Source: an uncultured Anaerolineaceae bacterium (GTDB lineage Bacteria; Chloroflexota; Anaerolineae; Aggregatilineales; Phototrophicaceae). Taken from it: DNA of 64,000 nucleotides. Numbering within the stretch: position 1 is the first letter of the stretch; each line of letters starts with the position of its first letter. The notes beneath the pieces are model-generated. The model was not told where the DNA came from, did not search any database, and was given only the letters and a program-made list of their open reading frames with translations. The position numbers and the translations under genes are program-made. Of this stretch, positions 1 through 64,000 are shown piece by piece. The DNA is taken from positions 2,603-66,602 of the forward strand of contig CAZDVL010000001.1 of NCBI GenBank assembly GCA_964508745.1, given 5' to 3'.

Positions 1-1062
1 GAGCAGGTCGGCGCTGGCGCTTTCGATGCGCAGGCTGGGCAGGCTGATGCTCAGGCCGGAGCCGCCGTAGGCCGCGCGCACAGCCCGCACCAGTTCGTGC
101 ACGTCGCCGTAGTCCGACGACGACAGGCTGAGCAGGCTCACTTCTTCGAAGCCGGTGCTGCGCAGCACAGCGCCGACGGCTTCCACCACTTCCTGCACCG
201 GCCGCTCGCGCACCGGGCGCGTCACCATCCCGGCGTGGCAGAAGCGGCAGCCGCGCGTGCAGCCGCGCATAATCTCAATGGGGGCGCGGTTGTGAACGGT
301 GTCAATGTTGGGCACCAGGAACTTCGTGAACGGCGGCGGCAGCACCGGCACGATGCGCTTGAGCACGCGCTGCGGCGCTTCGGCCGTGTTCGGCGTGACG
401 CTGGCGACAGTGCCGTCGGGGTGATAGGCGGCGTCGTAAAAGCGCGGGACGTAAACGCCCTGGACGCGGGCCAGCGCCCGGAGCTGCTCCAGGCGCGGCA
501 GGCCGCGCACCAGGCGCACCAGGCGCGCAATCTCAACGATGATTTCCTCACCCTCGCCGATCACAAAGGCGTCAATGAAGGCCGACATTGGCTCAGGGTT
601 GTAGCAGGCGTGGCCGCCGGCGATCACCAGCGGGTAAGATTCGTCCCGCTGCGCGCTGGTCACCGGCATGCCGGCCAGGTCCAGCATGTTCAACACGTTG
701 GTGTACAACTGTTCGTAGGGCAGGCTGATGCCCAACAGGTCGAAGTCGCGGACGCGGCGTTTGGTTTCCAGCGTGTACAGCGGAATGCCCTCGGTGCGCA
801 TGACGGCTTCCATGTCGGCCCAGGGGGCAAAGACGCGCTCCGCCAGCATGTCCGGCTGCTGGTTAAGCTGGTCATAGAGCAGCATAATGCCCAGGTTGGA
901 CATGCCCAGGTCGTAGATGTCGGGGAAGGCCAGGGCCGCGCGCACAGCGACGGCGTCCCAGCTCTTGACCACGCTGTTGTATTCGCCGCCCACATAGCGG
1001 CCGGGCCGCTCGACGCGCAGCAGGACACGCTCCAGCGTGCTTTCGATCTGTTCGGGGCGCAT
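1..1062 (-). CDS. Radical SAM enzyme with B12-binding-like N-terminal domain (TIGR03960-like as I recall); its C-terminal part lies beyond the left edge
   Basis: It is absent from the ORF track because no stop falls inside the window. Reading the minus strand from ATG 1062-1060 gives MRPEQIESTLERVLLRVERPGRYVGGEYNS...PLVIAGGHACYNPEP...IEIMRGCTRGCRFCHAGMVTRP, which carries a CxxxCxxC Fe-S motif. AGGAG sits 8 nt upstream of the ATG. Track ORFs 97-1119(+), 222-551(-), 690-1028(-) and 872-1714(-) are other frames of this gene. Confidence 0.8.
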   Translation of the reverse strand, partial: MRPEQIESTLERVLLRVERPGRYVGGEYNSVVKSWDAVAVRAALAFPDIYDLGMSNLGIMLLYDQLNQQPDMLAERVFAPWADMEAVMRTEGIPLYTLETKRRVRDFDLLGISLPYEQLYTNVLNMLDLAGMPVTSAQRDESYPLVIAGGHACYNPEPMSAFIDAFVIGEGEEIIVEIARLVRLVRGLPRLEQLRALARVQGVYVPRFYDAAYHPDGTVASVTPNTAEAPQRVLKRIVPVLPPPFTKFLVPNIDTVHNRAPIEIMRGCTRGCRFCHAGMVTRPVRERPVQEVVEAVGAVLRSTGFEEVSLLSLSSSDYGDVHELVRAVRAAYGGSGLSISLPSLRIESASADLL

Positions 1063-1098
1063 CGAGGCCGCTCCTCGCGATCAGCTTGCAGATGGAAG

Positions 1099-1118
1099 TG
1101 CGCAATGTGCGCATTATA
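1099..1118 (-). promoter_or_regulatory. Candidate -10 box (TATAAT on the minus strand, 1118-1113) abutting a TGCGCA-ATG-TGCGCA direct repeat (1099-1113)
   Basis: A perfect TATAAT lies about 50 nt upstream of the radical SAM ATG, with no convincing -35. The two self-palindromic TGCGCA hexamers would lie just downstream of the predicted transcription start. Confidence 0.3.
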
Positions 1119-1273
1119 ACGAGTATCAGCGATGGCCGCAGGTTTGATCGCCGTGACCGGCGCGGCAGCGCCTGCATTTCGTTTATCCTGAGCGCTCTGA
1201 ATGGTGCTATGCTTATTGATGTTCCGTCCGGCGCTGGCCCGGAAAGCCAGTGTGTGCGGGAGGATAAAAACGC

Positions 1274-1792
1274 ATGAACGCCGATTACATCCGTTTCCTG
1301 CTGCAGTATAACTACGACATGCACCAGCGCGTGTGGGCCTGCATTGACCACCTGAGCGATGAGCAGTTTGTTGAGGAAACCGACTACTCGCTGCGTTCCG
1401 TGCGCAATCAGATGGTGCACGTCATGGGCGTGGACGAGCGCTGGCTGGCGCGGGTGCGCGACGAGCCGCTGCCAGCGCGCCCGGACGCGGCCGATTTTCC
1501 GACGCGCGCGGCGGTTCGCGCTTACTGGGACGCCGTTGAAGGGCGGATGCGCGCCTACGGCAGCGCGGTGGATGATGCGGCGCTTCAGGTTGTGTGCCAG
1601 TTCGACATGCCGCACCGCGGCGGCAGGAAAGCCACCCTTGTCTGGCAGATTCTGGCGCATGTGGTGAATCACGGCACCGACCACCGCGCCCAGGTGCTGG
1701 CGCTGCTGCACCATTTTGGCGCGCCAACGCTGGAACAGGACCTTATACTGTATCAGTGGGATACGCCCGCGTCCTCACAGCCGCGCGCATGA
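1274..1792 (+). CDS. DinB-family (DUF664-like) protein
   Basis: This is a 172-aa ORF with GGAGGA 9 nt upstream of the ATG. It shows DinB-style helical-bundle motifs with conserved His positions (RNQMVHVMGVDERW ... LAHVVNHGTDHRAQV). Confidence 0.8.
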   Translation: MNADYIRFLLQYNYDMHQRVWACIDHLSDEQFVEETDYSLRSVRNQMVHVMGVDERWLARVRDEPLPARPDAADFPTRAAVRAYWDAVEGRMRAYGSAVDDAALQVVCQFDMPHRGGRKATLVWQILAHVVNHGTDHRAQVLALLHHFGAPTLEQDLILYQWDTPASSQPRA

Positions 1793-1805
1793 AAGGGTGC
1801 TGCCG

Positions 1806-1976
1806 ATGGAGTGGGAGTGGTTCGACCGCCTGGCCGACAGCCCGAACGTGGAGCAGGCATTGTGCGCCAGCGGCGATGGCCGCGTGCTGCGCGCCAGCCG
1901 CAGCCTGACGGATGACATCGAACGAGCTGCCGCCATGCTGCAATCGGTGGATGTGCTGCTGCAGGCGCCGAGCTGA
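1806..1976 (+). CDS. Small hypothetical protein (56 aa)
   Basis: The inner ATG of track ORF 1716-1976 (MEWEWFDRLADSPNVEQALCASGDGRVLRAS...) has AAAGGG 9 nt upstream and starts 14 nt after the dinB stop. Third codon positions are GC-rich. I recognise no family. Confidence 0.3.
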   Translation: MEWEWFDRLADSPNVEQALCASGDGRVLRASRSLTDDIERAAAMLQSVDVLLQAPS

Positions 1977-2074
1977 TCGCCGCCGTGCGCGAGTGGCTGC
2001 GCGGGCGTTCAGCGCTGCGCTGATAATTTTCACATATTTTTAGTGAGACCCCAACACTCCCGCGCGGCGAGTGC

Positions 2075-2083
2075 TGTTATACT
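2075..2083 (+). promoter_or_regulatory. Extended -10 element TGtTATACT
   Basis: It lies about 50 nt upstream of the GTG of the small zinc-finger ORF, with no clear -35. Confidence 0.3.
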
Positions 2084-2132
2084 GTGCATAAGACTTTGTG
2101 AAACAGGTTGCTGACGGGAAAGGGAACAGGGC

Positions 2133-2312
2133 GTGCGCGCAGTTTTGGGGGTCCCGACGGGCGGCGAAGGGCAGAACAAGCCACAGGCAGAAGTCCGCTG
2201 CCCGTACTGTCAGCGAGCGTTTTACACCCCTGATGACCTGACGCTGCATATTGTGACGCGCCACACGCAGCTCAGCATCCGGCGCGGCCCATCGGCCCCG
2301 GCGGCTAAGTGA
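2133..2312 (+). CDS. Small (59 aa) protein with a single C2H2-type zinc-finger motif
   Basis: It is not in the track because it is below 60 aa. GTG 2133 is preceded by the purine-rich GGGAAAGGGAACAGG. The translation is VRAVLGVPTGGEGQNKPQAEVRCPYCQRAFYTPDDLTLHIVTRHTQLSIRRGPSAPAAK, with a C-x2-C-x12-H-x4-H spacing. About three quarters of third positions are G/C. The competing minus-strand ORF 2040-2264 translates to featureless sequence. Confidence 0.5.
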   Translation: MRAVLGVPTGGEGQNKPQAEVRCPYCQRAFYTPDDLTLHIVTRHTQLSIRRGPSAPAAK

Positions 2313-3222
2313 CGCCGCGTACGGCCGCTAAGCGGCGGTCGCGCTCGGCTGGCGTCACCTGATCCGGGTCAAGCGCGCCGATGCGTTCGATGCAGAACGA
2401 CGCCGCCACCGCCCCCATCGCCGCCGCTTCCTCAAACGATCTGCCCTTCACAATTCCCGCGAGCAGCCCCCCACAATAGGCATTTCCCGCCCCGGTCTGG
2501 TCGGTGACGCGCGCCGCTGGCGCGGCGGGGATATGGAATACCGCGCCGTCGCGCTGGGCGGCCAGCGAGCCATCCGCCCCCATGCGCAGCGCGACCGCCT
2601 GCGCGCCGTCCGCCAGCAGCGCCTGCACCAGCGCCTCTGGCGACAGCCTGCCGTACACCGCGCGCGCCTCGCTCAGGTTCGGCGACACCAGATCAACGCC
2701 TGTCTGCCGCAGCGTTTGCGCGAGGCGCCTGTGGCTGCCGGCGATCATAACCTGCTGCAGCGGCTCCCACAGGATGTAGCCGTTGAGGATGGGCCGCCAG
2801 GCGGCGACGCCTTCAAACCCCTGGAGCAGATAGTACCCGCGCGCGTGGCGATAAACCGGCGGCAGGTGGTCGGGCCGCGCGCCGGCGATGTAGGGCATGA
2901 TGGGGTCGGAGCGGTAGAGTTCGCGGCGCGTGCCATCCGCCTCGAAGATTTGCCAGGCGCGCGCCTGTGGATAGTCAACCGCGACCAGGCCGCGCGTGTC
3001 GAAATGGCGTTCCAGGCGCGCGGCGGTGTCCGGCGGCAGGCCGTGCCCGACCAGCGCCACGATGCCGGGGCGCTCGTCCCAGGCCGCCGCGCCCATCAGC
3101 GCGTGGGTGACGCCGCCGCCAAGCTGCGCCATGTGCGTCTGGCCGTCCGGCAGCACGATGTCGTCAATGAAAATTGAGCCGATGCCAACCAGGCCCGGCG
3201 CGGCGGCGTTCTGGGGGTTCAT
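2305..3222 (-). CDS. PfkB-family carbohydrate/nucleoside kinase (pseudouridine-kinase-like by context), with Asn in place of the GAGD Asp
   Basis: This 305-aa ORF has an N-terminal GIGSIFIDDIV motif and a C-terminal VTDQTGAGNAYCGGLLAG PfkB signature. Its ATG overlaps the psuG stop (ATGA at 3222-3219). Confidence 0.85.
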   Translation of the reverse strand: MNPQNAAAPGLVGIGSIFIDDIVLPDGQTHMAQLGGGVTHALMGAAAWDERPGIVALVGHGLPPDTAARLERHFDTRGLVAVDYPQARAWQIFEADGTRRELYRSDPIMPYIAGARPDHLPPVYRHARGYYLLQGFEGVAAWRPILNGYILWEPLQQVMIAGSHRRLAQTLRQTGVDLVSPNLSEARAVYGRLSPEALVQALLADGAQAVALRMGADGSLAAQRDGAVFHIPAAPAARVTDQTGAGNAYCGGLLAGIVKGRSFEEAAAMGAVAASFCIERIGALDPDQVTPAERDRRLAAVRGVT

Positions 3223-4130
3223 TGGGCGTGCAGCGCCGCTGCGATCAGCCCGGCGGCGCGCGCGTTGTTGATCAGCAGCGCGGTGTTGGCGCGCCGCGAT
3301 TTGCCCTCGGTCAGCTCCAGCACGCGGCCCAGCACAAACGGCGTGATTTCTTTGCCGTGCACGCCCCGCGCGGCGGCCTCGGCCGTCGCCTGTTCGATGG
3401 CGGCCTCGGCGACGCTGGCCGGCAGTTCGTCGGCGGCGGGCACTGGCACCGCGACCAGCAGCCCGTGCTGCGCCCCTAACTGCCGGGCGGCGGCGATGAT
3501 CTGCGCGGCGGCGGCGGGCGTTTCAACGCGGACATCCACCGGCAGGCCGCTGCTGCGGCTGTAGAACGCCGGCAGCGTGTCTGTTTGCAGCCCGATGATG
3601 GGCACCCCCTGCGTTTCCAGCACCTCAACCGTCAGCGGCAGGTCAAGGATGGACTTCGCGCCGGAGCAGACCACGGCCACGGGCGTGCGGCCCAGTTCGA
3701 TTAAGTCAGCGGACACGTCGAACGGCTGGCCGCGATGCACGCCGCCGATGCCGCCTGTCGCGAACACGCGCACCCCGGCCATGTGCGCCACGATCATTGT
3801 GCCGGCGACAGTGGTCGCGGCGTCCTCGCCCAGGCCGACGGCGATCGGCAGGTCGCGCCGGCTGCACTTGCGCACGCTGCCGGCGGGCCGCTGCGCCAGA
3901 CGCTCGATCTCGGCCTGCGCCAGGCCGACGGTGACGCGGCCCCGCAGCACCGCGATGGTGGCGGGAACAGCCCCGCCGGCGCGAACGGCCTCCTCCATCG
4001 CCAGCGCCGTTTCGAGGTTGATCGGGTAGGGCAGGCCGTGCGTGATCAGGGTTGATTCCAGCGCCACGACCGGCTGCCCAGCGGCGAGCGCGGCGGCTAC
4101 CGGCTGTGCGAAGTCAAGCTCAGGGTTCAT
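3219..4130 (-). CDS. psuG: Pseudouridine-5'-phosphate glycosidase
   Basis: This is a 303-aa ORF (PVVALESTLITHGLPYPINLETA...GGIGGVHRG...DVSADL...), an indigoidine-synthase-A-like family pattern. It is coupled to the downstream PfkB kinase. Confidence 0.9.
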   Translation of the reverse strand: MNPELDFAQPVAAALAAGQPVVALESTLITHGLPYPINLETALAMEEAVRAGGAVPATIAVLRGRVTVGLAQAEIERLAQRPAGSVRKCSRRDLPIAVGLGEDAATTVAGTMIVAHMAGVRVFATGGIGGVHRGQPFDVSADLIELGRTPVAVVCSGAKSILDLPLTVEVLETQGVPIIGLQTDTLPAFYSRSSGLPVDVRVETPAAAAQIIAAARQLGAQHGLLVAVPVPAADELPASVAEAAIEQATAEAAARGVHGKEITPFVLGRVLELTEGKSRRANTALLINNARAAGLIAAALHAQ

Positions 4131-4168
4131 TGCTGTGCTGTCCGTTCAGACACAAATAAGGCGCGGCT

Positions 4169-4177
4169 ATTGTAGCA
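4169..4177 (-). promoter_or_regulatory. Extended -10 element (TGcTACAAT on the minus strand) for psuG
   Basis: It lies between the giant-gene terminator and the psuG ATG, about 40 nt upstream of the ATG. Confidence 0.4.
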
Positions 4178-4186
4178 CGGCCGGCC

Positions 4187-4218
4187 GCAAAACGGCCCGC
4201 TCAGTTTCGAGCGGGCCG
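4187..4218 (-). terminator. Intrinsic terminator of the giant gene
   Basis: On the minus-strand RNA a 10-bp GC stem (4209-4218 pairs with 4193-4202) with a 6-nt loop is followed by UUUUG (4192-4188). It lies 43 nt after the stop at 4261. Confidence 0.65.
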
Positions 4219-4260
4219 CGCTGTTGATGGGCTTGCCGGGGAAAACGCCTGCCGGCTGCG

Positions 4261-7200
4261 CTACGGGATAACCTGGATGGCGTCCACGTTGAAGCGCAGG
4301 CCAGGCGTGCGGTTTTCCAGGATGATGTGGTGGTTCTGGTTCTGGCCCAGGCCGTAGAACGCGATGGGCGAGAAGTATTTGTACGGGCCGTACTGGCTGA
4401 AGTTGGAACACTGCATTTCGCTGCCGCTCTCCGCCAGACAGACGCGCACGTCGCTGCTGTTGGCGTAGTTGAACTGCTGGTACAGCGTCAGGCCGTTGCC
4501 CCTGATGTACAGGCTGAGGGTCGAGCCAGCGCGGATGGTGAACTGTTCCGTCTTGTTCCACGGGCCGTAGGGCGGCCCGTAGTACACATACGGCGGGGCG
4601 CCCCAGGTGCCCGCCGGGCCGAAGCTGGCGGCGGCGCTGGTGAGCAGCTCGGCGTCGTCGTACATGCCGGGGGTCAGCGGCGCGTTGGGCGCGCGCCCGC
4701 CTGCGCCGTTGTCCACCGTCGCGACATCGCCCATGATTGCGATCGCGTCCACGTACAGCCACTCCCACACCGAGATCGCGCCGTCGGACTGCTGCGCCGC
4801 CGGTTTGAGCTTGACCTCCACCCGGTAGCGCCCGTAAGGCAGGCCGTAGTAGGACTGGCCATACTGGAAGTGCAGCGCCCCCAGCGAGTCGTTGCTGCCG
4901 TTCTGGCAGGTCGGCGCGCCCCAGGCGCTGCCGGTCCACGGCTCGTAGCACACCTGGAAGTCCAGGCCGTAGAGCCACTGCATCGTGCCGATCGAGAAAC
5001 CGGTGCCTTCGAACTCGAACTTCAGCGCCGCGTTGGGGTCCTGCGTGCGCTGCTGGCCGCCGCCCACCGCCCAGGGGTGCTTGCTGATGGGAACCGCGAA
5101 GCCCTGCTGCCAGGCGCCGGTCTGCTGAATGAGCGAGCCGTCGGCGGCGTTGAACAGGTAGTCGTCGTACACGCCCTCGGTGAGCGTGCGGCCGGCGATC
5201 ACCTGGAAGCCCGCCACGTTGAACAGGCCGGTCGTCAGCGTCGAGAAGGTGACGGTGCGGTTGACAGGCGCGCCGCCGCTGTTGGTCAGGCTGAAGACCT
5301 GGAAGCGTGACGCCTGCGCCGTCGTGATGACCTCGCATTTGTCGCGCGCGCCGGTTGTGGCGTCGTAGGCACAGGCCAGAATCTGCGCGCTGTTGCTGTA
5401 GGTCGGGTTGCCGGTGTCGAGCACGATGGTGGTCAGGCCGCCGGCAGACTGGGCCGGGACCTGCACCTGCAGCGTCAGCGCGGAGCCGGGGTAGAGCGGC
5501 GAGATGCGGCCGAGCGGGTCGCCAATGCCGCGGTAGCTCTGGTTGTAGTAGTAGTAAGCGGGCGCGCCCGTGACACGCGCCCAGCGGTTGGACGGCGTGA
5601 ACTGGAGGTAAGGCGCGCTGCCGGCGGCGTCATCGTTGTAGCTGCCGGGCGGCACGACCGGCGGCAGCGCTGTGTTGAACACCTGGACATAGTCCACGCG
5701 CAGGCGCGCCGGGTAGAAGGGGTAGCGGGCGAAGCCGGGGATGTGCTTGGTCAGCTCCGACCTGCCGTCGTTCAGGTTGGCGACATAGGCGCGGTAGACG
5801 CCCGGCGCCAGGCCGCCGACAGTGCGCAGCGTGTAGTAGTTGGGCGCCGGTATCTCGTTCTGATAGTCGTAGCAGTACTCGCCGGTGCCGTCCCAGGTGC
5901 CGTCGAAGCTGGCGTCGGGCGCGTAGCAGACGCGCATCTCGCTGCCGAAGATGTCCACGACCGTGCTGACGGCGAAGCCCGTGCCCTCGAACGTGAACTC
6001 CAGGCTGCCGCCGCCGGTTGTCTGGGCCGACGGCAGTTCGGTCTGGGCGACGCTGCCGCCGCTGTAGACCGGGCTGTTGAGCGTGGTCCAGGCCCCTGTA
6101 AGCTGAAGCGGCGCGCCGGGGTTGGCGCTCATCTGCGTGTTTTCATAGAGGCCCGCGCCCAGCACCAGCGTGTTGATCGTCCGCACTTCAAAGCCGTCCA
6201 CCAGGAAAAGGCCGGGCGTCAGCGTGCGGAAAACGATCAGGTAGTTGCCTGGCGCTGTGACGTTGACGCCGTTCGTCAGCGTGACGTTCTGCTGGCGCGA
6301 TGTCCACATGCCCGGCGTGACCAGCTCGCAGGCGAACTGCGTGTTGGGCGCGTCGGTGCGGCGGTAACAGGCCTGCAGCTCGCGGCTGTTGGCGGCGGAC
6401 TGGTAGCCGGTGTTCAGCGTGACCGTCGTGCTGCCCACCGCCGGCACCGTCACGTGCAGGGCTGCGGCTGCGCCGCCGTAGAGCGGCGAGTACTGCCGGA
6501 GGTCGTTGACAACCGCCGTGTAGCTCTGGCCGGTGTACGCATAGGCCGCTGCGCCGCTGAACGTGCTCCAGCGGTTGGCCGGGGCCGTTTGCAGGTACGG
6601 CCGGCTGTCGCTGGCGGCGGCGGTGTCGTTGTAGACGCCGGGCGGGACCAGCGGCGGCAGGGCGGCGCCGGCGTCAATGACCTGAACGTAGTCAATGACC
6701 AGCCGGGCCGGGAAGATCTGTGTGTTGCGCGGCAGCGTGGGGACAACGACCGATTCGCCGTCGTCGCTGTTTTCGATGCGCACGGTGTAGGTGCCGCGCT
6801 CCAGGCCGGCGATCGTGCGGCTGGTGTAGTAGCTGACGCCCACGTACTCGTTCTGGAAGGTTTCGCACACCTCAGCCGGCCAGCCGGCCATCTGGTAGCA
6901 GACGCGCATCTCGCTGCCCCAGCGGTCAAGCAGGGTGCCAATCGAGATGCCTGTGCCGGTGAAGCTGAAGCTCAGGCTGCCGCCGATGTTCGGCGTGGCG
7001 GGGCTGGCGGGCGGCGGCGTGTCTTTCCTGAACTCGGTGCTGAGGGCGCGCCCGCCCGTGTACGGCGCCAGCGTGATGGTTTTCCAGTCCTCGCTGTTGG
7101 CGTTGTTGGCGACGGTGAACAGGCTGAACGCCGGGCTGTTGTAGGTCTTGATGCCTGTGCCCGTCATCAGGAATTCTTCGTGGACACCTGCCGTCAGCGT

Positions 7201-10200
7201 GCTGCCGGGGATCACCTGGAAACCGGCGATGTTGAAGAAGCCCGGCGTGAGTGTGCGGAACGTCAGGCGGTAGTCTGCGCCCGGCCCGCTGTGGCCGATC
7301 TGCAGCGTCTGGTAGCGCATCGTGCGCATGGTGGTCAGCACGCGGCAGGTCCCGTTGTCGGTGGTGACTGTGCCGTCACCAGCCACCTGATCCACGCATA
7401 CCAGCAGTTGGTCGCTGTTGAGGTAGGACGGGTTGCCGGTGTCGAGGATCACGGTGGCGCCGGGGTCGGTGACGCTCACGCGCAGCGTGGCGACCGGGCC
7501 GACGTAGCGGTTTGTGACGTTGCCAAAGTTGTCAGTGATGCCGGTGAACGACTGGTTCGCGTAGGTCAGGGCGCGCCAGTCGGTGATCTGCCGCCAGCGG
7601 CTGGCGGGCGCGACCTGCAGATAGGGGCTGCCGCCGTCGGTGGCGCTGTCGTTGAAGCTGCCGCTGGCCACCGCCGGGGGCAGGGGGCTGTTGTAGATAC
7701 TCACGTAGTCCACGCGCAGGCGCGGGATGTTCCAGGTGCGCGCCGGCAGCGTCGGGTAGACGGCTGAGCCGTTCGTGTCCAGGTGCCGCGCGCGGACGGT
7801 GTAGCTGCCCGCCGTCAGCGCGTTGACCGTGCGTGCAGTGGTGTAGTTGGGCGCGGCGGTCTCGTTCTGGTAGATGTAACAGCGCGGGCCGGCGGCGTCG
7901 AACAGCGCCGGGTCGAAGGCAGCGCCGCCAAAGTTGGCGCTGATCGTGCCGCTGGCGTAGCAGACTTCCAGCTCGCTGCCGTAGATATCGGTCGTTGAGC
8001 CGATCTCGAAGCCGGTTCCGTTGAAGTCGAACACCAGGTAGTCCCCGGCGGTCGAGGTCTGCACCAGGCTGCCGCCGCTGAACACCGGGCTGGGCAGCGT
8101 GGCCCAGTTGGGCGTGGCTGCGGTCCAGACAGGGATCGTGCCCTGGGGCGTGTTGTTCGCCAGCATCAGGCCGGCGCGCAGCTTGGGGTGCGTTTCTTCG
8201 TAGGTGCCCTCAACCAGCGGGTCGAGGCTGTTGTAGATCGTAACATAGTCAATGACGGCGCTGGCGTAGGGCGGATTGTAGGCGTTGTGCCGCACCAGGA
8301 CTGAGCGCACCCCCATGCTGGGGAATGCGCGCCCGTAAAGCTGCCGCGCATACGAGATTGTGCTGGCCGGGGGCCAGGTTTCGCAGGCCCACGTGCCAGG
8401 GTTGGCGGCGTAGTCGGCGCGGTCGAACTGGCCGTCCTTGCTGCAGATGTCGAGCTGGTTGTAAGGGCTGAGGAACGCGCCGATTTCGACGTAGGCGCCG
8501 TTCATGTAGAACAGCATGTCGGCGTTGTCAACGGTGGTGCGCATGCCGTGAATGGCCGTGTAGAGGCCAGAGGCGAGCGGCGACCAGCGGCTGTCGAACT
8601 GGAGCAGCGGGTTGTCGTCCTCGTGCTGGCCGACGGGCAGCGGGCTGCCGGTGTTGTAGACATCCACCGCGTCCAGGAACAGCACGCTGGCGTTAACCAG
8701 CGTCACCGTGACGATGCGCTCGCTGGTGTCGGGCAGGCGCACGAGCACCGGGTTCTGCTGGCCGAGGACCTGGAGGCAGTTCTGGCCGGGCACAGCCGCG
8801 TCGAAATCAACGCCGCTGGCGCAGATTTCCATCGTGGCCCAGCCGTAAACCGCCGGGCGCACGATGCGCACCAGGTCCACGCCAGAGGTGCGGAAGGCGA
8901 AGCCCGCGCCCTGACGGTACAAACTCATGTCGTAGTTCTTGCCCGAATACGTGACCCAGGGGCCTTCGACGGTGCTCCAGCCGGTGCCAAAGTAGTAGAA
9001 AGGCGTCGTGGTCGGGTCAGCCGTGAACTGTTTGAAGCTGGTTTCGTAGCGCTGGCCCGGCTGGTCCAGCCGCAGCGTCGGGAGCGTGTGGTTGAAAATC
9101 TCAAGCGCGTCGAACTTCATGGTGGTCTGCGCCGGGCTGTTCGGCACGTTGGAGATGACCACGGTGAAGTCAGCCGGCGCGGCGCTGAGGCCGATGACGG
9201 TGCGCGGCGCTTTGTAGAGCGTATACGGCAGATAGTTGTTATAGGTGCGGCAGGTTCCGGTGCTGCGCACCGCGCTCTCAGTGTGATCAAGGCCGGCCAG
9301 CCAGCAGATTTCGGCGCTGCCGGCCAGGTAATCAGTTGTGAAGTAGGCGGCGAAGCCGGTGCCGTTCATCTCGAAGATCACGTTGGCGCCGGCCTCGGTG
9401 GTCTGCCGGGCCGCCAGCCCGGACGCATAGCCGGCGAGCGGCCATTTCAGGTCGGTCCAGACGCCGTTGTAGCGATAGGCCGAGGTCGGGCTGCTGGGCA
9501 GCAGGCTGAATTCCTCATAGTAGCCGGCGGCCAGCGGCAGGCTGCTGTCGAACACGGTCACCTTGTCGAAGTTGAACGGGCTGTTGACCAGGCTGAAGAT
9601 CTCGACTGTGTGCGCGCCGGCTGCCACCCAGCCCGCCGCGAAGTCGCTCTCCCTGATCACCAGCGGGTTGGGGGCGGTGCGCAGGTTATGCAGCACACAG
9701 TAATCGCTCTGCACGCCGGCAGGCCCGCCGCTGGCGCGGTCCACACAGATCAGCGCCTGCTGCGTATCAATGGTTGGGATCGCCACCCGCGACCACTCGA
9801 AGCGGTCGGCGGTGGCCGGAAGCTGGAAGCTGACGAACGGCCCGGCGTTGATGATGCCCCAGGCGACGGTGTGCAGGCTGCGGTTAGAGGCGCGCGCGTC
9901 CACCGTGTTGAACGTCCAGCTATCGTCGCGCCCGTTGCCAAAGACGATCGGCCCGATGATGTCGTTTTCGGTGACGCCGGTGGGCAGCGTTGCGGTGGGC
10001 TGCTGGTCAAAGACCGTGATCGAGTCGACCACCAGGCGCGCGCCAGTGGGGATTTCCTTGATGATCAGGCGCGCTTCGTGCACATCGTTGAGGCCGTTGG
10101 CGAAGCCGTAGAAGGGCCGGAAAGCGCCGAAGGTGGGCAGGTAGACCGCGCCGTCGCCGTTGCGAAATTCCTGGCACACCCAGGCGTTGGCGGCGCTGCT

Positions 10201-13200
10201 GGACGCCCGGACGCACAGATCGTAGACCGCGCCCTTGAACGTGCGCGTCACGTAATCGTAAGCGCCCTCCAGCGTTGTGCCGATGGCGAAGCCGGTTCCT
10301 TTGAACGAGAACTCCAGGTCGTTGGCGGCGGCGGTGGAGGTGGACATGGCGATGCTGCTGGAGGCGCGCACGTCCGTGAGCTGCTGCCAGCTTCCCGCGA
10401 ACAACTGCCGCACCTCCGGCTCGTTCACGTCGTGGACGCCGGGCAGCAGCGGGTCAGATTCGAACAGGATGGAGAAGGCGTCCACGCGCAGCCAGCGGTA
10501 GAGCTGCCGGTTGATGATCTCAACCGTGTGCGCTTCGCCGTCGCGCAGGTCGCGGCAGGAAACGGTGTAGGGCGCGACGCCGTAGTTGGTCAGGCGGTCT
10601 TTGCCCTGGGTCACGTCACGCAGGAAGATGGCGCGCGTGGTGCAGGTAAAGCCCTCTGTCTGGACGCCGCTGGTCAGCGCGCGGCCCCGGCGCTCGCCGT
10701 TGGGCAGCGGCGGGTCCCACGTGAGGTCGCTGCCGTTGATGCGCAGGTCCCAGAAGCCGCCGACGGGGTATGCCTGCATGTAGAGCGTGAAGCCTTCGCC
10801 CACGAAGTTGAACGTGGCCACATCGTCCAGCGCCGTTGTGGTGTGCAGCGTGTTGTTGATGTTCGGCTCGCTGGCCGACGCCGTCCAACTGCCGGGCTTG
10901 GCCGGGTTGAGGTTGCCGTAGCTGAAGGCGAAGCTGGTGTCGTCGTGCAGACCGCGATCCGGGATGCTGCCGACAAGCTCCAGGCGCACCCGGCTGGTCA
11001 CTGTGCCGGGGCCGCCCGGCCCGGCGAACGAGTCGGTCGCCTGATACTCAAAGACCATGAAGCCGCGCTCGTTGGCCGCCGGCGTCAGCGTGATGATGCC
11101 GTCCGGCCCGGCGGCGGTGATGCGGCTCTCAATGTAGGCGGCGGGGTTAGCGCCCAGCAGGTTGGGGTTGTAATTCGGCTCAAACGTGACCTCGCGGCCC
11201 GCGGTGCTGTCGTTCGCCGGCCAGACGGTCACGCTGCCGTAGCTGAACGGGTAGTCCGCCTGAACGCCGCGCGCGGGCGTGCCGGTGTCGCTGCCGGCTT
11301 CGGAGAAGCTGAAGTTGTTGAACTGGACATAGGGGCGCAGCCGCAGCCGAAAGTCGGTCTCTGGCTCGGTGATGAGCCGGTAGGTGGTCCAGGGCGCGCC
11401 GCCTGCCGGCTGGGTGAGGCGTGTGTCCTGTGTCGGGGCGATGTTCACTGTGATCGTGTTCTGCACGGCCGCCCCGGAGGTGTCCCGCGCCTCGTAGGTG
11501 ATGACGACCTGCGCGGCGGGCGCGGTGTAGAAATGCCTTGGCGGGCAGTAGTAGATGTACTGTTTCAGGTCCGACGGAGCGGCCGGGTTCCGGCCCACCT
11601 TCAGGCCCTGGCCGCCGCAGAAATCGGTGGGGTCGGTGCTGAAGTTTTCCGGCAGGGGCGAGACGATGCTGAAGGTGTACGGCTCGAAGCCGCCCTCGAC
11701 GCCGCCGGCGCGCCCGTCGCGTGCGCGCGGGTCAATCAGGAACGCGCCGTTGACCGTGCCCACTGGCTGAACGTCGCCGGGCTGGCCGAAGGTGTCTTCC
11801 TGGCGCGCCTCGTTGGTGATCGGCGTGGCGTTGAGCAGAAGCAGCTCATAGGCGCCGATGTCCGGCACGCCGTTAAATACGCGCTGCCGGCCCCGGAAAT
11901 CCAGCGCCGACGTGAGCACGCTGCCATTGCCGCCGTCTGCGCCGGGGTTCGGGTTGGCGGCGGTGGGCTGGAGCAGTTGGTAATAGAGCGGGTCGGTGAT
12001 CGCCAGGCCCAGGCGCGGGCCGACGAACTTGGCCGTGTTCGGGTCGGCGGCAGGGTAGCCGGGGGCCGGGTTGACCGTCGTCACGTTGTTGTTGCCCGCC
12101 GTGCCCAGCGCCGGGCCACAGTCGCCGCCGGTGCCGGTGGCGGAAATCCAGTTGTTGGTCGCGCCGCTGTCCGGTACGCCGTTAGGCGAGCCATCCGGGA
12201 GGCTGGCCTGGCAGGCCGAGTCGGTTGTCGGGTCGTCGGCCAGGTTGGAGAAGTTGTTGCTAAAGAAGATGTTGTTGTGGATATCCCACTGGTTAGCGCC
12301 GGTCACTGCGCCGCCTGGGCGCCCGCGCACAAGCATCCCCAGAAAGCCGTTGGTGGTGTAAGCGGCGTCGAGCACGTGGCCGACGACCGTGTTGTGCGTG
12401 AAGCGGAAACTGGGGCCGGGGTCCAGGTGAACGAGCGGGCCTTTGGTGGCGTTGTTCAGCAGGATGTTGCTGAACATGTTGACGGTGCCCTGGGCCAGGC
12501 TGTCGTTAAGCACCTGCACCAGGCCTTCGCCGGAATTGCCGGTGAACAGGCTGCGCGCGATCGTGCCGCCGCTGCGGTCAAACGTGATCGCTGCGAACGT
12601 TGCCGGATCGGTCGCCTGAAGGCGCGTGGTATTCGCGCGGAAGGTGTTGTTTTCCAGCAGCGCGCCGCTGCTGTCTGTGAGTTTGATGGCGGATGTGCTG
12701 CTGCTGTCGCTGCCGTTGCCTTCAAACAGCGAGCCGGACACGGTGGCGCCGGCGCTGCTGTCTATTTCCAGCGGCACGGGCAGGTAATACATAAACGTGC
12801 TGCTGCGCAGCGTGCCGCCGGTGGCATAGGCGAAGGCGGCGGCGCGCACGGCCGGGAACAGATCGCCGGCGGTGCCGCCGCGCGGGCGCGTGCCGCGAAA
12901 CTGGAAGCCGCCGACCGTTGTGCCGGTGACGTTGTCGGTGAACACAAGGCCGGCGATGCCGCCGTAGCTGTTGTTGGTAATGATGGTGCTGGCGCCAGCG
13001 CCGGGCATCAGGTCGCTGTAGCTGACGATCTGGATGTTCTGCTTGTTGACCAGAATCGGCGTGACGTATTCGCCGGGCAGCAGCACCACGCGGTCGCCCG
13101 CGAGGGCGGCGGCGATGGCGTGCTGCGGGTGCAGGTAGGGCTGGCTGAAATTGTCGGGCGCGGGCGTCAGGCTGCCGGTCTGCGAGGACACGTACAGCGT

Positions 13201-16200
13201 CCTGCCGCCGAAGCCGTCGCTGAGGGCGGCGCCGGGCAGCGCGGGCCGGACATAATTGGGCTGGCCCAGCACCGGCAGGCCGGCGCCGTAGGTCTGGTCG
13301 AAGCCGTTGCCGTCGCGGTCAATGGCGTGGCCCTGCAAATAATTCTGGAGCGCATTTGCCGCGCCCACGCCGCTGTCGAAGGCGGCCATGTCGGCGTTGG
13401 TGTTGGCGACGAGCAGCGCGGCCATGCCGGCGATGTGCGCGGCGGCGGCGGACGTGCCGTTGAAGCCGTTGGGCGGTGACGGTTCCATGCTGCTGCCAGA
13501 TGCATCGGCGCAGGCGCTGAGGCCCTGGGCGGGGTCGGACGACGAGTCGCCATAAACTGCGATGTGCGACGGGCCGACCAGATTGGGCTTGAACACGTCC
13601 GCCGGGCCGGCGCCGCTGCTGCCGCCAGCGGCATACAGCGGCCCGCGCGAGCTGCTGGGCATAATGGGGTAGGGGTTGCTCTGGCCCTCACTGGCGCGGC
13701 CAGGCAGCGCCGAGCAGGCCGCGCCGACGGTCAGCGCGAAAGTCGAGTCGCCGGGGCGGCCCAGCGTGCGCGTGGTGTTGGCGCTCACGCCGGTCGGATA
13801 GGCGGTAATCGTGCCGCTGGTCTGGAACTGGAGATAGTCGCTGGCGGAGTCGCCGCCAAGCCTGGTAATGGTCGCCGTGAAAACGGTGGGGGCCGTGTAG
13901 CTGCCAGGGATCGTGACCTGCACGCCGGGGTTGGCCGTCAGCGGCACCCGGCTGGCGGCGGGCAGCGTGGCCGCGCCGTCCGTCAGCTCCAACTGGAAAT
14001 TCTCGCGAACAGCGCCGCCGTTCGGGGCGCTGTCCCAGTCGTTCCAGCTCAGCGAAACGGTGTCACCCGCCTGCGCCGTGACCGTGAACGCCATCGTTGG
14101 GCCGGCCCAGTCAAAGCTGGCGTAGCGGTCCAGGTTGTTGTTGCCGGCGCTGGCGATGACCAGCACGCCGGCCTCGCGCGCGGCGCGGATGGCGTCGTGC
14201 GGGGTGGCGGGGGCGGCGGCGCTGTAGCTGGTGTTGCCGTCGGTGCCGTCGCCGGGGCCGGCGCTCACGCCCAGGTCAAGCGTGATCAGGATGATGCGGT
14301 AGCCAGCCGCGCGCGCCGTGTTAATGGCGGCGGTGAGCTGGGCGGCCGTTGTGGCGGGGAAGGTCGCCACGCGGCTGGTGGGGGCGATGTCGCAGATGGT
14401 TTCGACCACACGCGCGCCGTGACTGATGGACGGCCCGACCGCCGCCGCGCTGATCAGGCAGGAACGTTCAGCGACGGGCAGCAGGTTCAGGCCGGTGAAA
14501 TTGGTGTCAATGACGGCGATGGGCACGCTGCCGCCGGTGACGGCGGCCCAGGCCGGCGCGCCGTTAATCACGGGCGGCGTGTGCCAGTCGTTGGCGCCCA
14601 GGATGTCGAGGCTGTGCGGCACGGTGGTGCCCGCGCCGGAGACCAGCACCGGCGCGCCGGCGCTGCTGGCCGCGCTGGATGTCGAGACGGCGCGGGGCGG
14701 CAGCACCACGGCCGCCACCTGCTCCGTGTTGACCAGCGCCTGAATGGCCGTCAGCGGCACGCGGGCCTCTACGGACTTGTCCCCGGTGAAATCGACGATG
14801 CCGCCGACCTGCTCGACCAGCGCGGCCAGCGCCGCCAGCTCAAGATCAGGGGCGGCGTAGACGACAACATTTACGCGCAGCGCGTCGTCGAGCGCGGGCA
14901 TGCCATAGTTTGTGGCCAGCGCGAGCGCGGCCTCTGTCTCGCCGCTCAGGTACAGCTCCAGTACCTCGTAGATGGCGCTGTGCAGTTTGGCGGCGTTGGC
15001 TTCGGTCAGGCCCAGCGGCGCGGGCGTGGCGGTGGGCAGCAGCTCAGCCGGGGTCAGGTCGTAGACGGCGATGTCGTCCAGCAGGGACGCGGCGGCGCCG
15101 CCCGCGCTGAACGCGAGCTGGCCGCTGATCAACGGCGTTTCATCGCTGAAGGTCAGCGCCTCGACGCCGTCCAGCAGCGCGCTGAACGTGCCGCCGGCGG
15201 CGTTCAGCGCCAGCGTGTGCCACGCGCCCGGCGCGAAGCTGGCCGGGACGGCGGCGAGCGGCGTCTGCTCACCGCCGGCGGCGGCGCGGTACAGCGCCAC
15301 CTGCGCGGCTTCCAGCCGCAGCACATACCCGCCGGCGTCGGCGCTGCGGAAGGCGATTTGCAGGCTGCTGCCGGCGTCAGCCAGGCTGAAGCGCGCGTTC
15401 AGGGTGAAATCCGCCAGGTGGACGATTTCCGCCGGCGCCAGCGCGCTGCCGGGGTTGAGCAGCAGCGCCCGGTTGTCGGCGGCGGTTTCGACGACGCTCG
15501 CGCCGTCAGTGACACTCCAGCCGGCCAGCTCGCCTTCAAAATCGGCGGCCAGGACCGGCGCCAGCGCGCCGGGTTCGTCGGTGCTTTCCGGCTCAACAGT
15601 CGCTTCTTCCGTCGCCTCCGGCTCGGTTATCGGCTCGTCGGTGGCTTCGGGCGCGGGTTCTTCGGTGGCCTCAGGCTCCGCCGTCAGCTCTGGCAGCGCC
15701 GTTTCGGTGGGGGCAGGCGCGGTTTCCGTCGCGGGTGGGATGGGCGTGGGCGTTTCGGTGGGCAGCTCCAGCCGGTGAATCACCACATCATCCAGCGCGA
15801 CCGCCGCGCTGCTGTCTGCGCCGGTGATGAACGCCAGCGCGCCGGCGGGCAGCGGCAGCGGGTCCTGGTAGGTGAACTGTACAACGCCGTCCAGGCCGAC
15901 GGTGAGCGTGTCGCCCAGCAGGTGCACGTTGAGCGTGCGCCAGACGGCCTGCGGCTGCTCGCCCTCAGCCAGCGGCGCGGGCTGCGGCCCCTGCGCCAGC
16001 AGCGCGCTGCCGCGATACAGGCTGGCCTGGCCGCTGGCGTCAAGCGTGACGGTGTACTGTTCAGCGCCGGCGCGCAGCGCCAGGCTCACGCTGGCGCCCG
16101 GCTCGACGCGCGCGCGCGCCGCCAGCAGCAGATGCTCCCAGTAGAGGTTGTTGACGGCCGCGCCCTGCGCTGGCCCGACGGCGCTCAGGACGCGGCTGGC

Positions 16201-16584
16201 GCCATCCAGCAGGACCTGCCAGCCAGCGGTGAGCGTCCAGCCGGCGGCGTCGCCGTCCTCAAAATTGTCCTGGAACAGCACCGCGTCGGGCGCCAGCGTC
16301 GCCAGCGGGGTGGGGCTGGCCGGCGGCGCGGCGGTCTCGGTGGCCTCCGGCGCGGCGGTTTCGACGGGCGGCGCGGTTGGCTCGGCGGTGGTTTCTGGCG
16401 CGGCGGTTTCGGCAGGCGGCGCGGTCGGGCTGGCCGTCTCCTCAGCCGGGGGCGGCGGCTCAGCGGTGGTTTCCTGCGCGCGCGCGACATAAGAGGCCGC
16501 TGGCGCGACATAGGTGACGATGAGCGAGATCAGAATAAGTCCGGTCAGAATGGCGTTGACGGCGCGCCGTTGTTCAGGGGTCAT
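4261..16584 (-). CDS. Giant (4107 aa) N-terminally anchored multidomain protein: DUF1080/LamG-like x2, S8 subtilase, beta-helix, Ig-like region, 14 two-Cys beta-rich modules
   Basis: This is a single open frame of 12,324 nt. GGAGG (16597-16593) sits 8 nt upstream of ATG 16584. The gene has its own promoter-like element and its own terminator. Recognisable domains and a catalytic triad occur only in this frame. Confidence 0.9.
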   Translation of the reverse strand: MTPEQRRAVNAILTGLILISLIVTYVAPAASYVARAQETTAEPPPPAEETASPTAPPAETAAPETTAEPTAPPVETAAPEATETAAPPASPTPLATLAPDAVLFQDNFEDGDAAGWTLTAGWQVLLDGASRVLSAVGPAQGAAVNNLYWEHLLLAARARVEPGASVSLALRAGAEQYTVTLDASGQASLYRGSALLAQGPQPAPLAEGEQPQAVWRTLNVHLLGDTLTVGLDGVVQFTYQDPLPLPAGALAFITGADSSAAVALDDVVIHRLELPTETPTPIPPATETAPAPTETALPELTAEPEATEEPAPEATDEPITEPEATEEATVEPESTDEPGALAPVLAADFEGELAGWSVTDGASVVETAADNRALLLNPGSALAPAEIVHLADFTLNARFSLADAGSSLQIAFRSADAGGYVLRLEAAQVALYRAAAGGEQTPLAAVPASFAPGAWHTLALNAAGGTFSALLDGVEALTFSDETPLISGQLAFSAGGAAASLLDDIAVYDLTPAELLPTATPAPLGLTEANAAKLHSAIYEVLELYLSGETEAALALATNYGMPALDDALRVNVVVYAAPDLELAALAALVEQVGGIVDFTGDKSVEARVPLTAIQALVNTEQVAAVVLPPRAVSTSSAASSAGAPVLVSGAGTTVPHSLDILGANDWHTPPVINGAPAWAAVTGGSVPIAVIDTNFTGLNLLPVAERSCLISAAAVGPSISHGARVVETICDIAPTSRVATFPATTAAQLTAAINTARAAGYRIILITLDLGVSAGPGDGTDGNTSYSAAAPATPHDAIRAAREAGVLVIASAGNNNLDRYASFDWAGPTMAFTVTAQAGDTVSLSWNDWDSAPNGGAVRENFQLELTDGAATLPAASRVPLTANPGVQVTIPGSYTAPTVFTATITRLGGDSASDYLQFQTSGTITAYPTGVSANTTRTLGRPGDSTFALTVGAACSALPGRASEGQSNPYPIMPSSSRGPLYAAGGSSGAGPADVFKPNLVGPSHIAVYGDSSSDPAQGLSACADASGSSMEPSPPNGFNGTSAAAAHIAGMAALLVANTNADMAAFDSGVGAANALQNYLQGHAIDRDGNGFDQTYGAGLPVLGQPNYVRPALPGAALSDGFGGRTLYVSSQTGSLTPAPDNFSQPYLHPQHAIAAALAGDRVVLLPGEYVTPILVNKQNIQIVSYSDLMPGAGASTIITNNSYGGIAGLVFTDNVTGTTVGGFQFRGTRPRGGTAGDLFPAVRAAAFAYATGGTLRSSTFMYYLPVPLEIDSSAGATVSGSLFEGNGSDSSSTSAIKLTDSSGALLENNTFRANTTRLQATDPATFAAITFDRSGGTIARSLFTGNSGEGLVQVLNDSLAQGTVNMFSNILLNNATKGPLVHLDPGPSFRFTHNTVVGHVLDAAYTTNGFLGMLVRGRPGGAVTGANQWDIHNNIFFSNNFSNLADDPTTDSACQASLPDGSPNGVPDSGATNNWISATGTGGDCGPALGTAGNNNVTTVNPAPGYPAADPNTAKFVGPRLGLAITDPLYYQLLQPTAANPNPGADGGNGSVLTSALDFRGRQRVFNGVPDIGAYELLLLNATPITNEARQEDTFGQPGDVQPVGTVNGAFLIDPRARDGRAGGVEGGFEPYTFSIVSPLPENFSTDPTDFCGGQGLKVGRNPAAPSDLKQYIYYCPPRHFYTAPAAQVVITYEARDTSGAAVQNTITVNIAPTQDTRLTQPAGGAPWTTYRLITEPETDFRLRLRPYVQFNNFSFSEAGSDTGTPARGVQADYPFSYGSVTVWPANDSTAGREVTFEPNYNPNLLGANPAAYIESRITAAGPDGIITLTPAANERGFMVFEYQATDSFAGPGGPGTVTSRVRLELVGSIPDRGLHDDTSFAFSYGNLNPAKPGSWTASASEPNINNTLHTTTALDDVATFNFVGEGFTLYMQAYPVGGFWDLRINGSDLTWDPPLPNGERRGRALTSGVQTEGFTCTTRAIFLRDVTQGKDRLTNYGVAPYTVSCRDLRDGEAHTVEIINRQLYRWLRVDAFSILFESDPLLPGVHDVNEPEVRQLFAGSWQQLTDVRASSSIAMSTSTAAANDLEFSFKGTGFAIGTTLEGAYDYVTRTFKGAVYDLCVRASSSAANAWVCQEFRNGDGAVYLPTFGAFRPFYGFANGLNDVHEARLIIKEIPTGARLVVDSITVFDQQPTATLPTGVTENDIIGPIVFGNGRDDSWTFNTVDARASNRSLHTVAWGIINAGPFVSFQLPATADRFEWSRVAIPTIDTQQALICVDRASGGPAGVQSDYCVLHNLRTAPNPLVIRESDFAAGWVAAGAHTVEIFSLVNSPFNFDKVTVFDSSLPLAAGYYEEFSLLPSSPTSAYRYNGVWTDLKWPLAGYASGLAARQTTEAGANVIFEMNGTGFAAYFTTDYLAGSAEICWLAGLDHTESAVRSTGTCRTYNNYLPYTLYKAPRTVIGLSAAPADFTVVISNVPNSPAQTTMKFDALEIFNHTLPTLRLDQPGQRYETSFKQFTADPTTTPFYYFGTGWSTVEGPWVTYSGKNYDMSLYRQGAGFAFRTSGVDLVRIVRPAVYGWATMEICASGVDFDAAVPGQNCLQVLGQQNPVLVRLPDTSERIVTVTLVNASVLFLDAVDVYNTGSPLPVGQHEDDNPLLQFDSRWSPLASGLYTAIHGMRTTVDNADMLFYMNGAYVEIGAFLSPYNQLDICSKDGQFDRADYAANPGTWACETWPPASTISYARQLYGRAFPSMGVRSVLVRHNAYNPPYASAVIDYVTIYNSLDPLVEGTYEETHPKLRAGLMLANNTPQGTIPVWTAATPNWATLPSPVFSGGSLVQTSTAGDYLVFDFNGTGFEIGSTTDIYGSELEVCYASGTISANFGGAAFDPALFDAAGPRCYIYQNETAAPNYTTARTVNALTAGSYTVRARHLDTNGSAVYPTLPARTWNIPRLRVDYVSIYNSPLPPAVASGSFNDSATDGGSPYLQVAPASRWRQITDWRALTYANQSFTGITDNFGNVTNRYVGPVATLRVSVTDPGATVILDTGNPSYLNSDQLLVCVDQVAGDGTVTTDNGTCRVLTTMRTMRYQTLQIGHSGPGADYRLTFRTLTPGFFNIAGFQVIPGSTLTAGVHEEFLMTGTGIKTYNSPAFSLFTVANNANSEDWKTITLAPYTGGRALSTEFRKDTPPPASPATPNIGGSLSFSFTGTGISIGTLLDRWGSEMRVCYQMAGWPAEVCETFQNEYVGVSYYTSRTIAGLERGTYTVRIENSDDGESVVVPTLPRNTQIFPARLVIDYVQVIDAGAALPPLVPPGVYNDTAAASDSRPYLQTAPANRWSTFSGAAAYAYTGQSYTAVVNDLRQYSPLYGGAAAALHVTVPAVGSTTVTLNTGYQSAANSRELQACYRRTDAPNTQFACELVTPGMWTSRQQNVTLTNGVNVTAPGNYLIVFRTLTPGLFLVDGFEVRTINTLVLGAGLYENTQMSANPGAPLQLTGAWTTLNSPVYSGGSVAQTELPSAQTTGGGSLEFTFEGTGFAVSTVVDIFGSEMRVCYAPDASFDGTWDGTGEYCYDYQNEIPAPNYYTLRTVGGLAPGVYRAYVANLNDGRSELTKHIPGFARYPFYPARLRVDYVQVFNTALPPVVPPGSYNDDAAGSAPYLQFTPSNRWARVTGAPAYYYYNQSYRGIGDPLGRISPLYPGSALTLQVQVPAQSAGGLTTIVLDTGNPTYSNSAQILACAYDATTGARDKCEVITTAQASRFQVFSLTNSGGAPVNRTVTFSTLTTGLFNVAGFQVIAGRTLTEGVYDDYLFNAADGSLIQQTGAWQQGFAVPISKHPWAVGGGQQRTQDPNAALKFEFEGTGFSIGTMQWLYGLDFQVCYEPWTGSAWGAPTCQNGSNDSLGALHFQYGQSYYGLPYGRYRVEVKLKPAAQQSDGAISVWEWLYVDAIAIMGDVATVDNGAGGRAPNAPLTPGMYDDAELLTSAAASFGPAGTWGAPPYVYYGPPYGPWNKTEQFTIRAGSTLSLYIRGNGLTLYQQFNYANSSDVRVCLAESGSEMQCSNFSQYGPYKYFSPIAFYGLGQNQNHHIILENRTPGLRFNVDAIQVIP
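4264..8226 (-). repeat. Four tandem copies of an A-B di-module (about 1 kb of DNA each): 7204-8226, 6178-7203, 5191-6177, and 4264-5190 (diverged)
   Basis: The anchors ..RLRVDYVSIYN (N2965), ..RLVIDYVQVID (D3304) and ..RLRVDYVQVFN (N3637) give periods of 339 and 333 aa. The A modules share GGSLxFxFxGTGxxxxTxxDxxGSEMRVCY. The B modules share LPPxVxxGxxND...PYLQxxPxxRW...LDTGNPxYxNSxQxLxC...FxTLTxGxFNxAGFQVI. Confidence 0.85.
4264..10971 (-). repeat. Array of 14 consecutive beta-rich modules of about 145-180 aa (aa 1872-4107), each with exactly one Cys pair
   Basis: Every module ends with a h-h-h-D-x-h-x-h strand: RVDAFSILF, VVDSITVFD, FDKVTVFD, FDALEIFN, LDAVDVYN, IDYVTIYN, VDYVSIYN, IAGFQVIP, IDYVQVID, VDGFEVRT, VDYVQVFN, VAGFQVIA, VDAIAIMG, VDAIQVIP. 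Many modules carry x-F-x-F-x-G-T-G-F. Each has two Cys 10-27 residues apart. Confidence 0.8.
10972..11844 (-). other. Two probable Ig-like / putative-Ig (He_PIG-like) domains (about aa 1581-1871)
   Basis: The sequences are GGFEPYTFSIVSPLPENFSTDP...VVITYEARDTSGAAVQNTITVNIAP and ...ERGFMVFEYQATDSFAGPGGPGTVTSRVRLELV. These are beta-sandwich style patterns and the call is weak. Confidence 0.35.
11845..13182 (-). other. Right-handed parallel beta-helix region (about aa 1135-1580)
   Basis: There are repeated N/G/T-rich turns (ITNNSYGGIAGLVFTDNVTGTTVGG..., LENNTFRANT..., SLFTGNSGEG..., IHNNIFFSNNF...). The region ends in FRGRQRVFNGVPDIGAYEL, the DIGAYE-type end I associate with pectate-lyase-like / choice-of-anchor beta-helix proteins. 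Confidence 0.6.
13225..14622 (-). other. Subtilisin-like (peptidase S8) domain (about aa 655-1120) with a large insertion
   Basis: The candidate triad is Asp693 (IAVIDTNF, codon 14508-14506), His722 (ISHGARVVE, 14421-14419) and Ser1045 (FNGTSAAAAHIAGMAALL, 13452-13450). It is preceded by a prodomain-like segment (aa about 526-630). Confidence 0.75.
15055..15555 (-). other. DUF1080/LamG-like domain 2 (aa 344-510)
   Basis: The sequence is LAADFEGELAGWSVTDGASVV...HTLALNAAGGTFSALLDGVEALTFSD...GQLAFSAGG...LLDDIAVYDL. It is a paralog of domain 1, separated from it by an E/P/T/A linker. Confidence 0.55.
15769..16287 (-). other. DUF1080/LamG-like (concanavalin-like) domain 1 of the giant protein (aa 100-272)
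   Basis: The sequence is LFQDNFEDGDAAGWTLTAGWQVLLDG...LDGVVQFTYQD...GALAFITG...ALDDVVIHRL, the typical F-x-D-x-F...W...W-x-V pattern of this fold. The assignment is by eye. Confidence 0.55.
16318..16434 (-). repeat. Imperfect tandem 48-nt repeat (2 full copies plus a partial one) encoding the T-A-P-P-x-E-T-A-A-P-E linker
   Basis: Units 16339-16386 and 16387-16434 align with only a few mismatches (ggtgg....ggcgcggcggtttcg...ggcggcgcggt...). The protein reads ..TAPPAETAAPETTAEPTAPPVETAAPEATETAAPP.. Confidence 0.7.
16495..16560 (-). other. N-terminal hydrophobic signal-anchor / signal peptide of the giant protein (aa 9-30)
   Basis: The sequence is MTPEQRRAVNAILTGLILISLIVTYVAPAASYVARAQE: a positively charged N-terminus, then about 22 hydrophobic residues, then an A-x-A-like site. 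Confidence 0.7.
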
Positions 16585-16679
16585 GAGAAGAGCCTCCAGC
16601 GACCAGCAAGCACAGCAGATGAGGTCAGCACAGCGTTAACTGTGGGCGGATGCGGAACCGTGAAATTCATGTTGAGACT

Positions 16680-16708
16680 ATTATATATGCGCCATTGGCG
16701 ATTGTTCA
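16680..16708 (-). promoter_or_regulatory. Candidate promoter of the giant gene (TGAACA-17 nt-TATAAT on the minus strand)
   Basis: A perfect -10 lies at 16685-16680 and a 4/6 -35 at 16708-16703. Both sit in the AT-rich island between the DUF2344 stop and the giant ORF, which leaves a leader of about 90 nt. Confidence 0.45.
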
Positions 16709-16783
16709 TCAAGATTGCCGCATCTCGATTACCGCTTAATGCCCGGAAGCGTTACGGGCGATTGTGCGAAATTTGTATAGATT

Positions 16784-17464
16784 TTACGGCAGACCGGCGC
16801 ACCAGGGCGTTGTTTCCAGGTGCAGGCGCAGCCGGTGCACGCTGTGCGGCTGCTCGTGGACGCCCAGCTCAGCCAGCAGATCCCTGACGCGCAGGTTGCC
16901 GCGCTCGCCAGCGGCGATGTGTGCCAGCAGGGCGCCGCGCTCGTCCACCGTGAGTTCGTAGATCAGCGGGCGCAGGTCGGCTGAACGCGCCCGGCCTTTG
17001 TGCTCGCTGTGCTGCACGAGCGCCTCGGCGCCGAGCAGCGCGGCGACGCGGGCGCGCAGCTCGTCGGGTGCGGCGCCGTCGCTGAAGCGAATCTGGTATT
17101 CGGCGCTGCGCACCAGCGGTTGAAGCGCCGGCGCGCCGAGCGGCATTTCGTGGATGGCGTAAACGCGCAGCCCTTCCGGGCTGACCGCCGCCAGCCGGCC
17201 AGCTAACGTGCCCGGCGCGGTGGGCGCGCGCAGCGACACATCGAGCAGCTCGCACTCGCTGGTGATGCCCAGCGGCAGAGCGGACGCCAGCGCCATGCGC
17301 GGGCGGGTGTTAAAGCCGTGCGAATACTGAATGGGGATGTCGGCGCGGCGCAGCACGCGCTCCCAGATTTTCGCCAGGTCCAGGCTGCTGGTGTATTTCA
17401 AAGGGCCGGACTTGCCGAAACGGATCGCAAGGCGCTGTTGGGTGGGCTGGTGCTGGCTGCTCAT
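16784..17464 (-). CDS. Radical-SAM-associated protein (DUF2344 / TIGR03936-like)
   Basis: The sequence is MSSQHQPTQQRLAIRFGKSGPLKYTSSLDLAKIWERVLRRADIPIQYSHGFNTRPRMALASALPLGITSECELLDV.... I chose the inner ATG at 17464 (track start 17509). TATAAT (17477-17472) ends 7 nt before this ATG. Confidence 0.8.
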   Translation of the reverse strand: MSSQHQPTQQRLAIRFGKSGPLKYTSSLDLAKIWERVLRRADIPIQYSHGFNTRPRMALASALPLGITSECELLDVSLRAPTAPGTLAGRLAAVSPEGLRVYAIHEMPLGAPALQPLVRSAEYQIRFSDGAAPDELRARVAALLGAEALVQHSEHKGRARSADLRPLIYELTVDERGALLAHIAAGERGNLRVRDLLAELGVHEQPHSVHRLRLHLETTPWCAGLP

Positions 17465-17610
17465 GCCGCACATTATATCGCTACCAGTAAGGACATATGT
17501 AAGGTACAATCATCCTAGCACACAGGGCTGGCAGCCGGCCGCCGCGCGGCCGGCAGTTTCCGCCTGAACAGCGTATTCAGACCAGGGCCAGCAGCTTGCA
17601 GGGAAGGGCC

Positions 17611-18084
17611 ATGCGCGCGCGACAGACACAGCCAAAGCCGGCCTCCGCCGCCAGCCATGCGCGCCAGACACGGCGGCAGATTGTCCTGCCGGTGCTGGCG
17701 GGCGCGGCGTTAATCGCGCTGCTGGTCGGCGTTGTGCTGTGGTTGCCGCAGCGCCTGCAGGTGGGCATTGTCTCTGATTTCATGCTGACCGTGTTTATGC
17801 TGTGCCCGGCGGTGATCTGTCTGCTGCCGCTGACGATCCTGCTGCTGGTGGCGGCCTTTGGCGCGGGCCGGCTGCACGACCGCGCCGCGCCGCCGCTGCG
17901 CGGCCTGCAGGCACGCAGCGGGAAGCTCGCCGGGCTGGCAGATTCGGCTGCCGCGACAGTTAACCAGCGCACGGTCGTCTATGGGGCGCGGTTGGGCGCT
18001 GCGCTGCGTGTGCTGGATATTTTTGAAGACCCGCGACCTACCGCGACTGATGGAGAAGGCAAGGATGAACAAGGCACAGAGTGA
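17611..18084 (+). CDS. Hypothetical membrane protein (2-3 TM helices)
   Basis: I chose the inner ATG at 17611, which is preceded by GGGAAGG. Hydrophobic helices are IVLPVLAGAALIALLVGVVLWL and FMLTVFMLCPAVICLLPLTILLLVAAF. Third positions are GC-rich. Confidence 0.6.
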   Translation: MRARQTQPKPASAASHARQTRRQIVLPVLAGAALIALLVGVVLWLPQRLQVGIVSDFMLTVFMLCPAVICLLPLTILLLVAAFGAGRLHDRAAPPLRGLQARSGKLAGLADSAAATVNQRTVVYGARLGAALRVLDIFEDPRPTATDGEGKDEQGTE

Positions 18085-18322
18085 GCTTAACCTGCCCGAA
18101 GCCGCTGACAGTTGGAAAGCCCGGACCTACGGCATGGGCGTGATCGGCGGCGCGCTGTTCGGCCTGCTGGCGTCTTATCTTTACGCGCGCGCAGCCGACG
18201 AGAGCGCGCACCGCAACGCCGGCAGGCCGCCGGCGATCCCGACGGTAACGCTGATCGCCATGCTGCTGTCCGGGCTGGGCCTGATCCGGCAGATCGCCGA
18301 GGCGGGCAAACCGAAGGACTAG
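18065..18322 (+). CDS. Small hypothetical membrane protein (85 aa, 2 TM helices)
   Basis: I chose the inner ATG of track ORF 17858-18322, which is preceded by GGAGAAGGCAAGG. The protein reads MNKAQSELNLPEAADSWKARTYGMGVIGGALFGLLASYLY...TLIAMLLSGLGLIRQI. It overlaps the upstream gene by 20 nt. Confidence 0.55.
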   Translation: MNKAQSELNLPEAADSWKARTYGMGVIGGALFGLLASYLYARAADESAHRNAGRPPAIPTVTLIAMLLSGLGLIRQIAEAGKPKD

Positions 18323-18344
18323 GCGCGTTCAAGGGGATGCTGAA

Positions 18345-19010
18345 GTGTGCGGACGGTTTGTGCTGATTTCGGATGTTGACGCCCTGCAGTTGGCGTTCAA
18401 CCTGACGGATATTCCGCAGGCGCTGCCAGCGCGGTTCAACATTGCGCCGTCGCAGCCGGTGGCGGTCATCGCCAACGACGCGCCGCAGACGCTCGCCCTG
18501 TTCCGCTGGGGCCTGATCCCCTTCTGGGCCAAGGACGCGGGCATCGGCGCCAGCCTGATCAACGCCCGCGCGGAGACCGCCGCCGAGAAACCCGCTTTTC
18601 GCGCGGCGTTCAAGCGGCGGCGCTGCCTGATCCCGGCGGACGGTTTTTTCGAGTGGCAGAAGACCGACCGGGGCAAGACGCCGCTGTTTATTCACCTGCG
18701 CGACCGGCGGCCGTTTGCCTTCGCCGGGCTGTGGGAGGTCTGGTTCAGCCCCGAAGGCGACGAGCTGCGCACCTGCACCATCCTCACCACATCCCCGAAC
18801 AGCTTTATGGAGCCGATCCACAGCCGCATGCCGGTGATTCTGCCGCCTGAGGACTATGCTGCCTGGCTGCTGCCGGACGAACAGCCGGCGGCGGCGCTGC
18901 TGCCGCTGCTGCGGCCTTACGACCCCGGCCAGATGGCGGCCTACGCGGTGTCAACGTTCGTCAACAACCCGCGCAACGACACGCCGGAGTGCATCGAACA
19001 GGCGGGTTAG
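18345..19010 (+). CDS. SOS-response-associated peptidase (SRAP / YedK-HMCES family, abasic-site crosslinking protein)
   Basis: The protein starts MCGRF (catalytic Cys2) and contains NIAPSQPV, RWGLIPFWAKD, INARAETAAEKPAFR, CLIPADGFFEW and PFAFAGLWE. Confidence 0.9.
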   Translation: MCGRFVLISDVDALQLAFNLTDIPQALPARFNIAPSQPVAVIANDAPQTLALFRWGLIPFWAKDAGIGASLINARAETAAEKPAFRAAFKRRRCLIPADGFFEWQKTDRGKTPLFIHLRDRRPFAFAGLWEVWFSPEGDELRTCTILTTSPNSFMEPIHSRMPVILPPEDYAAWLLPDEQPAAALLPLLRPYDPGQMAAYAVSTFVNNPRNDTPECIEQAG

Positions 19011-21547
19011 CCGCTGCCGGTGCGCTTGTCGATCTCCATTTTGAAGGGGTCCTCGCCGGGCTTGATGAGCACGCGGCGGCTGCGGCCGCCGGCTTCGGGC
19101 GGCCCGATGACGCGAAGCTCGTACATCAGGTCAATCAGGCGGGCGGCCCGCGGGTAGCCCAGGCCCATTTTGCGCTGAATGAGCGAGGCCGACGCTTCCC
19201 CTTCCTGAATCACCAGCTCAATCGCTTCTTCCAGCATCGGGTCGGTTTCCGACAGGATTTCGCGCCGCGTGACGCCGCGCTCCCAGGGGCCGATCATCGA
19301 CGGCGCGGCCATGCTGCCCCCGGCGATCTGTTCCTTGTGCCAGGTCTTCCAGTGGGTGAGGACCGCCCGCACCTCGTCGTCGGAGACGAAACAGCCCTGA
19401 ATGCGGCGCGGGCCGGCGGCGTCGTTGGCCAGAAACAGCATGTCGCCGTTGCCCAGCAGGTTTTCCGCGCCGCCGGTGTCCAGAATAACGCGCGAGTCGA
19501 CGCCGGTGGCGACGGCGAAGGACATGCGGGTCGGGAAGTTGGCCTTGATGAGGCCGGTGATCACGTCCACGCTGGGGCGCTGTGTGGCGACGATCAGGTG
19601 CATGCCGACCGCGCGCGCCATCTGCGCCAGCCGCGTGATGGTTTTTTCGGTTTCGTCCGGCTGGCTCAGCATCAGGTCGCCGATTTCATCCACCAGAATC
19701 ACAATGTAGGGCAGGCGCTCGCTTTGCTGCCGGCGGCCCAGCCGGGCGTTGTAGGTGTCAATGTTGCGCGCGGCATGTTCCTCAAGCAGTTTGTAACGCC
19801 GGTCCATCTCGCGCGTGCACCAGCGCAGCACACCGATAATGCGCTCCTGGTCGGTTTCGACCGGGCCAATCAGGTGCGGCAGCCCGTTGAAGCGGCTGAG
19901 TTCGACCATCTTCGGGTCGAGCATAATCAGCTTGAGGGTGTCGGGCGTGTTGTTCATGATGAGGGCGGTGGCGACGGCGGCGATCGCCACCGACTTGCCC
20001 GAACCGGTTGTGCCCGCGATCAGCAGGTGCGGCATCTGGCCGATGTCGGCTGCAACCGGGACGCCGGCCACGTCGCGCCCCAGGGGGATCAGCAGGGGCG
20101 ATTTTTTCTTCTGCGCCAGGTTGTGATAGGCGCGGCTTTCGAAGATGGCGCGCAGCGTGACGAGCTGCGGGTTGCGGTTGGGCACTTCGATGCCGATATA
20201 GTTCTGGCCGGGAACGGGCGTCTCCAGCCGCAGGCGTTTGGCCGCCAGCGACAGCGCCAGGTCGCTGGAAAGCGACGCGATCTTCCTGACGCGCGTGCGG
20301 TTGAAAACTGATTCGCCTTCTTCGGAAACCTTTTCCTTGAAGGGCTGCACCGCGTAGCGCGTCACCGTCGGGCCGATCTGCACGTCAACCACATCCACGT
20401 CAATGTCAAATTCCAGCAGCGTGTTTTCGATCAGCACCACATTGGTGTTGATCTCAAGCTCGTCGGGCGGGTTAGTGTTGACATCGCGCAGCAGATCAAG
20501 CTGGGGCAGCGGCTGTTCGCGGCGGACACCCTGTTTCGGTTCCGCCATGCTTTCGACGCTGAAATAGCGTTTCAGACGGCCGTCGGGGCGCTCCACCATC
20601 TGCGGATCGTCCTTGCGCTGCTTTTTCCTGAGCGTGCCGATGGCGTTAAATTCCGGGATGATGTGTTCGACCGGCGGCCGGTCGGTGATTTCGTGGAGGG
20701 CCGCCGGAGCTTCGCCGCGGGCGGCGGGCGGCGCGGCCTCTGTGCGCGGGCCGGGCCGCTGTGAGGGCGGCAGATGCCGGGGGTCTGGCCGGATGTGGAT
20801 GATGTTCACGCGGCGCTGGTCTGGCCGGGGCGCGGCGGCGGGCGGGGCGGGCGCGGCCGCCGCTGGGCGCGGCGGCTCAGGGATGTTCAGCAGGCTTTGG
20901 CCGAGCGCGCGCAGCCGCTGGCTGGCGGCCGTCAGCAGGCGCAGCAGGTGGCGGCGGCGGACGCCAATGACCGCCAGCGCACACAGCACGAACAGCACAC
21001 CATACATGAAAAAGGCGAACGCTGAGCTGAGCAGGCCGCCGACGACCATGCTGAGGCCCCAGCCGACGATGCCGCCCCCGACGCCGGCGCGGGCCACGGC
21101 CCGCCATTCGGTGTCGCCAGACACCAGGTGCAGCAGCGCCAGCAGCGCCAGGAAGCCGATTTCCAGCGCCAGAACGCGGTGGGCGGGCAGGTGCACTTTG
21201 ACCCCCGCCTTGGGCAGCAGGATCAGCACGCCCAGCGCCAGGATGCCGCCGGCCACCACCAGGCTGCCATAGCCGAACAGGCTGGTCAGAGCGGCTGACC
21301 AGGCCCGCGAGATGGTGGCGTCGGACGAGACATCGAACAGCGACAGAAACGAGACGATGCCGAACACGATCAGCACAACGGCGGCGATCTCATCGCCCCA
21401 GGGCGGGATGCTGTCCAGGATGCGATCCCAGAACTCTGGTTTTACCGTATAGCGGCCCTGAAACGGGTCGGTGGGCGGCGCCGGTTTCTCTGGCGGCGTG
21501 TGGGGGGCTGTTTTGCCTGTCTTTCTTGAAGCCACGCAGCGGCTCAC
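19007..21547 (-). CDS. ftsK: DNA translocase FtsK/SpoIIIE
   Basis: It has N-terminal TM helices, a Pro/Ala-rich linker, the motor domain motifs HLLIAGTTGSGKSV (Walker A) and YIVILVDEIGDLM (Walker B), and a C-terminal winged-helix gamma domain (ASASLIQRKMGLGYPRAARLID). The track start is a GTG; the GTG four codons downstream (21535) has better SD spacing. Confidence 0.9.
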   Translation of the reverse strand: MSRCVASRKTGKTAPHTPPEKPAPPTDPFQGRYTVKPEFWDRILDSIPPWGDEIAAVVLIVFGIVSFLSLFDVSSDATISRAWSAALTSLFGYGSLVVAGGILALGVLILLPKAGVKVHLPAHRVLALEIGFLALLALLHLVSGDTEWRAVARAGVGGGIVGWGLSMVVGGLLSSAFAFFMYGVLFVLCALAVIGVRRRHLLRLLTAASQRLRALGQSLLNIPEPPRPAAAAPAPPAAAPRPDQRRVNIIHIRPDPRHLPPSQRPGPRTEAAPPAARGEAPAALHEITDRPPVEHIIPEFNAIGTLRKKQRKDDPQMVERPDGRLKRYFSVESMAEPKQGVRREQPLPQLDLLRDVNTNPPDELEINTNVVLIENTLLEFDIDVDVVDVQIGPTVTRYAVQPFKEKVSEEGESVFNRTRVRKIASLSSDLALSLAAKRLRLETPVPGQNYIGIEVPNRNPQLVTLRAIFESRAYHNLAQKKKSPLLIPLGRDVAGVPVAADIGQMPHLLIAGTTGSGKSVAIAAVATALIMNNTPDTLKLIMLDPKMVELSRFNGLPHLIGPVETDQERIIGVLRWCTREMDRRYKLLEEHAARNIDTYNARLGRRQQSERLPYIVILVDEIGDLMLSQPDETEKTITRLAQMARAVGMHLIVATQRPSVDVITGLIKANFPTRMSFAVATGVDSRVILDTGGAENLLGNGDMLFLANDAAGPRRIQGCFVSDDEVRAVLTHWKTWHKEQIAGGSMAAPSMIGPWERGVTRREILSETDPMLEEAIELVIQEGEASASLIQRKMGLGYPRAARLIDLMYELRVIGPPEAGGRSRRVLIKPGEDPFKMEIDKRTGSG

Positions 21548-21592
21548 TCCCTTGCTAACGCTCCAGGTTGATTATACTGGACATTGGCGCGA

Positions 21593-21622
21593 CAAAAAGG
21601 CCGCACCTGTGCCAGGCGCGGC
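21593..21622 (-). terminator. Intrinsic terminator after the S1-domain gene
   Basis: On the minus-strand RNA a 9-bp stem (21614-21622 pairs with 21600-21608, one G-U) with a 5-nt loop is followed by UUUUU (21598-21594). A TATAAT (21576-21571) for ftsK follows. Confidence 0.6.
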
Positions 21623-21646
21623 TGTGCTGTAGGCGGGGAAGCGCGT

Positions 21647-22642
21647 TCAGGGGGTCAGGCGCAGGCTCAGGCCCAGGCGGCGCGCGTGGCTGTCGATACT
21701 GAGGATGCGCGCGCGGATATGCTGGCCTTCGGTGACGACGTTGCGCGGGTGCAGGAAGTGCCCTTCGGCCAGCTCGGACACATGGATCAGCCCCTCAAGC
21801 CCCTCCTCAATGCAGGCAAAGGCCCCGAAGTCAACCACGTTGGTGATCGTCCCGACCACCATTTCGCCGATGCGGTAGCGCTCGCCCACGGTTTCCCAGG
21901 GGTCCGGGTACAGCCGCTTGAGGCTGAGCGCGATGCGGCCGTTCTCGCGGTCCACGTTCAGCACATGGACTTTGACCTGCTGCCCCCGTTTGAGCATGTC
22001 TGCCGGATGGCCGACGCGCCCCCAACTCAGCTCGCTGATGTGGATCAGCCCCTCAAGCCCGCCCAGATCAACGAAAGCGCCAAAATCGCACAGGTTCGTG
22101 ATGTTGCCGTGGGCGCAGTCGCCAGGGGCAAGGTGCGACAGGATGTGCGCGCGCTCGCCGGCCTCCACGCGCGCCGCGCGTTCGGAGAGAATCAGCCGGT
22201 TCTGGTCGGGATTCAGCTCGATAATGCGCAGATTCAGCGTTTGGCCGACGTAGCGCGTCAGCGCGCCGCGGCGCACCAGCGTGTTGGGCGTAGACGGAAA
22301 ATCAACAAGCTGGCTGGCCGGGACAAAGCCGCGCAGGCTGCGCCATTCAACCAGCAGCCCGCCCCGGTTATAGCCAATCACGGGCAGCGGGACGACTTCA
22401 TCCGCCGCCATAACACGCTCCAGCTCGTCCCAGTTACAGTCATTCCTGCCGGCGTGTTCCGTGTAGGGTGGAAAGCTGTCAGCGATGCCGCTGTAATCTT
22501 CACTGCTGGCGCGGGCCTGCACCTCACTGTCAACCTGCTGCACTGCTACAGGTTCGGCGTACTCCCCCTCTTGAAGTAACGCTTTCCAGTAGCCTTCTTC
22601 CAGTGGCGGTGGGGCAATATCTTCCTGCCGCTGCAAACTCAT
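21647..22642 (-). CDS. S1 RNA-binding domain protein (three S1 repeats; ribosomal-protein-S1-like)
   Basis: The repeats include GYNRGGLLVEWRSLRGFVPASQL, ...NITNLCDFGAFVDLGGLEGLIHISEL and ...GTITNVVDFGAFACIEEGLEGLIHVSEL. I moved the start to ATG 22642 (MSLQRQ...) because GGGAAGG is 10 nt upstream of it but abuts the track start at 22651. Confidence 0.85.
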   Translation of the reverse strand: MSLQRQEDIAPPPLEEGYWKALLQEGEYAEPVAVQQVDSEVQARASSEDYSGIADSFPPYTEHAGRNDCNWDELERVMAADEVVPLPVIGYNRGGLLVEWRSLRGFVPASQLVDFPSTPNTLVRRGALTRYVGQTLNLRIIELNPDQNRLILSERAARVEAGERAHILSHLAPGDCAHGNITNLCDFGAFVDLGGLEGLIHISELSWGRVGHPADMLKRGQQVKVHVLNVDRENGRIALSLKRLYPDPWETVGERYRIGEMVVGTITNVVDFGAFACIEEGLEGLIHVSELAEGHFLHPRNVVTEGQHIRARILSIDSHARRLGLSLRLTP

Positions 22643-22725
22643 GGATATCATACCTTCCCTCTAAGATATGCTGCACACTCTAACGCATGTCGCCTGCCTG
22701 GTTAATAAACCCTGGTCTATCCAAA

Positions 22726-22754
22726 ATTATAAAATCCTGATTTTGCGCTGTCAA
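22726..22754 (-). promoter_or_regulatory. Consensus sigma-70-type promoter TTGACA-17 nt-TATAAT (minus strand)
   Basis: TTGACA lies at 22754-22749, the spacer is exactly 17 nt, and TATAAT lies at 22731-22726. The element sits in an AT-rich island about 85 nt upstream of the S1-domain gene start. Confidence 0.7.
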
Positions 22755-22793
22755 ACCCGGCGGGCTTAATGCGGAATCCAGGGGGAAGGGGGG

Positions 22794-24767
22794 TCAGGTC
22801 TGTGCCTGAGCGCGTTCCATGTCCATGATTGTATCAGCTACGGCGTCAATGGCGACACGCTGCTTGCGAAACAGATCGGGTTCGCTCAGCGCCAGGCGGG
22901 CGGCCGCTTCGCGCACTTTCAGCCGTTCGACAAACCGCATGTGCAGGATGTTGTAGATGGTCCATTCGGGGCTGAGCAGCTTGCGCTCCCCTTCGGGGCG
23001 CTGGCTCTCGATGGCGGCGGCCATGACGGCGCGCAGGGCGCGCACGGCGTTGTTGTCGTTGTCGGGCAGGGCGCTGTGGACGATGCCGAGTTCCAGCAGC
23101 CGGCTGTGTGTCAGGCCGGGGCCGCCCCAGTAGTGGCGCAGGGCGGCGCGCACCTGCTCCACGAACAGCTCGCGCTCGCTGAACAGGTCGTTCTCGCCGT
23201 TGGTGTCGGCCGTGCGCGGGTCGCTGCGCGCGCCGCCGGCGCGGCCCGTGCGATATTCGACTTCGGCGGCGCGGCTGCGCGTGATGTTGATCTGCGGCAG
23301 CAGCCCCTCCAGCGCCGCGTAGATCTCGGTTTGCAGCGCGAGGTCGTCGAGCGTGCGGGCGGCGCGGCGGGCGAACGTGCGCAGCGCGCGCCGCTCATCC
23401 GGGTTGAGGTCGGGCTGCGCCGCGCGGGCCTGCACGGCCAGGAAGCCGATGCCGGTGTCGGCCGCTTCGTCTGCTGGGCGCCGCCGGGTATATAACGGGA
23501 CCAACCAGAAGGTATGCCAGGGCAGCAGCGTCAGGCTGTCGCTGTTCTGGACGCCGTCAACGCCTTTTTCGAACAGGCGGATGAGCGCGTCTGCTTCGCC
23601 GGCCAGCAGGGTTTCGCTGGGGCGCGCCGGCCCGACCGCCGCCGTCAGCTCTGGCGCGCCTTCGGTGAACGCCACGATGAAGGCGGTGTTGACCTGGAGG
23701 TAGTCGCAGCTCGCGGCCAGGATCGCCTCGAGCAGTTGAATCAGGTCGCTGCGGGTGAGAATCTGCTCGCTGAGGTCCTGAATCTGGCTGAGGCGTTCGT
23801 CATCCTCATCGGGATAGATCAGCCGTTTTTCCAGCCAGGGCAGCGCCAGGTGGACGCTCCACTGCCACAGAAGCACGACGGCCACGACCGCGAAGGGCAT
23901 GAAGCTCTGGCCGGGCAGCCCAAGGATGCGGGTGGCGGGCGTTGTGAAGATGATGACTGCCAGGGCGAGCAGGCCGGTCGCCGGGCCGCGCAGCACGAAC
24001 CGCAGCAGCTCGGTTTTCACGACGCGATCGGGCACGCGCGAGCCGAAGAACGAGAGCGGATAGGCCAGAAACAGCAGCATCAGGATGACGACGATGTTGG
24101 CGACGTTGACCAGCAGCAGGCCAACCAGCGTGAATTCCTGCCCCGGCAGGAACAGCACCGAGAACGGAAAGATGCCCAGCGCCGGCGTGATCAGGGCGAA
24201 CTGCAGGTACGCCATGCGCCGGCGCGTGTCGCGCGTGAGGCAGCGCTGGCGCGCCCGCTGGACGTTCACCAGCGCGGTGCCGACCGCCAGCACAAAATAC
24301 AGCAGGTAAACCGGAAACAGCGGGCCAGCGCGCAGGCCAACGTCCAGCCCGTTGCGCGCTGGCTGGACGAGGATGTTGGTGAACGCCGCCGCGACGATGA
24401 ACGTCGCGCCGATGGCGTACAAGGTGCGCGACACGCGCCGCCGCCGCCCGCGAGAGGGCAGCCCGGTGGTCGCCAGCAGCGCATCTGACAGGTGGAACAT
24501 GCCCGCGGGCATCAGCGCGATGCCGATCCACTGGAGGCGCAGCACCGCCTCAAAGACGCCGGGGCTGGGCTGTAACGACGCAAAGACATCGCTGATATAG
24601 GTGATGGTGACGCACGCCAGCACGATGCTTGAGGTGCGCGCCACGTGGTCGCGCAGGTTGCGCGTCAGGTTGTACAGCAGCAGCGAGGCGGTGACGATCA
24701 CGGTCGCGGCGGTCAGGGTTTCGTTCGAAAGGTCGAGAAACGTCTTGAGCAGGTTTTCCACTTCCAC
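22794..24767 (-). CDS. Polytopic membrane protein (about 8-9 TM, HisKA_7TM-like) with a cytoplasmic GAF-like middle and a sigma-70-region-4-like HTH C-terminus
   Basis: In this 657-aa ORF the first 310 aa or so are hydrophobic helices. The C-terminus reads ...LLSPEWTIYNILHMRFVERLKVREAAARLALSEPDLFRKQRVAIDAVADTIMDME, a helix-turn-helix pattern. I see no kinase H-box or ATPase motifs. Confidence 0.7.
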   Translation of the reverse strand: MEVENLLKTFLDLSNETLTAATVIVTASLLLYNLTRNLRDHVARTSSIVLACVTITYISDVFASLQPSPGVFEAVLRLQWIGIALMPAGMFHLSDALLATTGLPSRGRRRRVSRTLYAIGATFIVAAAFTNILVQPARNGLDVGLRAGPLFPVYLLYFVLAVGTALVNVQRARQRCLTRDTRRRMAYLQFALITPALGIFPFSVLFLPGQEFTLVGLLLVNVANIVVILMLLFLAYPLSFFGSRVPDRVVKTELLRFVLRGPATGLLALAVIIFTTPATRILGLPGQSFMPFAVVAVVLLWQWSVHLALPWLEKRLIYPDEDDERLSQIQDLSEQILTRSDLIQLLEAILAASCDYLQVNTAFIVAFTEGAPELTAAVGPARPSETLLAGEADALIRLFEKGVDGVQNSDSLTLLPWHTFWLVPLYTRRRPADEAADTGIGFLAVQARAAQPDLNPDERRALRTFARRAARTLDDLALQTEIYAALEGLLPQINITRSRAAEVEYRTGRAGGARSDPRTADTNGENDLFSERELFVEQVRAALRHYWGGPGLTHSRLLELGIVHSALPDNDNNAVRALRAVMAAAIESQRPEGERKLLSPEWTIYNILHMRFVERLKVREAAARLALSEPDLFRKQRVAIDAVADTIMDMERAQAQT

Positions 24768-24786
24768 CGCGCGGCCCTCCCCCTGG

Positions 24787-25341
24787 TTAGCGCAGCGTCT
24801 GGCAGAAAAAGATCGCTATGTCCCGGTTAGGATAGTAGTGGTCGTTGAAGCCACAGAACTTAAAACCGGCCTGCTGGCAGAACGTTATGGCGGGGTGATT
24901 CTTGGTTTGCAGCTCGATGTTGAGCTGTTTGAGGCCGCGCTCGCCCGCCCACTGGCGCGCCACGTTGAGCAGCCGCGTGCCGATGCGGTGGTGGCGGTAT
25001 GGGCGCGAGACGATCAGGTCGTGGACATGCGCCAGGCCATACGAGGGGTCGCTGCGCATCGCCAGATAGCCGAGCACCTCAGCCGCCTCGCGGCGGGCCG
25101 CGACCAGGAAACAGTGATCGCCGGCCAGCGAAAGGCGCAGGCGGTCGGCGTGGGGCTGGCAGGTCGCCTCCATGGTGCGCGGCAGGCGCTCGGTTTTGAA
25201 CACGACCTGGCGCTGGCTGCTGTCCTCTGTGGCCGTCATCTGCCAGACGCGGTCGGTCTCGTAGGTGTGGTCGAGCGCGAGGCAGGGCTGGATGTCGGCG
25301 GCGAGGGCGTCACGGATGACGAAGCTGATCACGGTGGACAT
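24787..25341 (-). CDS. GNAT-family N-acetyltransferase
   Basis: The acetyl-CoA binding motif is LIVSRPYRHHRIGTRLLNVARQWAGERG, followed by FCQQAGFKFCG. Confidence 0.85.
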   Translation of the reverse strand: MSTVISFVIRDALAADIQPCLALDHTYETDRVWQMTATEDSSQRQVVFKTERLPRTMEATCQPHADRLRLSLAGDHCFLVAARREAAEVLGYLAMRSDPSYGLAHVHDLIVSRPYRHHRIGTRLLNVARQWAGERGLKQLNIELQTKNHPAITFCQQAGFKFCGFNDHYYPNRDIAIFFCQTLR

Positions 25342-25344
25342 TGT

Positions 25345-26130
25345 TCACGCCAGATAAGCGTCGCCAAATGTGCTCTGGGCGAACACTTCAACGAGCGGCG
25401 CGCTGTCGTCGGCGCCATGCGCCACGAACACGCCCGGTTCAACTTCTGCGTAGCGGTTGGGGTCGGCGCTGACCCTGAAGAAGCGGCTGCGCCTGGCGTG
25501 AACGACGGCGCGGCAGCCGTGCGGCGTGATCACCTGGACGGCGCCAAAGGCAGAGCGCAGGCGCAGCGGCCCCAGGGATTCCTGCGGGCAGACGAGGCGG
25601 ATGTCGCCCAGCCCTGTGCCGATCACGGCTTCCTCGACGATCAGGCCCGACAGATCAAAATTGACCTGGCCGAAGTGCGTGCTGACGAAAATCTGCCAGG
25701 GCAGGTCGCGCGCCAGGCCCATTTCCCAGTCGGCGAACGAAAGCCAGGGGACGGCGCTGCGGTCCATTCTGACGTAGGCGCGCGTGCCGTTGACGCTCAT
25801 GTGCGGGCGCGACTGCCCGGCGTACTGGCCGGCGATCAGGCGGCCTTCGCGCTGGAGCGCGCGCGCCTGCACGTCAATTGGCCCGGCGCTGATGTCGAGC
25901 GTCGCGGCTTCGACGCTGCCGCGCGTCACGCCGAAGGTTTTGCTGTCAGCGTCGGGCAGCAGGTCGCCGCGGAGCAGAATCTGCGCCCCAATGACGACCA
26001 GCAGCAGCGGCCAGAGCCGGGCGGGGTTGAAGCCTTCCAGCAGCAGGAAGTTGTCCAGCAGCAGGACCAGGCCGACAGCGGCGAGCGCCAGCGGCCACAG
26101 CCAGGGACCCCGTGAACCCTTGGCCTGCAC
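25345..26130 (-). CDS. LiaF-like / DUF4097-type envelope-stress-associated membrane protein
   Basis: It has two N-terminal TM helices (PWLWPLALAAVGLVLLLDNF and LWPLLLVVIGAQILL) and then a beta-rich domain. The assignment is by overall pattern only. Confidence 0.55.
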   Translation of the reverse strand: MQAKGSRGPWLWPLALAAVGLVLLLDNFLLLEGFNPARLWPLLLVVIGAQILLRGDLLPDADSKTFGVTRGSVEAATLDISAGPIDVQARALQREGRLIAGQYAGQSRPHMSVNGTRAYVRMDRSAVPWLSFADWEMGLARDLPWQIFVSTHFGQVNFDLSGLIVEEAVIGTGLGDIRLVCPQESLGPLRLRSAFGAVQVITPHGCRAVVHARRSRFFRVSADPNRYAEVEPGVFVAHGADDSAPLVEVFAQSTFGDAYLA

Positions 26131-26135
26131 GGTTC

Positions 26136-27413
26136 TTACTCCTCGTACAGATAGTCGCGCAGAATCACATGGGCTGAGGACTGGCGCAGCCGGTTGAGCG
26201 CCTGCGCCTCAAGCTGGCGCACCCGCTCGCGCGTGACGCCGATCGTCTGGCCGACTTCCTCCAGCGTGTAGACGCGCCCATCCTCCAGCCCGTAGCGCAG
26301 GCGCAGTATCTGCGCTTCGCGCGCGGGCAGCCGGTTGAGCGCCTGTGTAAGCTGCTCGTGCAGCAGGTGTGTCGCCACTTCCTCGGCGGGCGCCGGGCTG
26401 GAAACGTCCTCGACAAAGTCGCCGAATGTGGAGTCGCCTTCTTCGTCAATCGGCGTCTCCAGGCTCACCGGGCGCCGGGAAATTTCCATCAGGTCCTCGA
26501 TCTTGTCCGGCGTGGTTTCCATGCCCAGCGCCAGCTCGTCAATCGTGGGGTCGCGCCCCAGCTCCTGCGTAAGCTGAAGCTGAATGCGGCGCATCCGGTT
26601 GAGCTGGTCGCCCATGTGGACGGGCACGCGAATGGTGCGCCCCTGGTCGGCCACGGCGCGGCTGACCGCCTGGCGAATCCACCAGGTGGCGTAGGTGCTG
26701 AACTTGTGCCCGCGCTGGTATTCGAACTTGTTGGTGGCGCGGATCAGGCCGATGTTGCCTTCCTGAATCAGGTCCAGGAACGGCACGCCGCGCCCGATAT
26801 ACTTCTTCGCCACGCTGATCACCAGGCGGGCGTTGGCGCGGATGAGGTGTTCCTGGGCCGCGTCGCCGTCCATGATCGTTTCGCGCAGGTCGTAGGCTTC
26901 GTCGAACGGCAGGCTGTCGCCGTATTTCTCAAGCGTTTTGCGCGCGAAGACGGCCGCTTCCATGCGCTGGGCCAGCTCGACTTCCTGCTCAGCGGTCAGC
27001 AGCGGGACGCGCCCGGCCTCCTTGAGGTAGAGGCCGACCACGTCGTCGGTGTCGATGGCCTGCTGGTAGCCCAGGTCCTCTGTCAGGTCGTTGGCGTCGG
27101 GCAGCCAGTCGTCCTCGTCGTCCTGGCTCTCCTCGTCGTCGTCGTCGAGGACGACCAGGTCTTCGTTGAGGTCCTCTGGCAGGCCCTCGGCCGCGTCGTC
27201 GAGGTTGATCTCGTCCGGCTCGGACGGCTCGCGCGCTGGCACCACCTCGATGCCGGCGTCGAGCATTTCTTCCATGATGTCGTCAAGCAGCGCAATATTG
27301 CGCTCGGCATCCGGGATAACCAGCAGGATGTCGTCGTAGGTGATCGTGCCCTGTTTGCGGGCCTTTTCGATGAGCTGCGTCCGCAGCGCTTCGTGATTCT
27401 GTTCTTGAACCAT
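26136..27413 (-). CDS. rpoD: RNA polymerase sigma-70 factor, primary-like (RpoD/SigA)
   Basis: It has an acidic N-terminal region. Region 2 reads [36 protein letters not shown], region 3 is present, and region 4 reads [26 protein letters not shown] chose the start MVQEQNHE... (27413); the track start is 27434. Confidence 0.9.
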
Positions 27414-27625
27414 CAGCATGATTGATCTGCACACACCAATTAGACACGTAAAGCCTTGCTATCGCATCTATCAGCAAGGCATTCAAAAACCGAACTGCCG
27501 CTATCAATCAACCGGGAATAGTATGACTCAAAACTGCGTGGTTGACGAATTAATCTAGTGAAGTCGTTACCGAAGCGCCCTTTTTCAGAGGCAACTGTCT
27601 ACAGTAACGGTATTCGGTTTGTTTG

Positions 27626-28219
27626 TCAAGCAAGCGGCGGCGATTGGATATAGCCATCCAAAAAATCTACCGGGCCGCGCTCCAGCAGGTAGATTTCATC
27701 GCGCTCATCCACCAGCGCGAAATAGGCGCTGCCGTCGGGCGTGAGGCTGCCGACTGCGATCGCGTGGCCGCTGCCGTCGGTTAAGACGATCTGAAACAAT
27801 AGACGCGGCGTCTCTGTGAATCCATACGCGCTGAGGTCGGTGTCCGGCGCGAGATTGACGCTCCGCCCGTAGGGCAGCAGCGCGAACGTGCGCGCGATGG
27901 CGCTGGCGGCCTCTGCGTTGAGCGTGCCGGCGGCGTCCGGCGCGGCCCACTGGCCGTCCGGCCCGCGGCTGAGCGTGAGCGACTGCCCGGCGGCAGCGTC
28001 TTCCAGGCGGATCGCCTGAATGTCGCGCACGGCGAGTTCAGGAAAGACGCGCAGCAGCGTGCCGGTGGGGACTGGCGACACCGCCAGGGTGGCGGTGGCT
28101 GTCGGCGTGTCGGGCGGGGCCGGCGGCGGTTGGCCGCCTTGCAGCAGCACGAGCGCGACCAGCGCGGCAAAAACCGCCAGCAGCGCCGGCAGCAGCGGGA
28201 GGGCGCGCCTGCGTTTCAT
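27626..28219 (-). CDS. DUF4340-like protein (accessory to the GldG-type ABC system)
   Basis: It has an N-terminal TM helix followed by ...IQAIRLEDAAAGQSLTLSRGPDGQWAAPDA...YGFTETPRLLFQIVL...YFALVDERDEIYLL. Its start overlaps the stop of the upstream gene. Confidence 0.65.
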   Translation of the reverse strand: MKRRRALPLLPALLAVFAALVALVLLQGGQPPPAPPDTPTATATLAVSPVPTGTLLRVFPELAVRDIQAIRLEDAAAGQSLTLSRGPDGQWAAPDAAGTLNAEAASAIARTFALLPYGRSVNLAPDTDLSAYGFTETPRLLFQIVLTDGSGHAIAVGSLTPDGSAYFALVDERDEIYLLERGPVDFLDGYIQSPPLA

Positions 28220-29865
28220 CGCCGCGCCGCCCGGCGACGCCAGACGGCCAGCCCGACGAGCAGCGCCGCGCCCGGCATCAGGACCGCCGTGACCAGCGCG
28301 ATCAGGTCAAGCTGCTGCGTCGTCACGTAGATCAGCGGCAGCGCGGTTGTAAACCCCTGCGTCGAGAACCCGATCTGGTCGCTGAGGCCGGTCAGCCAGG
28401 AGAGGCCGTCGGTGAACAGGATTGCGTTGCCCAGGCTGCCGCTGATATAGCCGTTGGTGACAAAGTCGCTGTCGCCGATGAGCAGAATCTTCGCGCCGGT
28501 GGTCTGATCCCAGGCCCACCCGGCGATCACCTGCGGTCCGGGCCGGTCGCTGGCCGGGTCTGGCTCGTAGGCGCCGGTTTCCGCCAGCGTGGACAGGTCG
28601 GTTTCGCCGTAGCTGTTGGGCGACGACATAATAATGAAGCCGCTGTTGACCGGCGGGCTGTCGCTGTTGATGTCGAGGCTGCGCGCCAGCCGGAACAGGG
28701 TAGGGGCTTCTTCGGGGTCCAGCCGGGCGGCGATGTCTACGCCGGTGGCGACGGCGGCGCCGATGACATCGAGCGGCGTGCGGATGCTGGAGGTGTAATC
28801 GACGATTACCGCATCCTCCACGCGCAGGCCGTAAGCCGACCACAGATAATCGTTCAGCAGGCTGTTGGCCCCCAGCACCGGGTCGCTGCTGAACTGGATG
28901 TCGGCCAGGATGAGCAGCGCGCCGCCCTGCTTCAGGTAAGCGTCGAGCAGCGCCAGCTCCGCCGGCCCCGGCTCGACGGTTGGCCGGGCGATGATGATGG
29001 CGGCCGCGTCGTCCGGGATGGGGCTGCCGGCGGCGGCCAGCGCCGCCAGGTCCAGCGCCGCGGTGGTGAGGCCGCTTTCCTGCATCCCCAGGTGAACGGC
29101 CGACAGGCCCTGCTGCGACGTGTCCAGCGGGTCCAGCGTGCCCAGGCTGGTCTCGAAATAGACCTTAAACGTCCCGGCGTTGAGCAGGCGGGCGATGGCC
29201 TGGGTGATCTCGCGTTCCTGCGCGCCGTTCGTCTGGCGTGGGATGCGCGCCAGCGTGCTGAAATTCACCGAGCCGTCCGGGTTCAGGTACGACAGGTACA
29301 GCGCGCCGTTGTTCGTGACGCCGAAGCGCTGGGCCAGGGCCGGCTCTTCGTCCGGGTTAATGTACTGGCGGGAGATGCGCCCGTCGCTGGCGGCTTCGTA
29401 GAGGCGGATGATCTGGTCGTCAATTTCGCGCATCTGCACGGCGTCGGAGCCGTAGAAGCCGGTGATGCGGATGGCCTGGTCAACGCCCTGGAGCACGTCC
29501 TGCGTCTGCCGGCTGAGGGTGAAGCGCCGCCCTTCGGTCATGTCGAGCGTGAGCGCGGCGCGCTCCAGCAGGGTGTAGAGCAGCGCCACGATGCCGACCA
29601 GCAGCAGCGCGGAAAACACCGAGGCGGTGGCGTGGCGCGTCCGCCGCCCGCTGACAAAATCCGTCAATTCGCCTGGGGTTAACAGGCCCCAGGCGGCGAG
29701 GCCGAGCGCGCCGGCGGCCAGCAGCGCCCCGATCATGGGCGTGAACGCGCCCTGCCACAGCCAGCCAACCACGCCCAGCAGCAGCCCCACGCCGCCGAGA
29801 TAGCCAGCCCAGCGCCCAAGCTGGCCGCGCCGAATGATGATCGGGTCGCCGTTCATCCGCGCCAC
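28216..29865 (-). CDS. GldG-like ABC-transporter auxiliary protein (ABC_transp_aux)
   Basis: In this 549-aa ORF, N- and C-terminal TM helices flank a large extracytoplasmic domain (FTLSRQTQDVL...ITGFY...LILADIQF...ILLIGDSDFVTNGY). Confidence 0.75.
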   Translation of the reverse strand: MARMNGDPIIIRRGQLGRWAGYLGGVGLLLGVVGWLWQGAFTPMIGALLAAGALGLAAWGLLTPGELTDFVSGRRTRHATASVFSALLLVGIVALLYTLLERAALTLDMTEGRRFTLSRQTQDVLQGVDQAIRITGFYGSDAVQMREIDDQIIRLYEAASDGRISRQYINPDEEPALAQRFGVTNNGALYLSYLNPDGSVNFSTLARIPRQTNGAQEREITQAIARLLNAGTFKVYFETSLGTLDPLDTSQQGLSAVHLGMQESGLTTAALDLAALAAAGSPIPDDAAAIIIARPTVEPGPAELALLDAYLKQGGALLILADIQFSSDPVLGANSLLNDYLWSAYGLRVEDAVIVDYTSSIRTPLDVIGAAVATGVDIAARLDPEEAPTLFRLARSLDINSDSPPVNSGFIIMSSPNSYGETDLSTLAETGAYEPDPASDRPGPQVIAGWAWDQTTGAKILLIGDSDFVTNGYISGSLGNAILFTDGLSWLTGLSDQIGFSTQGFTTALPLIYVTTQQLDLIALVTAVLMPGAALLVGLAVWRRRAARR

Positions 29866-30581
29866 CTGTGCGATTCGACCGCGCGGATGGTAATAAACAG
29901 CGCGATCACGATCAGGCCGGCGTAGAAGGCCGCGTCCTCAGCGCGCACCAGCCCGTAGGCAAACGAGGTTGTGAAGTGGCCCTGAAGCGTGAGCATGTTG
30001 ATCAGGCGGGCCAGCTCCACGTTGGCGACGATCTGCCCGGCCAGGCCGCCCAGGTACAGAATCAGCAGCGCCGCCGTGCTGAGGAAGGCGGCGACAATCT
30101 GGTTTTCGGTGAGCGCCGAGAACAGCAGCCCGACGGCCAGCGCCGCGCCGCCGTACAGCCAGATGCCGATGTAGGCGCTGGCCGCGTGGCCCAGGTCCGG
30201 CTGGCTGATGGCGACCAGGATCGCCAGGTAAACCGCTGTCAGCGCCAGCAGCAGCGTGTAGAAAAACCACGCGCCCAGAAATTTGCCCAGCACGATGTCA
30301 GCGTCGCGCACGGGCGCGGTGAGCAGCAGCTCCAGCGTGCCCTCGCGGCTTTCCTCCGCCAGCAGGCGCATCGTGAGCAGCGGGGCCAGAAACACCAGCG
30401 TGAACGACAGGAACGCGGGGACGACGGCGGGCGACGCCGGGCGAAAGCTGATGCTGATGACCAGGTCGTTGTTGAACACCAGCGCCGTCAGCAGCAGGAA
30501 GCCGGCCATGAGCAGGTAATACAGCGGGGTGGCGAAGTACTGCCCCGTTTCGCGGCGGAAAACGATCCAGACGGCGCGCAT
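29853..30581 (-). CDS. ABC-2 type transporter permease (GldF-like)
   Basis: This is a 242-aa ORF with six hydrophobic helices and the EESREGTLELLLTAP motif typical of ABC-2 permeases. Its ATG overlaps the stop of the ATPase gene. Confidence 0.8.
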   Translation of the reverse strand: MRAVWIVFRRETGQYFATPLYYLLMAGFLLLTALVFNNDLVISISFRPASPAVVPAFLSFTLVFLAPLLTMRLLAEESREGTLELLLTAPVRDADIVLGKFLGAWFFYTLLLALTAVYLAILVAISQPDLGHAASAYIGIWLYGGAALAVGLLFSALTENQIVAAFLSTAALLILYLGGLAGQIVANVELARLINMLTLQGHFTTSFAYGLVRAEDAAFYAGLIVIALFITIRAVESHRWRG

Positions 30582-31522
30582 TATTCCTGGCGCGCCTTTC
30601 CCACGACATCGAGGAAGATGTCTTCCAGCGTCATCGCGACCGGGCGCAGCTCCAGCAGGCGGCAGCCGGCCTGTGCCGCCGCCTGGGCGACATCGGCGCG
30701 GGCGTCAGCGCCGGGCTGGATGCGCAGCGTGTAGCCTTCGCCCTGCGGCTGGACCAACTCGACGCCGGGCACGCCCGCCAGCAGGTCGCGCGCCCGCACG
30801 CCTGGCGCGCATGTGATGGCGACGTACAGGTGCGCGCCGGGCTGAAGCTGCTGGCGCAGCGTGGCGGGCGCGCCCTGGGCGACGATGCGGCCCTGGTGAA
30901 TAATCAGCACGCGGTCGCAGATCTGCTCCGCTTCGGACAGGATGTGTGTGCTGAACAGCACCGTGTGGTCGGCGCCAAGCTGGCGCACAAGCTGGCGCAC
31001 CTCGATCACCTGCTGCGGGTCAATGCCGATTGTTGGCTCGTCAAGGATGATGACTGCTGGGTTGTGCACCAGGGCCTGCGCCAGCCCCAGGCGCTGCCGC
31101 ATGCCTTTCGACAGGTGGCGGATCAGGCTGTCGCGGCGGTCGGCAAGCTGAACGCGCTCCAGCACGCTTTCTACCTGGGCGCGGGGGCGGCGCACGCCGC
31201 GCATCTCAGCCCAGAAGGTGACGTAGCCGCGCACGGTCATGTCGGGGTAAACGGGCACGCGCTCCGGCAGGTAGCCAACGCGCCGCCGGACTTCGAGCGA
31301 GTCGGCGCTAACATCGAAACCGGCGATGGTCGCTGTGCCGCTGGTGGGAAGCATGAAGCCGGTGAGCATGCGGATGGTGGTGGTTTTGCCGGCGCCATTT
31401 GGCCCCAGCAGGCCGACAACCTCGCCGGGGCTGGCGGCGAACGAGAGGTCCTCAACGGCCGGGTACAGGCCGTAACGTTTGGTCAGGTTGTGCGCTTCGA
31501 TCATGATCGGGTCACGCTCCAT
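30581..31522 (-). CDS. ABC transporter ATP-binding protein (GldA-like)
   Basis: Motifs are Walker A GPNGAGKTT, signature LSKGMRQRL and Walker B VIILDEPTIGID. Confidence 0.9.
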   Translation of the reverse strand: MERDPIMIEAHNLTKRYGLYPAVEDLSFAASPGEVVGLLGPNGAGKTTTIRMLTGFMLPTSGTATIAGFDVSADSLEVRRRVGYLPERVPVYPDMTVRGYVTFWAEMRGVRRPRAQVESVLERVQLADRRDSLIRHLSKGMRQRLGLAQALVHNPAVIILDEPTIGIDPQQVIEVRQLVRQLGADHTVLFSTHILSEAEQICDRVLIIHQGRIVAQGAPATLRQQLQPGAHLYVAITCAPGVRARDLLAGVPGVELVQPQGEGYTLRIQPGADARADVAQAAAQAGCRLLELRPVAMTLEDIFLDVVGKARQE

Positions 31523-31693
31523 GTGCGCACCTGCATCCTACCGCCGGGGGGCAGGTGCGTCAAGTAAACGTAAACGATTCTGGACAAGGGTCAGGCGGGC
31601 GGCGGCCGCCCGCGCCAGGGCCGCGATTTTCAGGGCCGGGTTAGACAGACTGCACAAACGCCGCGCAAAAGTGTACAAGATTTCCGCCGCTGA

Positions 31694-31722
31694 TTGACAC
31701 AGCGCTGTGAACGCTTTACACT
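31694..31722 (+). promoter_or_regulatory. Promoter of the arg operon leader: TTGACA-17 nt-TACACT
   Basis: A perfect -35 lies at 31694-31699, the spacer is exactly 17 nt, and a 4/6 -10 lies at 31717-31722. The element is about 230 nt upstream of the argC ATG. Confidence 0.6.
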
Positions 31723-31757
31723 ACCTGCCATTAAGGTGCGGGGTGTACCTGATTGAG

Positions 31758-31865
31758 ATGTCGAACAGTTCTACAGCGGTAAGGATGCCGCGTCGCAGCC
31801 GTCGTCGCCCACAGACCAGTGAGGTCGAGGTGGGCGTTTTGTGCTGGCAGGCCGCGACGGCATAA
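31758..31865 (+). CDS. Candidate Arg-codon-rich leader peptide (35 aa, or 26 aa from ATG 31785)
   Basis: The translation is MSNSSTAVRMPRRSRRRPQTSEVEVGVLCWQAATA*. Codons 31791-31808 read CGT CGC AGC CGT CGT CGC, so 5 of 6 are Arg. The Shine-Dalgarno context is weak for both ATGs. Confidence 0.45.
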   Translation: MSNSSTAVRMPRRSRRRPQTSEVEVGVLCWQAATA

Positions 31866-31891
31866 CACACGAAACGCAGCGAACGAGCGAA

Positions 31892-31926
31892 CCCCTGATC
31901 TCACGCCAAGCGGTCAGGGGTTTTTT
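31892..31926 (+). terminator. Intrinsic terminator (putative attenuator) immediately upstream of argC
   Basis: A 9-bp stem pairs CCCCUGAUC (31892-31900) with GGUCAGGGG (31912-31920), including one G-U. The loop is 11 nt and is followed by UUUUUU (31921-31926). The argC SD AGGAAAGGGGA starts 7 nt later (31933). Confidence 0.7.
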
Positions 31927-31950
31927 GTGGACAGGAAAGGGGACGAAGCG

Positions 31951-32949
31951 ATGCAGCCAGTGCGCGTGGGGGTGTTTGGCGCGGCCGGTTACGCCGGCCT
32001 TGATCTGGTTGAGATTCTGGCGGGCCACCGCCAGGTTGACCTTGTTTTTGCCACGTCAGGCACGTTTGCCGGCCGGCCGGTCCCTGGCACGGCGCTGCGT
32101 TACACCGCCGCTGACGCCGCCGACCTGACGGCGGTTGACGCGGTGTTTCTGGCGCTGCCGCACAGGGTGTCGGCGCCGGTGGCCGCGCGCGCGCTGGCGC
32201 ACGGCGCAAGGGTGATTGACCTGTCGGCGGACCTGCGCCTGAACACGCCAGAGGACTACCAGCGCTGGTACGGCGTGGTGCACCCTAACCCGGAGCTGCT
32301 GCCGGTTCCCTACGGCCTGCCGGAGATCAACCGCGAGCGGCTGCGCGGCGCGAACCTGGTCGCCGCGCCCGGCTGCTACCCGACGACGACGCTGCTGGGC
32401 CTGTTCCCGCTGCTGAAGGCGGGCGCGCTGGAGCCTGAAGCGCCGGTGATCGTGGACGCGAAATCGGGCGTGTCTGGCGCCGGGCGAGAGCCAAAGCCCA
32501 ACACACACTTTGTCGAGGTGTTCGGCAACTTCTCGCCATATAATCCGGGCCGCGCTCACCGGCACGTGGGCGAGATCGAACAGGAGATGGCCCGGCTCGG
32601 CAGGGCGGGCACGCTGATTTTCACGCCGCACCTGCTGCCGGTGGATCGCGGCCTGATGGCGAGCATCTACGTGACGCTGGACGGCGCTTTCTCCAGCGAA
32701 CAGGCGCAGGCGCTCTATGAGGAAGCCTACTGTGACGAGCCGCTGGTGAGCGTGCTGCCGCTGGGGCAGCAGGCCACGCTGCGGCACGTGGTGCGCACCA
32801 ACCGCGCCGCCATCAGCCTGACGCCGGTCACGCCGCGCTACCTGCACATTACCAGTGTGACCGACAACCTGCGCAAAGGTGCGTCGGGGCAGGCGGTGCA
32901 GTGTTTTAACCTGATGTTCGGCCTCGCTGAAACGGAAGGCCTGCTGTGA
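31951..32949 (+). CDS. argC: N-acetyl-gamma-glutamyl-phosphate reductase
   Basis: The protein starts MQPVRVGVFGAAGYAGLDLVEIL and has the active-site motif AAPGCYPTTT. I set the start at ATG 31951, after the SD and the terminator; the track's 31819 start is an in-frame upstream extension. Confidence 0.9.
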   Translation: MQPVRVGVFGAAGYAGLDLVEILAGHRQVDLVFATSGTFAGRPVPGTALRYTAADAADLTAVDAVFLALPHRVSAPVAARALAHGARVIDLSADLRLNTPEDYQRWYGVVHPNPELLPVPYGLPEINRERLRGANLVAAPGCYPTTTLLGLFPLLKAGALEPEAPVIVDAKSGVSGAGREPKPNTHFVEVFGNFSPYNPGRAHRHVGEIEQEMARLGRAGTLIFTPHLLPVDRGLMASIYVTLDGAFSSEQAQALYEEAYCDEPLVSVLPLGQQATLRHVVRTNRAAISLTPVTPRYLHITSVTDNLRKGASGQAVQCFNLMFGLAETEGLL

Positions 32950-33743
32950 CCGGCGCGGCGGCGCTGCCGGTAGTTGTCAAGGTGGGCGGCAACGAGATTG
33001 ACGACGCCGGGTTCCTGGCGGGGCTGGCGCCCGCGCTGGGCGCGCTGGGCGCGCCGGCGGTGGTGGTGCACGGCGGCGGCAAAGAGATTTCGGCGCTGCA
33101 GCAGGCGCTGGGGATTGAGCCGCGCTACCTCGACGGCGTCCGCGTGACCGACGCCGCGTCGCTGGCGGCGGTCGAAATGGTGCTGTGCGGCGCGGTGAAC
33201 ACGCGCGTCGTGCGCCATCTGCTGGCGGGTGGGTTGGACGCGCTGGGCGTCAGCGGCGTGGACCGGGGGCTTATCCGCGCGGAGAAAATGCCGCATCCGC
33301 ACACTGACATGGGCTTCACCGGGATGGTCACAGCGGTGCGCGCGGAGGTCCTGCGCGGCTGGCTGGCCGAGGGCGTGACGCCGGTGATCGCGCCGATCTG
33401 CCTGGGGCCGGACAGCGCCTACAATGTCAACGCCGACCACGCCGCCGGGGCGGTGGCGGCGGCGCTGGGCGCGGCCAGAGTCGTGTTTCTGACGAATGTT
33501 GAAGGGGTTATGATTGACGGAAACGTGATCGGTGCGCTGGATGCGGCGCGCGCGCGCGCGTTGATCGCCGACGGCACGATTTTCGGCGGGATGATTCCCA
33601 AAGTTCAGACCGCGCTGCACGTCCTGGAAATGGGCGTGCCGCAGGCGGTGATCACCAACCTGGCAGGTTTGCAGCGGCACAGCGGCACTGTCTTCACCCG
33701 CGCCGCACACACGACCGGAGAAAGCACCGATGAGCACCACTGA
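32946..33743 (+). CDS. argB: Acetylglutamate kinase
   Basis: Motifs are VVKVGGNEI, VVVHGGGKEI, YNVNADHAAGAVAAAL and GGMIPKV. Its start overlaps the argC stop by 4 nt. Confidence 0.85.
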   Translation: MTGAAALPVVVKVGGNEIDDAGFLAGLAPALGALGAPAVVVHGGGKEISALQQALGIEPRYLDGVRVTDAASLAAVEMVLCGAVNTRVVRHLLAGGLDALGVSGVDRGLIRAEKMPHPHTDMGFTGMVTAVRAEVLRGWLAEGVTPVIAPICLGPDSAYNVNADHAAGAVAAALGAARVVFLTNVEGVMIDGNVIGALDAARARALIADGTIFGGMIPKVQTALHVLEMGVPQAVITNLAGLQRHSGTVFTRAAHTTGESTDEHH

Positions 33744-34935
33744 GCGCACCGCGCAGCTATTGGACCTCGAACAGCATTACCTGATGCAGACCTACCGCCG
33801 CCCGCCGTTCGTGCTGACGCGCGGCGAGGGCGTACACCTGTACGACACGGAGGGGCGCGCGTATCTCGACTTTGTCGCCGGCATCGCCGTTAACGCGCTG
33901 GGGTACGGCGACCCGGCCCTGACGCGCGCCGTCCAGCAGGCCGCCGGCCAGCTTATCCATGTGAGCAACCTGTACAACACAGCGCCGCAGGCTGAGCTGG
34001 CCGCCATGCTGGTGGAAAAGTCGTTTGCGGACCGGGTGTTTTTCTGCAACAGCGGCGCGGAGGCCAACGAAGGGGCGATTAAGTTCGCGCGCAAGCTGGC
34101 CTACGACGCCGGCGAGCCGGACAAGACCGAGATCGTGTGCTTCAGCGGCGCGTTTCACGGGCGGACAATCGCGACGGTTTCCCTGACGCCGAAGGAAAAG
34201 TACCAGAAGCCGTTCGCGCCGCTGCTGCCGGGCGTGGTCGTCGCGCCGTTCAACGACGCTGAGGCGGCGGCGCGGGCTATCAGCGACCGCACAGCGGCGG
34301 TCATTGTCGAGCCGGTGCAGGGCGAGGGCGGCATCAACCCGGCGACGCCCGCTTTCCTGGGGGCGCTGCGCGCGCTGTGCGACCGGCACAGCGCCGCCCT
34401 GATCTTTGACGAGATTCAGTGCGGCATGGGGCGCACCGGCACGCTGTGGGCGCACGAGGCCAGCGGCGTCGCGCCAGACATTATGACGATCGCCAAGCCG
34501 CTGGCGGGCGGGCTGCCGGTGGGCGCGATTCTGGTCACGCAGGCGGTGGCCGACCATCTGCACCCCGGCGACCACGGCTCGACTTTCGGCGGCGGCCCGC
34601 TGGTGACGAGCGCGGCGCAGGTGGTGCTGGCGCGGGTCAGCCAGCCCGAATTTCTGGCGCACGTGGCCGAAACCGGCAGCTATCTGCAGGAGCGCCTGGC
34701 GGAGATCAACAGCCCGCTGATTGTGGACGTGCGCGGGCGCGGCCTGATGGTGGGCCTGGAGCTTGCCGTTGATGTCGCGCCGCTGGTGGCCGAGGGCTAC
34801 CAGCGCGGCCTGCTGCTGGTCAACGCCGGCGAGAAGGTGCTGCGCTTTATCCCGCCGCTGGTCATCGAGAAGCAGCACGTGGACACCCTCGTCGGCCACC
34901 TGACGGCGATGTTAGAGGGCCTCGCTCATGGTTAA
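33730..34935 (+). CDS. argD: Acetylornithine aminotransferase (class III PLP)
   Basis: Motifs are FCNSGAEANEGAIKFAR, IFDEIQCGMGRTG and DIMTIAKPLAGG (PLP lysine). It overlaps argB by 14 nt. Confidence 0.9.
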   Translation: MSTTERTAQLLDLEQHYLMQTYRRPPFVLTRGEGVHLYDTEGRAYLDFVAGIAVNALGYGDPALTRAVQQAAGQLIHVSNLYNTAPQAELAAMLVEKSFADRVFFCNSGAEANEGAIKFARKLAYDAGEPDKTEIVCFSGAFHGRTIATVSLTPKEKYQKPFAPLLPGVVVAPFNDAEAAARAISDRTAAVIVEPVQGEGGINPATPAFLGALRALCDRHSAALIFDEIQCGMGRTGTLWAHEASGVAPDIMTIAKPLAGGLPVGAILVTQAVADHLHPGDHGSTFGGGPLVTSAAQVVLARVSQPEFLAHVAETGSYLQERLAEINSPLIVDVRGRGLMVGLELAVDVAPLVAEGYQRGLLLVNAGEKVLRFIPPLVIEKQHVDTLVGHLTAMLEGLAHG

Positions 34936-36136
34936 CGTCGCGCCCTCGATTGAGTCCGTCAGCGGTTTTAAAGCGTCCGGCGTGCACTGCGGCCTGAAGA
35001 AGGACGGCCGGCCCGACCTGGCGCTGATCGTCAGCGACGCGCCGTGCGCGGGCGCTGGCGTGTTCACGACCAACCGGCTGAAATCCGCACCGGTGCTGCT
35101 GAGCGCCGAGCGGCTGCGCGAGAGCGCCGCCGCGGTGCGCGCGGTGATTATCAACACCGGCAGCGCCAACGCCTGCACCGGTGACCAGGGCCTGGACAAC
35201 GCGCGGGCGACGGCGCGTTACACCGCGCAGCGGCTCGGCTGTGCTGAGGATCAGGTGCTGGTGCTTTCCACCGGCGTGATCGGCACGCAGCTTCCGATGG
35301 ATAAAATTCGCGCCGGGGCGGATGCCGCCGCCGCCGCGCCTGGCGATTGGGCGGAAGCGGCGCGGGCCATTATGACGACCGACACGCGCCCGAAACTGGC
35401 GTCGGTCACGGTGCGCGACGCGGGGGGCAGCTATCAGATCGCGGGCATCACCAAAGGCGCGGGGATGATCGCGCCGAACATGGCGACGATGCTCGGTGTG
35501 ATCGTCACCGATGCGGCGCTCACGCCGGCGCAGGCGCAGGCGGCGCTGGCTGCCGCCGCCGACGCCAGCTACAACCGGATTGTTGTGGACGGCGACATGA
35601 GTCCGAACGACACGGTGCTGCTGCTGGCGAACGGGGCCAGCGGCGTGACGCCGGCGCTGGACACGTTCGGGCAGGCGCTGACGGCGCTGTGCACCTACCT
35701 GGCGCAGGCCATTGTGCGCGACGGCGAGGGCGTGACCAAGTTCATCGCGCTGGCGGTGAACGGCGCGGCGGACGACGACTCCGCGCGGCAGATCGCCACC
35801 ACAATCGCGACTTCGGCGCTGGTCAAGACGGCGTTCTACGGCGGCGACGCCAACTGGGGGCGCATCGTTGCGGCGGCGGGGCGGGCGGGCGTTCCCTTTG
35901 ACCCGGCGCGCGCCAGCCTGACGATGGCGTCTGGCGCGGGGGACAGCAGAGAGTCGGTGCTGTTGTTCCGCGCGGGCGTGCCGCTGGCGTACAGCGAGGC
36001 GCTGGCGACGGCGATCATCAGCGCTGCCGAGGTGGATGTCACGCTGGACTGCGGCCTGGGCAGCGGCGCGGCGCTCATCTGGACCTGTGACCTGAGCCAC
36101 GAGTACGTGACCATCAACGGCAAGTATCGCACGTAG
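34928..36136 (+). CDS. argJ: Bifunctional ornithine acetyltransferase / N-acetylglutamate synthase
   Basis: Motifs are [21 protein letters not shown] and the self-cleavage region [18 protein letters not shown]. It overlaps argD by 8 nt. Confidence 0.9.
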
Positions 36137-36144
36137 CGAGGGGG

Positions 36145-37266
36145 ATGATGCGCGGCGCAATCGCATTGGAAGATGGGCGCGTTTTCACGGGGACCGGCTT
36201 CGGCGTCCAGGGCATCCGGGCGGGTGAGGCGGTGTTCAACACCTCCATGACCGGCTATCAGGAAATCCTGACCGACCCATCGTACTTCGGCCAGATCGTG
36301 ACGATGACCGTCCCGCACGTGGGCAACACTGGTGTCAACCTGGAGGATGTTGAATCGGACCGCGCGTGGGTGTCCGGCTTTGTGGTGCGGGCGCTCAGCC
36401 CGGTGGTGAGCAGTTGGCGCGAGCGCGGCACGCTGGACGATTACCTCAAGGCGCAGGGCGTGATCGGCCTGACGGATGTGGCGACGCGCGCGCTGGTGCG
36501 GCACATCCGCACGCGGGGCGCGATGCGCGCCGTGATCGCGCACGGCGCGGCCGCGGAGGACACGGCGGCGCTGGTAGAGCTGGCGCGGCGGTCGCCGGAC
36601 GCGGCCGGGGCCAACCTGGTGGACGACGTGACGTGCGACGAGCCGTATAACTGGACCGAGCGCAGCGACCCGCAGTGGTATCGCAGCCATCACTACGACC
36701 CGGCCGGGCCGCTGGTCGTGGCTTACGACTTTGGCATCAAGCGCAACATCCTGCGGCTGCTGACCGACCGGGGGCTGCGCGTGGTCGTCGTTCCGGCGCA
36801 CACGCCCGCCGCTGAGGTGCTGGCGATGAATCCTGATGGCGTGTTTCTCAGCAACGGGCCGGGCGACCCGGCGGCGGTCACTTACGCGATCGAAAACGTG
36901 CGCGCGCTGCTGGGCCGCACGCCGCTGTTTGGCGTCTGCCTGGGGCATCAGATTATCGGGCTGGCGCTGGGCGGGAAAACCGAGAAGATGCGCTTCGGCC
37001 ACCGCGGCGGCAACCAGCCGGTCAAGAACCTGCTCACCGGCGTGGTCGAGATCAGCAGCCACAATCACGGCTTCGCGGTGCTGCCCGACAGCGACCTGGG
37101 CGGCGCGCAGATCACGCATGTGAACCTGAACGACAACACGGTCGAAGGGCTGCGCCATGAGGGCTTAGGCGTCTTCAGCGTGCAGTACCACCCGGAGGCC
37201 GCGCCCGGCCCGCACGACTCGCTCTACCTGTTTGATGCGTTTGTCGGGCGCGTGCACAACACATGA
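36145..37266 (+). CDS. carA: Carbamoyl-phosphate synthase small (glutaminase) subunit
   Basis: Motifs are [21 protein letters not shown] and the GATase triad region LFGVCLGHQ...HNHGF. Confidence 0.95.
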
Positions 37267-37307
37267 CATTTGCGGATAGCGACTGAGGCAGGAACTGGTG
37301 AGGCTGT

Positions 37308-40510
<3,203 letters not shown>

Positions 40511-40511
<1 letters not shown>

Positions 40512-41470
40512 TGTTCTCGGCGCGTTTAACCGCGATTTTGCAGGCGCTGCTGGTCACGCTGATCTGGTCGGCGTCGTGGGTGCTGATCAAGATGGGGCTG
40601 GCGGACATTCCGCCGGTTACGTTCGCCGGGCTGCGCTATTTTGTCGCCTTTCTGTGCCTGGCGGCGCTGGCGGCGCGCTCAGCGCAGAGCCGCGCCGCCG
40701 TCAGGCGGCTGACGCGGCGGCAGTGGGGGCTGCTGCTGGCGCTGGGCTTCACGTTCTACACGCTGACGCAGGGCACGCAGTTTGTGGCGCTCACGTCGCT
40801 GCCGGCGGTCACGCTCAGCCTGCTGCTGAACTTCACGCCGGTCATCGTGCTGGGCCTGGGCGCTGCGCTGCTGCACGAGCGCCCCTCGCGGCGCCAGCTC
40901 ATGGGCATTGGCCTGTTCCTGTTGGGCGCGCTGATCTACTTCTGGCCGGTGTCGTTCCCGACGCGAGAAGTTTTCGGGCTGGTCGTCGGGCTGGTGGGCG
41001 TGTTCGCCAACGGCTTCAGCAGCGTGCTGGGGCGCTACGTCAACCGCGACGGGGCGATTGCGCCGCTGGTAGTGACGACGATCAGCATGGGCAGCGGGTC
41101 GGCGCTGCTGCTGGGGGGCGGCCTGCTGGTTGAGGGGCTGCCGGCGCTGAGCCTGCCGGCCTGGGCGCTGATTGTCTGGCTGGCGGTGGTGCACACCGCG
41201 CTGGCGTTCACGCTGTGGAACGCCACGCTGCGCACGTTAAGCGCGGTGGAGTCCAGCGTGATTAACAACACGATGCTGGTGCAGATCGCGCTGCTGGCGT
41301 GGCTGTTCCTGGGCGAAACGATCACGGCGCAGGGCGCGCTGGGCCTGCTGCTGGCGGCGGTTGGCATACTGGTCGTGCAGGTGGCGGGTCGGGTGGGGGT
41401 GAGCCGCGCTGTCCGGCCGGTTGAGACGGCGGGCACGGCGCGCGAAACGGACGCTCAGCCCCCGTCGTGA
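40511..41470 (+). CDS. DMT-superfamily (EamA-type) transporter
   Basis: It has ten predicted hydrophobic helices in two EamA-like halves. ATG 40511 overlaps the carB TGA (TGATG). Confidence 0.8.
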
Positions 41471-43194
41471 GCCAGGCGCAGCCGCCGCCGGCGCAGCAGC
41501 GCCGCCAGCAGCATCACGGCCCCCGCCAGCGCCAGCACAACCAGCAGGCGTTTCCGGCGCGGCGCGGGGCGCGCTGGCGCGGCGTCGCGCAGCAGCGCGT
41601 GCCAGTCCGGGATCAGGCTGTAAGGGGGCAGGCTGTAGTGCGCGCGCCACAGCGCGCGGTAGGCCGCCTCTTCCGCCTCCCAGCGCGCGTCGTCCCAGCC
41701 AAGCTCCGGCTGGCAGATCGCGCGCACGCGCGGCAGCAGGGCCGCGCCGCCCTCAGGCTGCACCAGCCCCAGGCGCACACGGCGCAGCAGCAGGTCGTCC
41801 AGGTGACAGACGCCCTCCGCGCGGGCCGCCCAGCGCAGCTCCGCCCACAGCGTTTGCGTGTCGGCTAGCGCCGCCAGCTCGCCGGGCTGTGCCGCTGCGA
41901 TCAGCGCTGGCGCGTCAGCGCCATAGCGCCCCAGCAGGCGGCGGCGCGCGGCCTGGCTCAGACGGCTGTCGGGCGGCGGCGCCGGCGCGTCTGCGAACGC
42001 GGGCGCGTCTTCGTCGGGAAGCGCGGCTTCGGGGACGCGCGCGTGCGCCTCGCGCAGCACCTGGAGCGCGGTGGCGCGGAAGGTGGTCAGCTTGCCGCCG
42101 GTCACGGTGAGCAGGCCGTTTTCCTGCCAGATCACGTGCTCGCGCGATTCGCGCGAGGGGTCGTCCTTGCCCGTGCCGATGACAGGCCGCACGCCGGCGA
42201 AGGTGGCGATAATATCGTCGAGCGCGACCGGGCGGGCCGGGAACTGGTGCGCGATGGCCGCCATGAGATAGGCCACCTCGCCGGGGCTGATGCGCGGCTC
42301 GGCGTTCAGCGGATCGTCGTGATCGAGGTCGGTTGTGCCCACCAGCGTGACATCTTCCCAGGGCAGCGCGAACACGGGCCGCCCGTCGAACGGGTGCGGG
42401 AAGGCGACAGCCTGCGCGACCGGCAGGCGCCACGCCGGCAGGATCAGATGGCTGCCGCGCAGCGGGCGGATGCGCGCCGGCGCGCCGACCTGCTGGCGCA
42501 GGTGGTCAGCCCAGGCGCCCGTCGCGTTGATCACCACGCGCGCCCGCACGTCGGCGCTGCGCGCGCCCTGACAGGCGTCAGCGATGCGCACGCCCTGGAC
42601 CTGCCCATCCTCGACGATGAGCGTGTCGGCGCGGGCGTAATTGAGCGCGCGCCCGCCGTCGGCGGCGGCCTCGCGCAGAAGCCGCAGCACCAGCCGCGCG
42701 TCGTCCGTCTGGGCGTCAATGTAGCGGAAGCCGCCCTCCAGCCCCTCGCGGCGGATATGCGGAGCCAGCAGTTGGAAATCTTCGGCGCGGTAGCGGCGGT
42801 GCGTCCACTGGCCGGCCATCAGGTCGTAGAGCGAGAGGCCGGCGTTATAGGTGAAGCTGCCGGGCTTGCTGCCGCGCGCCGTCACCATGAGGAAGCCGAG
42901 CGGCTCGACCAGGCCGGGCGCGCTGTCGAGAAGCTGCTCGCGCTCGCGCACTGAGGTCCAGGTCATGCGCACCTGCCCGGTCGCCAGGTAGCGCAGCCCG
43001 CCGTGAACCAGCTTTGACGACCGGCTGGATGTGCCCCAGGCGAAATCGCGCTGTTCGACCAGCAGGGCCGACCAGCCGGCCCGCGCAGCCTCGCGCAGGA
43101 TGCCCGCGCCGGTGATGCCGCCGCCGATGATAACAAGATCCCACTGCTGGCCCATTTGCGACCAGATCGCGTCGCGCCAGCCGCGCTCCCACAT
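41455..43194 (-). CDS. glpD: FAD-dependent glycerol-3-phosphate dehydrogenase/oxidase with a C-terminal TM tail
   Basis: Motifs are WDLVIIGGGITGAGILREAA (the FAD fold motif) and WGTSSRSSKLVHGGLRYL. The C-terminal extension is ...RRKRLLVVLALAGAVMLLAALLRRRR. Confidence 0.85.
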   Translation of the reverse strand: MWERGWRDAIWSQMGQQWDLVIIGGGITGAGILREAARAGWSALLVEQRDFAWGTSSRSSKLVHGGLRYLATGQVRMTWTSVREREQLLDSAPGLVEPLGFLMVTARGSKPGSFTYNAGLSLYDLMAGQWTHRRYRAEDFQLLAPHIRREGLEGGFRYIDAQTDDARLVLRLLREAAADGGRALNYARADTLIVEDGQVQGVRIADACQGARSADVRARVVINATGAWADHLRQQVGAPARIRPLRGSHLILPAWRLPVAQAVAFPHPFDGRPVFALPWEDVTLVGTTDLDHDDPLNAEPRISPGEVAYLMAAIAHQFPARPVALDDIIATFAGVRPVIGTGKDDPSRESREHVIWQENGLLTVTGGKLTTFRATALQVLREAHARVPEAALPDEDAPAFADAPAPPPDSRLSQAARRRLLGRYGADAPALIAAAQPGELAALADTQTLWAELRWAARAEGVCHLDDLLLRRVRLGLVQPEGGAALLPRVRAICQPELGWDDARWEAEEAAYRALWRAHYSLPPYSLIPDWHALLRDAAPARPAPRRKRLLVVLALAGAVMLLAALLRRRRLRLAHDGG

Positions 43195-43197
43195 GGT

Positions 43198-44799
43198 TTA
43201 CGACTCCCTGAACAGCTTGCCGGGGTTCATCGTCCCGGCCGGGTCGAACTGCGCCGCCAGCGCCCGCAGCGCGCCCATTCCCAGCGCGCCTTTTTCGGCC
43301 TCCAGGTAGGGCAGGTGGTCAGTGCCGACGCCGTGCTGATGGCTGATCGTGCCGCCGTGCCGCACGATCGCCGCGCTGGCCGCGCCCTTAAGGGCCGCCC
43401 ACAGCGCCAGCGACGCGCCGCTGTCGGCGGCCAGCGGAAATATCAGCGTGGTGTAGACGCTGGCGCCGTGCCGGTACACGTGCGAAACGTGCGTGAACAC
43501 GTGCACGCGCGCCGCGCACTCGTCGGCCGCCGCGCCGATGGCCTGCTCGATGCCGGCCAGCGCCGCCGGGACGCGCTCCCAGGCGACGGCGGTTTCGAGC
43601 GTGTCCACCGCGTAGCCGGCGTCCCACAGCGTGTTGCGCAGGTAGGGCGTGCGAAAGCGCGACTGCCGCCACTGCTGGCCGAGGTAACCGCCGGCGACCA
43701 CCACGCCTCCCTGCCGCCGTCCCAATGACTGTGCCGCGCGCAAAGCCCGCCGCACCTGTCCGCCGCTGCCGGTGGCCGCCAGCAGCAGCATACACCTTTC
43801 GGCGCTGACGCCGCGCATCGTGAGCAGGCGCTCCAGCGCCGCGACCGCGCGCGCGTGGCCGGCCAGCCGCAGGGTTGTTTCCGTTTCGCGGGCGGTGCTC
43901 AGGCGCAGCAGCGAGAGCGGCAGACGGCTCTGCACCATCTGGCGGACCGCCTCCAGGCCGCGCTCGAAATCCGGGAAGAACATGGCCCGGAAAACGTCGC
44001 TGCGGGGCAGGGGGGACACGCGCACCGTGGCCGCCGTCAGCACGCCCAGCCGCCCCTCTGAACCCAGCACAAGCTGGCGCAGGTCCGGGCCGGCGGCCGA
44101 GGCCGGGAAGGCCGGCAGCGCCAGCGTGCCTGCCGGGGTTTCGAGCGTTCCGCCGGCGAACAGGTCCTCGATGCGCCCGTAATGCAGCGACTGCTGGCCG
44201 CTGGAGCGGGCGGCGACCCAGCCGCCCAGCGTCGAGTACTCGAACGACTGGGGGAAGTGGCCCAGCGTATAGCCGCGCGCCCGCAGGTGCGCTTCCAGGT
44301 CGGGGCCGGTGATGCCCGCGCCGAACGTTGCGAGCAGGCTGGTTTCGTCCAGGTTGTGCAGGCGGTTCATCCTGCTCAGGTCGATGGTCAGCACAGGCTG
44401 GCCGCCGGACGGCGGGTTGATGTGGCCGACGACGCTGGTCCCCCCGCCGTAGGGGATCACGCGCGCGCCTGTCTCGCGGGCGAGGCGCAGCAGCGCGCGC
44501 ACATCGTCCGGCGACTGGGGATAGGCGACGCCGTCGGGGAAAGCGCCGGGGCGCCCGGCGCGCAGCGCGATCCAGTCCGGCAGGCTTTGGCCGCGCGCGT
44601 GGCGCACGCGGTCTTCCGGGTCGGCGGTCAGCAGCGGGTGATCGGGCAGCCGCGACGCCGGGACCGCCGCCGCCACCTGCCCCAGCGCGGCGTCGCGCGG
44701 CGGGCTGCCCGGCCCCAGGCGCTGCGCGAGGAAGGCCGCCGCGCTGGCGGGCAGCGGGTAGGTTATCGTGGTGTCGCCCCACCCGTTCCAGCGGCGCAT
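43198..44799 (-). CDS. FAD-linked oxidase of the alkyl-DHAP-synthase-like (AGPS/GlcD) family
   Basis: I chose the inner start MRRWNGWGDTTITYPLP (ATG 44799), which overlaps the fadR stop as TGATG. Motifs are VIPYGGGTSVVG (FAD-binding PCMH type), HFPQSFEYSTLGGWVAARSSG, SHVYRHGASVY and ISHQHGVG. Confidence 0.8.
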   Translation of the reverse strand: MRRWNGWGDTTITYPLPASAAAFLAQRLGPGSPPRDAALGQVAAAVPASRLPDHPLLTADPEDRVRHARGQSLPDWIALRAGRPGAFPDGVAYPQSPDDVRALLRLARETGARVIPYGGGTSVVGHINPPSGGQPVLTIDLSRMNRLHNLDETSLLATFGAGITGPDLEAHLRARGYTLGHFPQSFEYSTLGGWVAARSSGQQSLHYGRIEDLFAGGTLETPAGTLALPAFPASAAGPDLRQLVLGSEGRLGVLTAATVRVSPLPRSDVFRAMFFPDFERGLEAVRQMVQSRLPLSLLRLSTARETETTLRLAGHARAVAALERLLTMRGVSAERCMLLLAATGSGGQVRRALRAAQSLGRRQGGVVVAGGYLGQQWRQSRFRTPYLRNTLWDAGYAVDTLETAVAWERVPAALAGIEQAIGAAADECAARVHVFTHVSHVYRHGASVYTTLIFPLAADSGASLALWAALKGAASAAIVRHGGTISHQHGVGTDHLPYLEAEKGALGMGALRALAAQFDPAGTMNPGKLFRES

Positions 44800-45503
44800 C
44801 ACACCGCCTCCACAGGGCTGCCGGCCCGCTGCCACAGCCGCATACTTTCGCGCATGACGGCGCGCGTAGCTTCCTCGGCGGCGGCGCTGTCGCCCTGGCG
44901 GGCGGCGGCGGCCAGCGTTGTGTAATAGGCGCGCGACGAGGCCCGGCTTTCGGCGTGGCTGAAGTAAAGCACGGCGAGCTGGTGATAGAAGCTGGCGAAA
45001 CTGTTCAGAATCAGGGCGTAGATCGGGTTGCCGGCGGCGACGGCCAGCGTTTTTTGCAGCGTCCAGTCGAACGCGGCGAAGGCGGCAGGCGACTCGGCCA
45101 GGCGGTCGTGCCCGGCCAGCGCGTCCAGCGCCCGCGCTGGCGCGCGTTCGACCGCCAGCCGGGTGTACGTCGGCGCGAGGTCGAGGCGCACCTGCAGCAG
45201 GTTGGGCACAAAGTCCGGCGGCAGGTGCTGGCTGTAGCGCACGATGCCGCTGAGCACGTTCATGCCGCCCTCAGTCCAGAAGTCGGTGACGGCGGTGGAT
45301 TTGCCCTGGTGCACGACCAGCCAGCCGTCACGCTCCAGGCGGCGCAGGGCCTCGCGCAGCGTGGGCCGCGTGACCCCCAGCAGGGCCGCCAGCTCGCGCT
45401 CGGCGGGCAGGATGGAGCCGGGCGGGAAGCGGCCTTCGAGAATGGCAGTGACAATCGTCTGTTCGGCGTGGTCCACCGGGCGGTGGGCGACAGGTCGCTG
45501 CAT
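44799..45503 (-). CDS. fadR: Fatty-acid-responsive GntR-family regulator FadR
   Basis: I chose the inner start MQRPVAH (ATG 45503). The stretches [59 protein letters not shown] and [10 protein letters not shown] closely track E. coli FadR as I remember it ([59 protein letters not shown] and GNPIYGLILN). Confidence 0.8.
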   Translation of the reverse strand: [234 protein letters not shown]

Positions 45504-45542
45504 GCGGGCTGCTCCATGCGGCGGCGTTCTGCGCCCGCCGCT

Positions 45543-45559
45543 AAGTGGTCTGACCAGTT
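45543..45559 (-). promoter_or_regulatory. FadR-box-like operator AACTGGTCAGACCACTT (minus strand)
   Basis: The core is a perfect inverted repeat TGGTC-A-GACCA (45556-45546). It lies 40 nt upstream of the fadR ATG and about 30 nt downstream of a perfect TTGACA (45594-45589). It matches the E. coli FadR consensus ANCTGGTCNGACNTNTT, as I recall it, at all but one fixed position. Confidence 0.6.
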
Positions 45560-45614
45560 GCATTCAGCATTACACATTCCGCGAGCTGTGTCAAGCACCC
45601 CGCCGCGCCGGGCG

Positions 45615-47348
45615 TCAGGGGTGATAGTCGGCCAGGGTGGAGCCGCCAATGAACTCGCGCAGCAGCGAGGTGTCGGGGATCATGGCGTGCTGTTCAGGCG
45701 TAAAGGGCTGGACCCAGTTCAGAAACGACAGCAGGCGGTTGGCTTCGATGTACGTGGGCGTGTTCGGCCGCGTCTGAAGCAGCAGCGGCTCCACCAGCGG
45801 GCGTAGGGCCGCCAGCTCGTACACCAGCGCCGAATTGAACATCGAGTCGGCGTTTTCCTGGAAGGGGAAGATGTTCTGTTTTTCCCCCCGGCGCACGCTC
45901 TGCCAGCGCAGCAGCGTGTCGGTGACGGTGTAACCGCGCAGGCGCGCGTCGCGCACGATGCGGCGCAGCAGGCGCACGTCGGTTGTGGGCACGCGGTTGT
46001 GGGCGTCAATGTTGAGCTGCGTGAGGGCCGACACGTAAACCCGGTGCACGATTTCTGGCGGAATATCGGCCACCAGCGCCGGGTTCAGGCCGTGAATGCC
46101 CTCGACGATAATAATCTGGTTGTGCTCAAGCTGCACGCTGCTGCCGGTTTCACTTTTCCCGCTGATAAAGTTAAAGCGCGGCAGCGTGGTCGGCCTGCCG
46201 GACACCAGCTCCAGCAGGTTCTGGTTGAACAGCTCCAGGTTGACCGCCCTCAGCGATTCGAAATCGTAATCGCCGTTCTCGTCCTTTGGCGTCAGGTCGC
46301 GGTCAACGAAATAGTTGTCCAGCTCGATTGTAAACGGGCGCAGGCCGTGCGCCAGCAGTTGAATGGCCAGCCGCTTCGAGAAGGTTGTCTTGCCCGACGA
46401 CGACGGCCCGGCGATCAGAACCAGGCGCGTGTTCTGGCGTTTGTGCTTGTCGCAGATTTCGCGGGCGATGAAAGCGACGCGCTGTTCGTGCAGCGCTTCC
46501 GCCACCAGAATGAGTTCATGGACGCGGTTCTCGCGCACCACACGGTTGAAGCGGCCCACGTCCTCGACGTTCATCCGCCGCAGCCAGTCGTCAGCCTCGC
46601 GGAAGACGTGGGTCAGCTTGTCGTAGGGCAGCATGTCGCTGAGGTGAGTCGGGTTTTCCTGGCGCGGGTACTGGAGAATAAAGCCGGGCGGCGCGGCCAG
46701 CAGGCGGAAATACTGAAGGCTGCCGGTGGTGGGGACCATGTAGCCATAGTAATAATCGTCGCGCCCGCGCAGCGTGTAGATCGTCAGGTCGCCGCGCGTG
46801 CGCTGTTCCAGCAGGCGAACCTTGTCTGTGTCGCCGCGCGCTTCGAACAGCGCCACCGCCTGTTCCAGCGGCACAATGCGCTTGGCGATGGGGACGTTGT
46901 CCTGCACGATGGCGCGCATGTGCAGGTACAGCGCCGCCATATCCTCTTTGGTCAGTGGGCTGCTGTCGAGCATTTTGCAGTAAAACCCGCCGTCAGGGAC
47001 GGCGTAGCTGACGGCGACTTTGCGGCCGGGCCACAGCTCGTCAATGGCGATGGCCAGCAGCAGCACCAGCGAGCGCCGGTAAATGCGCCCACCGTCGCTG
47101 CTGGCGAGCGACACCGGCGCCAGCGCCGCGTCGCCCACGATTCGGTACGACAGCTCGCGCAGGCGGCCGTCCAGCACGCCGCCCATAACGGGGTGGGGGT
47201 AGCGCTCCGGGGCGGCCTGGGCGGCGGCTGACAGAAACGCCTCGATGTCTGTGCCCACCGGCCCCTCAAGCACCAGGCCGTCGTCCATTGTGACGCGGAT
47301 CGTGTCACGCGGCTGTGAAATCGTAATCTGCGACTCTTGTGTTATCAT
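45615..47348 (-). CDS. Uridine/nucleoside kinase (PRK/Udk family) fused to an N-terminal TGS-like and ThrRS-type additional domain
   Basis: I chose the inner start MITQESQITISQPRD (ATG 47348; the track start is 47639). Motifs are the P-loop LIAGPSSSGKTTFSKRL and FDNPDxxD-like DYDFESLRAVNLELF and IIIVEGIHGLNP. Confidence 0.8.
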   Translation of the reverse strand: MITQESQITISQPRDTIRVTMDDGLVLEGPVGTDIEAFLSAAAQAAPERYPHPVMGGVLDGRLRELSYRIVGDAALAPVSLASSDGGRIYRRSLVLLLAIAIDELWPGRKVAVSYAVPDGGFYCKMLDSSPLTKEDMAALYLHMRAIVQDNVPIAKRIVPLEQAVALFEARGDTDKVRLLEQRTRGDLTIYTLRGRDDYYYGYMVPTTGSLQYFRLLAAPPGFILQYPRQENPTHLSDMLPYDKLTHVFREADDWLRRMNVEDVGRFNRVVRENRVHELILVAEALHEQRVAFIAREICDKHKRQNTRLVLIAGPSSSGKTTFSKRLAIQLLAHGLRPFTIELDNYFVDRDLTPKDENGDYDFESLRAVNLELFNQNLLELVSGRPTTLPRFNFISGKSETGSSVQLEHNQIIIVEGIHGLNPALVADIPPEIVHRVYVSALTQLNIDAHNRVPTTDVRLLRRIVRDARLRGYTVTDTLLRWQSVRRGEKQNIFPFQENADSMFNSALVYELAALRPLVEPLLLQTRPNTPTYIEANRLLSFLNWVQPFTPEQHAMIPDTSLLREFIGGSTLADYHP

Positions 47349-47377
47349 ATGCGAAATGGTTGCCCAGCGCAGGTCAG

Positions 47378-47386
47378 TGCTATAAT
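47378..47386 (+). promoter_or_regulatory. Extended -10 element TGcTATAAT for the FHA gene
   Basis: A perfect TATAAT (47381-47386) is preceded by TGc. It lies 42 nt upstream of ATG 47428, in the divergent intergenic region. Confidence 0.45.
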
Positions 47387-47427
47387 CACGACATTGTCCT
47401 GGTAGTTTACTATGAAAACCGCGCCAG

Positions 47428-47907
47428 ATGAACCATAATTCGGACATGGAAGAAACCGGCCCGCTGGAAGAAGCCGATCTGGCCGGGGCCACCAGCGACA
47501 CCGTTATCCTGCCCGGCGGCCGCCTGCTGCGGCGCATGGTTGACCGCGCCGCCGCCGGCGACGACACGCTTGTCGGGCAGACGGGGGAGGTGATTCTGGT
47601 TATTCGCGGCATGACCGAGAGCATCGCGCTGCGCAGCACGCCGTCCGTGATTTTGGGGCGGATTGACCACCGCAGCGCGGCCCGGCCTGATGTTGACCTG
47701 GCGCGTTACGGCGCCGCGGAGCGCGGCGTTTCGCGCCAGCACGCGCGCCTGGAGATCGTTGATAACCACCTCTATATCACCGACCTCGGCAGCTCAAACG
47801 GCACATTCTGCCGGAGCCAGCGGCTGCAGCCGCACAAGCTCTGTATGCTGAAGCGGGGCGACGAGATCATTCTGGGGCGGCTTGCTCTGCAAATCATCTT
47901 TGACTGA
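47428..47907 (+). CDS. FHA-domain protein
   Basis: The core FHA motifs are VILGRIDH...GVSRQHARLEIVDNHLYITDLGSSNGTF...GDEIILG. Confidence 0.85.
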   Translation: MNHNSDMEETGPLEEADLAGATSDTVILPGGRLLRRMVDRAAAGDDTLVGQTGEVILVIRGMTESIALRSTPSVILGRIDHRSAARPDVDLARYGAAERGVSRQHARLEIVDNHLYITDLGSSNGTFCRSQRLQPHKLCMLKRGDEIILGRLALQIIFD

Positions 47908-47932
47908 CGCTGGCGCAAAGCGCGTGTGACTG

Positions 47933-48493
47933 ATGGCCTACGCTTACGAACGTTACCTCCAGGAAGTGCTGATCAGCGAAGCGCAGTTGCAGGCGCGCAT
48001 CCGCGAGCTGGGCGCCCGGATTTCTGCGGATTATGCTGCCTGCCCCGATCTGGTGCTGATCTGCATCCTGAAGGGCGGCGTGATGTTCCTGACCGACCTG
48101 ATGCGCCACATCAGCGTGCCCCACGAGATTGATTTCCTGGCGGTTTCCAGCTATGGCCGCGGCACGCGCGAGTCTGCCGGCGATGTGCGCATTGATATGG
48201 ACCTCACCGCCCAGGTGCAGAACCGCCACCTGCTGATCGTCGAGGACATTATTGACAGCGGCCACACGCTGCGCTTTGTGATTGACGTGCTGCTGGCGCG
48301 CAAACCCGCCAGCCTGCGCCTGTGTACGCTGCTGGACAAGCACGCGCGCCGGAGGGTGGATATTCCGGTGGATTACACGGGCTTTCAGATCGAGGACAAG
48401 TTCGTTTTTGGCTACGGCCTGGACCTGGATGAAAAATTCCGCAACCTGCCGTTCATCGGCGTCGTGCGGCTAGATTCCCTGCCACATGAGTGA
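47933..48493 (+). CDS. hpt: Hypoxanthine(-guanine) phosphoribosyltransferase
   Basis: Motifs are LICILKGGVMFLTDL, the PRPP motif LLIVEDIIDSGHTL and FVFGYGLD. Confidence 0.9.
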   Translation: MAYAYERYLQEVLISEAQLQARIRELGARISADYAACPDLVLICILKGGVMFLTDLMRHISVPHEIDFLAVSSYGRGTRESAGDVRIDMDLTAQVQNRHLLIVEDIIDSGHTLRFVIDVLLARKPASLRLCTLLDKHARRRVDIPVDYTGFQIEDKFVFGYGLDLDEKFRNLPFIGVVRLDSLPHE

Positions 48494-49892
48494 TGAGCTG
48501 CCCCCGCGCCAGCCGCACCGTCCGCTGCGCTGGCCGGACCCGGTGCTGCGCCTGTGCGCCACGCTGGCCGGCAGCGCCGCGCCCGTCTTTATCGTCGGCG
48601 GCGCGGTGCGCGACGCGCTGCTGCATCGCCCGCTGAAGGACCTTGACCTGGCGGTTCCGGCGGGCGGCGCCGCGCTGGCCCGGCGGATCGCGAACCGGGC
48701 GGGCGGGGCTTTCTTCCCGCTGGACAGCGCGCGCGATGTGGGCCGGGCGCTGCTCGACACGGAGTACGGGCGGCTGGTGGTTGATGTCGCGCGCTTCCGC
48801 GGCCCCGACCTGTATGCTGACCTGGCCGACCGCGATTTCACGATCAACGCGATGGCGGTGGACGCGCGCGCTGACCTGGGCCTGCTGATAGACCCACTGG
48901 GCGGCGAGCAGGACGCGCGGGCGAAAGTGATCCGGCGCTGCGGGCCGCGGTCGCTGGACGATGACCCGGTGCGCTGCCTGCGCGCTGTGCGCCTGAGCGC
49001 GCAGCTTGGCATGCGCATCGAGCCGGCGACCGTGCAGGACGTGCGCCGCTGCGCGCCGCGCCTGGCGTCTGTCTCGCCGGAGCGCGTGCGCGACGAGCTG
49101 TTCCGCCTGCTGGCGCTGCCGCGGGCCGCCGCCGCGCTGCGGGCCGCGGCCGCTGTCGGCGTTGTCGGGCCGGCGCTGCCGGGCCTCGACTTCGAAGGCG
49201 ACTCATGGAGGCGCGCCCTGGCGACGATCGAACACCTGGCCGCTGTCGCGGTCGCCAGCGCCGACTACTCCGACGACCTGACAGCTTCGCTGGGCACGGG
49301 GATGCTGGTGATGCAGTTGGGCCGGTTTCACAGCCAACTGCGCGCGCATTTTGAAACGCCCTGGCCGAACAACCGTCCACACGGAGCGCTGCTGGCGCTG
49401 ACGGCGCTGCTGGCCGCCGGCACGCCCGCGCGGGCCGCTGAACAGGCGGCCGCGCTGCGCTTGAGCAGCGCGGAAAGCGAGCGCGTCAGCCGTGTTGTGC
49501 GCGGCGCTGGCGCAGCGCTGGCGCTTGACCCCACGGACCGGCGCGCGCTGCACCGTTTCTGGCGCGACGCCGGCCCGGCAGGCGTGGATATGTGCCTGTT
49601 GAGCGCGGCGGATTTTCTGGCGGCGGCGGGCACGGCGCTGCATCAGGACAGATGGCTGAGCGCGATTGACAGGGTCTGCGCGCTGCTGGACGCCTATTTC
49701 AACCGTTATGCGGAGATCGTGGAGCCGCCGCCGCTGGTGGACGGCACGGCGCTGATGCGCATGCTTGGCCTGGCGCCTGGGCCGAACGTGGGCGCGCTGC
49801 TGGCCGCGGTGCGCGAGGCACAGGCCGCCGGCGAGGTCCACACGGCGGAGGAAGCCCTGCGCCTGGCGCGGCGGCTGCTTGGCGGCAGCTAG
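48486..49892 (+). CDS. tRNA nucleotidyltransferase / poly(A) polymerase family protein (CCA-adding-like)
   Basis: The head-domain motifs are FIVGGAVRDALLHRPLKDLDLAV, RDFTINAMAV and DDPVRCLRAVR. It overlaps hpt by 8 nt. Confidence 0.85.
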   Translation: MSDELPPRQPHRPLRWPDPVLRLCATLAGSAAPVFIVGGAVRDALLHRPLKDLDLAVPAGGAALARRIANRAGGAFFPLDSARDVGRALLDTEYGRLVVDVARFRGPDLYADLADRDFTINAMAVDARADLGLLIDPLGGEQDARAKVIRRCGPRSLDDDPVRCLRAVRLSAQLGMRIEPATVQDVRRCAPRLASVSPERVRDELFRLLALPRAAAALRAAAAVGVVGPALPGLDFEGDSWRRALATIEHLAAVAVASADYSDDLTASLGTGMLVMQLGRFHSQLRAHFETPWPNNRPHGALLALTALLAAGTPARAAEQAAALRLSSAESERVSRVVRGAGAALALDPTDRRALHRFWRDAGPAGVDMCLLSAADFLAAAGTALHQDRWLSAIDRVCALLDAYFNRYAEIVEPPPLVDGTALMRMLGLAPGPNVGALLAAVREAQAAGEVHTAEEALRLARRLLGGS

Positions 49893-50317
49893 AGGTAGGG
49901 CGCCAGGTCAAGCAGGCGCAGGCGCGCGTCCTCTTCCGGGACTTCAAAATGCTGGCTGAGCGCGGCTGGCGTGCGCGCGCCGTCGCTGAGGGCCTGCACC
50001 ATGTGCGCCGGCATGATGAGCATGCGCGCCAGCGTCTGGATCTGCGCGTCCTGCTGCACCATCTCCGGCACGCGGCGCAGGGACCCCCACTCGCTGAGCG
50101 TTACCTCACGCGCCAGCAGCCGCGCCAGCGACATGCGCGGCGCATACTGGCCCCTGGCGCTGAGAAAGCCGAGCGAGATGTTGCGCGGGTTCACCTCGGA
50201 CCACATATCGGGCCGGGGATGCTGGAGCATGTTCTCGATGGGCACGGGCGGCGCCTTGACCTCAAAGATTTCGAGCAGCTCGTGAACAACAATTTCTAAC
50301 GGTGGCAGCGCGGTCAC
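49889..50317 (-). CDS. Hypothetical protein, ImmA/IrrE (DUF955)-like but lacking HExxH
   Basis: In this 142-aa ORF the C-terminal part (LARMLIMPAHMVQAL...LSQHFEVPEEDARLRLLDL) resembles ImmA/IrrE proteins. The position of the zinc motif reads VVHELLEIF. Confidence 0.45.
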   Translation of the reverse strand: MTALPPLEIVVHELLEIFEVKAPPVPIENMLQHPRPDMWSEVNPRNISLGFLSARGQYAPRMSLARLLAREVTLSEWGSLRRVPEMVQQDAQIQTLARMLIMPAHMVQALSDGARTPAALSQHFEVPEEDARLRLLDLAPYL

Positions 50318-50320
50318 AGC

Positions 50321-50911
50321 TTATGAACTCTTTTCGATAGGGGGGGCTGGCGGCGCTGTGTGGGCCTGAAAGAACCACAGCAGGGTGCTGCCATAGCGCC
50401 GTTCATCGTAGGCGCCCAGGTGGCGGAGCGCGACCGGCTGCTGCTCCGACGGGTCAATCTGCACAATAACGACCGTGCCCGGCGGCAGCCAGGCCGGCTG
50501 CGCGTCCAGCGCGGCCAGCGTGTGCAGCCACAGATTTTTGTACTGCGGCGGCGCGACATAAATATAGTCGAACGCTTCAGCGGGCGGCTGGCGCAGCAGC
50601 GTGAGCACATCGGCGCGGCGCACGACGGCGCGCGCCTTCAGGCCGGTCAGCTCAAGGTTTTCGTGGATGGTCTGGACAGCCAGCCGGTCGAGTTCGACAA
50701 ACACGGCGCGCGCCGCGCCCCGGCTCAGCGCTTCGATGCCGACGCTGCCGGTGCCGGCGTACAGGTCCAGAAAGCGGGCGTCGATAATATCTCTGCCGAT
50801 GATGTTAAAGCAGGCCTCTTTGACCCGGTCCATCACCGGGCGCGTGGAATTGCCAGGGACTAATTTAAGCCGGCGCCCCCTGGCGCTGCCGGCGATCACG
50901 CGCGCGGGCAT
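50321..50911 (-). CDS. rsmD: 16S rRNA (guanine966-N2)-methyltransferase
   Basis: Motifs are RVIAGSARGRRL, TRPVMDRVKEA, the SAM motif FLDLYAGTGSVGIEALSRGA and YVAPPQY. Confidence 0.85.
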   Translation of the reverse strand: MPARVIAGSARGRRLKLVPGNSTRPVMDRVKEACFNIIGRDIIDARFLDLYAGTGSVGIEALSRGAARAVFVELDRLAVQTIHENLELTGLKARAVVRRADVLTLLRQPPAEAFDYIYVAPPQYKNLWLHTLAALDAQPAWLPPGTVVIVQIDPSEQQPVALRHLGAYDERRYGSTLLWFFQAHTAPPAPPIEKSS

Positions 50912-50914
50912 CGT

Positions 50915-51904
50915 TCAGGTTCCACTGCTTTCCACAACCTCACGGACGGCGCGGATGTTGGACAGCGGCGTGGTCACCATAATCACGCAGCCGGTGGAGA
51001 GGATCAAACGCCGCCCGCCGGCCTGGTGGATGGCGTCGCGGGCGGCCTCCCGGACGGACGAGGGCGTGCCGTTGTGCAGGTGCTGCCAGCGCGAGAGGCC
51101 GCCGCACACCGCCCCGCCGAACTGCGACTTGCCCTGCGCCAGGTCCGGCTCTGTCTCGCGGTCGTGCCAGTTGATGGACTGCACAGGCAGCTCGCTCGCC
51201 ACTTTGAACATCGGCGCGTCGCCGTGCAGGTGCAGCATGTTGAACCACCACTTGTCTGGCAGCGTGCCCAGTATCTTGCGGTCGTAGGGCAGGCCGAAGG
51301 CGCGGTACTCTTCCTCCGACAGCACATCGTAGCTGGCGTGCTGCACGGCGTAGAAGATGCCGGCGATGGGGGTGCGGCGCAGCGCGTCAATGTAGCGCAG
51401 CGTGGTTTCGGTCAGGATGTTCAGGCCGGTGTGCAGCCTTTCCGGGCGCGTGCGCAGATGGCGAATGAGGGTGTCTGCGCCGGCCATGTGTTTGGCCAGC
51501 GACAGCGGGCTGAAAATCGTGGCGACGATCGGCACCGTTTCATCCAGGCCGCTGCCGATCAGGTTCAGCGCCTCAAGGTGGCGGCCCAGCGCGCCGCGCA
51601 GCGGGTCAAGCGGGCGCAGCTCGGTCCAGTCAAGCGAGCGCGCCACCACCCGGCGCGTGTAGGCGCGCGTGCCCTCCAGGTTGCCTTCCCAGTGATCCTG
51701 CACGCCGTAGTCGGCCACGCTGTAGCTGCTGGCCGGCGTCACTTTGACAAAGTCCCAGTCGAAGGCGCGCTGAAAGCCAACCACAGACTGCGCCAGGTCA
51801 GCGGCGCGCTCATCGTCCCCTGGCCAGTGCCGCCACAGGGCAGCGGGGACGCGATCGGCGGCTTCGCCGGCAATCGTTTTTTCCAGGCGTTCGCGTTTAT
51901 CCAT
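50915..51904 (-). CDS. Uroporphyrinogen-decarboxylase (URO-D) superfamily protein (not canonical HemE)
   Basis: In this 329-aa ORF, RVPAALWRHWPG, SPLSLAKHMAG and STGCVIMVTTPLSNIRA fit a URO-D / methyltransferase-like TIM-barrel pattern. It lacks the HemE PIWLMRQAGR motif. Confidence 0.7.
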   Translation of the reverse strand: MDKRERLEKTIAGEAADRVPAALWRHWPGDDERAADLAQSVVGFQRAFDWDFVKVTPASSYSVADYGVQDHWEGNLEGTRAYTRRVVARSLDWTELRPLDPLRGALGRHLEALNLIGSGLDETVPIVATIFSPLSLAKHMAGADTLIRHLRTRPERLHTGLNILTETTLRYIDALRRTPIAGIFYAVQHASYDVLSEEEYRAFGLPYDRKILGTLPDKWWFNMLHLHGDAPMFKVASELPVQSINWHDRETEPDLAQGKSQFGGAVCGGLSRWQHLHNGTPSSVREAARDAIHQAGGRRLILSTGCVIMVTTPLSNIRAVREVVESSGT

Positions 51905-51966
51905 ACGTCTGTCGTGCTGCCGCGCCTGCTGAGGGGCGGCAGCGCCTCCTTGCTGCTGCGATCCGG

Positions 51967-52341
51967 TCAGACCAGCGCCGCTGAGCTGGCTTCGCCGGTT
52001 GCTTCGTTTAAGCGCTGGGTGGTCATGCGGATCAGCATGGTGAAGCGGTCATCTTCGGGCGTTTTGACGTTGTCGTGCGGGTGCTGTTCCGCGCGTGTGC
52101 GCTCGTATTCCTTGCGCGCCTGCTCGACCAGCTCCAGGCTCCGCCGGAACGCGGCGGCGGCGGCCTCTGTCTGGCCGAGCGCTTTGTACGCCAGGCCCTT
52201 GCCGTAGTTGGCGTCGATGTCGTCCGGGTGCTGCTTAAGAATCGCTTCAAACTCGGCGAGCGCCTCGCTGTAGCGTTTGTCGCGGTGGTGCAGCCAGGCC
52301 TGGCCGATGCGTTCGGCGGTGGAACTGGTGTTGGACATCAT
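51967..52341 (-). CDS. Small TPR-repeat protein
   Basis: The sequence is YSEALAEFEAILKQHPDDIDANYGKGLAYKALGQTEAAAAAFRRSLEL, which forms two TPR units. Confidence 0.7.
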   Translation of the reverse strand: MMSNTSSTAERIGQAWLHHRDKRYSEALAEFEAILKQHPDDIDANYGKGLAYKALGQTEAAAAAFRRSLELVEQARKEYERTRAEQHPHDNVKTPEDDRFTMLIRMTTQRLNEATGEASSAALV

Positions 52342-52394
52342 GTTTTACTCCTGCAGGAAACCGACGGAGAAATTGTACTGAGGGTGCGGCATTA

Positions 52395-54680
52395 TCACAA
52401 GGCGGGCGCGGGGGCAATGTGCGGGTAAACAGGCAGGTAAAGCGTTTGCCCCAGCGGACGGCCCTCGCTGTCAAAGAATGAGAGCCGGCTGCTGGCGTCA
52501 CAGGCCGGGCGGCAGGCGTAGATTTCAACGGTGAGCTGATAATCGTCGGGCGGCAGCTCCAGCGCCAGCGGAATCGTGTATGGGTCGGCGACATACTGGT
52601 AGGGCTGCCAGCGGCGGGTAGGGTAGTCGCCGGGCGCGCGCAGGGCTGTCTGATAGTGCAGCGCGCCGCGCGTGACATCATACAGGCTGACCTGCACCTG
52701 ATAATTTTCGTCGAGCAGGCGCAGCGTCCGCCAGTAAAGCGTGAGGTTCAGGGCGTCGCCGGGCTGGTAGCTGTCCTGGTCAAGCCTGAAGGCGATCGCC
52801 TCCAGGCCGGCGTCGGTGCGGTCGCGCAGGCTGACAGCCCCGTCCAGCCCGTGTCCGGGGCGGGCGTGCAGCGTCAGCGGCGAGAAGGGCGCGGCGAACA
52901 GCGGGATGAGCGCGGCGCAGGTCGCCAGCGTGAGCAGCAGCAGGCGGGCCTCCGGCACAGGCAGCAGCGGCACATCGCCAACGTCGGGCCGGCGGCGGCG
53001 CGCGCGCAGCCACGTCAGTGCGGCCAGCGCGGCCAGCGCGGCCAGGCTGACCAGCCAGCCGCGCTGGCGCGGCGGCGTCGGGCCGAGCGTCAGCAGCACC
53101 TCGCCGCTCATCACGGGAATCTGCATCTGCATCAGGTTGGTTTGCGGGTCAGGCATCAGCGCCAGCGGGCTGGCCTCGTTCCACGCCTGCCAACCGGGGA
53201 AGTAGGCCATCAGCAGGCCGATGCGCTGGGCGGTGTTCGTGCTGATCTGCAGGCGCAGGGTGTGCGTGCCGCCCTGAACAAGGCTGGCCTGCAGGCCGCT
53301 GGCGCGCACAACGCGGTTTGCGATGTCGGTTGGCGTGCGGGCGGGCAGCGCCGCCGGCAGCGTCGAGGGCAGGGGCGCGCCCGGCGGCAGCACAGCGATG
53401 CCCGCACCCTGCTGCTCGTAGGTGAGCTGGGCGGCGGGCGTGAGGTCGTCCAGCGTGTCGGGCCAGCGGGGGGCCAGCCAGACCGGCGCTGAAACCGCGA
53501 CGATGGCGGCCAGCAGCGCGGGCGTGAGCAGCCGCTGCGTGTGCTGTGGCAGGTGGCGCGCGAAACAGGCTGCGCCGCTGCCGCTGACAGCGGCGCACAG
53601 CGCCGCCAGCCCGACAAGCCAGGTTTCCGCGGGCAGCAGCGCGGCGGCCGCCGCCGCGCCGGCCCCGCCCAGCAGGAACAGGCCGTAAAAGCCCGCCACC
53701 CGGCACAGAACAGCGCCCGCTGCCGCGCCCACGACGGCGGCCAGCGCGGCCAGCGGCCCCAGCGTGAGGCGCGCGCGCGGCACCAGCTCTGCCAGGTCAA
53801 CGAAGGGCGGCGGGCTGAACAGCTTTTCGAGCAGCACGCGCGGCGGAACGGCCCTGGGACGGGCCGTCCAGGTGATCAGGCCCTGCTCGGCCAGCGCCGG
53901 CAGCCAGTAAAAGGCGGCGACGCCAGCCCCGATGATGACGCTTAAGCCCGCCAGCGCCCAGGGGACGGCGCGTCCGCGCCGCGCGAGGGCGTGCAGCGTG
54001 AGCAGCGCGGCCGTGCCCGTGCCAACCGCCGCCAGAGGTGGGTGAGTCAGCGCCAGGGCGGCCGTCAGCAGCGCCACCTGCGCGATGTCGCGCGCGCTGT
54101 CGGCCCACAGCAGATGGTCAACGCGCCACAGCAGCGCCGCCAGCAGCGCAAGGCCGGTGACGGCGGGCAGGTCGCCCAGGATGTGCGGCGCGGTGTGGCC
54201 GAAATAGGGGCTGAAAACGAACAGCGCCGCGGCGACAAGCCCCGCCTGCGCGCCGGCGTGCCGCCGCACCAGACCGTAAAGCGCCGCGCTCGCCAGGCAG
54301 AAGGAGGCGATATAGAGGACGCGCACCGCCACCACCGCGTCGTTGGTCAGCAGCACCTCAAGCAGCGCGGCGGCGTAGGCCGGCGCGGGTGGGTAGTAAT
54401 TGGGGATGGGCGCGCCGTAGCCCTGCTGCGCGAACGCTGACCAGCGGGGGTACAGCCGTCCTTCCTGCAGGGCCGCGGCGTAATCCGCCGCCATGAAGGC
54501 GTGGTTTTCGCTGGCGTTGGTGCGGGGCAGGCCGGGCTGTAACAGAAACGGCCAGGCCGCCAGCAGGCCCAGCGCCAGCGCCAGCAGGAGTCCCCAGTCC
54601 CAGCCGCGCTGCGCCTGGCGCATCCAGCGCGGCAGATCCCCGTTCGCTATCACAGAGGCGTGGTTGTGCATACTCTGCAT
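52395..54680 (-). CDS. Large polytopic membrane protein (PTPS-related / ArnT-like glycosyltransferase-type N-terminus, C-terminal beta-rich domain)
   Basis: This is a 761-aa ORF. The N-terminus reads WPFLLQPGLPRTNASENHAFMAADYAAALQEGRLYPRWSAFAQQGYGAPIPNYYPP and is followed by about 12 TM helices. The family assignment is by resemblance only. Confidence 0.6.
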   Translation of the reverse strand: MQSMHNHASVIANGDLPRWMRQAQRGWDWGLLLALALGLLAAWPFLLQPGLPRTNASENHAFMAADYAAALQEGRLYPRWSAFAQQGYGAPIPNYYPPAPAYAAALLEVLLTNDAVVAVRVLYIASFCLASAALYGLVRRHAGAQAGLVAAALFVFSPYFGHTAPHILGDLPAVTGLALLAALLWRVDHLLWADSARDIAQVALLTAALALTHPPLAAVGTGTAALLTLHALARRGRAVPWALAGLSVIIGAGVAAFYWLPALAEQGLITWTARPRAVPPRVLLEKLFSPPPFVDLAELVPRARLTLGPLAALAAVVGAAAGAVLCRVAGFYGLFLLGGAGAAAAAALLPAETWLVGLAALCAAVSGSGAACFARHLPQHTQRLLTPALLAAIVAVSAPVWLAPRWPDTLDDLTPAAQLTYEQQGAGIAVLPPGAPLPSTLPAALPARTPTDIANRVVRASGLQASLVQGGTHTLRLQISTNTAQRIGLLMAYFPGWQAWNEASPLALMPDPQTNLMQMQIPVMSGEVLLTLGPTPPRQRGWLVSLAALAALAALTWLRARRRRPDVGDVPLLPVPEARLLLLTLATCAALIPLFAAPFSPLTLHARPGHGLDGAVSLRDRTDAGLEAIAFRLDQDSYQPGDALNLTLYWRTLRLLDENYQVQVSLYDVTRGALHYQTALRAPGDYPTRRWQPYQYVADPYTIPLALELPPDDYQLTVEIYACRPACDASSRLSFFDSEGRPLGQTLYLPVYPHIAPAPAL

Positions 54681-54736
54681 TTTACTTGATTTACCCAGTT
54701 GGCGGTGATATGCTGTGCCCGTTCGGGCGGGGGTTA

Positions 54737-55210
54737 ATGGGCGCTGTTACGATTCGTAAGGTTGAGCCGGACGATCTGCCGGGCGTGGCGGCGCTGTGGC
54801 ACGAACGGATGACGCTCCAGCAGCAGTCTGACCGCCGTTTTTCGCTGGCGGCGGATGCGCCGGCGCGCTGGCAGGCCGCCGCCGCTGGCTGGCTGGCCGA
54901 CCCTCACTGCCTGCTGGTCGCCGCTGAGCGCGACGGGCTGCTGGTCGGCTACGCGGTCGGCTGGCTGCGGGACGCCCCGCCAGGGCTGCTGCCAGAGCGC
55001 ATCGGCGTCGTCAGCGAGATGCACGTCGGCGTGCACAGCTACCAGTCTGGGCTGGGGCAGGCGCTGCTGAACGAACTGCGCGCGTGGTTCGCGCAGCAGG
55101 GCGCTGGCGCGCTGACCGCGCAGGTTCCGCGCCGGCAGCCGGTGGAACAGGCTTTCTGGCGCGCGCTGGGCGCCGCTGAATGGATTAACGTGATGTGGGT
55201 GAAACTGTGA
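54737..55210 (+). CDS. GNAT-family N-acetyltransferase (copy 1)
   Basis: I chose the inner start MGAVTIRKVEPDDLPGVAALW. The motif is VSEMHVGVHSYQSGLGQALLNELRAWFAQQG. Confidence 0.8.
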   Translation: MGAVTIRKVEPDDLPGVAALWHERMTLQQQSDRRFSLAADAPARWQAAAAGWLADPHCLLVAAERDGLLVGYAVGWLRDAPPGLLPERIGVVSEMHVGVHSYQSGLGQALLNELRAWFAQQGAGALTAQVPRRQPVEQAFWRALGAAEWINVMWVKL

Positions 55211-55692
55211 TTCGCTTCGCTGCTGAAACTGACGCCGCCGCCATCAGCCGCCTGTGGTCCAAGCTGGTGGCGTACCACCGGGCGCTGGACCCCGACATGC
55301 CCGCTGCGGCGCCGGACGGCGCCGCGCGCTACAGCCGCAGCCTGATTGACCGGCTGGAGGATCATCACACCTGCGTGCTGGTCGCCGAGCAGGACGGCCT
55401 GGTGGTGGGGTATGTGTTAGGCGTGGTGGTGGACCTGATGCCGGAGATGTTCGATTACGAGCCGGGCGGGTTTCTGGCCGATATTTTTGTCGAGGCAGAA
55501 TACCGGGGGCGGGGCATCGGCCTGGCCCTGGTTGAGGCGCTGGCCGGGTGGTTCCGGCAGCGCGGGCTGCGCCATTTTGAATGGCACGTGGCCGCCAGCA
55601 ACGCGAACGCGCTGGCCTTCTGGCGAAAGGTCGGCGGGCGCGACTTTATGATCCGCATGCGGGCGGACATCGGGCCGGGCGGCGGCGCATGA
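55195..55692 (+). CDS. GNAT-family N-acetyltransferase (copy 2)
   Basis: The sequence is IRFAAETDAAAISRLW...ADIFVEAEYRGRGIGLALVEALAGWFRQRG. An alternative GTG at 55207 forms a GTGA overlap with the copy-1 stop. Confidence 0.8.
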   Translation: MGETVIRFAAETDAAAISRLWSKLVAYHRALDPDMPAAAPDGAARYSRSLIDRLEDHHTCVLVAEQDGLVVGYVLGVVVDLMPEMFDYEPGGFLADIFVEAEYRGRGIGLALVEALAGWFRQRGLRHFEWHVAASNANALAFWRKVGGRDFMIRMRADIGPGGGA

Positions 55693-56399
55693 CCGAGCTG
55701 CTGTATCAGACGGACAGCTATATCAAAGAGTTCACGGCGCTGGTGACGGCGGTTGACGCTGACCAGCGCGCCGTTTATCTGGACCGGTCGGCGTTTTATC
55801 CGGGCGGCGGCGGCCAGCCGCATGACACCGGCGCGCTGATCGGCGGTGAACAGACATACAGCGTGGCGCAGGTGGGGCGCGGCGGCGCGCATATCATCGG
55901 CGGCGCAGACCTGCCGACTGTTGGCGCGGAGGTGCGCGGCGTGCTCGACTGGGCGCGGCGCTACCAGTTGATGCGCACCCACACGGCCATGCATATTCTG
56001 TGCGGCGTCGTCTGGCGCGACTACGGCGCCAGCGTGACCGGCGGCAATATGGAGCCGCTCAAGGGGCGCATGGATTTTGAATTTGAACGCCTGCAAAAAG
56101 ACCTGGTGAGCGAAATTGAGGCGCGCGTCAACGCCGAGGCCGCCGCCGCTCACGATGTTGTGGTGCGCATTCTGCCGCGCGACGAGGCCTTTCGGATTCC
56201 CGACCTGATCCGCACCAAAATCAACCTGCTGCCGGAGGGGATAGCTCAGGTCAGAACTGTCGAGCTGGTCGGGCTGGACCTGCAGGCCGACGGCGGCACG
56301 CACGTCGCCAACACGCGCGAAGTGGGCCGCATTCGCGTTGTGGATTACAAAAGCAAGGGCGGCATCAACAAGCGCATTTATGTTGAGCTGGACACCTAG
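55689..56399 (+). CDS. AlaX-type Ala-tRNA editing protein (threonyl/alanyl-tRNA synthetase second additional domain)
   Basis: I chose the inner start MTELLYQTDSY, whose ATG overlaps the GNAT stop as ATGA. Motifs are FYPGGGGQPHD, MRTHTAMHIL (HxxxH) and ADGGTHV. Confidence 0.8.
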   Translation: MTELLYQTDSYIKEFTALVTAVDADQRAVYLDRSAFYPGGGGQPHDTGALIGGEQTYSVAQVGRGGAHIIGGADLPTVGAEVRGVLDWARRYQLMRTHTAMHILCGVVWRDYGASVTGGNMEPLKGRMDFEFERLQKDLVSEIEARVNAEAAAAHDVVVRILPRDEAFRIPDLIRTKINLLPEGIAQVRTVELVGLDLQADGGTHVANTREVGRIRVVDYKSKGGINKRIYVELDT

Positions 56400-56403
56400 C
56401 GCC

Positions 56404-57108
56404 ATGCGCCGCCTGCACCCCGTTCTGCCGGCTGAGAGCTTCGTCGCCAGCGGCGTGTACCGGTATACCGCCCTCGGCGAAGTTGAACACTGGAGCGTGC
56501 ACGGGCAGCCGGGGGGCGCGCTGCTGCTTCGCGTGGACCGTGACCGGCGCGCTGTGGACGGGCGCAGCCTGCTGATCGAGGCGTGGGCCACGCCCGCGGG
56601 CGCGGTTGAACGGTTCAGCCTGCGAGCGTATGGCGGGCCGGGGGACTCGTTCCGGGTTGCGCGCGCGGATTTTGTGCTGAACGGCCTGCGTGTGGAGGTT
56701 GGCCACAGCCTGGACGGCGCGCCGCGCCAGGACTCCGTGCTGGCCCTGCCAGCCCCCGCGTGCGCCTGCCCGGACGCGGTGAGCTTCCGCGGGCAGGCCG
56801 TGCGCTGCGCCGTCCGGCGGGCTTCGTCCGTGGTGCTGGTGACGCACACGGCGTTCGACGGCGAGCAGCCTTTTTCCGGCGCGGCAGTGCCCGCCGCCAG
56901 CCTGCCCGTGTGGGCTGAAAGCGGCGCTGTCAGCGTGGATGGGCGCGAAATACCGGCGCAGCGCTGGCGCTGGCCGGGCGTGCCGGGGTTCGACGGCGAG
57001 CTGTGGCTGGACGCGCACGGCGCTGTGCTGCGCCACACGCGGCCTGACGCGGTGGAGATCACGCTGGCGCGCTATGCGCGGCGGATGGAGCCAGGCGCAC
57101 ATGATTGA
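56404..57108 (+). CDS. Hypothetical protein (234 aa)
   Basis: I chose the inner ATG of track ORF 56338-57108, 4 nt after the AlaX stop. The protein starts MRRLHPVLPAESFVASGVYRYTALGEVEHWSVHG.... Third positions are GC-rich. I recognise no family. Confidence 0.55.
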   Translation: MRRLHPVLPAESFVASGVYRYTALGEVEHWSVHGQPGGALLLRVDRDRRAVDGRSLLIEAWATPAGAVERFSLRAYGGPGDSFRVARADFVLNGLRVEVGHSLDGAPRQDSVLALPAPACACPDAVSFRGQAVRCAVRRASSVVLVTHTAFDGEQPFSGAAVPAASLPVWAESGAVSVDGREIPAQRWRWPGVPGFDGELWLDAHGAVLRHTRPDAVEITLARYARRMEPGAHD

Positions 57109-58108
57109 ACGTTTCCGCTTGTTTTTAGGCCCGGCGCGGGTGCGCGCTTTTCTGCTGCTGCTGGGCATCACCGGCCTGCTGAGCCTGATGTTAAGCGCGC
57201 TGGCGCCGCAGGCGGAGTGGGCCGCCAGCGCGCAGATCGCGCTCGCGCTGATTTTTTTCGCCGGCGCGGCGGTGATCGTCGGCGGGCGCATGACGCGCGA
57301 GGAACGGGCGCGCTGGTTTTCCATCCTTGGGCCGGCGATTGGCGCGCTGGTGCTGGCGCTGACAGTGCTGCCCAACCTGGCGCTGCCGCTGGCGGGTGTG
57401 GCGGCGGGGTGGGTGGTTGCCGGGCTGATGCTGTTCCGCCCGCGCGCGCCGAAAGCCTACCTGGAGGCGATCAAATATCTGCGCAGCGGCAGCTATGCGG
57501 AAGCGGTCGCGAGCCTGGACGAACTGATTAAGGACAGCCCGGATAACCCCGACTACTACCGCTTGCGAGCGGAGGTGTTCCGGCTGTGGGGCAAGCTCGA
57601 CCGCGCGCGCCGCGATTATCAGCGGATGGCGGAGATCGCACCTGAGGCGGCGGTGGCGTTCAATGGGCTGGCCGAGGTGCATCTTCAGTCCGGCCGGTTT
57701 GACGAGGCGCACGCCGCCGCCCTGAAAGCCTATGAACTGGCCCCGCATGAGTGGGTGGCGGCGTACAACCTGGGCATGATCGAGGACCGGCTGGCCGACG
57801 CGGAGGCCGCGGTGAGGCATTTGACCGAGGCGCTGACGTTGAAGGTTCCAGACGCGCGCCACCGGCTGCTGATTCACCTGTATCTGGCGCGGGCCTACGC
57901 GCGCCTGGGCGATCTGTCGGCGGCGTCCGATGCGACGGCGCAGGTTGTCCGGCACCGCAGCGGCCTGCAGGAGTGGCAGTCGCTGCTGGAATATGAGGAG
58001 GCGGCGACGCTGCGCGCGGTGCTGGCGGACGATATCGCGCTGGCGGGCCGCCTGGCCGCCGGCGAGATCACCGCTGCCGCGCTGGGGCAGGGCGAGTCGG
58101 CGCGATGA
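57101..58108 (+). CDS. Membrane-anchored TPR protein, paralog 1 (335 aa)
   Basis: I chose the inner ATG 57101 (MIERFRLFLGP...). It has four N-terminal hydrophobic helices and then TPR units (YAEAVASLDELIKDSPDNPDYYRLRAEVF...). It overlaps the upstream ORF by 8 nt. Confidence 0.7.
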   Translation: MIERFRLFLGPARVRAFLLLLGITGLLSLMLSALAPQAEWAASAQIALALIFFAGAAVIVGGRMTREERARWFSILGPAIGALVLALTVLPNLALPLAGVAAGWVVAGLMLFRPRAPKAYLEAIKYLRSGSYAEAVASLDELIKDSPDNPDYYRLRAEVFRLWGKLDRARRDYQRMAEIAPEAAVAFNGLAEVHLQSGRFDEAHAAALKAYELAPHEWVAAYNLGMIEDRLADAEAAVRHLTEALTLKVPDARHRLLIHLYLARAYARLGDLSAASDATAQVVRHRSGLQEWQSLLEYEEAATLRAVLADDIALAGRLAAGEITAAALGQGESAR

Positions 58109-58977
58109 ACCGGCGCGTTTACTGGCTGGCGCTGTTCGGGGCGGCGGGCGTGGGGGTGGCCGGCCTGCTGGTGTTTGTGGGCGGGTTGGTGGTCGAGCTG
58201 GTGAGCGCGCCCGGCGCGCCCCGGCCGGGGCTGTCGCCGGTGATTCAGTTGGCGCTTGGCGCGCTGTGTCTGGCGTCGGTGATGTTCATGCTGGTGTTCG
58301 CGCTGATCGGCTGGCTGCTGGCGCGCCAGTCGCGCGAGCAGGGGTCAGGCTACGGCGATGCCTACCGGCTGATCGAATCTCTGCGCTTCCGCGAGGCGAT
58401 CCCGCTGCTGGAACGCTCGATCAACGAGGGCAAGGAAACGGCAGAGGTGCTCATGCTGCTGACCAGCGCCTACGCTTATACCGGCCAGCTTGCCAAGGCC
58501 CAGGCCGCGGCTGACCGTTCGGTGCGGCTGTTTCCCAACGACCCCGACGCTTACATTACGCTGGCCAACAACTACCGGATGCAGGCCGCTTACGACGAAG
58601 CTTCGGCGGCGCTGCACCAGGCGGCTGAGCTGGCGCCGAACCAGCCGGCGGTCTGGGCTGAGCTGGGCTTCCTCCAGCTTTTTGCCGGCGACGCGGCAGC
58701 GGCTGAGGCGTCGTTTGAGCGCGCGGCGGCCCACGCTATGCCGTCTATGTACGGCGTGCGCGTGTACTATCACCTGACGCAGCTTTACCAGAAGCGGGGC
58801 GCGGCTGCCGAGGCGGTGCGCGCCAACGCGAAGATGATGAGCGCCCGCGACGGGCTGGTGGCCTGGAAGCCGGCCCTGAGCGCGTTAGAGGGCACGGCGT
58901 ATGGCCAGGCGATGCGCTATGAGATTGCGGCGATCGAGCAGGCGCTGGCCGACGCCGACGCCGGGAACCTGGGCTAG
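58105..58977 (+). CDS. Membrane-anchored TPR protein, paralog 2 (290 aa)
   Basis: Its start forms an ATGA overlap with paralog 1. It has two N-terminal TM helices and then TPR units (FREAIPLLERSINEGKETAEVLMLLTSAY...). Confidence 0.7.
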   Translation: MNRRVYWLALFGAAGVGVAGLLVFVGGLVVELVSAPGAPRPGLSPVIQLALGALCLASVMFMLVFALIGWLLARQSREQGSGYGDAYRLIESLRFREAIPLLERSINEGKETAEVLMLLTSAYAYTGQLAKAQAAADRSVRLFPNDPDAYITLANNYRMQAAYDEASAALHQAAELAPNQPAVWAELGFLQLFAGDAAAAEASFERAAAHAMPSMYGVRVYYHLTQLYQKRGAAAEAVRANAKMMSARDGLVAWKPALSALEGTAYGQAMRYEIAAIEQALADADAGNLG

Positions 58978-59774
58978 TGGTGCGGCGCGGCGCGCGGCGG
59001 CTGCTGACGCAGTTTCGCGCGTGGGATCGGCCCGCCCAACTGGGGCTGGGGCTGGCGCTGGCGCTGATGATCGTGGTGCTGGTCGTGGGGCGCTCGGCGC
59101 CGGACAGCCTGTTCGAGCCGGCGCTGGCCGGGCTGCTGGGCCTGCTGATCGCGGCGCAGGTGATTGTGCTGTGGGCGCGGCGCGGGCTGGTCACGCCGTA
59201 CACGCAGGCGCAGCGGCACTACCTGGCGGGCGAGTTTGAGGCCGCCTGCGCGGTGCTTGAGGGTCTGCGCCAGGCGGACAAGGCCGACTTTCGCGCGCTG
59301 ACGCTGCTTGGGAACGCCTACCGCCAGCGGGGCGCGCTGGCTGAGAGCGCGGCTGCGCTGCAGGACGCGCTGGCGTTACAGCCAAATCACAATTTTCCCC
59401 TGTATGGTTTTGGGCGTACACTGCTGGTACAGGGACGCTACGCCGAAGCCGCCGCCGTGTTCGAGCGCGCGCTCGCGGCTGGCGCGCCGCCGGTCGCCCA
59501 CCTGGACGCCGCTGAAGCCTGTTATCGGCTGGGGGATGCGGCGGCGGCGCGCGAACAGCTCGCGGCGGCCGGCGCGGTGGACGAAGCGCACCGCCAGCTG
59601 CTGCGGGCCTGCCTGCTGCACTGGCTTGACGGCGGCGATCCGCCTGACGCGGCCCTGATTCAGGCCGGCATCGCCCATTGGGAGGCGAGCGCGGCGCGCT
59701 TCGCCGCTTCGCCCTACGGGGAGGCGCTGGCCGTTGATGTTCGCTGGCTGCAAGCACGCCTTGAGGAGCTGTGA
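58977..59774 (+). CDS. Membrane-anchored TPR protein, paralog 3 (265 aa)
   Basis: Its GTG start overlaps the TAG of paralog 2 (TAGTG). It has two TM helices and then TPR units (YLAGEFEAACAVLEGLRQADKADFRALTLLGNAY...). Confidence 0.65.
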   Translation: MVRRGARRLLTQFRAWDRPAQLGLGLALALMIVVLVVGRSAPDSLFEPALAGLLGLLIAAQVIVLWARRGLVTPYTQAQRHYLAGEFEAACAVLEGLRQADKADFRALTLLGNAYRQRGALAESAAALQDALALQPNHNFPLYGFGRTLLVQGRYAEAAAVFERALAAGAPPVAHLDAAEACYRLGDAAAAREQLAAAGAVDEAHRQLLRACLLHWLDGGDPPDAALIQAGIAHWEASAARFAASPYGEALAVDVRWLQARLEEL

Positions 59775-59777
59775 AGC

Positions 59778-60287
59778 ATGTCGATTTTCATGGGACGTGA
59801 CGGCAGTATTTCGGTCTTTCGTGTCGCGCTGGCGGTCGCGCTGGTGGGCATTCTGTTCATCGGCGGGGCGCTGCTGACGTTCTTTATTGACCAGTCCAGC
59901 CGCCAGTCCCCGCTGGAGATTGAGCCGTTCCCTGGCGCTGAGGCGCGCGGCGAGATTCCCCGCGGGCCGGCGGCGCGCAGCCTGATCTTCCGCGTGAGCG
60001 ACGCCTCGCCGGAGGAGGTGGCGGAGTACTACCAGCAGAAGCTGACCGCGTTCAGCGGGGACGACCCGCAGGAGTGCGCCCGCATCCCGCGCGTCGGGTC
60101 TTATCCAGAGGCGGAAGGGCGCAACGATGTGGTTCCCTTCCAATACATCTGCCACTTTGACCGCTCCGGTTTTCGCGCCACGCAGTACACCAAAGTGACG
60201 ATCCAGCCGGGCATTTTCAGCACGAACGCCGACGAGAACACGCTGGGCTACACCATGATCGAGCATGAGCAGCGCTGGCAGCCCTGA
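59778..60287 (+). CDS. N-terminally anchored hypothetical protein (169 aa)
   Basis: The TM helix is VFRVALAVALVGILFIGGALLTFFI, followed by ...SPEEVAEYYQQKLTAF...ECARIP...YICHF. It starts 3 nt after the previous stop. Confidence 0.6.
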   Translation: MSIFMGRDGSISVFRVALAVALVGILFIGGALLTFFIDQSSRQSPLEIEPFPGAEARGEIPRGPAARSLIFRVSDASPEEVAEYYQQKLTAFSGDDPQECARIPRVGSYPEAEGRNDVVPFQYICHFDRSGFRATQYTKVTIQPGIFSTNADENTLGYTMIEHEQRWQP

Positions 60288-60756
60288 GCCGCGCGCCCGC
60301 TGGCGCTGGCTGCTGCTGGCGCTGGCGTTTGGCGTGTGCGGGCTGCTGTTCGCGGCGACGGTGGGCGCCCAGGCGGTGGGGGTGCTGGCGGCGATTGCCG
60401 CCCCGCCAGAGCCGCCTGTGCCTGGCGGCGCCGCGCTGACCGCGCACAGCAGCGCGGCGCACGGCGTGGATGTGTGGGAATACAGCGTGGACCTGGCGCC
60501 GTGCGACACGGTCACATTTTATCAGGCCCAGGGGGGAAGCTGCGCTGTGCGCGCGGGCTGGTGCGACGGCGATGACCCCGGCGTGCTGGAAATTGACGTG
60601 GCGCGCTGTGTGGGCGACGCGGCGTTTTCGGCTTTTGCGCTGCGCTGGCGGGCAGAAATTGCCGCCGGCGCGCAGCCGAACACAACCTGGCTGACGCTGG
60701 AGCGCGAGGTGTCGTGGATGGGCGGGCTGCCGCCAGAGACTGTTACACCCCCCTGA
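60265..60756 (+). CDS. N-terminally anchored Cys-containing hypothetical protein (163 aa)
   Basis: The TM helix is WRWLLLALAFGVCGLLFAATVGA, followed by ...APCDTVTFYQAQGGSCAVRAGWCDGDD...ARCVGD. It overlaps the previous ORF by 23 nt. Confidence 0.55.
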   Translation: MSSAGSPEPRARWRWLLLALAFGVCGLLFAATVGAQAVGVLAAIAAPPEPPVPGGAALTAHSSAAHGVDVWEYSVDLAPCDTVTFYQAQGGSCAVRAGWCDGDDPGVLEIDVARCVGDAAFSAFALRWRAEIAAGAQPNTTWLTLEREVSWMGGLPPETVTPP

Positions 60757-60760
60757 TTGC

Positions 60761-60795
60761 CCCTACCCGAATCGCACAGCGTAGGGAATAATTAC
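60761..60795 (+). terminator. Weak terminator-like hairpin after the nine-gene operon
   Basis: CCCTAC (60761-60766) pairs with GTAGGG (60781-60786) around a 14-nt loop and is followed by the A/T-rich AATAATTAC. The stem is short and the loop large. Confidence 0.25.
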
Positions 60796-60960
60796 GACCT
60801 TCATCAACACAGCAGCACAGCAGCGAAGCGACGCGCGCAGGAGGTGCTATCGTGGTGTCGAGACATGCGCTCGCACCGCGGGTCATTGCCAGGCTGAAGG
60901 GATACGCCGGCTAAGTTCTGTTGACATTACGCCCCTCAGATGAACAGTGGAGATGACACC

Positions 60961-63900
60961 ATGTTCAAGGCAGTGAACCCGAAGGTGGATATCCAGAAAC
61001 TTGAGCGCGAGCAGCTTAGTTTCTGGCGCTTGAACCGCATCTTTGAACGCACGATGGAGGAGCGCAAGGGCGGGCCGAACTACGTGTTTTACGAAGGGCC
61101 GCCCACTGCCAACGGGCGCCCTGGCAGCCATCATGTGCTGGCGCGCTCCTTCAAGGACATGTTCCCGCGCTATAAAACGATGCAGGGCTTCTACTCGCTG
61201 CGCCGCAGCGGGTGGGACACGCACGGCCTGCCGGTCGAGATCGAGGTTGAAAAAGAGCTGGGCATCACCCACAAGCACGAGATCGAAGCCTACGGCATCG
61301 CGGCCTTCAACGAGAAGTGCAAAACCAGCGTGCTGCGCTATATTGCCGACTGGGAAAAGCTCACCGAGCGGATGGGCTACTGGGCTGACCTGGATGACGC
61401 CTATGTCACGTTTACCAACGACTACATCCAGAGCGTCTGGTGGATTCTCAGGCAGCTTTGGGACAAGGACCTGATCTACAAGGGGCTGAAGGTCGTGCCC
61501 TACTGCGCCCGCTGCGGCACGCCGTTAAGTACGCACGAGGTGTCGCTGGGCTACGAGACCGTCAGGGACCCCAGCGTGTACGTGCGTTTCCCGCTGCGCG
61601 ACAGGCCGGGCGTGTATTTCCTCGCCTGGACGACGACTCCCTGGACGCTGCCGGCCAATGTGGCGCTGGCGGTGGGCGAGAACCTGGATTATGTGCAGGT
61701 GGAAGGCCCCGCGCCGCAGGGTGACGGTGTTGAGAACCTGATTCTGGCGGAGGAGCTGGTCAGCCGCGTGCTGGTCAACCCTGATCAGTATCGCGTGGTC
61801 AAACGGTTCAAGGGCAAGGCCCTGCTGGGCGAGCACTATCGCCCGCTTTACACCTTCCTGCCCGTGGACCGCAACTACGCTTATGTGGTGCCGGGCAGCT
61901 TTGTGAGCACCGAGGACGGCACCGGCATCGTCCATATCGCGCCGGCCTACGGCGCTGACGACATGGAAGTGGGCAAGGCCCATAACCTGCCGGTGCTGCA
62001 AACGGTCGCGCCGGACGGCACCTTCATTGACGCCGTGACCGAGTTTCGCGGCATGTGGGTGAAGGACGCTGACTCTGAGATCCGCCACGACCTGTTACAG
62101 CGCGGCCTGCTTTACAAAGCTGAGCTTTACGAGCACAGCTACCCGTTCTGCTGGCGCTGTGGCACGCCGCTGCTGTATTTCGCGCGCGACAGCTGGTTTA
62201 TCCGCACGACGGCGTACCGCGATAAGCTAGTGGCGCTCAACAGGACGATCAACTGGGTGCCGGAACATATCCGCGATGGGCGTTTTGGCAACTGGCTGGA
62301 GGATGTCAAGGACTGGGCGCTGGGGCGCGAGCGCTTCTGGGGCACGCCGCTGCCGGTGTGGGTGGATGACCAGACGGGCGATATGCTGTGTGTGGGCGGC
62401 GTGGAAGAGCTGAGCCAGCTTGCCGGGCGCGACCTGTCCGGGCTGGACCTGCACCGGCCCTTTGTGGACGAGATCACCTTCCCCAACCCCAGCGGCAAAG
62501 GCGGCACGATGCGCCGCGTGCCGGAGCTGATTGACGTGTGGTTCGACAGCGGCGCGATGCCGGTGGCGCAGTGGGGCTACCCTTACGCCAACCAGCAGTT
62601 GTTTGAGGAACAGTTCCCGGCAGACTACATCTGTGAAGCTGTTGACCAGACGCGCGGCTGGTTCTACAGCCTGCACGCCATCAGCACGCTGCTGTTCGAG
62701 GAAGTGTGCTTCAGGAACGTTATCTGCCTGGGCCACATTCTTGATGGCGAGGGGCAGAAGATGTCCAAGACCAAAGGGAATATCGTTGATCCCTGGTCGG
62801 TGCTGGACGTGCACGGGGCTGATGCCTTCCGCTGGTATCTGTACACGTCCGGCCCGCCCGGCGAGCCGCGCCGTTTCTCCGCTGAGCTGGTGGGCGAGGT
62901 CATCAAGAAGTTCTGGTCCACGCTGTGGAACACCTACAGCTTCTTCGTCACCTACGCCAACCTGGATGGGTGGACCCCGGCCAGCCCGCCGCCGCCTGTG
63001 GCGGAGCGCGATCCGCTGGACCGCTGGGTGCTGGCGGAGCTGCACCGCCTGGTGCGCGATGTCACGAAAGCCTACGACGAGTACGACGTGCCCGGCGCGA
63101 CCCGCCCGGTGCAGGTGTTCGTTGAGGCGCTGAGCAACTGGTATGTGCGCCTCAGCCGCCGCCGCTTCTGGAAAAGCGAGAGCGACAGCGACAAGCTGGG
63201 CGCGTATGCCACGCTGTATGAATGCCTGGTGACGGTGGCCAAACTGATCGCGCCGGCCATGCCCTTCCTCAGCGAAGCGCTCTATAACAACCTGGTGTAC
63301 GAAATGGACGCCAAAGCGCCCATGAGCGTGCACCTGACCCGCTGGCCGGCGCACGACCCGGCGCTGATTGACGAGCGCGCGCTGGCCGATATGGCGCTGG
63401 TGCAGCGGCTGGTCAGCCTGGGGCTGGCGGCGCGCATGACCGCCAAGCAGCGCGTGCGCCAACCGCTGCCGCGCGCTGAGTTCGCGCTGCGCGACGCCGC
63501 CGAGACGCCGGTGATCGAGCGCCTGGCGGACCTGATCCAGAGCGAGCTGAACGTGAAGGCAGTGGGGGTTGTCCGCGCGGACGACGCGCGCAGCCTGGTG
63601 AGCGTGATCTACAGCCTGAACCCGCTGCCACAGCTTCTCGGCAAGAAGTACGGCAAGGATTTTCGGCGGCTGCAAAGCGCGCTGCGCGAGGGCGAGCAGG
63701 CGTTTGTCAGGCCGGTCGCTGAGGCGCTGCTGCGCGGCGAAAACGCCCAGGTGGCTGTGGACGGCGACGTGTTCGAGGTGACGCCGGAGGAAGTCGAGGT
63801 CAAGGCGCTGCGCGAGGTCACCGAGGGTTACGCGCTGGCCGAGGAAGCGGGTTACGTGGCGGTGCTGGACACGCGGCTGACGCCGAAGCTGATCAATGAG

Positions 63901-64000
63901 GGGTTGGCGCGCGAGGTGGTGCGCCGGGTGCAGACAATGCGCCGCGACGCCGATTTCAACATCAACGACGCAATCGTCATCACCTACGCCGCCGGCGACC
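60961..64000 (+). CDS. ileS: Isoleucyl-tRNA synthetase, 5' portion (continues beyond the right edge)
   Basis: It is not in the track because no stop falls in the window. It starts at ATG 60961 with GGAG 8 nt upstream. The N-terminus reads MFKAVNPKVDIQKLEREQLSFW...YEGPPTANGRPGSHHVLAR...GWDTHGLPVE. The in-frame KMSKT motif lies at 62758-62772. The frame stays open to 64000. Confidence 0.9.
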   Translation, partial: MFKAVNPKVDIQKLEREQLSFWRLNRIFERTMEERKGGPNYVFYEGPPTANGRPGSHHVLARSFKDMFPRYKTMQGFYSLRRSGWDTHGLPVEIEVEKELGITHKHEIEAYGIAAFNEKCKTSVLRYIADWEKLTERMGYWADLDDAYVTFTNDYIQSVWWILRQLWDKDLIYKGLKVVPYCARCGTPLSTHEVSLGYETVRDPSVYVRFPLRDRPGVYFLAWTTTPWTLPANVALAVGENLDYVQVEGPAPQGDGVENLILAEELVSRVLVNPDQYRVVKRFKGKALLGEHYRPLYTFLPVDRNYAYVVPGSFVSTEDGTGIVHIAPAYGADDMEVGKAHNLPVLQTVAPDGTFIDAVTEFRGMWVKDADSEIRHDLLQRGLLYKAELYEHSYPFCWRCGTPLLYFARDSWFIRTTAYRDKLVALNRTINWVPEHIRDGRFGNWLEDVKDWALGRERFWGTPLPVWVDDQTGDMLCVGGVEELSQLAGRDLSGLDLHRPFVDEITFPNPSGKGGTMRRVPELIDVWFDSGAMPVAQWGYPYANQQLFEEQFPADYICEAVDQTRGWFYSLHAISTLLFEEVCFRNVICLGHILDGEGQKMSKTKGNIVDPWSVLDVHGADAFRWYLYTSGPPGEPRRFSAELVGEVIKKFWSTLWNTYSFFVTYANLDGWTPASPPPPVAERDPLDRWVLAELHRLVRDVTKAYDEYDVPGATRPVQVFVEALSNWYVRLSRRRFWKSESDSDKLGAYATLYECLVTVAKLIAPAMPFLSEALYNNLVYEMDAKAPMSVHLTRWPAHDPALIDERALADMALVQRLVSLGLAARMTAKQRVRQPLPRAEFALRDAAETPVIERLADLIQSELNVKAVGVVRADDARSLVSVIYSLNPLPQLLGKKYGKDFRRLQSALREGEQAFVRPVAEALLRGENAQVAVDGDVFEVTPEEVEVKALREVTEGYALAEEAGYVAVLDTRLTPKLINEGLAREVVRRVQTMRRDADFNINDAIVITYAAGD

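Follow-up and report, generated by a model that had tools for sequence, protein, structure and literature searches.

A previously undescribed family of giant proteins with an S8 subtilase domain at one chromosomal position in a group of filamentous Chloroflexota

The giant gene, its flanks and its relatives

The window analysed, a stretch of 64,000 nucleotides from an uncultured Anaerolineaceae bacterium, carries on its minus strand a 12.3-kb gene consisting of a single open frame of 4107 aa (Table 1). The codon-position GC content of this frame is of the coding type in every window of 300 codons (GC3 0.86-0.95, GC2 0.46-0.63), a signature that the long open frames on the opposite strand lack. 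Repeats within the gene are only 60-80% identical at the DNA level and none is near-identical, making collapse or chimerism unlikely. The identical 4107-aa product was recovered in separate NCBI and ENA assemblies, variants of 4143 aa are present in ENA and Logan, and in one JGI assembly the protein is divided into pieces of 922 and 3175 aa. Public annotation goes no further than "S8 family serine peptidase" or "hypothetical".

The sequence-only reading had taken the locus for one giant gene and had named a chimeric assembly among the findings that would refute it; the intact frame, the uniform GC3 and the independent assemblies bear out the former, while the divergence of the internal repeats and the identical product in separate assemblies speak against the latter. 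GC-rich DNA does yield long spurious frames here, one of them 1643 aa long on the opposite strand, and the JGI assembly holds the protein in two pieces, but given the GC3 along the whole frame, the Pfam domains within it, the collinear orthologues in about 50 genomes, the agreement of assemblies and the divergence of the repeats, there is next to no probability that the frame arose by chimeric assembly or by chance, and such an artefact is effectively refuted. The gene is real, intact and conserved.

The gene was earlier credited with its own GGAGG, a promoter-like element and a hairpin-plus-U terminator. The Shine-Dalgarno sequence lies 8 nt before the ATG, and TGGAGGCTC is invariant in three species, the two closest ones included. 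For the promoter-like TGAACA-17-TATAAT the result was divided: the element is present, and its -10 hexamer TATAAT, together with the block CTTGATGA, is invariant in the two closest species (L001 and L002), but its count is at chance level (1 found against 1.0 expected); position and conservation speak for it. The terminator-like hairpin was confirmed as a perfect 10-bp stem followed by TTTT after the stop codon; since the terminator scan demanded at least 5 T, the hairpin is absent from its list and was read directly from the sequence. A search of the gene and its flanks against Rfam gave no match. We considered whether the giant gene forms a functional operon with DUF2344 or psuG/psuK but rejected the idea, because it comes with a promoter-like site and a terminator of its own and its neighbours are housekeeping genes.

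Table 1. Features of the giant gene and its product (window coordinates; all on the minus strand)
Feature	Position	Strand	Residues	Remarks
Promoter-like element TGAACA-17-TATAAT	16680..16708	(-)		pattern scan and conservation
Shine-Dalgarno GGAGG	16593..16597	(-)		8 nt before ATG
Coding sequence	4261..16584	(-)	4107 aa + stop	ATG start, 433 kDa, pI 4.6
Signal peptide, Sec-type	16477..16584	(-)	1-36	predicted cleavage ARA/QE; family-wide A/Q-E/D junction
Pro/Thr/Glu/Ala-rich linker	16303..16476	(-)	37-94	short tandem DNA repeats
LamG/DUF1080-like domain 1	15730..16302	(-)	95-285	second stretch of Pfam 3keto-disac_hyd match
Pro/Thr/Glu-rich linker 2	15565..15729	(-)	286-340
LamG/DUF1080-like domain 2	15004..15564	(-)	341-527	Pfam Laminin_G_3 and 3keto-disac_hyd
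Prodomain-like unit and Ser/Ala/Gly linker	14650..15003	(-)	528-645	AlphaFold2 topology, fold matches
S8 subtilase catalytic domain	13180..14649	(-)	646-1135	D693, H722, N815, S1045
Beta-sandwich inserted in catalytic domain	13765..14094	(-)	831-940	between oxyanion Asn and catalytic Ser
Right-handed parallel beta-helix	11785..13179	(-)	1136-1600	ends in DIGAYE (1575-1580)
Two Ig/cadherin-like segments	10969..11784	(-)	1601-1872
M1	10456..10968	(-)	1873-2043	unique type, highly conserved, 45.5% mean identity, 17 invariant columns
M2	10000..10455	(-)	2044-2195	A-type
M3	9541..9999	(-)	2196-2348	divergent, weakly B-like
M4	9085..9540	(-)	2349-2500	A-type
M5	8647..9084	(-)	2501-2646	divergent
M6	8224..8646	(-)	2647-2787	A-type
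M7	7684..8223	(-)	2788-2967	A-type; module chosen for modelling
M8	7201..7683	(-)	2968-3128	B-type
M9	6667..7200	(-)	3129-3306	A-type
M10	6172..6666	(-)	3307-3471	B-type
M11	5668..6171	(-)	3472-3639	A-type
M12	5188..5667	(-)	3640-3799	B-type
M13	4723..5187	(-)	3800-3954	A-type, well conserved
M14	4264..4722	(-)	3955-4107	terminal; 20 invariant columns, the most conserved module; C-terminus ...VDAIQVIP
Intrinsic-terminator-like hairpin	4189..4218	(-)		10-bp perfect stem (4218-4209 / 4202-4193), 6-nt loop, then TTTT

After a survey of related genomes, a check that the sequence-only reading had proposed, collinear orthologues of 3200-5000 aa were detected in about 50 genomes of Anaerolineae (Aggregatilineales/Phototrophicaceae), with intact frames of 3200-5035 aa in more than 30 genomes, including the complete chromosome CP146238.1 and long contigs of several Mb; one locus was recovered per complete chromosome or multi-Mb contig. 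The size of the family was taken from an exhaustive profile search, a word-indexed search with modules M13-M14 having returned only 4 matches. The gene order FtsK-SRAP-DUF2344-giant-psuG-psuK is conserved, and in 13-21 of 38 loci the giant gene lies between DUF2344 and psuG, relatives only 27-38% identical being among them. Its product has a rate of evolution about double that of the housekeeping proteins encoded in synteny with it. According to the record titles, the source organisms came from sludge, reactors and groundwater. A literature search gave no description of these proteins and turned up no more than general comments on giant Anaerolineae genes; the family is previously undescribed and occupies the same chromosomal spot across this group of filamentous Chloroflexota.

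Domain organization of the protein

Four Pfam families matched the N-terminal half above their gathering scores: Laminin_G_3 (PF13385; 37.7 bits, cut-off 27.6), 3keto-disac_hyd (DUF1080, PF06439; 32.5 bits, cut-off 26.8, in two stretches), Peptidase_S8 (PF00082; 39.6 bits, cut-off 21.8) and Beta_helix (PF13229; 32.1 bits, cut-off 25.9, at aa 1259-1407). The two LamG/DUF1080-like domains are 36% identical to each other. The order and identity of the domains were in agreement with what had been read from the letters, as were the triad D693/H722/S1045, to which the oxyanion N815 can now be added, and the end of the beta-helix at DIGAYEL (DIGAYE at 1575). Two elements were absent from that reading, the prodomain-like unit and the beta-sandwich within the catalytic domain.

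The catalytic residues lie in the motifs AVIDT (D693), SHG (H722), AGN (N815) and GTSAAAAH (S1045). The D-H-N-S tetrad is invariant in 14 aligned homologues, about 88 of 90 complete members of the family retain it, and the family profile matched subtilisin BPN' with E=3e-10. Judged by these conserved residues, the family is a member of S8 under selection for catalysis. The inserted beta-sandwich has about 8 predicted strands in the AlphaFold2 model (pLDDT 60-88).

The unit in front of the protease (aa 528-645) is predicted by AlphaFold2 to form two helices followed by a beta-alpha-beta-beta-alpha-beta arrangement, and its Ser/Ala/Gly linker carries a conserved A-x-STSS. In a fold search with the model of the prodomain and protease region (608 aa, poor at pLDDT 56), the best matches were the pro-form subtilases ProN-Tk-SP, CspA/B/C and pro-subtilisin E, the last of which aligns into the unit from its propeptide residue 29, with BPN' residue 7 falling at about aa 656. 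Searched alone, the unit gave no Pfam or PDB sequence match, the inhibitor family I9 included. By position, topology and fold matches we designate it prodomain-like.

Along the beta-helix (aa 1136-1550), no D, E, K, R or H is invariant among the 14 homologues, the invariant residues being confined to G, P, A, Y, N, S, F, W and C; with neither acidic nor basic residues in this set, the helix probably serves as a structural element rather than as a pectate lyase or polysaccharide-active enzyme. The region around DIGAYE (aa 1550-1581) resembles choice_anchor_Q (NCBIfam NF041518), with 19.2 bits below the cut-off of 25, and the likeness is a resemblance only. In the Ig-like segments weak matches to Cadherin_5 and tandem-95 were found at aa 1826-1854 (Pfam and NCBIfam), and the equivalent segment of one homologue, P0105, matched Cadherin_5 with 6e-7 and Big_9 with 3e-6. 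Searched as one sequence against the PDB, the first 1873 aa gave nothing useful.

The rest of the protein (aa 1873-4107) is made of 14 beta-sandwich modules with one Cys pair each, as the sequence-only reading had counted, and these fall outside named families, also as it had stated: none of the 14, searched individually against Pfam, matched a CBM family or CE2_N at E<=10, and the module profile matched no PDB sequence. The repeats came to light by searching with a fragmented query, since blastp of the whole protein against itself returned the self-match alone. An AlphaFold2 model of M7 (pLDDT 70, pTM 0.72) is a beta-sandwich, and the structure search suggested for the modules, carried out on M7 with Foldseek, gave as best PDB matches CBM6/35/36 and the N-terminal jelly roll of CE2-type esterases, together with the C-terminal jelly rolls of KP-43 and SubHal, all of them weak (E about 2e-3 to 2e-2, TM 0.35-0.47). 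Distant relatives of the modules overlap Pfam CE2_N (P0119, 28.2 bits against a cut-off of 27.9). The fold matches of the model and the sequences of these distant relatives remotely link the modules, at the superfamily level, to galactose-binding-like jelly rolls of the CE2_N and CBM6/35 kind. The conserved acidic pair of a G-x-Y-E/D-E/D motif near the N-terminal strand and the conserved Asp of the last strand presumably resemble the structural Ca site of these CBMs. Across 1.84 billion proteins, the module family makes up about 450 representative clusters.

All 36 Cys residues, exactly two of them in each module, are invariant in the 14 aligned homologues. Conservation of M13-M14 and M1-M3 is as strong as that of the protease core, and the number of modules varies from 9 to 19 among relatives, the variation lying in the middle of the array. 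The protein as a whole is acidic and rich in Thr and Asn; its low lysine content, considered as a feature of protease resistance, was rejected as such, being a genome-wide trait of this high-GC organism.

Export, maturation and possible function

The protein had been described as anchored in the membrane by its N-terminus, a description that the comparison with relatives did not support. The sole qualifying membrane-like segment is aa 7-34 (core aa 9-30, about 22 residues), although a 19-aa window at 2624, within a beta module, also passes the hydrophobicity cut-off. After the hydrophobic stretch, 72 of 87 long relatives and fragments show a small-x-Ala junction followed by Gln-Glu/Asp, preceded in all 72 by a basic n-region and a hydrophobic h-region; position -1 is Ala in 67 of the 72, and position -3 is mostly V, A, L, S or T. 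The relatives without the junction are mostly N-terminally truncated or unrelated. Where a junction is conserved and the helix before it is not, a cleavage site is indicated; this one is a classical signal-peptidase I site, and the protein is thus most likely secreted and released from the membrane. An extracellular location is also in keeping with the invariant Cys residues, two to a module, with the acidic, Thr/Asn-rich composition and with the faster evolution relative to the housekeeping neighbours. An h-region of about 22 residues is long and is also compatible with a signal anchor. An uncleaved anchor that tethers the whole 433-kDa protein to the cytoplasmic membrane, from which it projects outward, would find support in this length, which is matched in several relatives, and in the want of any other anchor signal; an LPXTG, a PEP motif and a C-terminal hydrophobic segment are all lacking, as had been noted before. 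The junction is nearly universal, whereas the stretch varies from about 12 to 25 residues, and even if the anchor were kept, prodomain autoprocessing would release the protease and the modules. We regard such tethering as distinctly improbable.

Sheath, S-layer, adhesion and polymer-processing roles, which the sequence-only reading had suggested, are candidate functions. The reading we prefer, to which we give an even chance, is that of a Sec-exported, catalytically active multidomain S8 subtilase of the cell-envelope or extracellular proteinase kind, held at a glycan-rich filament surface; by function it would be a matrix- or wall-associated extracellular protease. The signal peptide of 36 residues would be cut off at ARA/QE, leaving no transmembrane anchor, and the prodomain-like unit would act as chaperone in the folding of the catalytic domain. 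The protein would then probably cut itself near aa 640-646, as other subtilases do; this step is an analogy and not a result, because the prodomain is without an I9 sequence match and the 608-aa model is poor. The cut would yield a piece of about 61 kDa, containing the two LamG lectin-fold domains and the prodomain, and another of about 368 kDa, containing the protease, the beta-helix, the Ig-like segments and the 14 jelly-roll modules, and the two may remain associated, as in Csp proteases. With the beta-helix and the Ig-like segments serving as a rigid spacer, the 14 disulfide-stabilised, CBM-like modules and the LamG domains could bind a glycan-rich surface multivalently, candidates being the wall or matrix of the organism itself or a polymeric substrate. 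The active protease would in this way be held at the filament surface, digesting protein or remodelling the matrix.

A gene present once, at a fixed place in the core genome throughout the order, suits a structural role in the envelope at least as well as that of a feeding enzyme. The protein might mainly serve to build the filament surface, as part of a sheath, of an S-layer-like coat or of long fibrils; its functional part would be the beta-helix, the Ig-like segments and the 14 jelly rolls, and its subtilase would only mature or cut its own precursor. This we consider unlikely, although it is the main rival. It is favoured by the one locus per complete chromosome or multi-Mb contig, flanked by DUF2344 and psuG in 13-21 of the 38 loci among relatives only 27-38% identical; the share of non-catalytic beta-modules, each with a disulfide, in more than half of the mass; the conservation of M13-M14 and M1-M3, as expected of assembly or attachment interfaces; and the variable middle of the array, like a stalk of adjustable length. 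Self-cleavage by S8 domains has also been proposed in other giant proteins (bioRxiv 10.1101/2023.11.21.568195). Against it, no SLH, other wall-binding or known lattice-forming domain was found with Pfam and NCBIfam, and a working exo-protease would equally require the strict conservation of the catalytic tetrad that nearly all members show. In a bolder form, which we think quite unlikely, the family would be a clade-defining envelope protein of Aggregatilineales-type filaments, a self-processing polyprotein giving rise to a LamG piece and to a stalk of about 80-100 nm (beta-helix, Ig-like segments and jelly rolls) that assembles into an outer coat or sheath. If so, the poorly understood surface of monoderm-like Chloroflexota would become directly accessible through one conserved gene.

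There is a slim chance that the protein is instead chiefly an adhesin or aggregation factor, whose lectin-like modules glue filaments together or onto particles, with proteolysis secondary. Many lectin-fold domains stand in tandem, the source organisms dwell in aggregates and biofilms, and giant genes of Anaerolineae have in general terms been tied to surface proteins and aggregate growth (PMC10608941). Such proteins, however, are usually variable in presence and copy number rather than fixed core genes, and the constraint on the catalytic residues is strong.

Large, conserved and found at a single locus, the family marks one order-level lineage, and it appears to join a protease with a conserved tetrad to a long lectin-like array. 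Anaerolineae are among the most abundant filamentous bacteria of sludge, reactors, sediments and groundwater; to our knowledge, almost nothing has been established on their cell surface or on how they attack polymeric substrates. For these filaments the giant protein is a concrete candidate for a surface enzyme or scaffold, and its module, a domain family without a name so far, merits a profile model.

Comparison with known systems

Multidomain exported subtilases are already well known, and the giant protein represents no new principle. The cell-envelope proteinases of Gram-positive bacteria, of the lactocepin PrtP and C5a peptidase ScpA type (MEROPS S8), mature by removal of a prodomain. They are likewise exported multidomain S8 enzymes with an extra domain inserted in the catalytic domain, and a long train of beta-sandwiches keeps the protease away from the cell. 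They measure, however, about 1100-2000 aa and end in an LPXTG or a wall-binding region, neither of which the giant protein has, and the giant protein differs further in carrying two LamG domains before the prodomain, and a beta-helix and 14 unnamed jelly rolls after the protease. No PA domain was matched in it with Pfam at E<=1, the insert between Asn815 and Ser1045 being a different beta-sandwich.

CspA/B/C were among the top fold matches to the prodomain and catalytic region (E 1e-8 to 5e-7), with a TM of only 0.3-0.4 on the low-confidence model (pLDDT 56). CspB (PDB 4I0W) keeps its prodomain bound once autoprocessing has taken place, and its subtilase domain carries an inserted jelly roll (PMC3567191). 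The Csp proteins differ in being clostridial-spore proteins of about 550 aa, intracellular or spore-associated, that act on SleC in an unrelated group of organisms. The top fold match of the protease region was ProN-Tk-SP (PDB 3AFG); in contrast to the giant protein, Tk-SP, KP-43 and SubHal have one jelly roll instead of 14, are about 430-660 aa long and lack LamG domains and a beta-helix. With CBM6, CBM35, CBM36 and CE2_N the modelled M7 shares the same beta-sandwich fold, but the modules differ from them in a conserved intramodule Cys pair and in giving no direct profile match.

Among other giants, proteins of Omnitrophota with S8/C39 domains reach 7000 to more than 39,000 aa and have been linked to predation (bioRxiv 10.1101/2023.11.21.568195). 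Those proteins have many transmembrane segments and SecA-like and glycan-active enzyme domains, none of which is seen in the Anaerolineae protein, but the two are alike as very large exported proteins in which a subtilase might cut the precursor into pieces.

Reading frame and flanking signals of the giant gene

The G+C content of the window is 63-72%, and long spurious ORFs arise in DNA of such high G+C. The codon-position signal of the giant gene was therefore examined. In all 300-codon windows of the gene, GC3 was 0.86-0.95 and GC2 was 0.46-0.63, in agreement with the bona fide genes next to it. The two long ORFs on the opposite strand are shadow ORFs typical of high-GC DNA. The identical 4107-aa product was found in separate NCBI and ENA assemblies and, together with the coding signal, confirms the single giant gene claimed in the sequence-only reading. 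Variants of 4143 aa, longer by 36 residues, are present in two assemblies (ENA and Logan). In one JGI/IMG assembly a single contig carries the protein (same cluster, P0154-P0159) as separate genes of 922 and 3175 aa, the probable cause being a frameshift or sequencing error. Since the intragenic DNA repeats, with a period of about 980-1060 nt, are only 60-80% identical, repeat-driven misassembly is unlikely.

Among the expression signals proposed for the gene, its own GGAGG and the hairpin-plus-U terminator were both located, the latter as a perfect 10-bp hairpin followed by TTTT on the 3' side of the stop codon. The ribosome-binding site TGGAGGCTC is invariant in the two closest species. The promoter-like element is present. 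By count its occurrence proves nothing, as shuffled sequences also give one match in the 13.7 kb scanned, but its TATAAT with the adjoining CTTGATGA block is likewise invariant in these two species. The roughly 75 nt that separate the DUF2344 stop codon from the promoter-like site are non-coding; they hardly differ between the window and the homologous locus L001 and are largely kept in locus L002 (75% protein identity). Rfam gave no match for this block, which may bind a regulator or form a small structured element.

Features of the giant gene, its product and its surroundings (nt, window positions; aa, residues of the giant protein)
Feature	Position	Strand	Remarks
Downstream neighbours	nt 2305-4130	minus	psuG (Indigoidine_A family), PfkB kinase
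Giant gene	nt 4261..16584	minus	single ORF, 4107 codons, ATG start
Antisense ORF, 1643 aa	nt 8548-13479	plus	opposite giant gene; without GC3 coding signature
Antisense ORF, 1107 aa	nt 13564-16887	plus	opposite giant gene; without GC3 coding signature
GGAGG ribosome-binding site	8 nt upstream of ATG		
TGAACA-17-TATAAT, promoter-like	nt 16708..16680	minus	pattern scan, 13.7 kb
Non-coding block	nt 16710-16783	minus	
Upstream neighbours	nt 16784-21547		DUF2344, SRAP peptidase, FtsK
Housekeeping region	nt 26136-41470		
LamG-type domains	aa 95-285 and aa 341-527		Pfam; 36% identical mutually
Prodomain-like unit	aa 528-645		between LamG2 and catalytic domain
Beta-sandwich insert	between N815 and S1045		~110 residues, roughly eight strands (AlphaFold2)
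Beta-helix	aa 1136-1600		ends in DIGAYE
Ig/cadherin-like segments	aa 1601-1872		weak matches; significant in homologue P0105
M1-M14	aa 1873 to C-terminus		141-180 aa each; iterated profile searching and motif landmarks
A-type modules			M2, M4, M6, M7, M9, M11, M13
B-type modules			M8, M10, M12; M3 and M14 weakly similar
Unique modules			M1, M5

Distribution and genomic position of the family

When 1.84 billion representatives were searched exhaustively with the module profile, 456 clusters reached E<=1e-3 and 81 reached E<=1e-30. Lengths of 3500-5400 aa with 14-19 modules were common among the clusters, and about 50 of them have the whole collinear architecture of the giant protein at 25-50% identity; a full-length alignment of 14 sequences was collinear through the last residue. 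With each GTDB species represented by one genome, a scan returned 63 loci, about 50 of which are family members, nearly all labelled as Chloroflexota, class Anaerolineae, and many as Aggregatilineales or Phototrophicaceae. Other titles were attached to two family loci, Chloroflexia (L026) and Bacteroidetes (L041), the latter being probably a mis-binned contig. The rest of the 63 loci were unrelated S8 matches in Dehalococcoidia. The nearest relative, 84% identical, is from isolate CHLO-14. Intact ORFs of 3200-5035 aa are present in more than 30 genomes, including the complete chromosome CP146238.1 of Aggregatilineales bacterium SYSU G02658 (orthologue at locus L028) and multi-Mb contigs.

Synteny was kept in 13-21 of 38 loci, with the conserved order of histidine kinase, 334-aa gene, FtsK, SRAP, ~155-aa gene, DUF2344, giant gene, psuG and psuK. 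None of the neighbours psuG, PfkB kinase, DUF2344, SRAP and FtsK is evidently connected with the giant gene in function. Between loci, the giant protein shows 27-38% identity whereas its neighbours show 50-78%, and the giant gene is thus a vertically inherited, fast-evolving core gene. The housekeeping region carries genes for an rpoD-type sigma factor and an ABC transporter with its ABC_transp_aux partner, as well as argC/argD/argJ-type genes and carB, a content that fits a chromosomal, non-mobile context.

Domain organization of the giant protein

Four Pfam families, Laminin_G_3, 3keto-disac_hyd (DUF1080), Peptidase_S8 and Beta_helix, matched the giant protein above the curated cut-offs, and the order read earlier from the sequence (LamG/DUF1080 pair, subtilase, beta-helix ending in DIGAYE, Ig-like segments and 14 modules) was right. 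The LamG-type domains are set apart by Pro/Thr/Glu-rich linkers. All the subtilase motifs are intact, AVIDT (D693), SHG (H722), AGN (N815) and GTSAAAAH (S1045), with the triad D693/H722/S1045 exactly as proposed; on the basis of profile and catalytic motifs, the protein is assigned to peptidase family S8. The catalytic tetrad is retained in about 88 of 90 complete family members. In the homologue P0013 (4424 aa), A-T-D-A replaces the catalytic D-H-N-S, and this protein is likely a pseudoprotease version.

The unit in front of the catalytic domain, not singled out before, is probably a subtilase prodomain. An AlphaFold2 model of aa 528-1135 was poor overall (pLDDT 56), but aa 528-645 (pLDDT 57-86) were modelled as two helices, a beta-alpha-beta-beta-alpha-beta unit and a disordered stretch of about 55 residues. 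Among PDB folds, this model matched pro-forms best, namely ProN-Tk-SP, CspA/CspB/CspC and unprocessed pro-subtilisin E. The family profile aligns pro-subtilisin E from propeptide residue 29. Its alignment with subtilisin BPN' begins with residue 7 of that enzyme at profile position 129, which places the mature N-terminus at around aa 645-650 (TTVPHS versus SVPYG). The prodomain-like region alone gave no sequence match in Pfam or PDB. The modelled beta-sandwich insert may have a counterpart in CspB, in which a jelly roll is inserted in the subtilase domain and the prodomain stays bound (PMC3567191).

The only membrane-like hydrophobic segment is aa 7-34; one further 19-aa window, at 2624 within a module, also exceeds the hydrophobicity cut-off. 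In the 72 relatives whose junction could be placed, a basic n-region precedes an h-region, which varies in length from about 12 to 25 residues, and then comes a common junction, with Ala at position -1 in 67 and mostly V/A/L/S/T at -3, after which the relatives run Gln-Glu/Asp-(Ala/Ser/Thr)-Thr-Glu-Glu-Pro. As the junction is conserved rather than the helix, it was read as a signal-peptidase I site. This pattern suggests that aa 1-36 are a cleavable signal peptide (ARA|QE), and the earlier view of this segment as an anchor is probably wrong. The lack of a known C-terminal sorting signal held, neither LPXTG, PEP nor a C-terminal hydrophobic signal being detected by motif and hydrophobicity search.

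For the beta-helix, the score of the choice-of-anchor-Q model was under the cut-off. In aa 1136-1550, upstream of the closing D-x-x-G-x-x-R...DIGAYE, the residues invariant among 14 homologues are Asn, Gly, Phe, Pro, Trp and Cys, with no acidic or basic residue among them, which argues for a structural beta-helix rather than a lyase or hydrolase.

The landmarks of the modules are, in order, G-x-Y/F/H-E/D-E/D at the start, a conserved Trp, F-x-F-x-G-T-G-F, two Cys, and h-D-x-h-x-h at the end. M7-M12 form three A-B pairs with 33-47% identity from pair to pair (fragment BLAST). Of the 36 Cys in the protein, exactly two are in each module, all invariant in 14 homologues, a pattern compatible with a single disulfide in every module under oxidising conditions outside the cell. 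As proposed, the 14 modules stand outside any named family: none of them matched Pfam, and their profile matched no PDB sequence. The AlphaFold2 model of M7 is a beta-sandwich (pLDDT 70, pTM 0.72), for which the best PDB fold matches were CBM6, CBM35 and CBM36, the jelly roll of two-domain CE2-type esterases and the C-terminal jelly rolls of subtilases KP-43 and SubHal, all with weak scores (E 2e-3 to 2e-2, TM up to 0.47). Independently of the fold matches, remote relatives detected by means of the module profile overlap Pfam CE2_N (P0119, 28.2 bits against the cut-off of 27.9; also P0132 and P0112). By fold and remote homology, not by family membership, the modules are thus placed in the galactose-binding-like jelly-roll superfamily, of which they make up a branch without a name. 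Weaker copies were observed in unrelated giant proteins of 3200-5150 aa (P0098, P0099 and P0132), in combination with fn3, PKD, Big_2/5/9, cadherin-like and dockerin domains; the module family therefore reaches beyond the S8 architecture, and its range probably extends outside Chloroflexota.

Proposed function and relation to known subtilases

The giant protein is intact, conserved and exported; its protease is under purifying selection, domains with a lectin fold are present at both ends, and the Cys are paired throughout. From these features we infer a surface- or matrix-associated extracellular subtilase. The signal peptide would be removed first, and the prodomain would then fold the catalytic domain. 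The chain would probably be cut near aa 640-646, giving pieces of about 61 kDa and 368 kDa; like those of Csp proteases, the two may remain together. A spacer would be formed by the beta-helix and the Ig-like segments, and the jelly-roll array and LamG domains would bind multivalently to a glycan-rich surface, so positioning the protease.

The main competing explanation is that the protein serves structurally, as coat, sheath or fibril, and uses its protease for self-maturation only. The fixation of the gene at one core-genome position and the strong conservation of the terminal modules favour this structural role; within the family, the protease core, M1-M3, M5 and M13-M14 are the most conserved parts, and M6-M10, the zone of varying module number, the least. 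That the catalytic residues are strictly conserved agrees with the structural role as well as with the extracellular subtilase. A further reading, in which the filaments would have their surface defined by a polyprotein of the envelope or sheath that processes itself, is rather unlikely. Of the models to be taken seriously, an N-terminal tether to the membrane is the least probable.

Family members are annotated publicly as 'S8 family serine peptidase' or 'hypothetical', and our literature search found no paper describing the family; what comes nearest is the comment that Anaerolineae frequently possess giant genes, which are presumed to code for surface proteins (PMC10608941). The novelty lies in how the domains are combined, in the size of the protein, in its conservation across the lineage and in a module family without a name, while the principle itself is already known. 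The giant protein would work like the Gram-positive cell-envelope proteinases, yet it is not one of them, having neither wall anchor nor PA insert and carrying other accessory domains. In its arrangement of probable prodomain plus inserted jelly roll it resembles, at the structural level only, Csp subtilases and Tk-SP.

Follow-up and report, generated by a model that had tools for sequence, protein, structure and literature searches.

Among amino-acid pathways under repressor control, arginine synthesis is the textbook case (ArgR/AhrC). Leader-peptide attenuation is familiar from the enterobacterial trpL, hisL, leuL, thrL, pheL and ilvL/ivbL leaders, in which a promoter-proximal short open reading frame (sORF) carries tandem codons for the amino acid that the pathway makes and four RNA regions combine into a 1:2 anti-antiterminator, a 2:3 antiterminator or a 3:4 intrinsic terminator. 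In these leaders the 1:2 and 2:3 pairings are similar in stability, the terminator is favoured at equilibrium and termination is the default when the leader is not translated. In fungi, the uORF that encodes the arginine attenuator peptide (arg-2/CPA1) lies 5' of the arginine-pathway carbamoyl-phosphate synthetase gene and exerts negative control in response to arginine. Arginine is also sensed by several bacterial leader RNAs. In Salmonella, consecutive Arg codons in orf34 of the speF leader slow the ribosome, and the downstream mRNA re-folds according to arginine (PMC6386406). The rbfL leader ORF of Staphylococcus aureus senses arginine limitation through Arg codons that are read by one isoacceptor (PMC13009471), and the Arg-specific T-box leaders of the Firmicutes are a named form of RNA-level arginine control (PMC1262725).

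Here we analysed a 64,000-nucleotide stretch of DNA from an uncultured Anaerolineaceae bacterium (the window), in which an Arg-codon leader precedes the genes for arginine synthesis. The leader shares with the enterobacterial attenuators the placement of the sORF, the four-region logic, the balance of stabilities and the proposed default to termination. We consider it very probably a classical ribosome-mediated leader-peptide transcription attenuator, which would sense charged tRNA-Arg and control argC-argB-argD-argJ-carA-carB.

The NCBIfam searches bear out the gene order given in an initial annotation of this DNA, with equivalog matches above the curated cut-off for argC (31951-32949), argB (32946-33743), argD (33730-34935), argJ (34928-36136), carA (36145-37266) and carB (37308-40511). 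The next gene (40508-41470), which overlaps the stop codon of carB, is assigned to an EamA/DMT-family transporter on a 2A78 family match that falls below the cut-off (74.3 bits vs 230.2). From argC through the transporter gene the operon spans 31951 to 41470 on the forward strand, and the leader elements lie on the same strand. Transcription is predicted to start near 31729-31731, approximately 7 nt past the TACACT box of a sigma-70-type promoter, TTGACA-17 nt-TACACT (31694-31722; -35 at 31694-31699 and -10 at 31717-31722). This promoter scores 10/12 in a consensus scan, and shuffled sequence would be expected to give 0.1 sites of this quality. Between the promoter and the argC ATG at 31951 lies the leader sORF, MSNSSTAVRMPRRSRRRPQTSEVEVGVLCWQAATA (31758-31865), which runs from an ATG at 31758 to a TAA at 31863-31865 and contains a second in-frame ATG at 31785. 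In the middle of the sORF, five of six codons specify Arg (CGU CGC AGC CGU CGU CGC, 31791-31808). A GTG at 31743, with AAGGUG at 31733-31738 ahead of it, is a possible alternative start; its Shine-Dalgarno is better than that at either ATG, and the true start in the window is uncertain. The leader ends in a 9-bp stem of CCCCUGAUC (31892-31900) with GGUCAGGGG (31912-31920), followed by T6 (31921-31926), 24 nt ahead of the argC ATG. The initial annotation had placed the promoter, both ATGs, the Arg codons and this hairpin at exactly these positions. The built-in terminator scan missed the hairpin, as it allows loops of up to 8 nt and this loop is 11 nt.

Within the leader the RNA can pair in alternative ways. 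Region 1 (CGCCCAC-A-GACC, 31806-31817) is the 5' arm of the anti-antiterminator, and region 2 (UGAGGUCG-AG-GUGGGCG, 31820-31836) has either region 1 or region 3 as its partner. Region 3 (CCCCUGAUCUCA, 31892-31903) is both the terminator 5' arm and the partner of region 2 in the antiterminator, and region 4 (31912-31926), GGUCAGGGG with the U6 tract, completes the intrinsic terminator. The 1:2 hairpin pairs CGCCCAC (31806-31812) with GUGGGCG (31830-31836), as had been noticed by eye, and is extended by GACC (31814-31817) with GGUC (31823-31826), a stretch that had gone unmentioned. The 2:3 helix pairs GAGGUCG (31821-31827) with UGAUCUC (31896-31902) and is extended by U31820-A31903 and a GGG:CCC stack. 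The initial annotation had proposed this pairing and cautioned that it was short; the pairing is present, and it belongs to a conserved 8+3 bp helix that is extended by an inner hairpin. The RNAalifold consensus structure, predicted independently, is this 2:3 antiterminator.

The inner hairpin (31835-31876) pairs CGUUUUGUG (31835-31843) with CACGAAACG (31868-31876) below a GCCG-CGA-CGGC cap, and is present in both the centroid and the minimum-energy folds of the window. Its equivalent in relatives is UUUUGCG:CGCAAA, with compensated versions in the window (UUUUGUG:CACGAAA) and in locus L002 (UUUAAG:CUUAAA). The support is moderate (mean z -0.83), and with moderate confidence we place this hairpin at the apex of the antiterminator domain. 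The U-rich 5' arm of the hairpin comes immediately after 1:2 and may be a pause signal for RNA polymerase. It is also possible, again with moderate support, that the Arg run pairs with a segment past the stop codon, extending the 1:2 stem (mean z -0.77).

Across 73 distinct sequences the 1:2, 2:3 and 3:4 helices are each approximately 95% paired (95-96%) with some compensatory changes, which upholds the 1:2/2:3/3:4 logic first suggested by eye. For the 2:3 helix the paired fraction is 95.5-96.3%, a value reached in none of 500 shuffles, and slid registers attain at most 56%. For 1:2 and 3:4 combined the figure is 95%, with seven pairs changed on both sides, and in the terminator stem (93.5% paired) 12 cells are compensated on both sides. 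Compensation within the 2:3 helix takes GAGGUC/GACCUC to CAGGUC/GACCUG at locus L058 and to AAGGUC/GACCUU at L025. High conservation of the element limits the covariation: most pairs are invariant or changed on one side only.

The two competing pairings are near-equal in stability. In the window the duplex of regions 1 and 2 has a predicted energy of -20.4 kcal/mol and that of regions 2 and 3 of -19.8 kcal/mol, compared with -17.6 kcal/mol for the terminator; the 1:2 hairpin fold itself has -18.8 kcal/mol. In 43 relatives the terminator averages -21.6 kcal/mol. To mimic the ribosome we masked its footprint on a transcript ending before region 4, because the full leader gives the terminator under every mask and the states cannot then be told apart. 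With the ribosome on Arg codons 3-5 (31800-31808) the 1:2 hairpin of the window was abolished and seven of the eight 2:3 pairs formed. Without a ribosome, or with the ribosome on Arg codons 1-2, the 1:2 hairpin formed and 2:3 did not, and with the ribosome at the stop codon the window model gave 11 of 11 pairs for 1:2 and none of eight for 2:3. Masking region 1 produced the antiterminator in 37 of the 43 relatives. The stalled-ribosome folding suggested in the initial annotation yields the 2:3 state on the shorter transcript, and on the full-length leader it yields the terminator alone.

Two of these results point to kinetics. As the terminator always forms at equilibrium in the full-length leader, whatever is masked, the model needs kinetic coupling between ribosome and polymerase. 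With only the stop-codon footprint masked, the minimum-energy fold keeps the 8-bp 2:3 helix in 30 of the 43 relatives, so the arginine-plentiful branch would depend on 1:2 re-forming first.

In the mechanism we propose, a ribosome would translate a leader of approximately 35 codons with the Arg run near its middle. When arginine is scarce, Arg-tRNA(Arg) would become limiting and the ribosome would stall on the last three Arg codons, its footprint covering region 1. Region 2 (UGAGGUCG..GUGGG) would then be free to pair with region 3 once this is transcribed; the resulting antiterminator would sequester the terminator's 5' arm, and RNA polymerase would continue into argC. When arginine is plentiful, the ribosome would proceed towards the stop codon, and either 1:2 would re-form behind it or the ribosome would itself cover the 3' part of region 2. 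Regions 3 and 4 would then pair, and transcription would stop at the U6 tract to give a leader RNA of approximately 200 nt. In an untranslated leader 1:2 and 3:4 would both form, making termination the default. The scheme presumes that the sORF is actually translated and that ribosome and RNA polymerase are kinetically coupled, and the 1:2 hairpin with the U run may act as a synchronising pause. We propose this function from what the in silico analysis shows: the sequence elements are all present and conserved, the alternative pairings exclude one another, and 1:2 is about as stable as 2:3.

The Arg run would not carry this argument by itself. Because the window is GC-rich, its six frames hold 113 runs of at least five Arg codons in six; the run in the leader is therefore not above chance, and we rejected it as stand-alone statistical evidence. 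Judged from the sequences, its significance comes from its conservation and from its placement relative to the alternative helices. The conserved peptide reads …RRRRSRRPQTxEVxLGFLR followed by the stop codon. Almost every homologous locus has a promoter of the form TTGACA/T-17-TAnnnT 43-75 nt 5' of its Arg run, and the run in relatives comprises 4-7 Arg in 7-9 codons. The stop codon falls 36-42 nt past the run in most relatives. A comparison of relatives had been set out beforehand as a test of the Arg run, the stop position and the compensatory stem changes, and all three proved to be conserved. When databases were searched with the window peptide extended to the GTG, 35 clusters with homologous ATG-start sORFs of 28-65 aa were found, which gene finders had called independently; all the named ones are annotated 'hypothetical protein'.

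The choice of Arg codons is also distinctive. At 52 loci 279 of the 286 leader Arg codons (97.6%) are CGU or CGC, compared with approximately 70% in the adjacent argC genes. CGU accounts for three of the five Arg codons in the window's leader and for three of 166 in its operon. With CGU and CGC so dominant in the leader, charging of just one isoacceptor, tRNA-Arg(ICG), may be what is sensed.

Does the RNA need the reading frame at all? A riboswitch-like or protein-binding attenuator could sense arginine, another metabolite or a regulatory protein directly, with the sORF and its Arg codons incidental. Such a reading would account for a conservation past the Arg run that mirrors the RNA helices, with no codon periodicity, for the Shine-Dalgarno motifs, which are weak or absent before the leader start in approximately two thirds of the loci, and for locus L046, which retains the RNA structure and has lost the Arg run. 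We nevertheless regard it as improbable. Within the Arg run the frame is kept and variation is almost confined to synonymous C/T changes at third positions (column entropy 0.50, 0.26 and 0.81 at codon positions 1, 2 and 3), and each of the 52 loci analysed has an in-frame start codon downstream of the conserved promoter. N-terminal to the run, neither length nor sequence is constrained, as a leader ORF predicts, and in divergent short variants the Arg run is the only part of the peptide that is retained. The structure, moreover, is built from simple hairpins that alternate, lacks a conserved multi-helix pocket and has no match in Rfam.

If the leader is translated, the nascent peptide could itself be the sensor: like the fungal arginine attenuator peptide, TnaC or SpeFL, it would detect free arginine within the exit tunnel and arrest the ribosome on or close to the stop codon, which would let the terminator form. 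The C-terminal PQTxEVxLGFLR and the stop position are indeed conserved in most members, and in the folding model a ribosome held at the stop codon gives the right regulatory sign. Yet in the C-terminal segment first, second and third codon positions are all conserved, a pattern that goes with the helices rather than the amino acids, and in the short variants RRRRRIPRG, RRRRKHAN and RRRSRRLP, each directly followed by a stop codon, the C-terminal peptide is gone while the Arg run and the terminator are kept. Five to seven cognate codons abutting region 1 are, furthermore, the hallmark of sensing by tRNA charging. Seven leader peptides compared with NCBIfam and Pfam at E values up to 10 gave no meaningful match and no arrest-peptide family, and we give an arrest peptide only a slim chance.

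Attenuation by tRNA charging also agrees with the distribution of the leader. Covariance model R1 has a single match in the window (31785-31926, 94.9 bits, E 2e-20) and matches 56 of 65 Anaerolineae argC loci, counting only loci with upstream DNA; every one of these matches is on the argC strand and immediately 5' of argC. None of 14 gammaproteobacterial argC outgroup loci was matched. A gene-independent pattern scan of metagenome DNA returned 26 loci, all with the motif, and argC follows in 24 of the 24 with enough downstream DNA, one locus having an extra ORF between leader and argC. The scan found no downstream gene context other than argC, a result that is biased, since the pattern recovers only 27 of approximately 57 known members. 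The same synteny occurs in two further genomic contexts, one of them a 6.2-Mb contig, and the sORF and the Arg run are kept in approximately 50 species-level genomes plus metagenomes. In a search with the same covariance model, neither the window nor the loci of approximately 7 kb contained a credible second copy of the leader; weak minus-strand matches were rejected as terminator palindromes. Given that the leader is conserved across dozens of Anaerolineae (Chloroflexota) genomes, arginine synthesis in these organisms is most likely under classical ribosome-mediated attenuation.

It is very unlikely that the hairpin and U tract are a constitutive, unregulated element (an insulator, a leaky terminator or an RNA-stability element) in an operon controlled elsewhere, for example by an ArgR-type repressor: the closest relative, L001, which has lost the promoter and sORF and retained the terminator, would fit, but such an element would be wasteful if set between an essential biosynthetic operon and its strong, conserved promoter, would leave the mutually exclusive 1:2 and 2:3 helices and the Arg run unexplained, and is accompanied by no ARG box near the promoter. 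The ARG-box search (TNTGAATWWWWATTCANW, up to three mismatches) found no site near 31523-31950, in line with the absence of a palindrome reported in the initial annotation, and a sole match in the window at 54674; the query is the E. coli consensus, which a divergent operator would escape.

Searches for a described family were likewise negative. A cmscan of 31400-32100 against the 4227 models of Rfam 15, at E values up to 10, returned three chance matches (E 3.6-4.9) and no leader or T-box family. No arginine biosynthetic leader attenuator was found in Rfam 15, NCBIfam, Pfam or the literature searched, consistent with the initial annotation, whose author knew of no established Arg-codon leader family.

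The mechanism is already well known, and the advance is incremental rather than conceptual. A conserved Arg-codon attenuator would nonetheless add arginine to the amino acids with known leader-peptide attenuators. Extending leader-peptide attenuation to the Chloroflexota would mean that ribosomes there follow RNA polymerase closely enough to permit attenuation, and, if true, implies tight transcription-translation coupling and a hairpin-plus-U-run pause in this deep-branching phylum. More tentatively, this could be the first leader-peptide attenuator of arginine biosynthesis and the first such family in the Chloroflexota, replacing ArgR-type repression in the clade. CGU, rare in the window's genes, makes up half of the sensor codons, which makes the leader a candidate case of isoacceptor-specific sensing. 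The covariance model is ready for annotating genomes dominated by metagenome-assembled genomes (MAGs), where the named sORFs are 'hypothetical protein'.

How, then, does the proposed attenuator compare with the systems described? With the fungal arginine attenuator peptide it would share an upstream reading frame, the link to carbamoyl-phosphate synthetase and the arginine pathway, and negative control by arginine. The fungal system is, however, eukaryotic, and what matters there is the sequence of the peptide: ribosomes stall at the stop codon of the uORF in response to free arginine, with no counting of codons and no terminator. The Arg T-boxes would be alike in sensing the charging of tRNA-Arg and in switching between terminator and antiterminator 5' of arginine-related genes, and differ in binding uncharged tRNA directly, with no need for translation; the window has no Rfam T-box match. 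S. aureus rbfL is likewise a short leader ORF in which Arg codons sense arginine limitation, but its codons are the rare AGA/AGG, its control is translational, by occlusion of the rbf ribosome-binding site, and starvation represses the target, a biofilm regulator (PMC13009471). In Salmonella speF orf34, too, Arg codons in a short leader ORF drive mRNA re-folding. There the Arg codons are two and the target is polyamine synthesis (speF) rather than arginine synthesis, and control acts through Rho-dependent termination, occlusion of the ribosome-binding site and RNase G decay, in contrast to the intrinsic terminator and antiterminator predicted here (PMC6386406). The window leader has no sequence similarity to any Rfam leader family, those for His, Leu, Thr, Trp and Phe included, and it differs from the enterobacterial attenuators in its amino acid, arginine, in its host, a member of the Chloroflexota (class Anaerolineae), in regulatory codons that are almost exclusively CGU/CGC, and in a long-range antiterminator domain in which an 8+3 bp helix closes around an inner hairpin.

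The initial annotation placed a promoter, a short leader reading frame (sORF) with a run of arginine codons and a terminator-like hairpin in the 428-nt gap between the divergent ABC operon and argC, and all of these elements are present there at the coordinates it gave. The promoter, TTGACA-17 nt-TACACT (31694-31699 and 31717-31722), scores 10/12 in a consensus scan, against 0.1 expected by chance. No ARG box was found near it using the E. coli consensus, which may not be that of the host. The sORF runs from an ATG at 31758 to a TAA at 31863-31865, with a possible alternative GTG start at 31743 preceded by AAGGUG, and contains the Arg run CGT CGC AGC CGT CGT CGC at 31791-31808. A GC-rich 9-bp hairpin (31892-31900 with 31912-31920) followed by T6 precedes the argC start ATG at 31951, and the genes 3' of the leader were identified through NCBIfam equivalogs as argC, argB, argD, argJ, carA and carB. 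The Arg run of a single sequence means little alone, as the GC-rich DNA of the window holds 113 runs of at least five Arg codons in six across its six frames.

An ArgC scan of species-representative genomes gave 66 Anaerolineae/Aggregatilineales (Chloroflexota) loci and 14 gammaproteobacterial outgroups. Most of the Chloroflexota loci share a strikingly conserved element upstream of argC, in which a TTGACA/T-17-TAnnnT promoter is followed by the sORF, a CCCCCUGACCUC…GAGG(U)CAGGGGG hairpin and a U tract, with the sORF taking the form M-(variable)-RRR(R)SRRPQTxEVxLGFLR and then stop. A covariance model built from 43 aligned leaders (alignment A1) matched the window once, at 31785-31926 (94.9 bits, E-value 2e-20). 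It also matched 56 of the 65 Anaerolineae loci with upstream DNA, always immediately 5' of argC and on the same strand, leaving nine without the leader element, and gave no match at the 14 gammaproteobacterial argC loci. A DNA pattern scan independent of genes recovered 26 further loci from metagenomes, with argC present in all 24 that had sufficient downstream DNA. At one metagenome locus a 478-aa ORF (L101:2111-3547) sits between the Arg leader/terminator and argC, and would thus come under arginine control. A leader-peptide profile matched 35 small ORFs (28-65 aa) predicted independently by gene finders, every one with a name being a 'hypothetical protein'. Two of these contexts, one on a 6.2-Mb contig, are syntenic with the window, sharing sigma-70, DUF4340 and the ABC operon and then, divergently, the leader and argCBDJ-carA(B).

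An in-frame start follows the promoter and precedes the Arg run at all 52 loci analysed, most often as an ATG 25-42 nt past the -10 box; about two thirds of these loci have only a weak Shine-Dalgarno motif or none. Both the length and the sequence of the sORF vary freely N-terminal to the Arg run. Within the run the column entropy is 0.50, 0.26 and 0.81 at codon positions 1, 2 and 3, and the changes at position 3 are almost solely between C and T, and so synonymous. This synonymous variation, the conserved frame and the simple hairpin architecture make it unlikely that the element is a riboswitch or protein-binding RNA in which the ORF is incidental. Past the Arg run codon periodicity is absent, the variable columns being loops and the conserved columns helices, which argues that this part of the sORF is constrained as RNA and not as peptide. 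An arrest peptide sensing arginine is also unlikely, as its C-terminal 'peptide' is conserved as nucleotides at all three codon positions and divergent short variants dispense with the C-terminal segment, retaining the Arg run alone (RRRRRIPRG, RRRRKHAN and RRRSRRLP, each followed by stop). Right before the Arg run many leader peptides, such as P0001 and P0005, carry a weakly conserved (E)QLN(S/N)P motif (…GAACAACUGAAUAGCCCG…), which is missing from the window leader and could be a feature of either the RNA or the peptide.

CGU and CGC account for 279 of the 286 Arg codons in the 52 leaders (97.6%), 149 of them CGU, whereas the adjacent argC genes use CGC 405, CGG 147 and CGU 121 times. CGG, which makes up 20-25% of genic Arg codons, is nearly absent from the leaders, and in the window CGU supplies three of the five leader Arg codons but only 3 of the 166 in the operon. 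One tRNA, with anticodon ICG, reads both CGU and CGC, and the bias may mean that the sensor monitors this isoacceptor alone. There is moderate support for an alternative cause, RNA-pairing constraints on the Arg run. The AGC serine codon that breaks the run is strongly conserved.

The RNA has four pairing regions, at 31806-31817 (region 1), 31820-31836 (region 2), 31892-31903 (region 3) and 31912-31926 (region 4), which would form an anti-antiterminator (1:2), an antiterminator (2:3) and a terminator (3:4). The consensus fold of A1 from RNAalifold was the antiterminator, with UGAGGUCA pairing to UGACCUCA and GGG to CCC. Pairing in the 2:3 helix is 96.3% for A1 and 95.5% for A3, an 80-sequence model alignment that was not fitted to this helix; its pairing or covariation score was matched by none of 500 shuffles, and slid registers reached at most 56%. 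Compensated changes convert GAGGUC/GACCUC to CAGGUC/GACCUG in one relative (L058) and to AAGGUC/GACCUU in another (L025). The 1:2 hairpin and terminator core are jointly 95% paired, with both sides changed in seven pairs. An inner hairpin, UUUUGCG:CGCAAA, reads UUUUGUG:CACGAAA in the window and UUUAAG:CUUAAA in L002, and there is moderate support for it forming the top of the antiterminator domain. As most pairs are invariant, the covariation evidence is real but modest. A constitutive terminator would explain neither the alternative helices nor the Arg run.

How the attenuator might switch was addressed by folding. In the window the 1:2 and 2:3 duplexes are nearly isoenergetic, at -20.4 and -19.8 kcal/mol, as are the competing helices of classical systems such as trp; the terminator is at -17.6 kcal/mol. 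Using a window transcript truncated before region 4 emerges, 1:2 formed (8/11) and 2:3 did not when the ribosome was absent, and 1:2 persisted (10/11) with the A-site at Arg codons 1-2. With the A-site at Arg codons 3-5 (31800-31808) 1:2 was lost (0/11) and 2:3 formed (7/8), while a ribosome on the stop codon restored 1:2 (11/11) and abolished 2:3 (0/8). Masking region 1 gave the antiterminator in 37 of 43 relatives. Whatever was masked, equilibrium folds of the full-length leader contained the terminator, so the switch must be kinetic. With the stop-codon footprint masked, 30 of 43 relatives keep the 8-bp 2:3 helix in the minimum-energy fold, so that under plentiful arginine the local 1:2 hairpin would have to re-form first. 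A conserved U run directly 3' of this hairpin could pause the polymerase and so keep it in step with the ribosome.

Several loci depart from this arrangement. L046 (2841-2949) keeps regions 1-4 and the stop codon and has lost the Arg run (MPDRFALRLNGCPGVPHPITIEVIWGLLR); this family member may be decaying or have been re-purposed. In the closest relative, L001 (ArgC 87% identical), the 3' end of an ABC permease gene on the same strand takes the place of the promoter, sORF and regions 1-2, and only the 3' arm of the inner hairpin, the terminator and the Shine-Dalgarno sequence remain up to argC (2790-3025). This leaves a strong terminator directly before argC with no visible bypass; the rearrangement may be genuine, or the MAG may be mis-assembled here. 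Three Anaerolineaceae loci, L017, L021 and L026, have no Arg leader; ~120 nt before argC they share a different conserved sequence (AAAATCCGYCTTGTTTTTTTAGYC…GGGTAGTTCAATTAGGCGGC) that may have a regulatory role of its own.

A 4-nt overlap with the carB stop codon suggests that the gene at 40508-41470 is the seventh in the attenuated operon. Its product resembles, at scores below the cut-off, carboxylate/amino-acid transporters of the EamA/DMT family and may export or import amino acids; L107 has no such gene at the equivalent position and other small genes after carA. In the lineage of L108 and L109 a 201-aa ORF with no Pfam match lies between argB and argD of the arg operon (L108:10004-10609, L109:7057-7662). 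The divergent intergenic region of the window also contains a perfect 9+9 palindrome, GCGGGCGGC-G-GCCGCCCGC (31595-31613), ~80 nt upstream of the -35 box, and a 9-bp inverted repeat, CGCACCTGC/GCAGGTGCG (31526-31559), within the 5' UTR of the ABC operon. Elsewhere, a giant 4107-aa ORF on the minus strand (4261-16584) has subtilase S8, LamG-like (concanavalin) and right-handed beta-helix domains.

No Rfam 15 family matches the leader, no NCBIfam or Pfam model matches the leader peptides, and no bacterial arginine leader/terminator attenuator was found in the literature searched. A 2005 survey listed attenuators for His, Thr and Phe and T-boxes for Arg (PMC1262725). According to a 2010 survey, leader peptides were previously known only from Proteobacteria and Actinobacteria, to which it added a histidine leader in Firmicutes (PMC2965389). 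The probable argC attenuator would be a textbook mechanism in which the amino acid, arginine, and the phylum, Chloroflexota, are new. The nearest Arg-codon sensors are Salmonella orf34-speF, which acts via Rho and RNase G (PMC6386406), and S. aureus rbfL, which acts by occlusion of the ribosome-binding site (PMC13009471), both differing from the argC leader in target and output.
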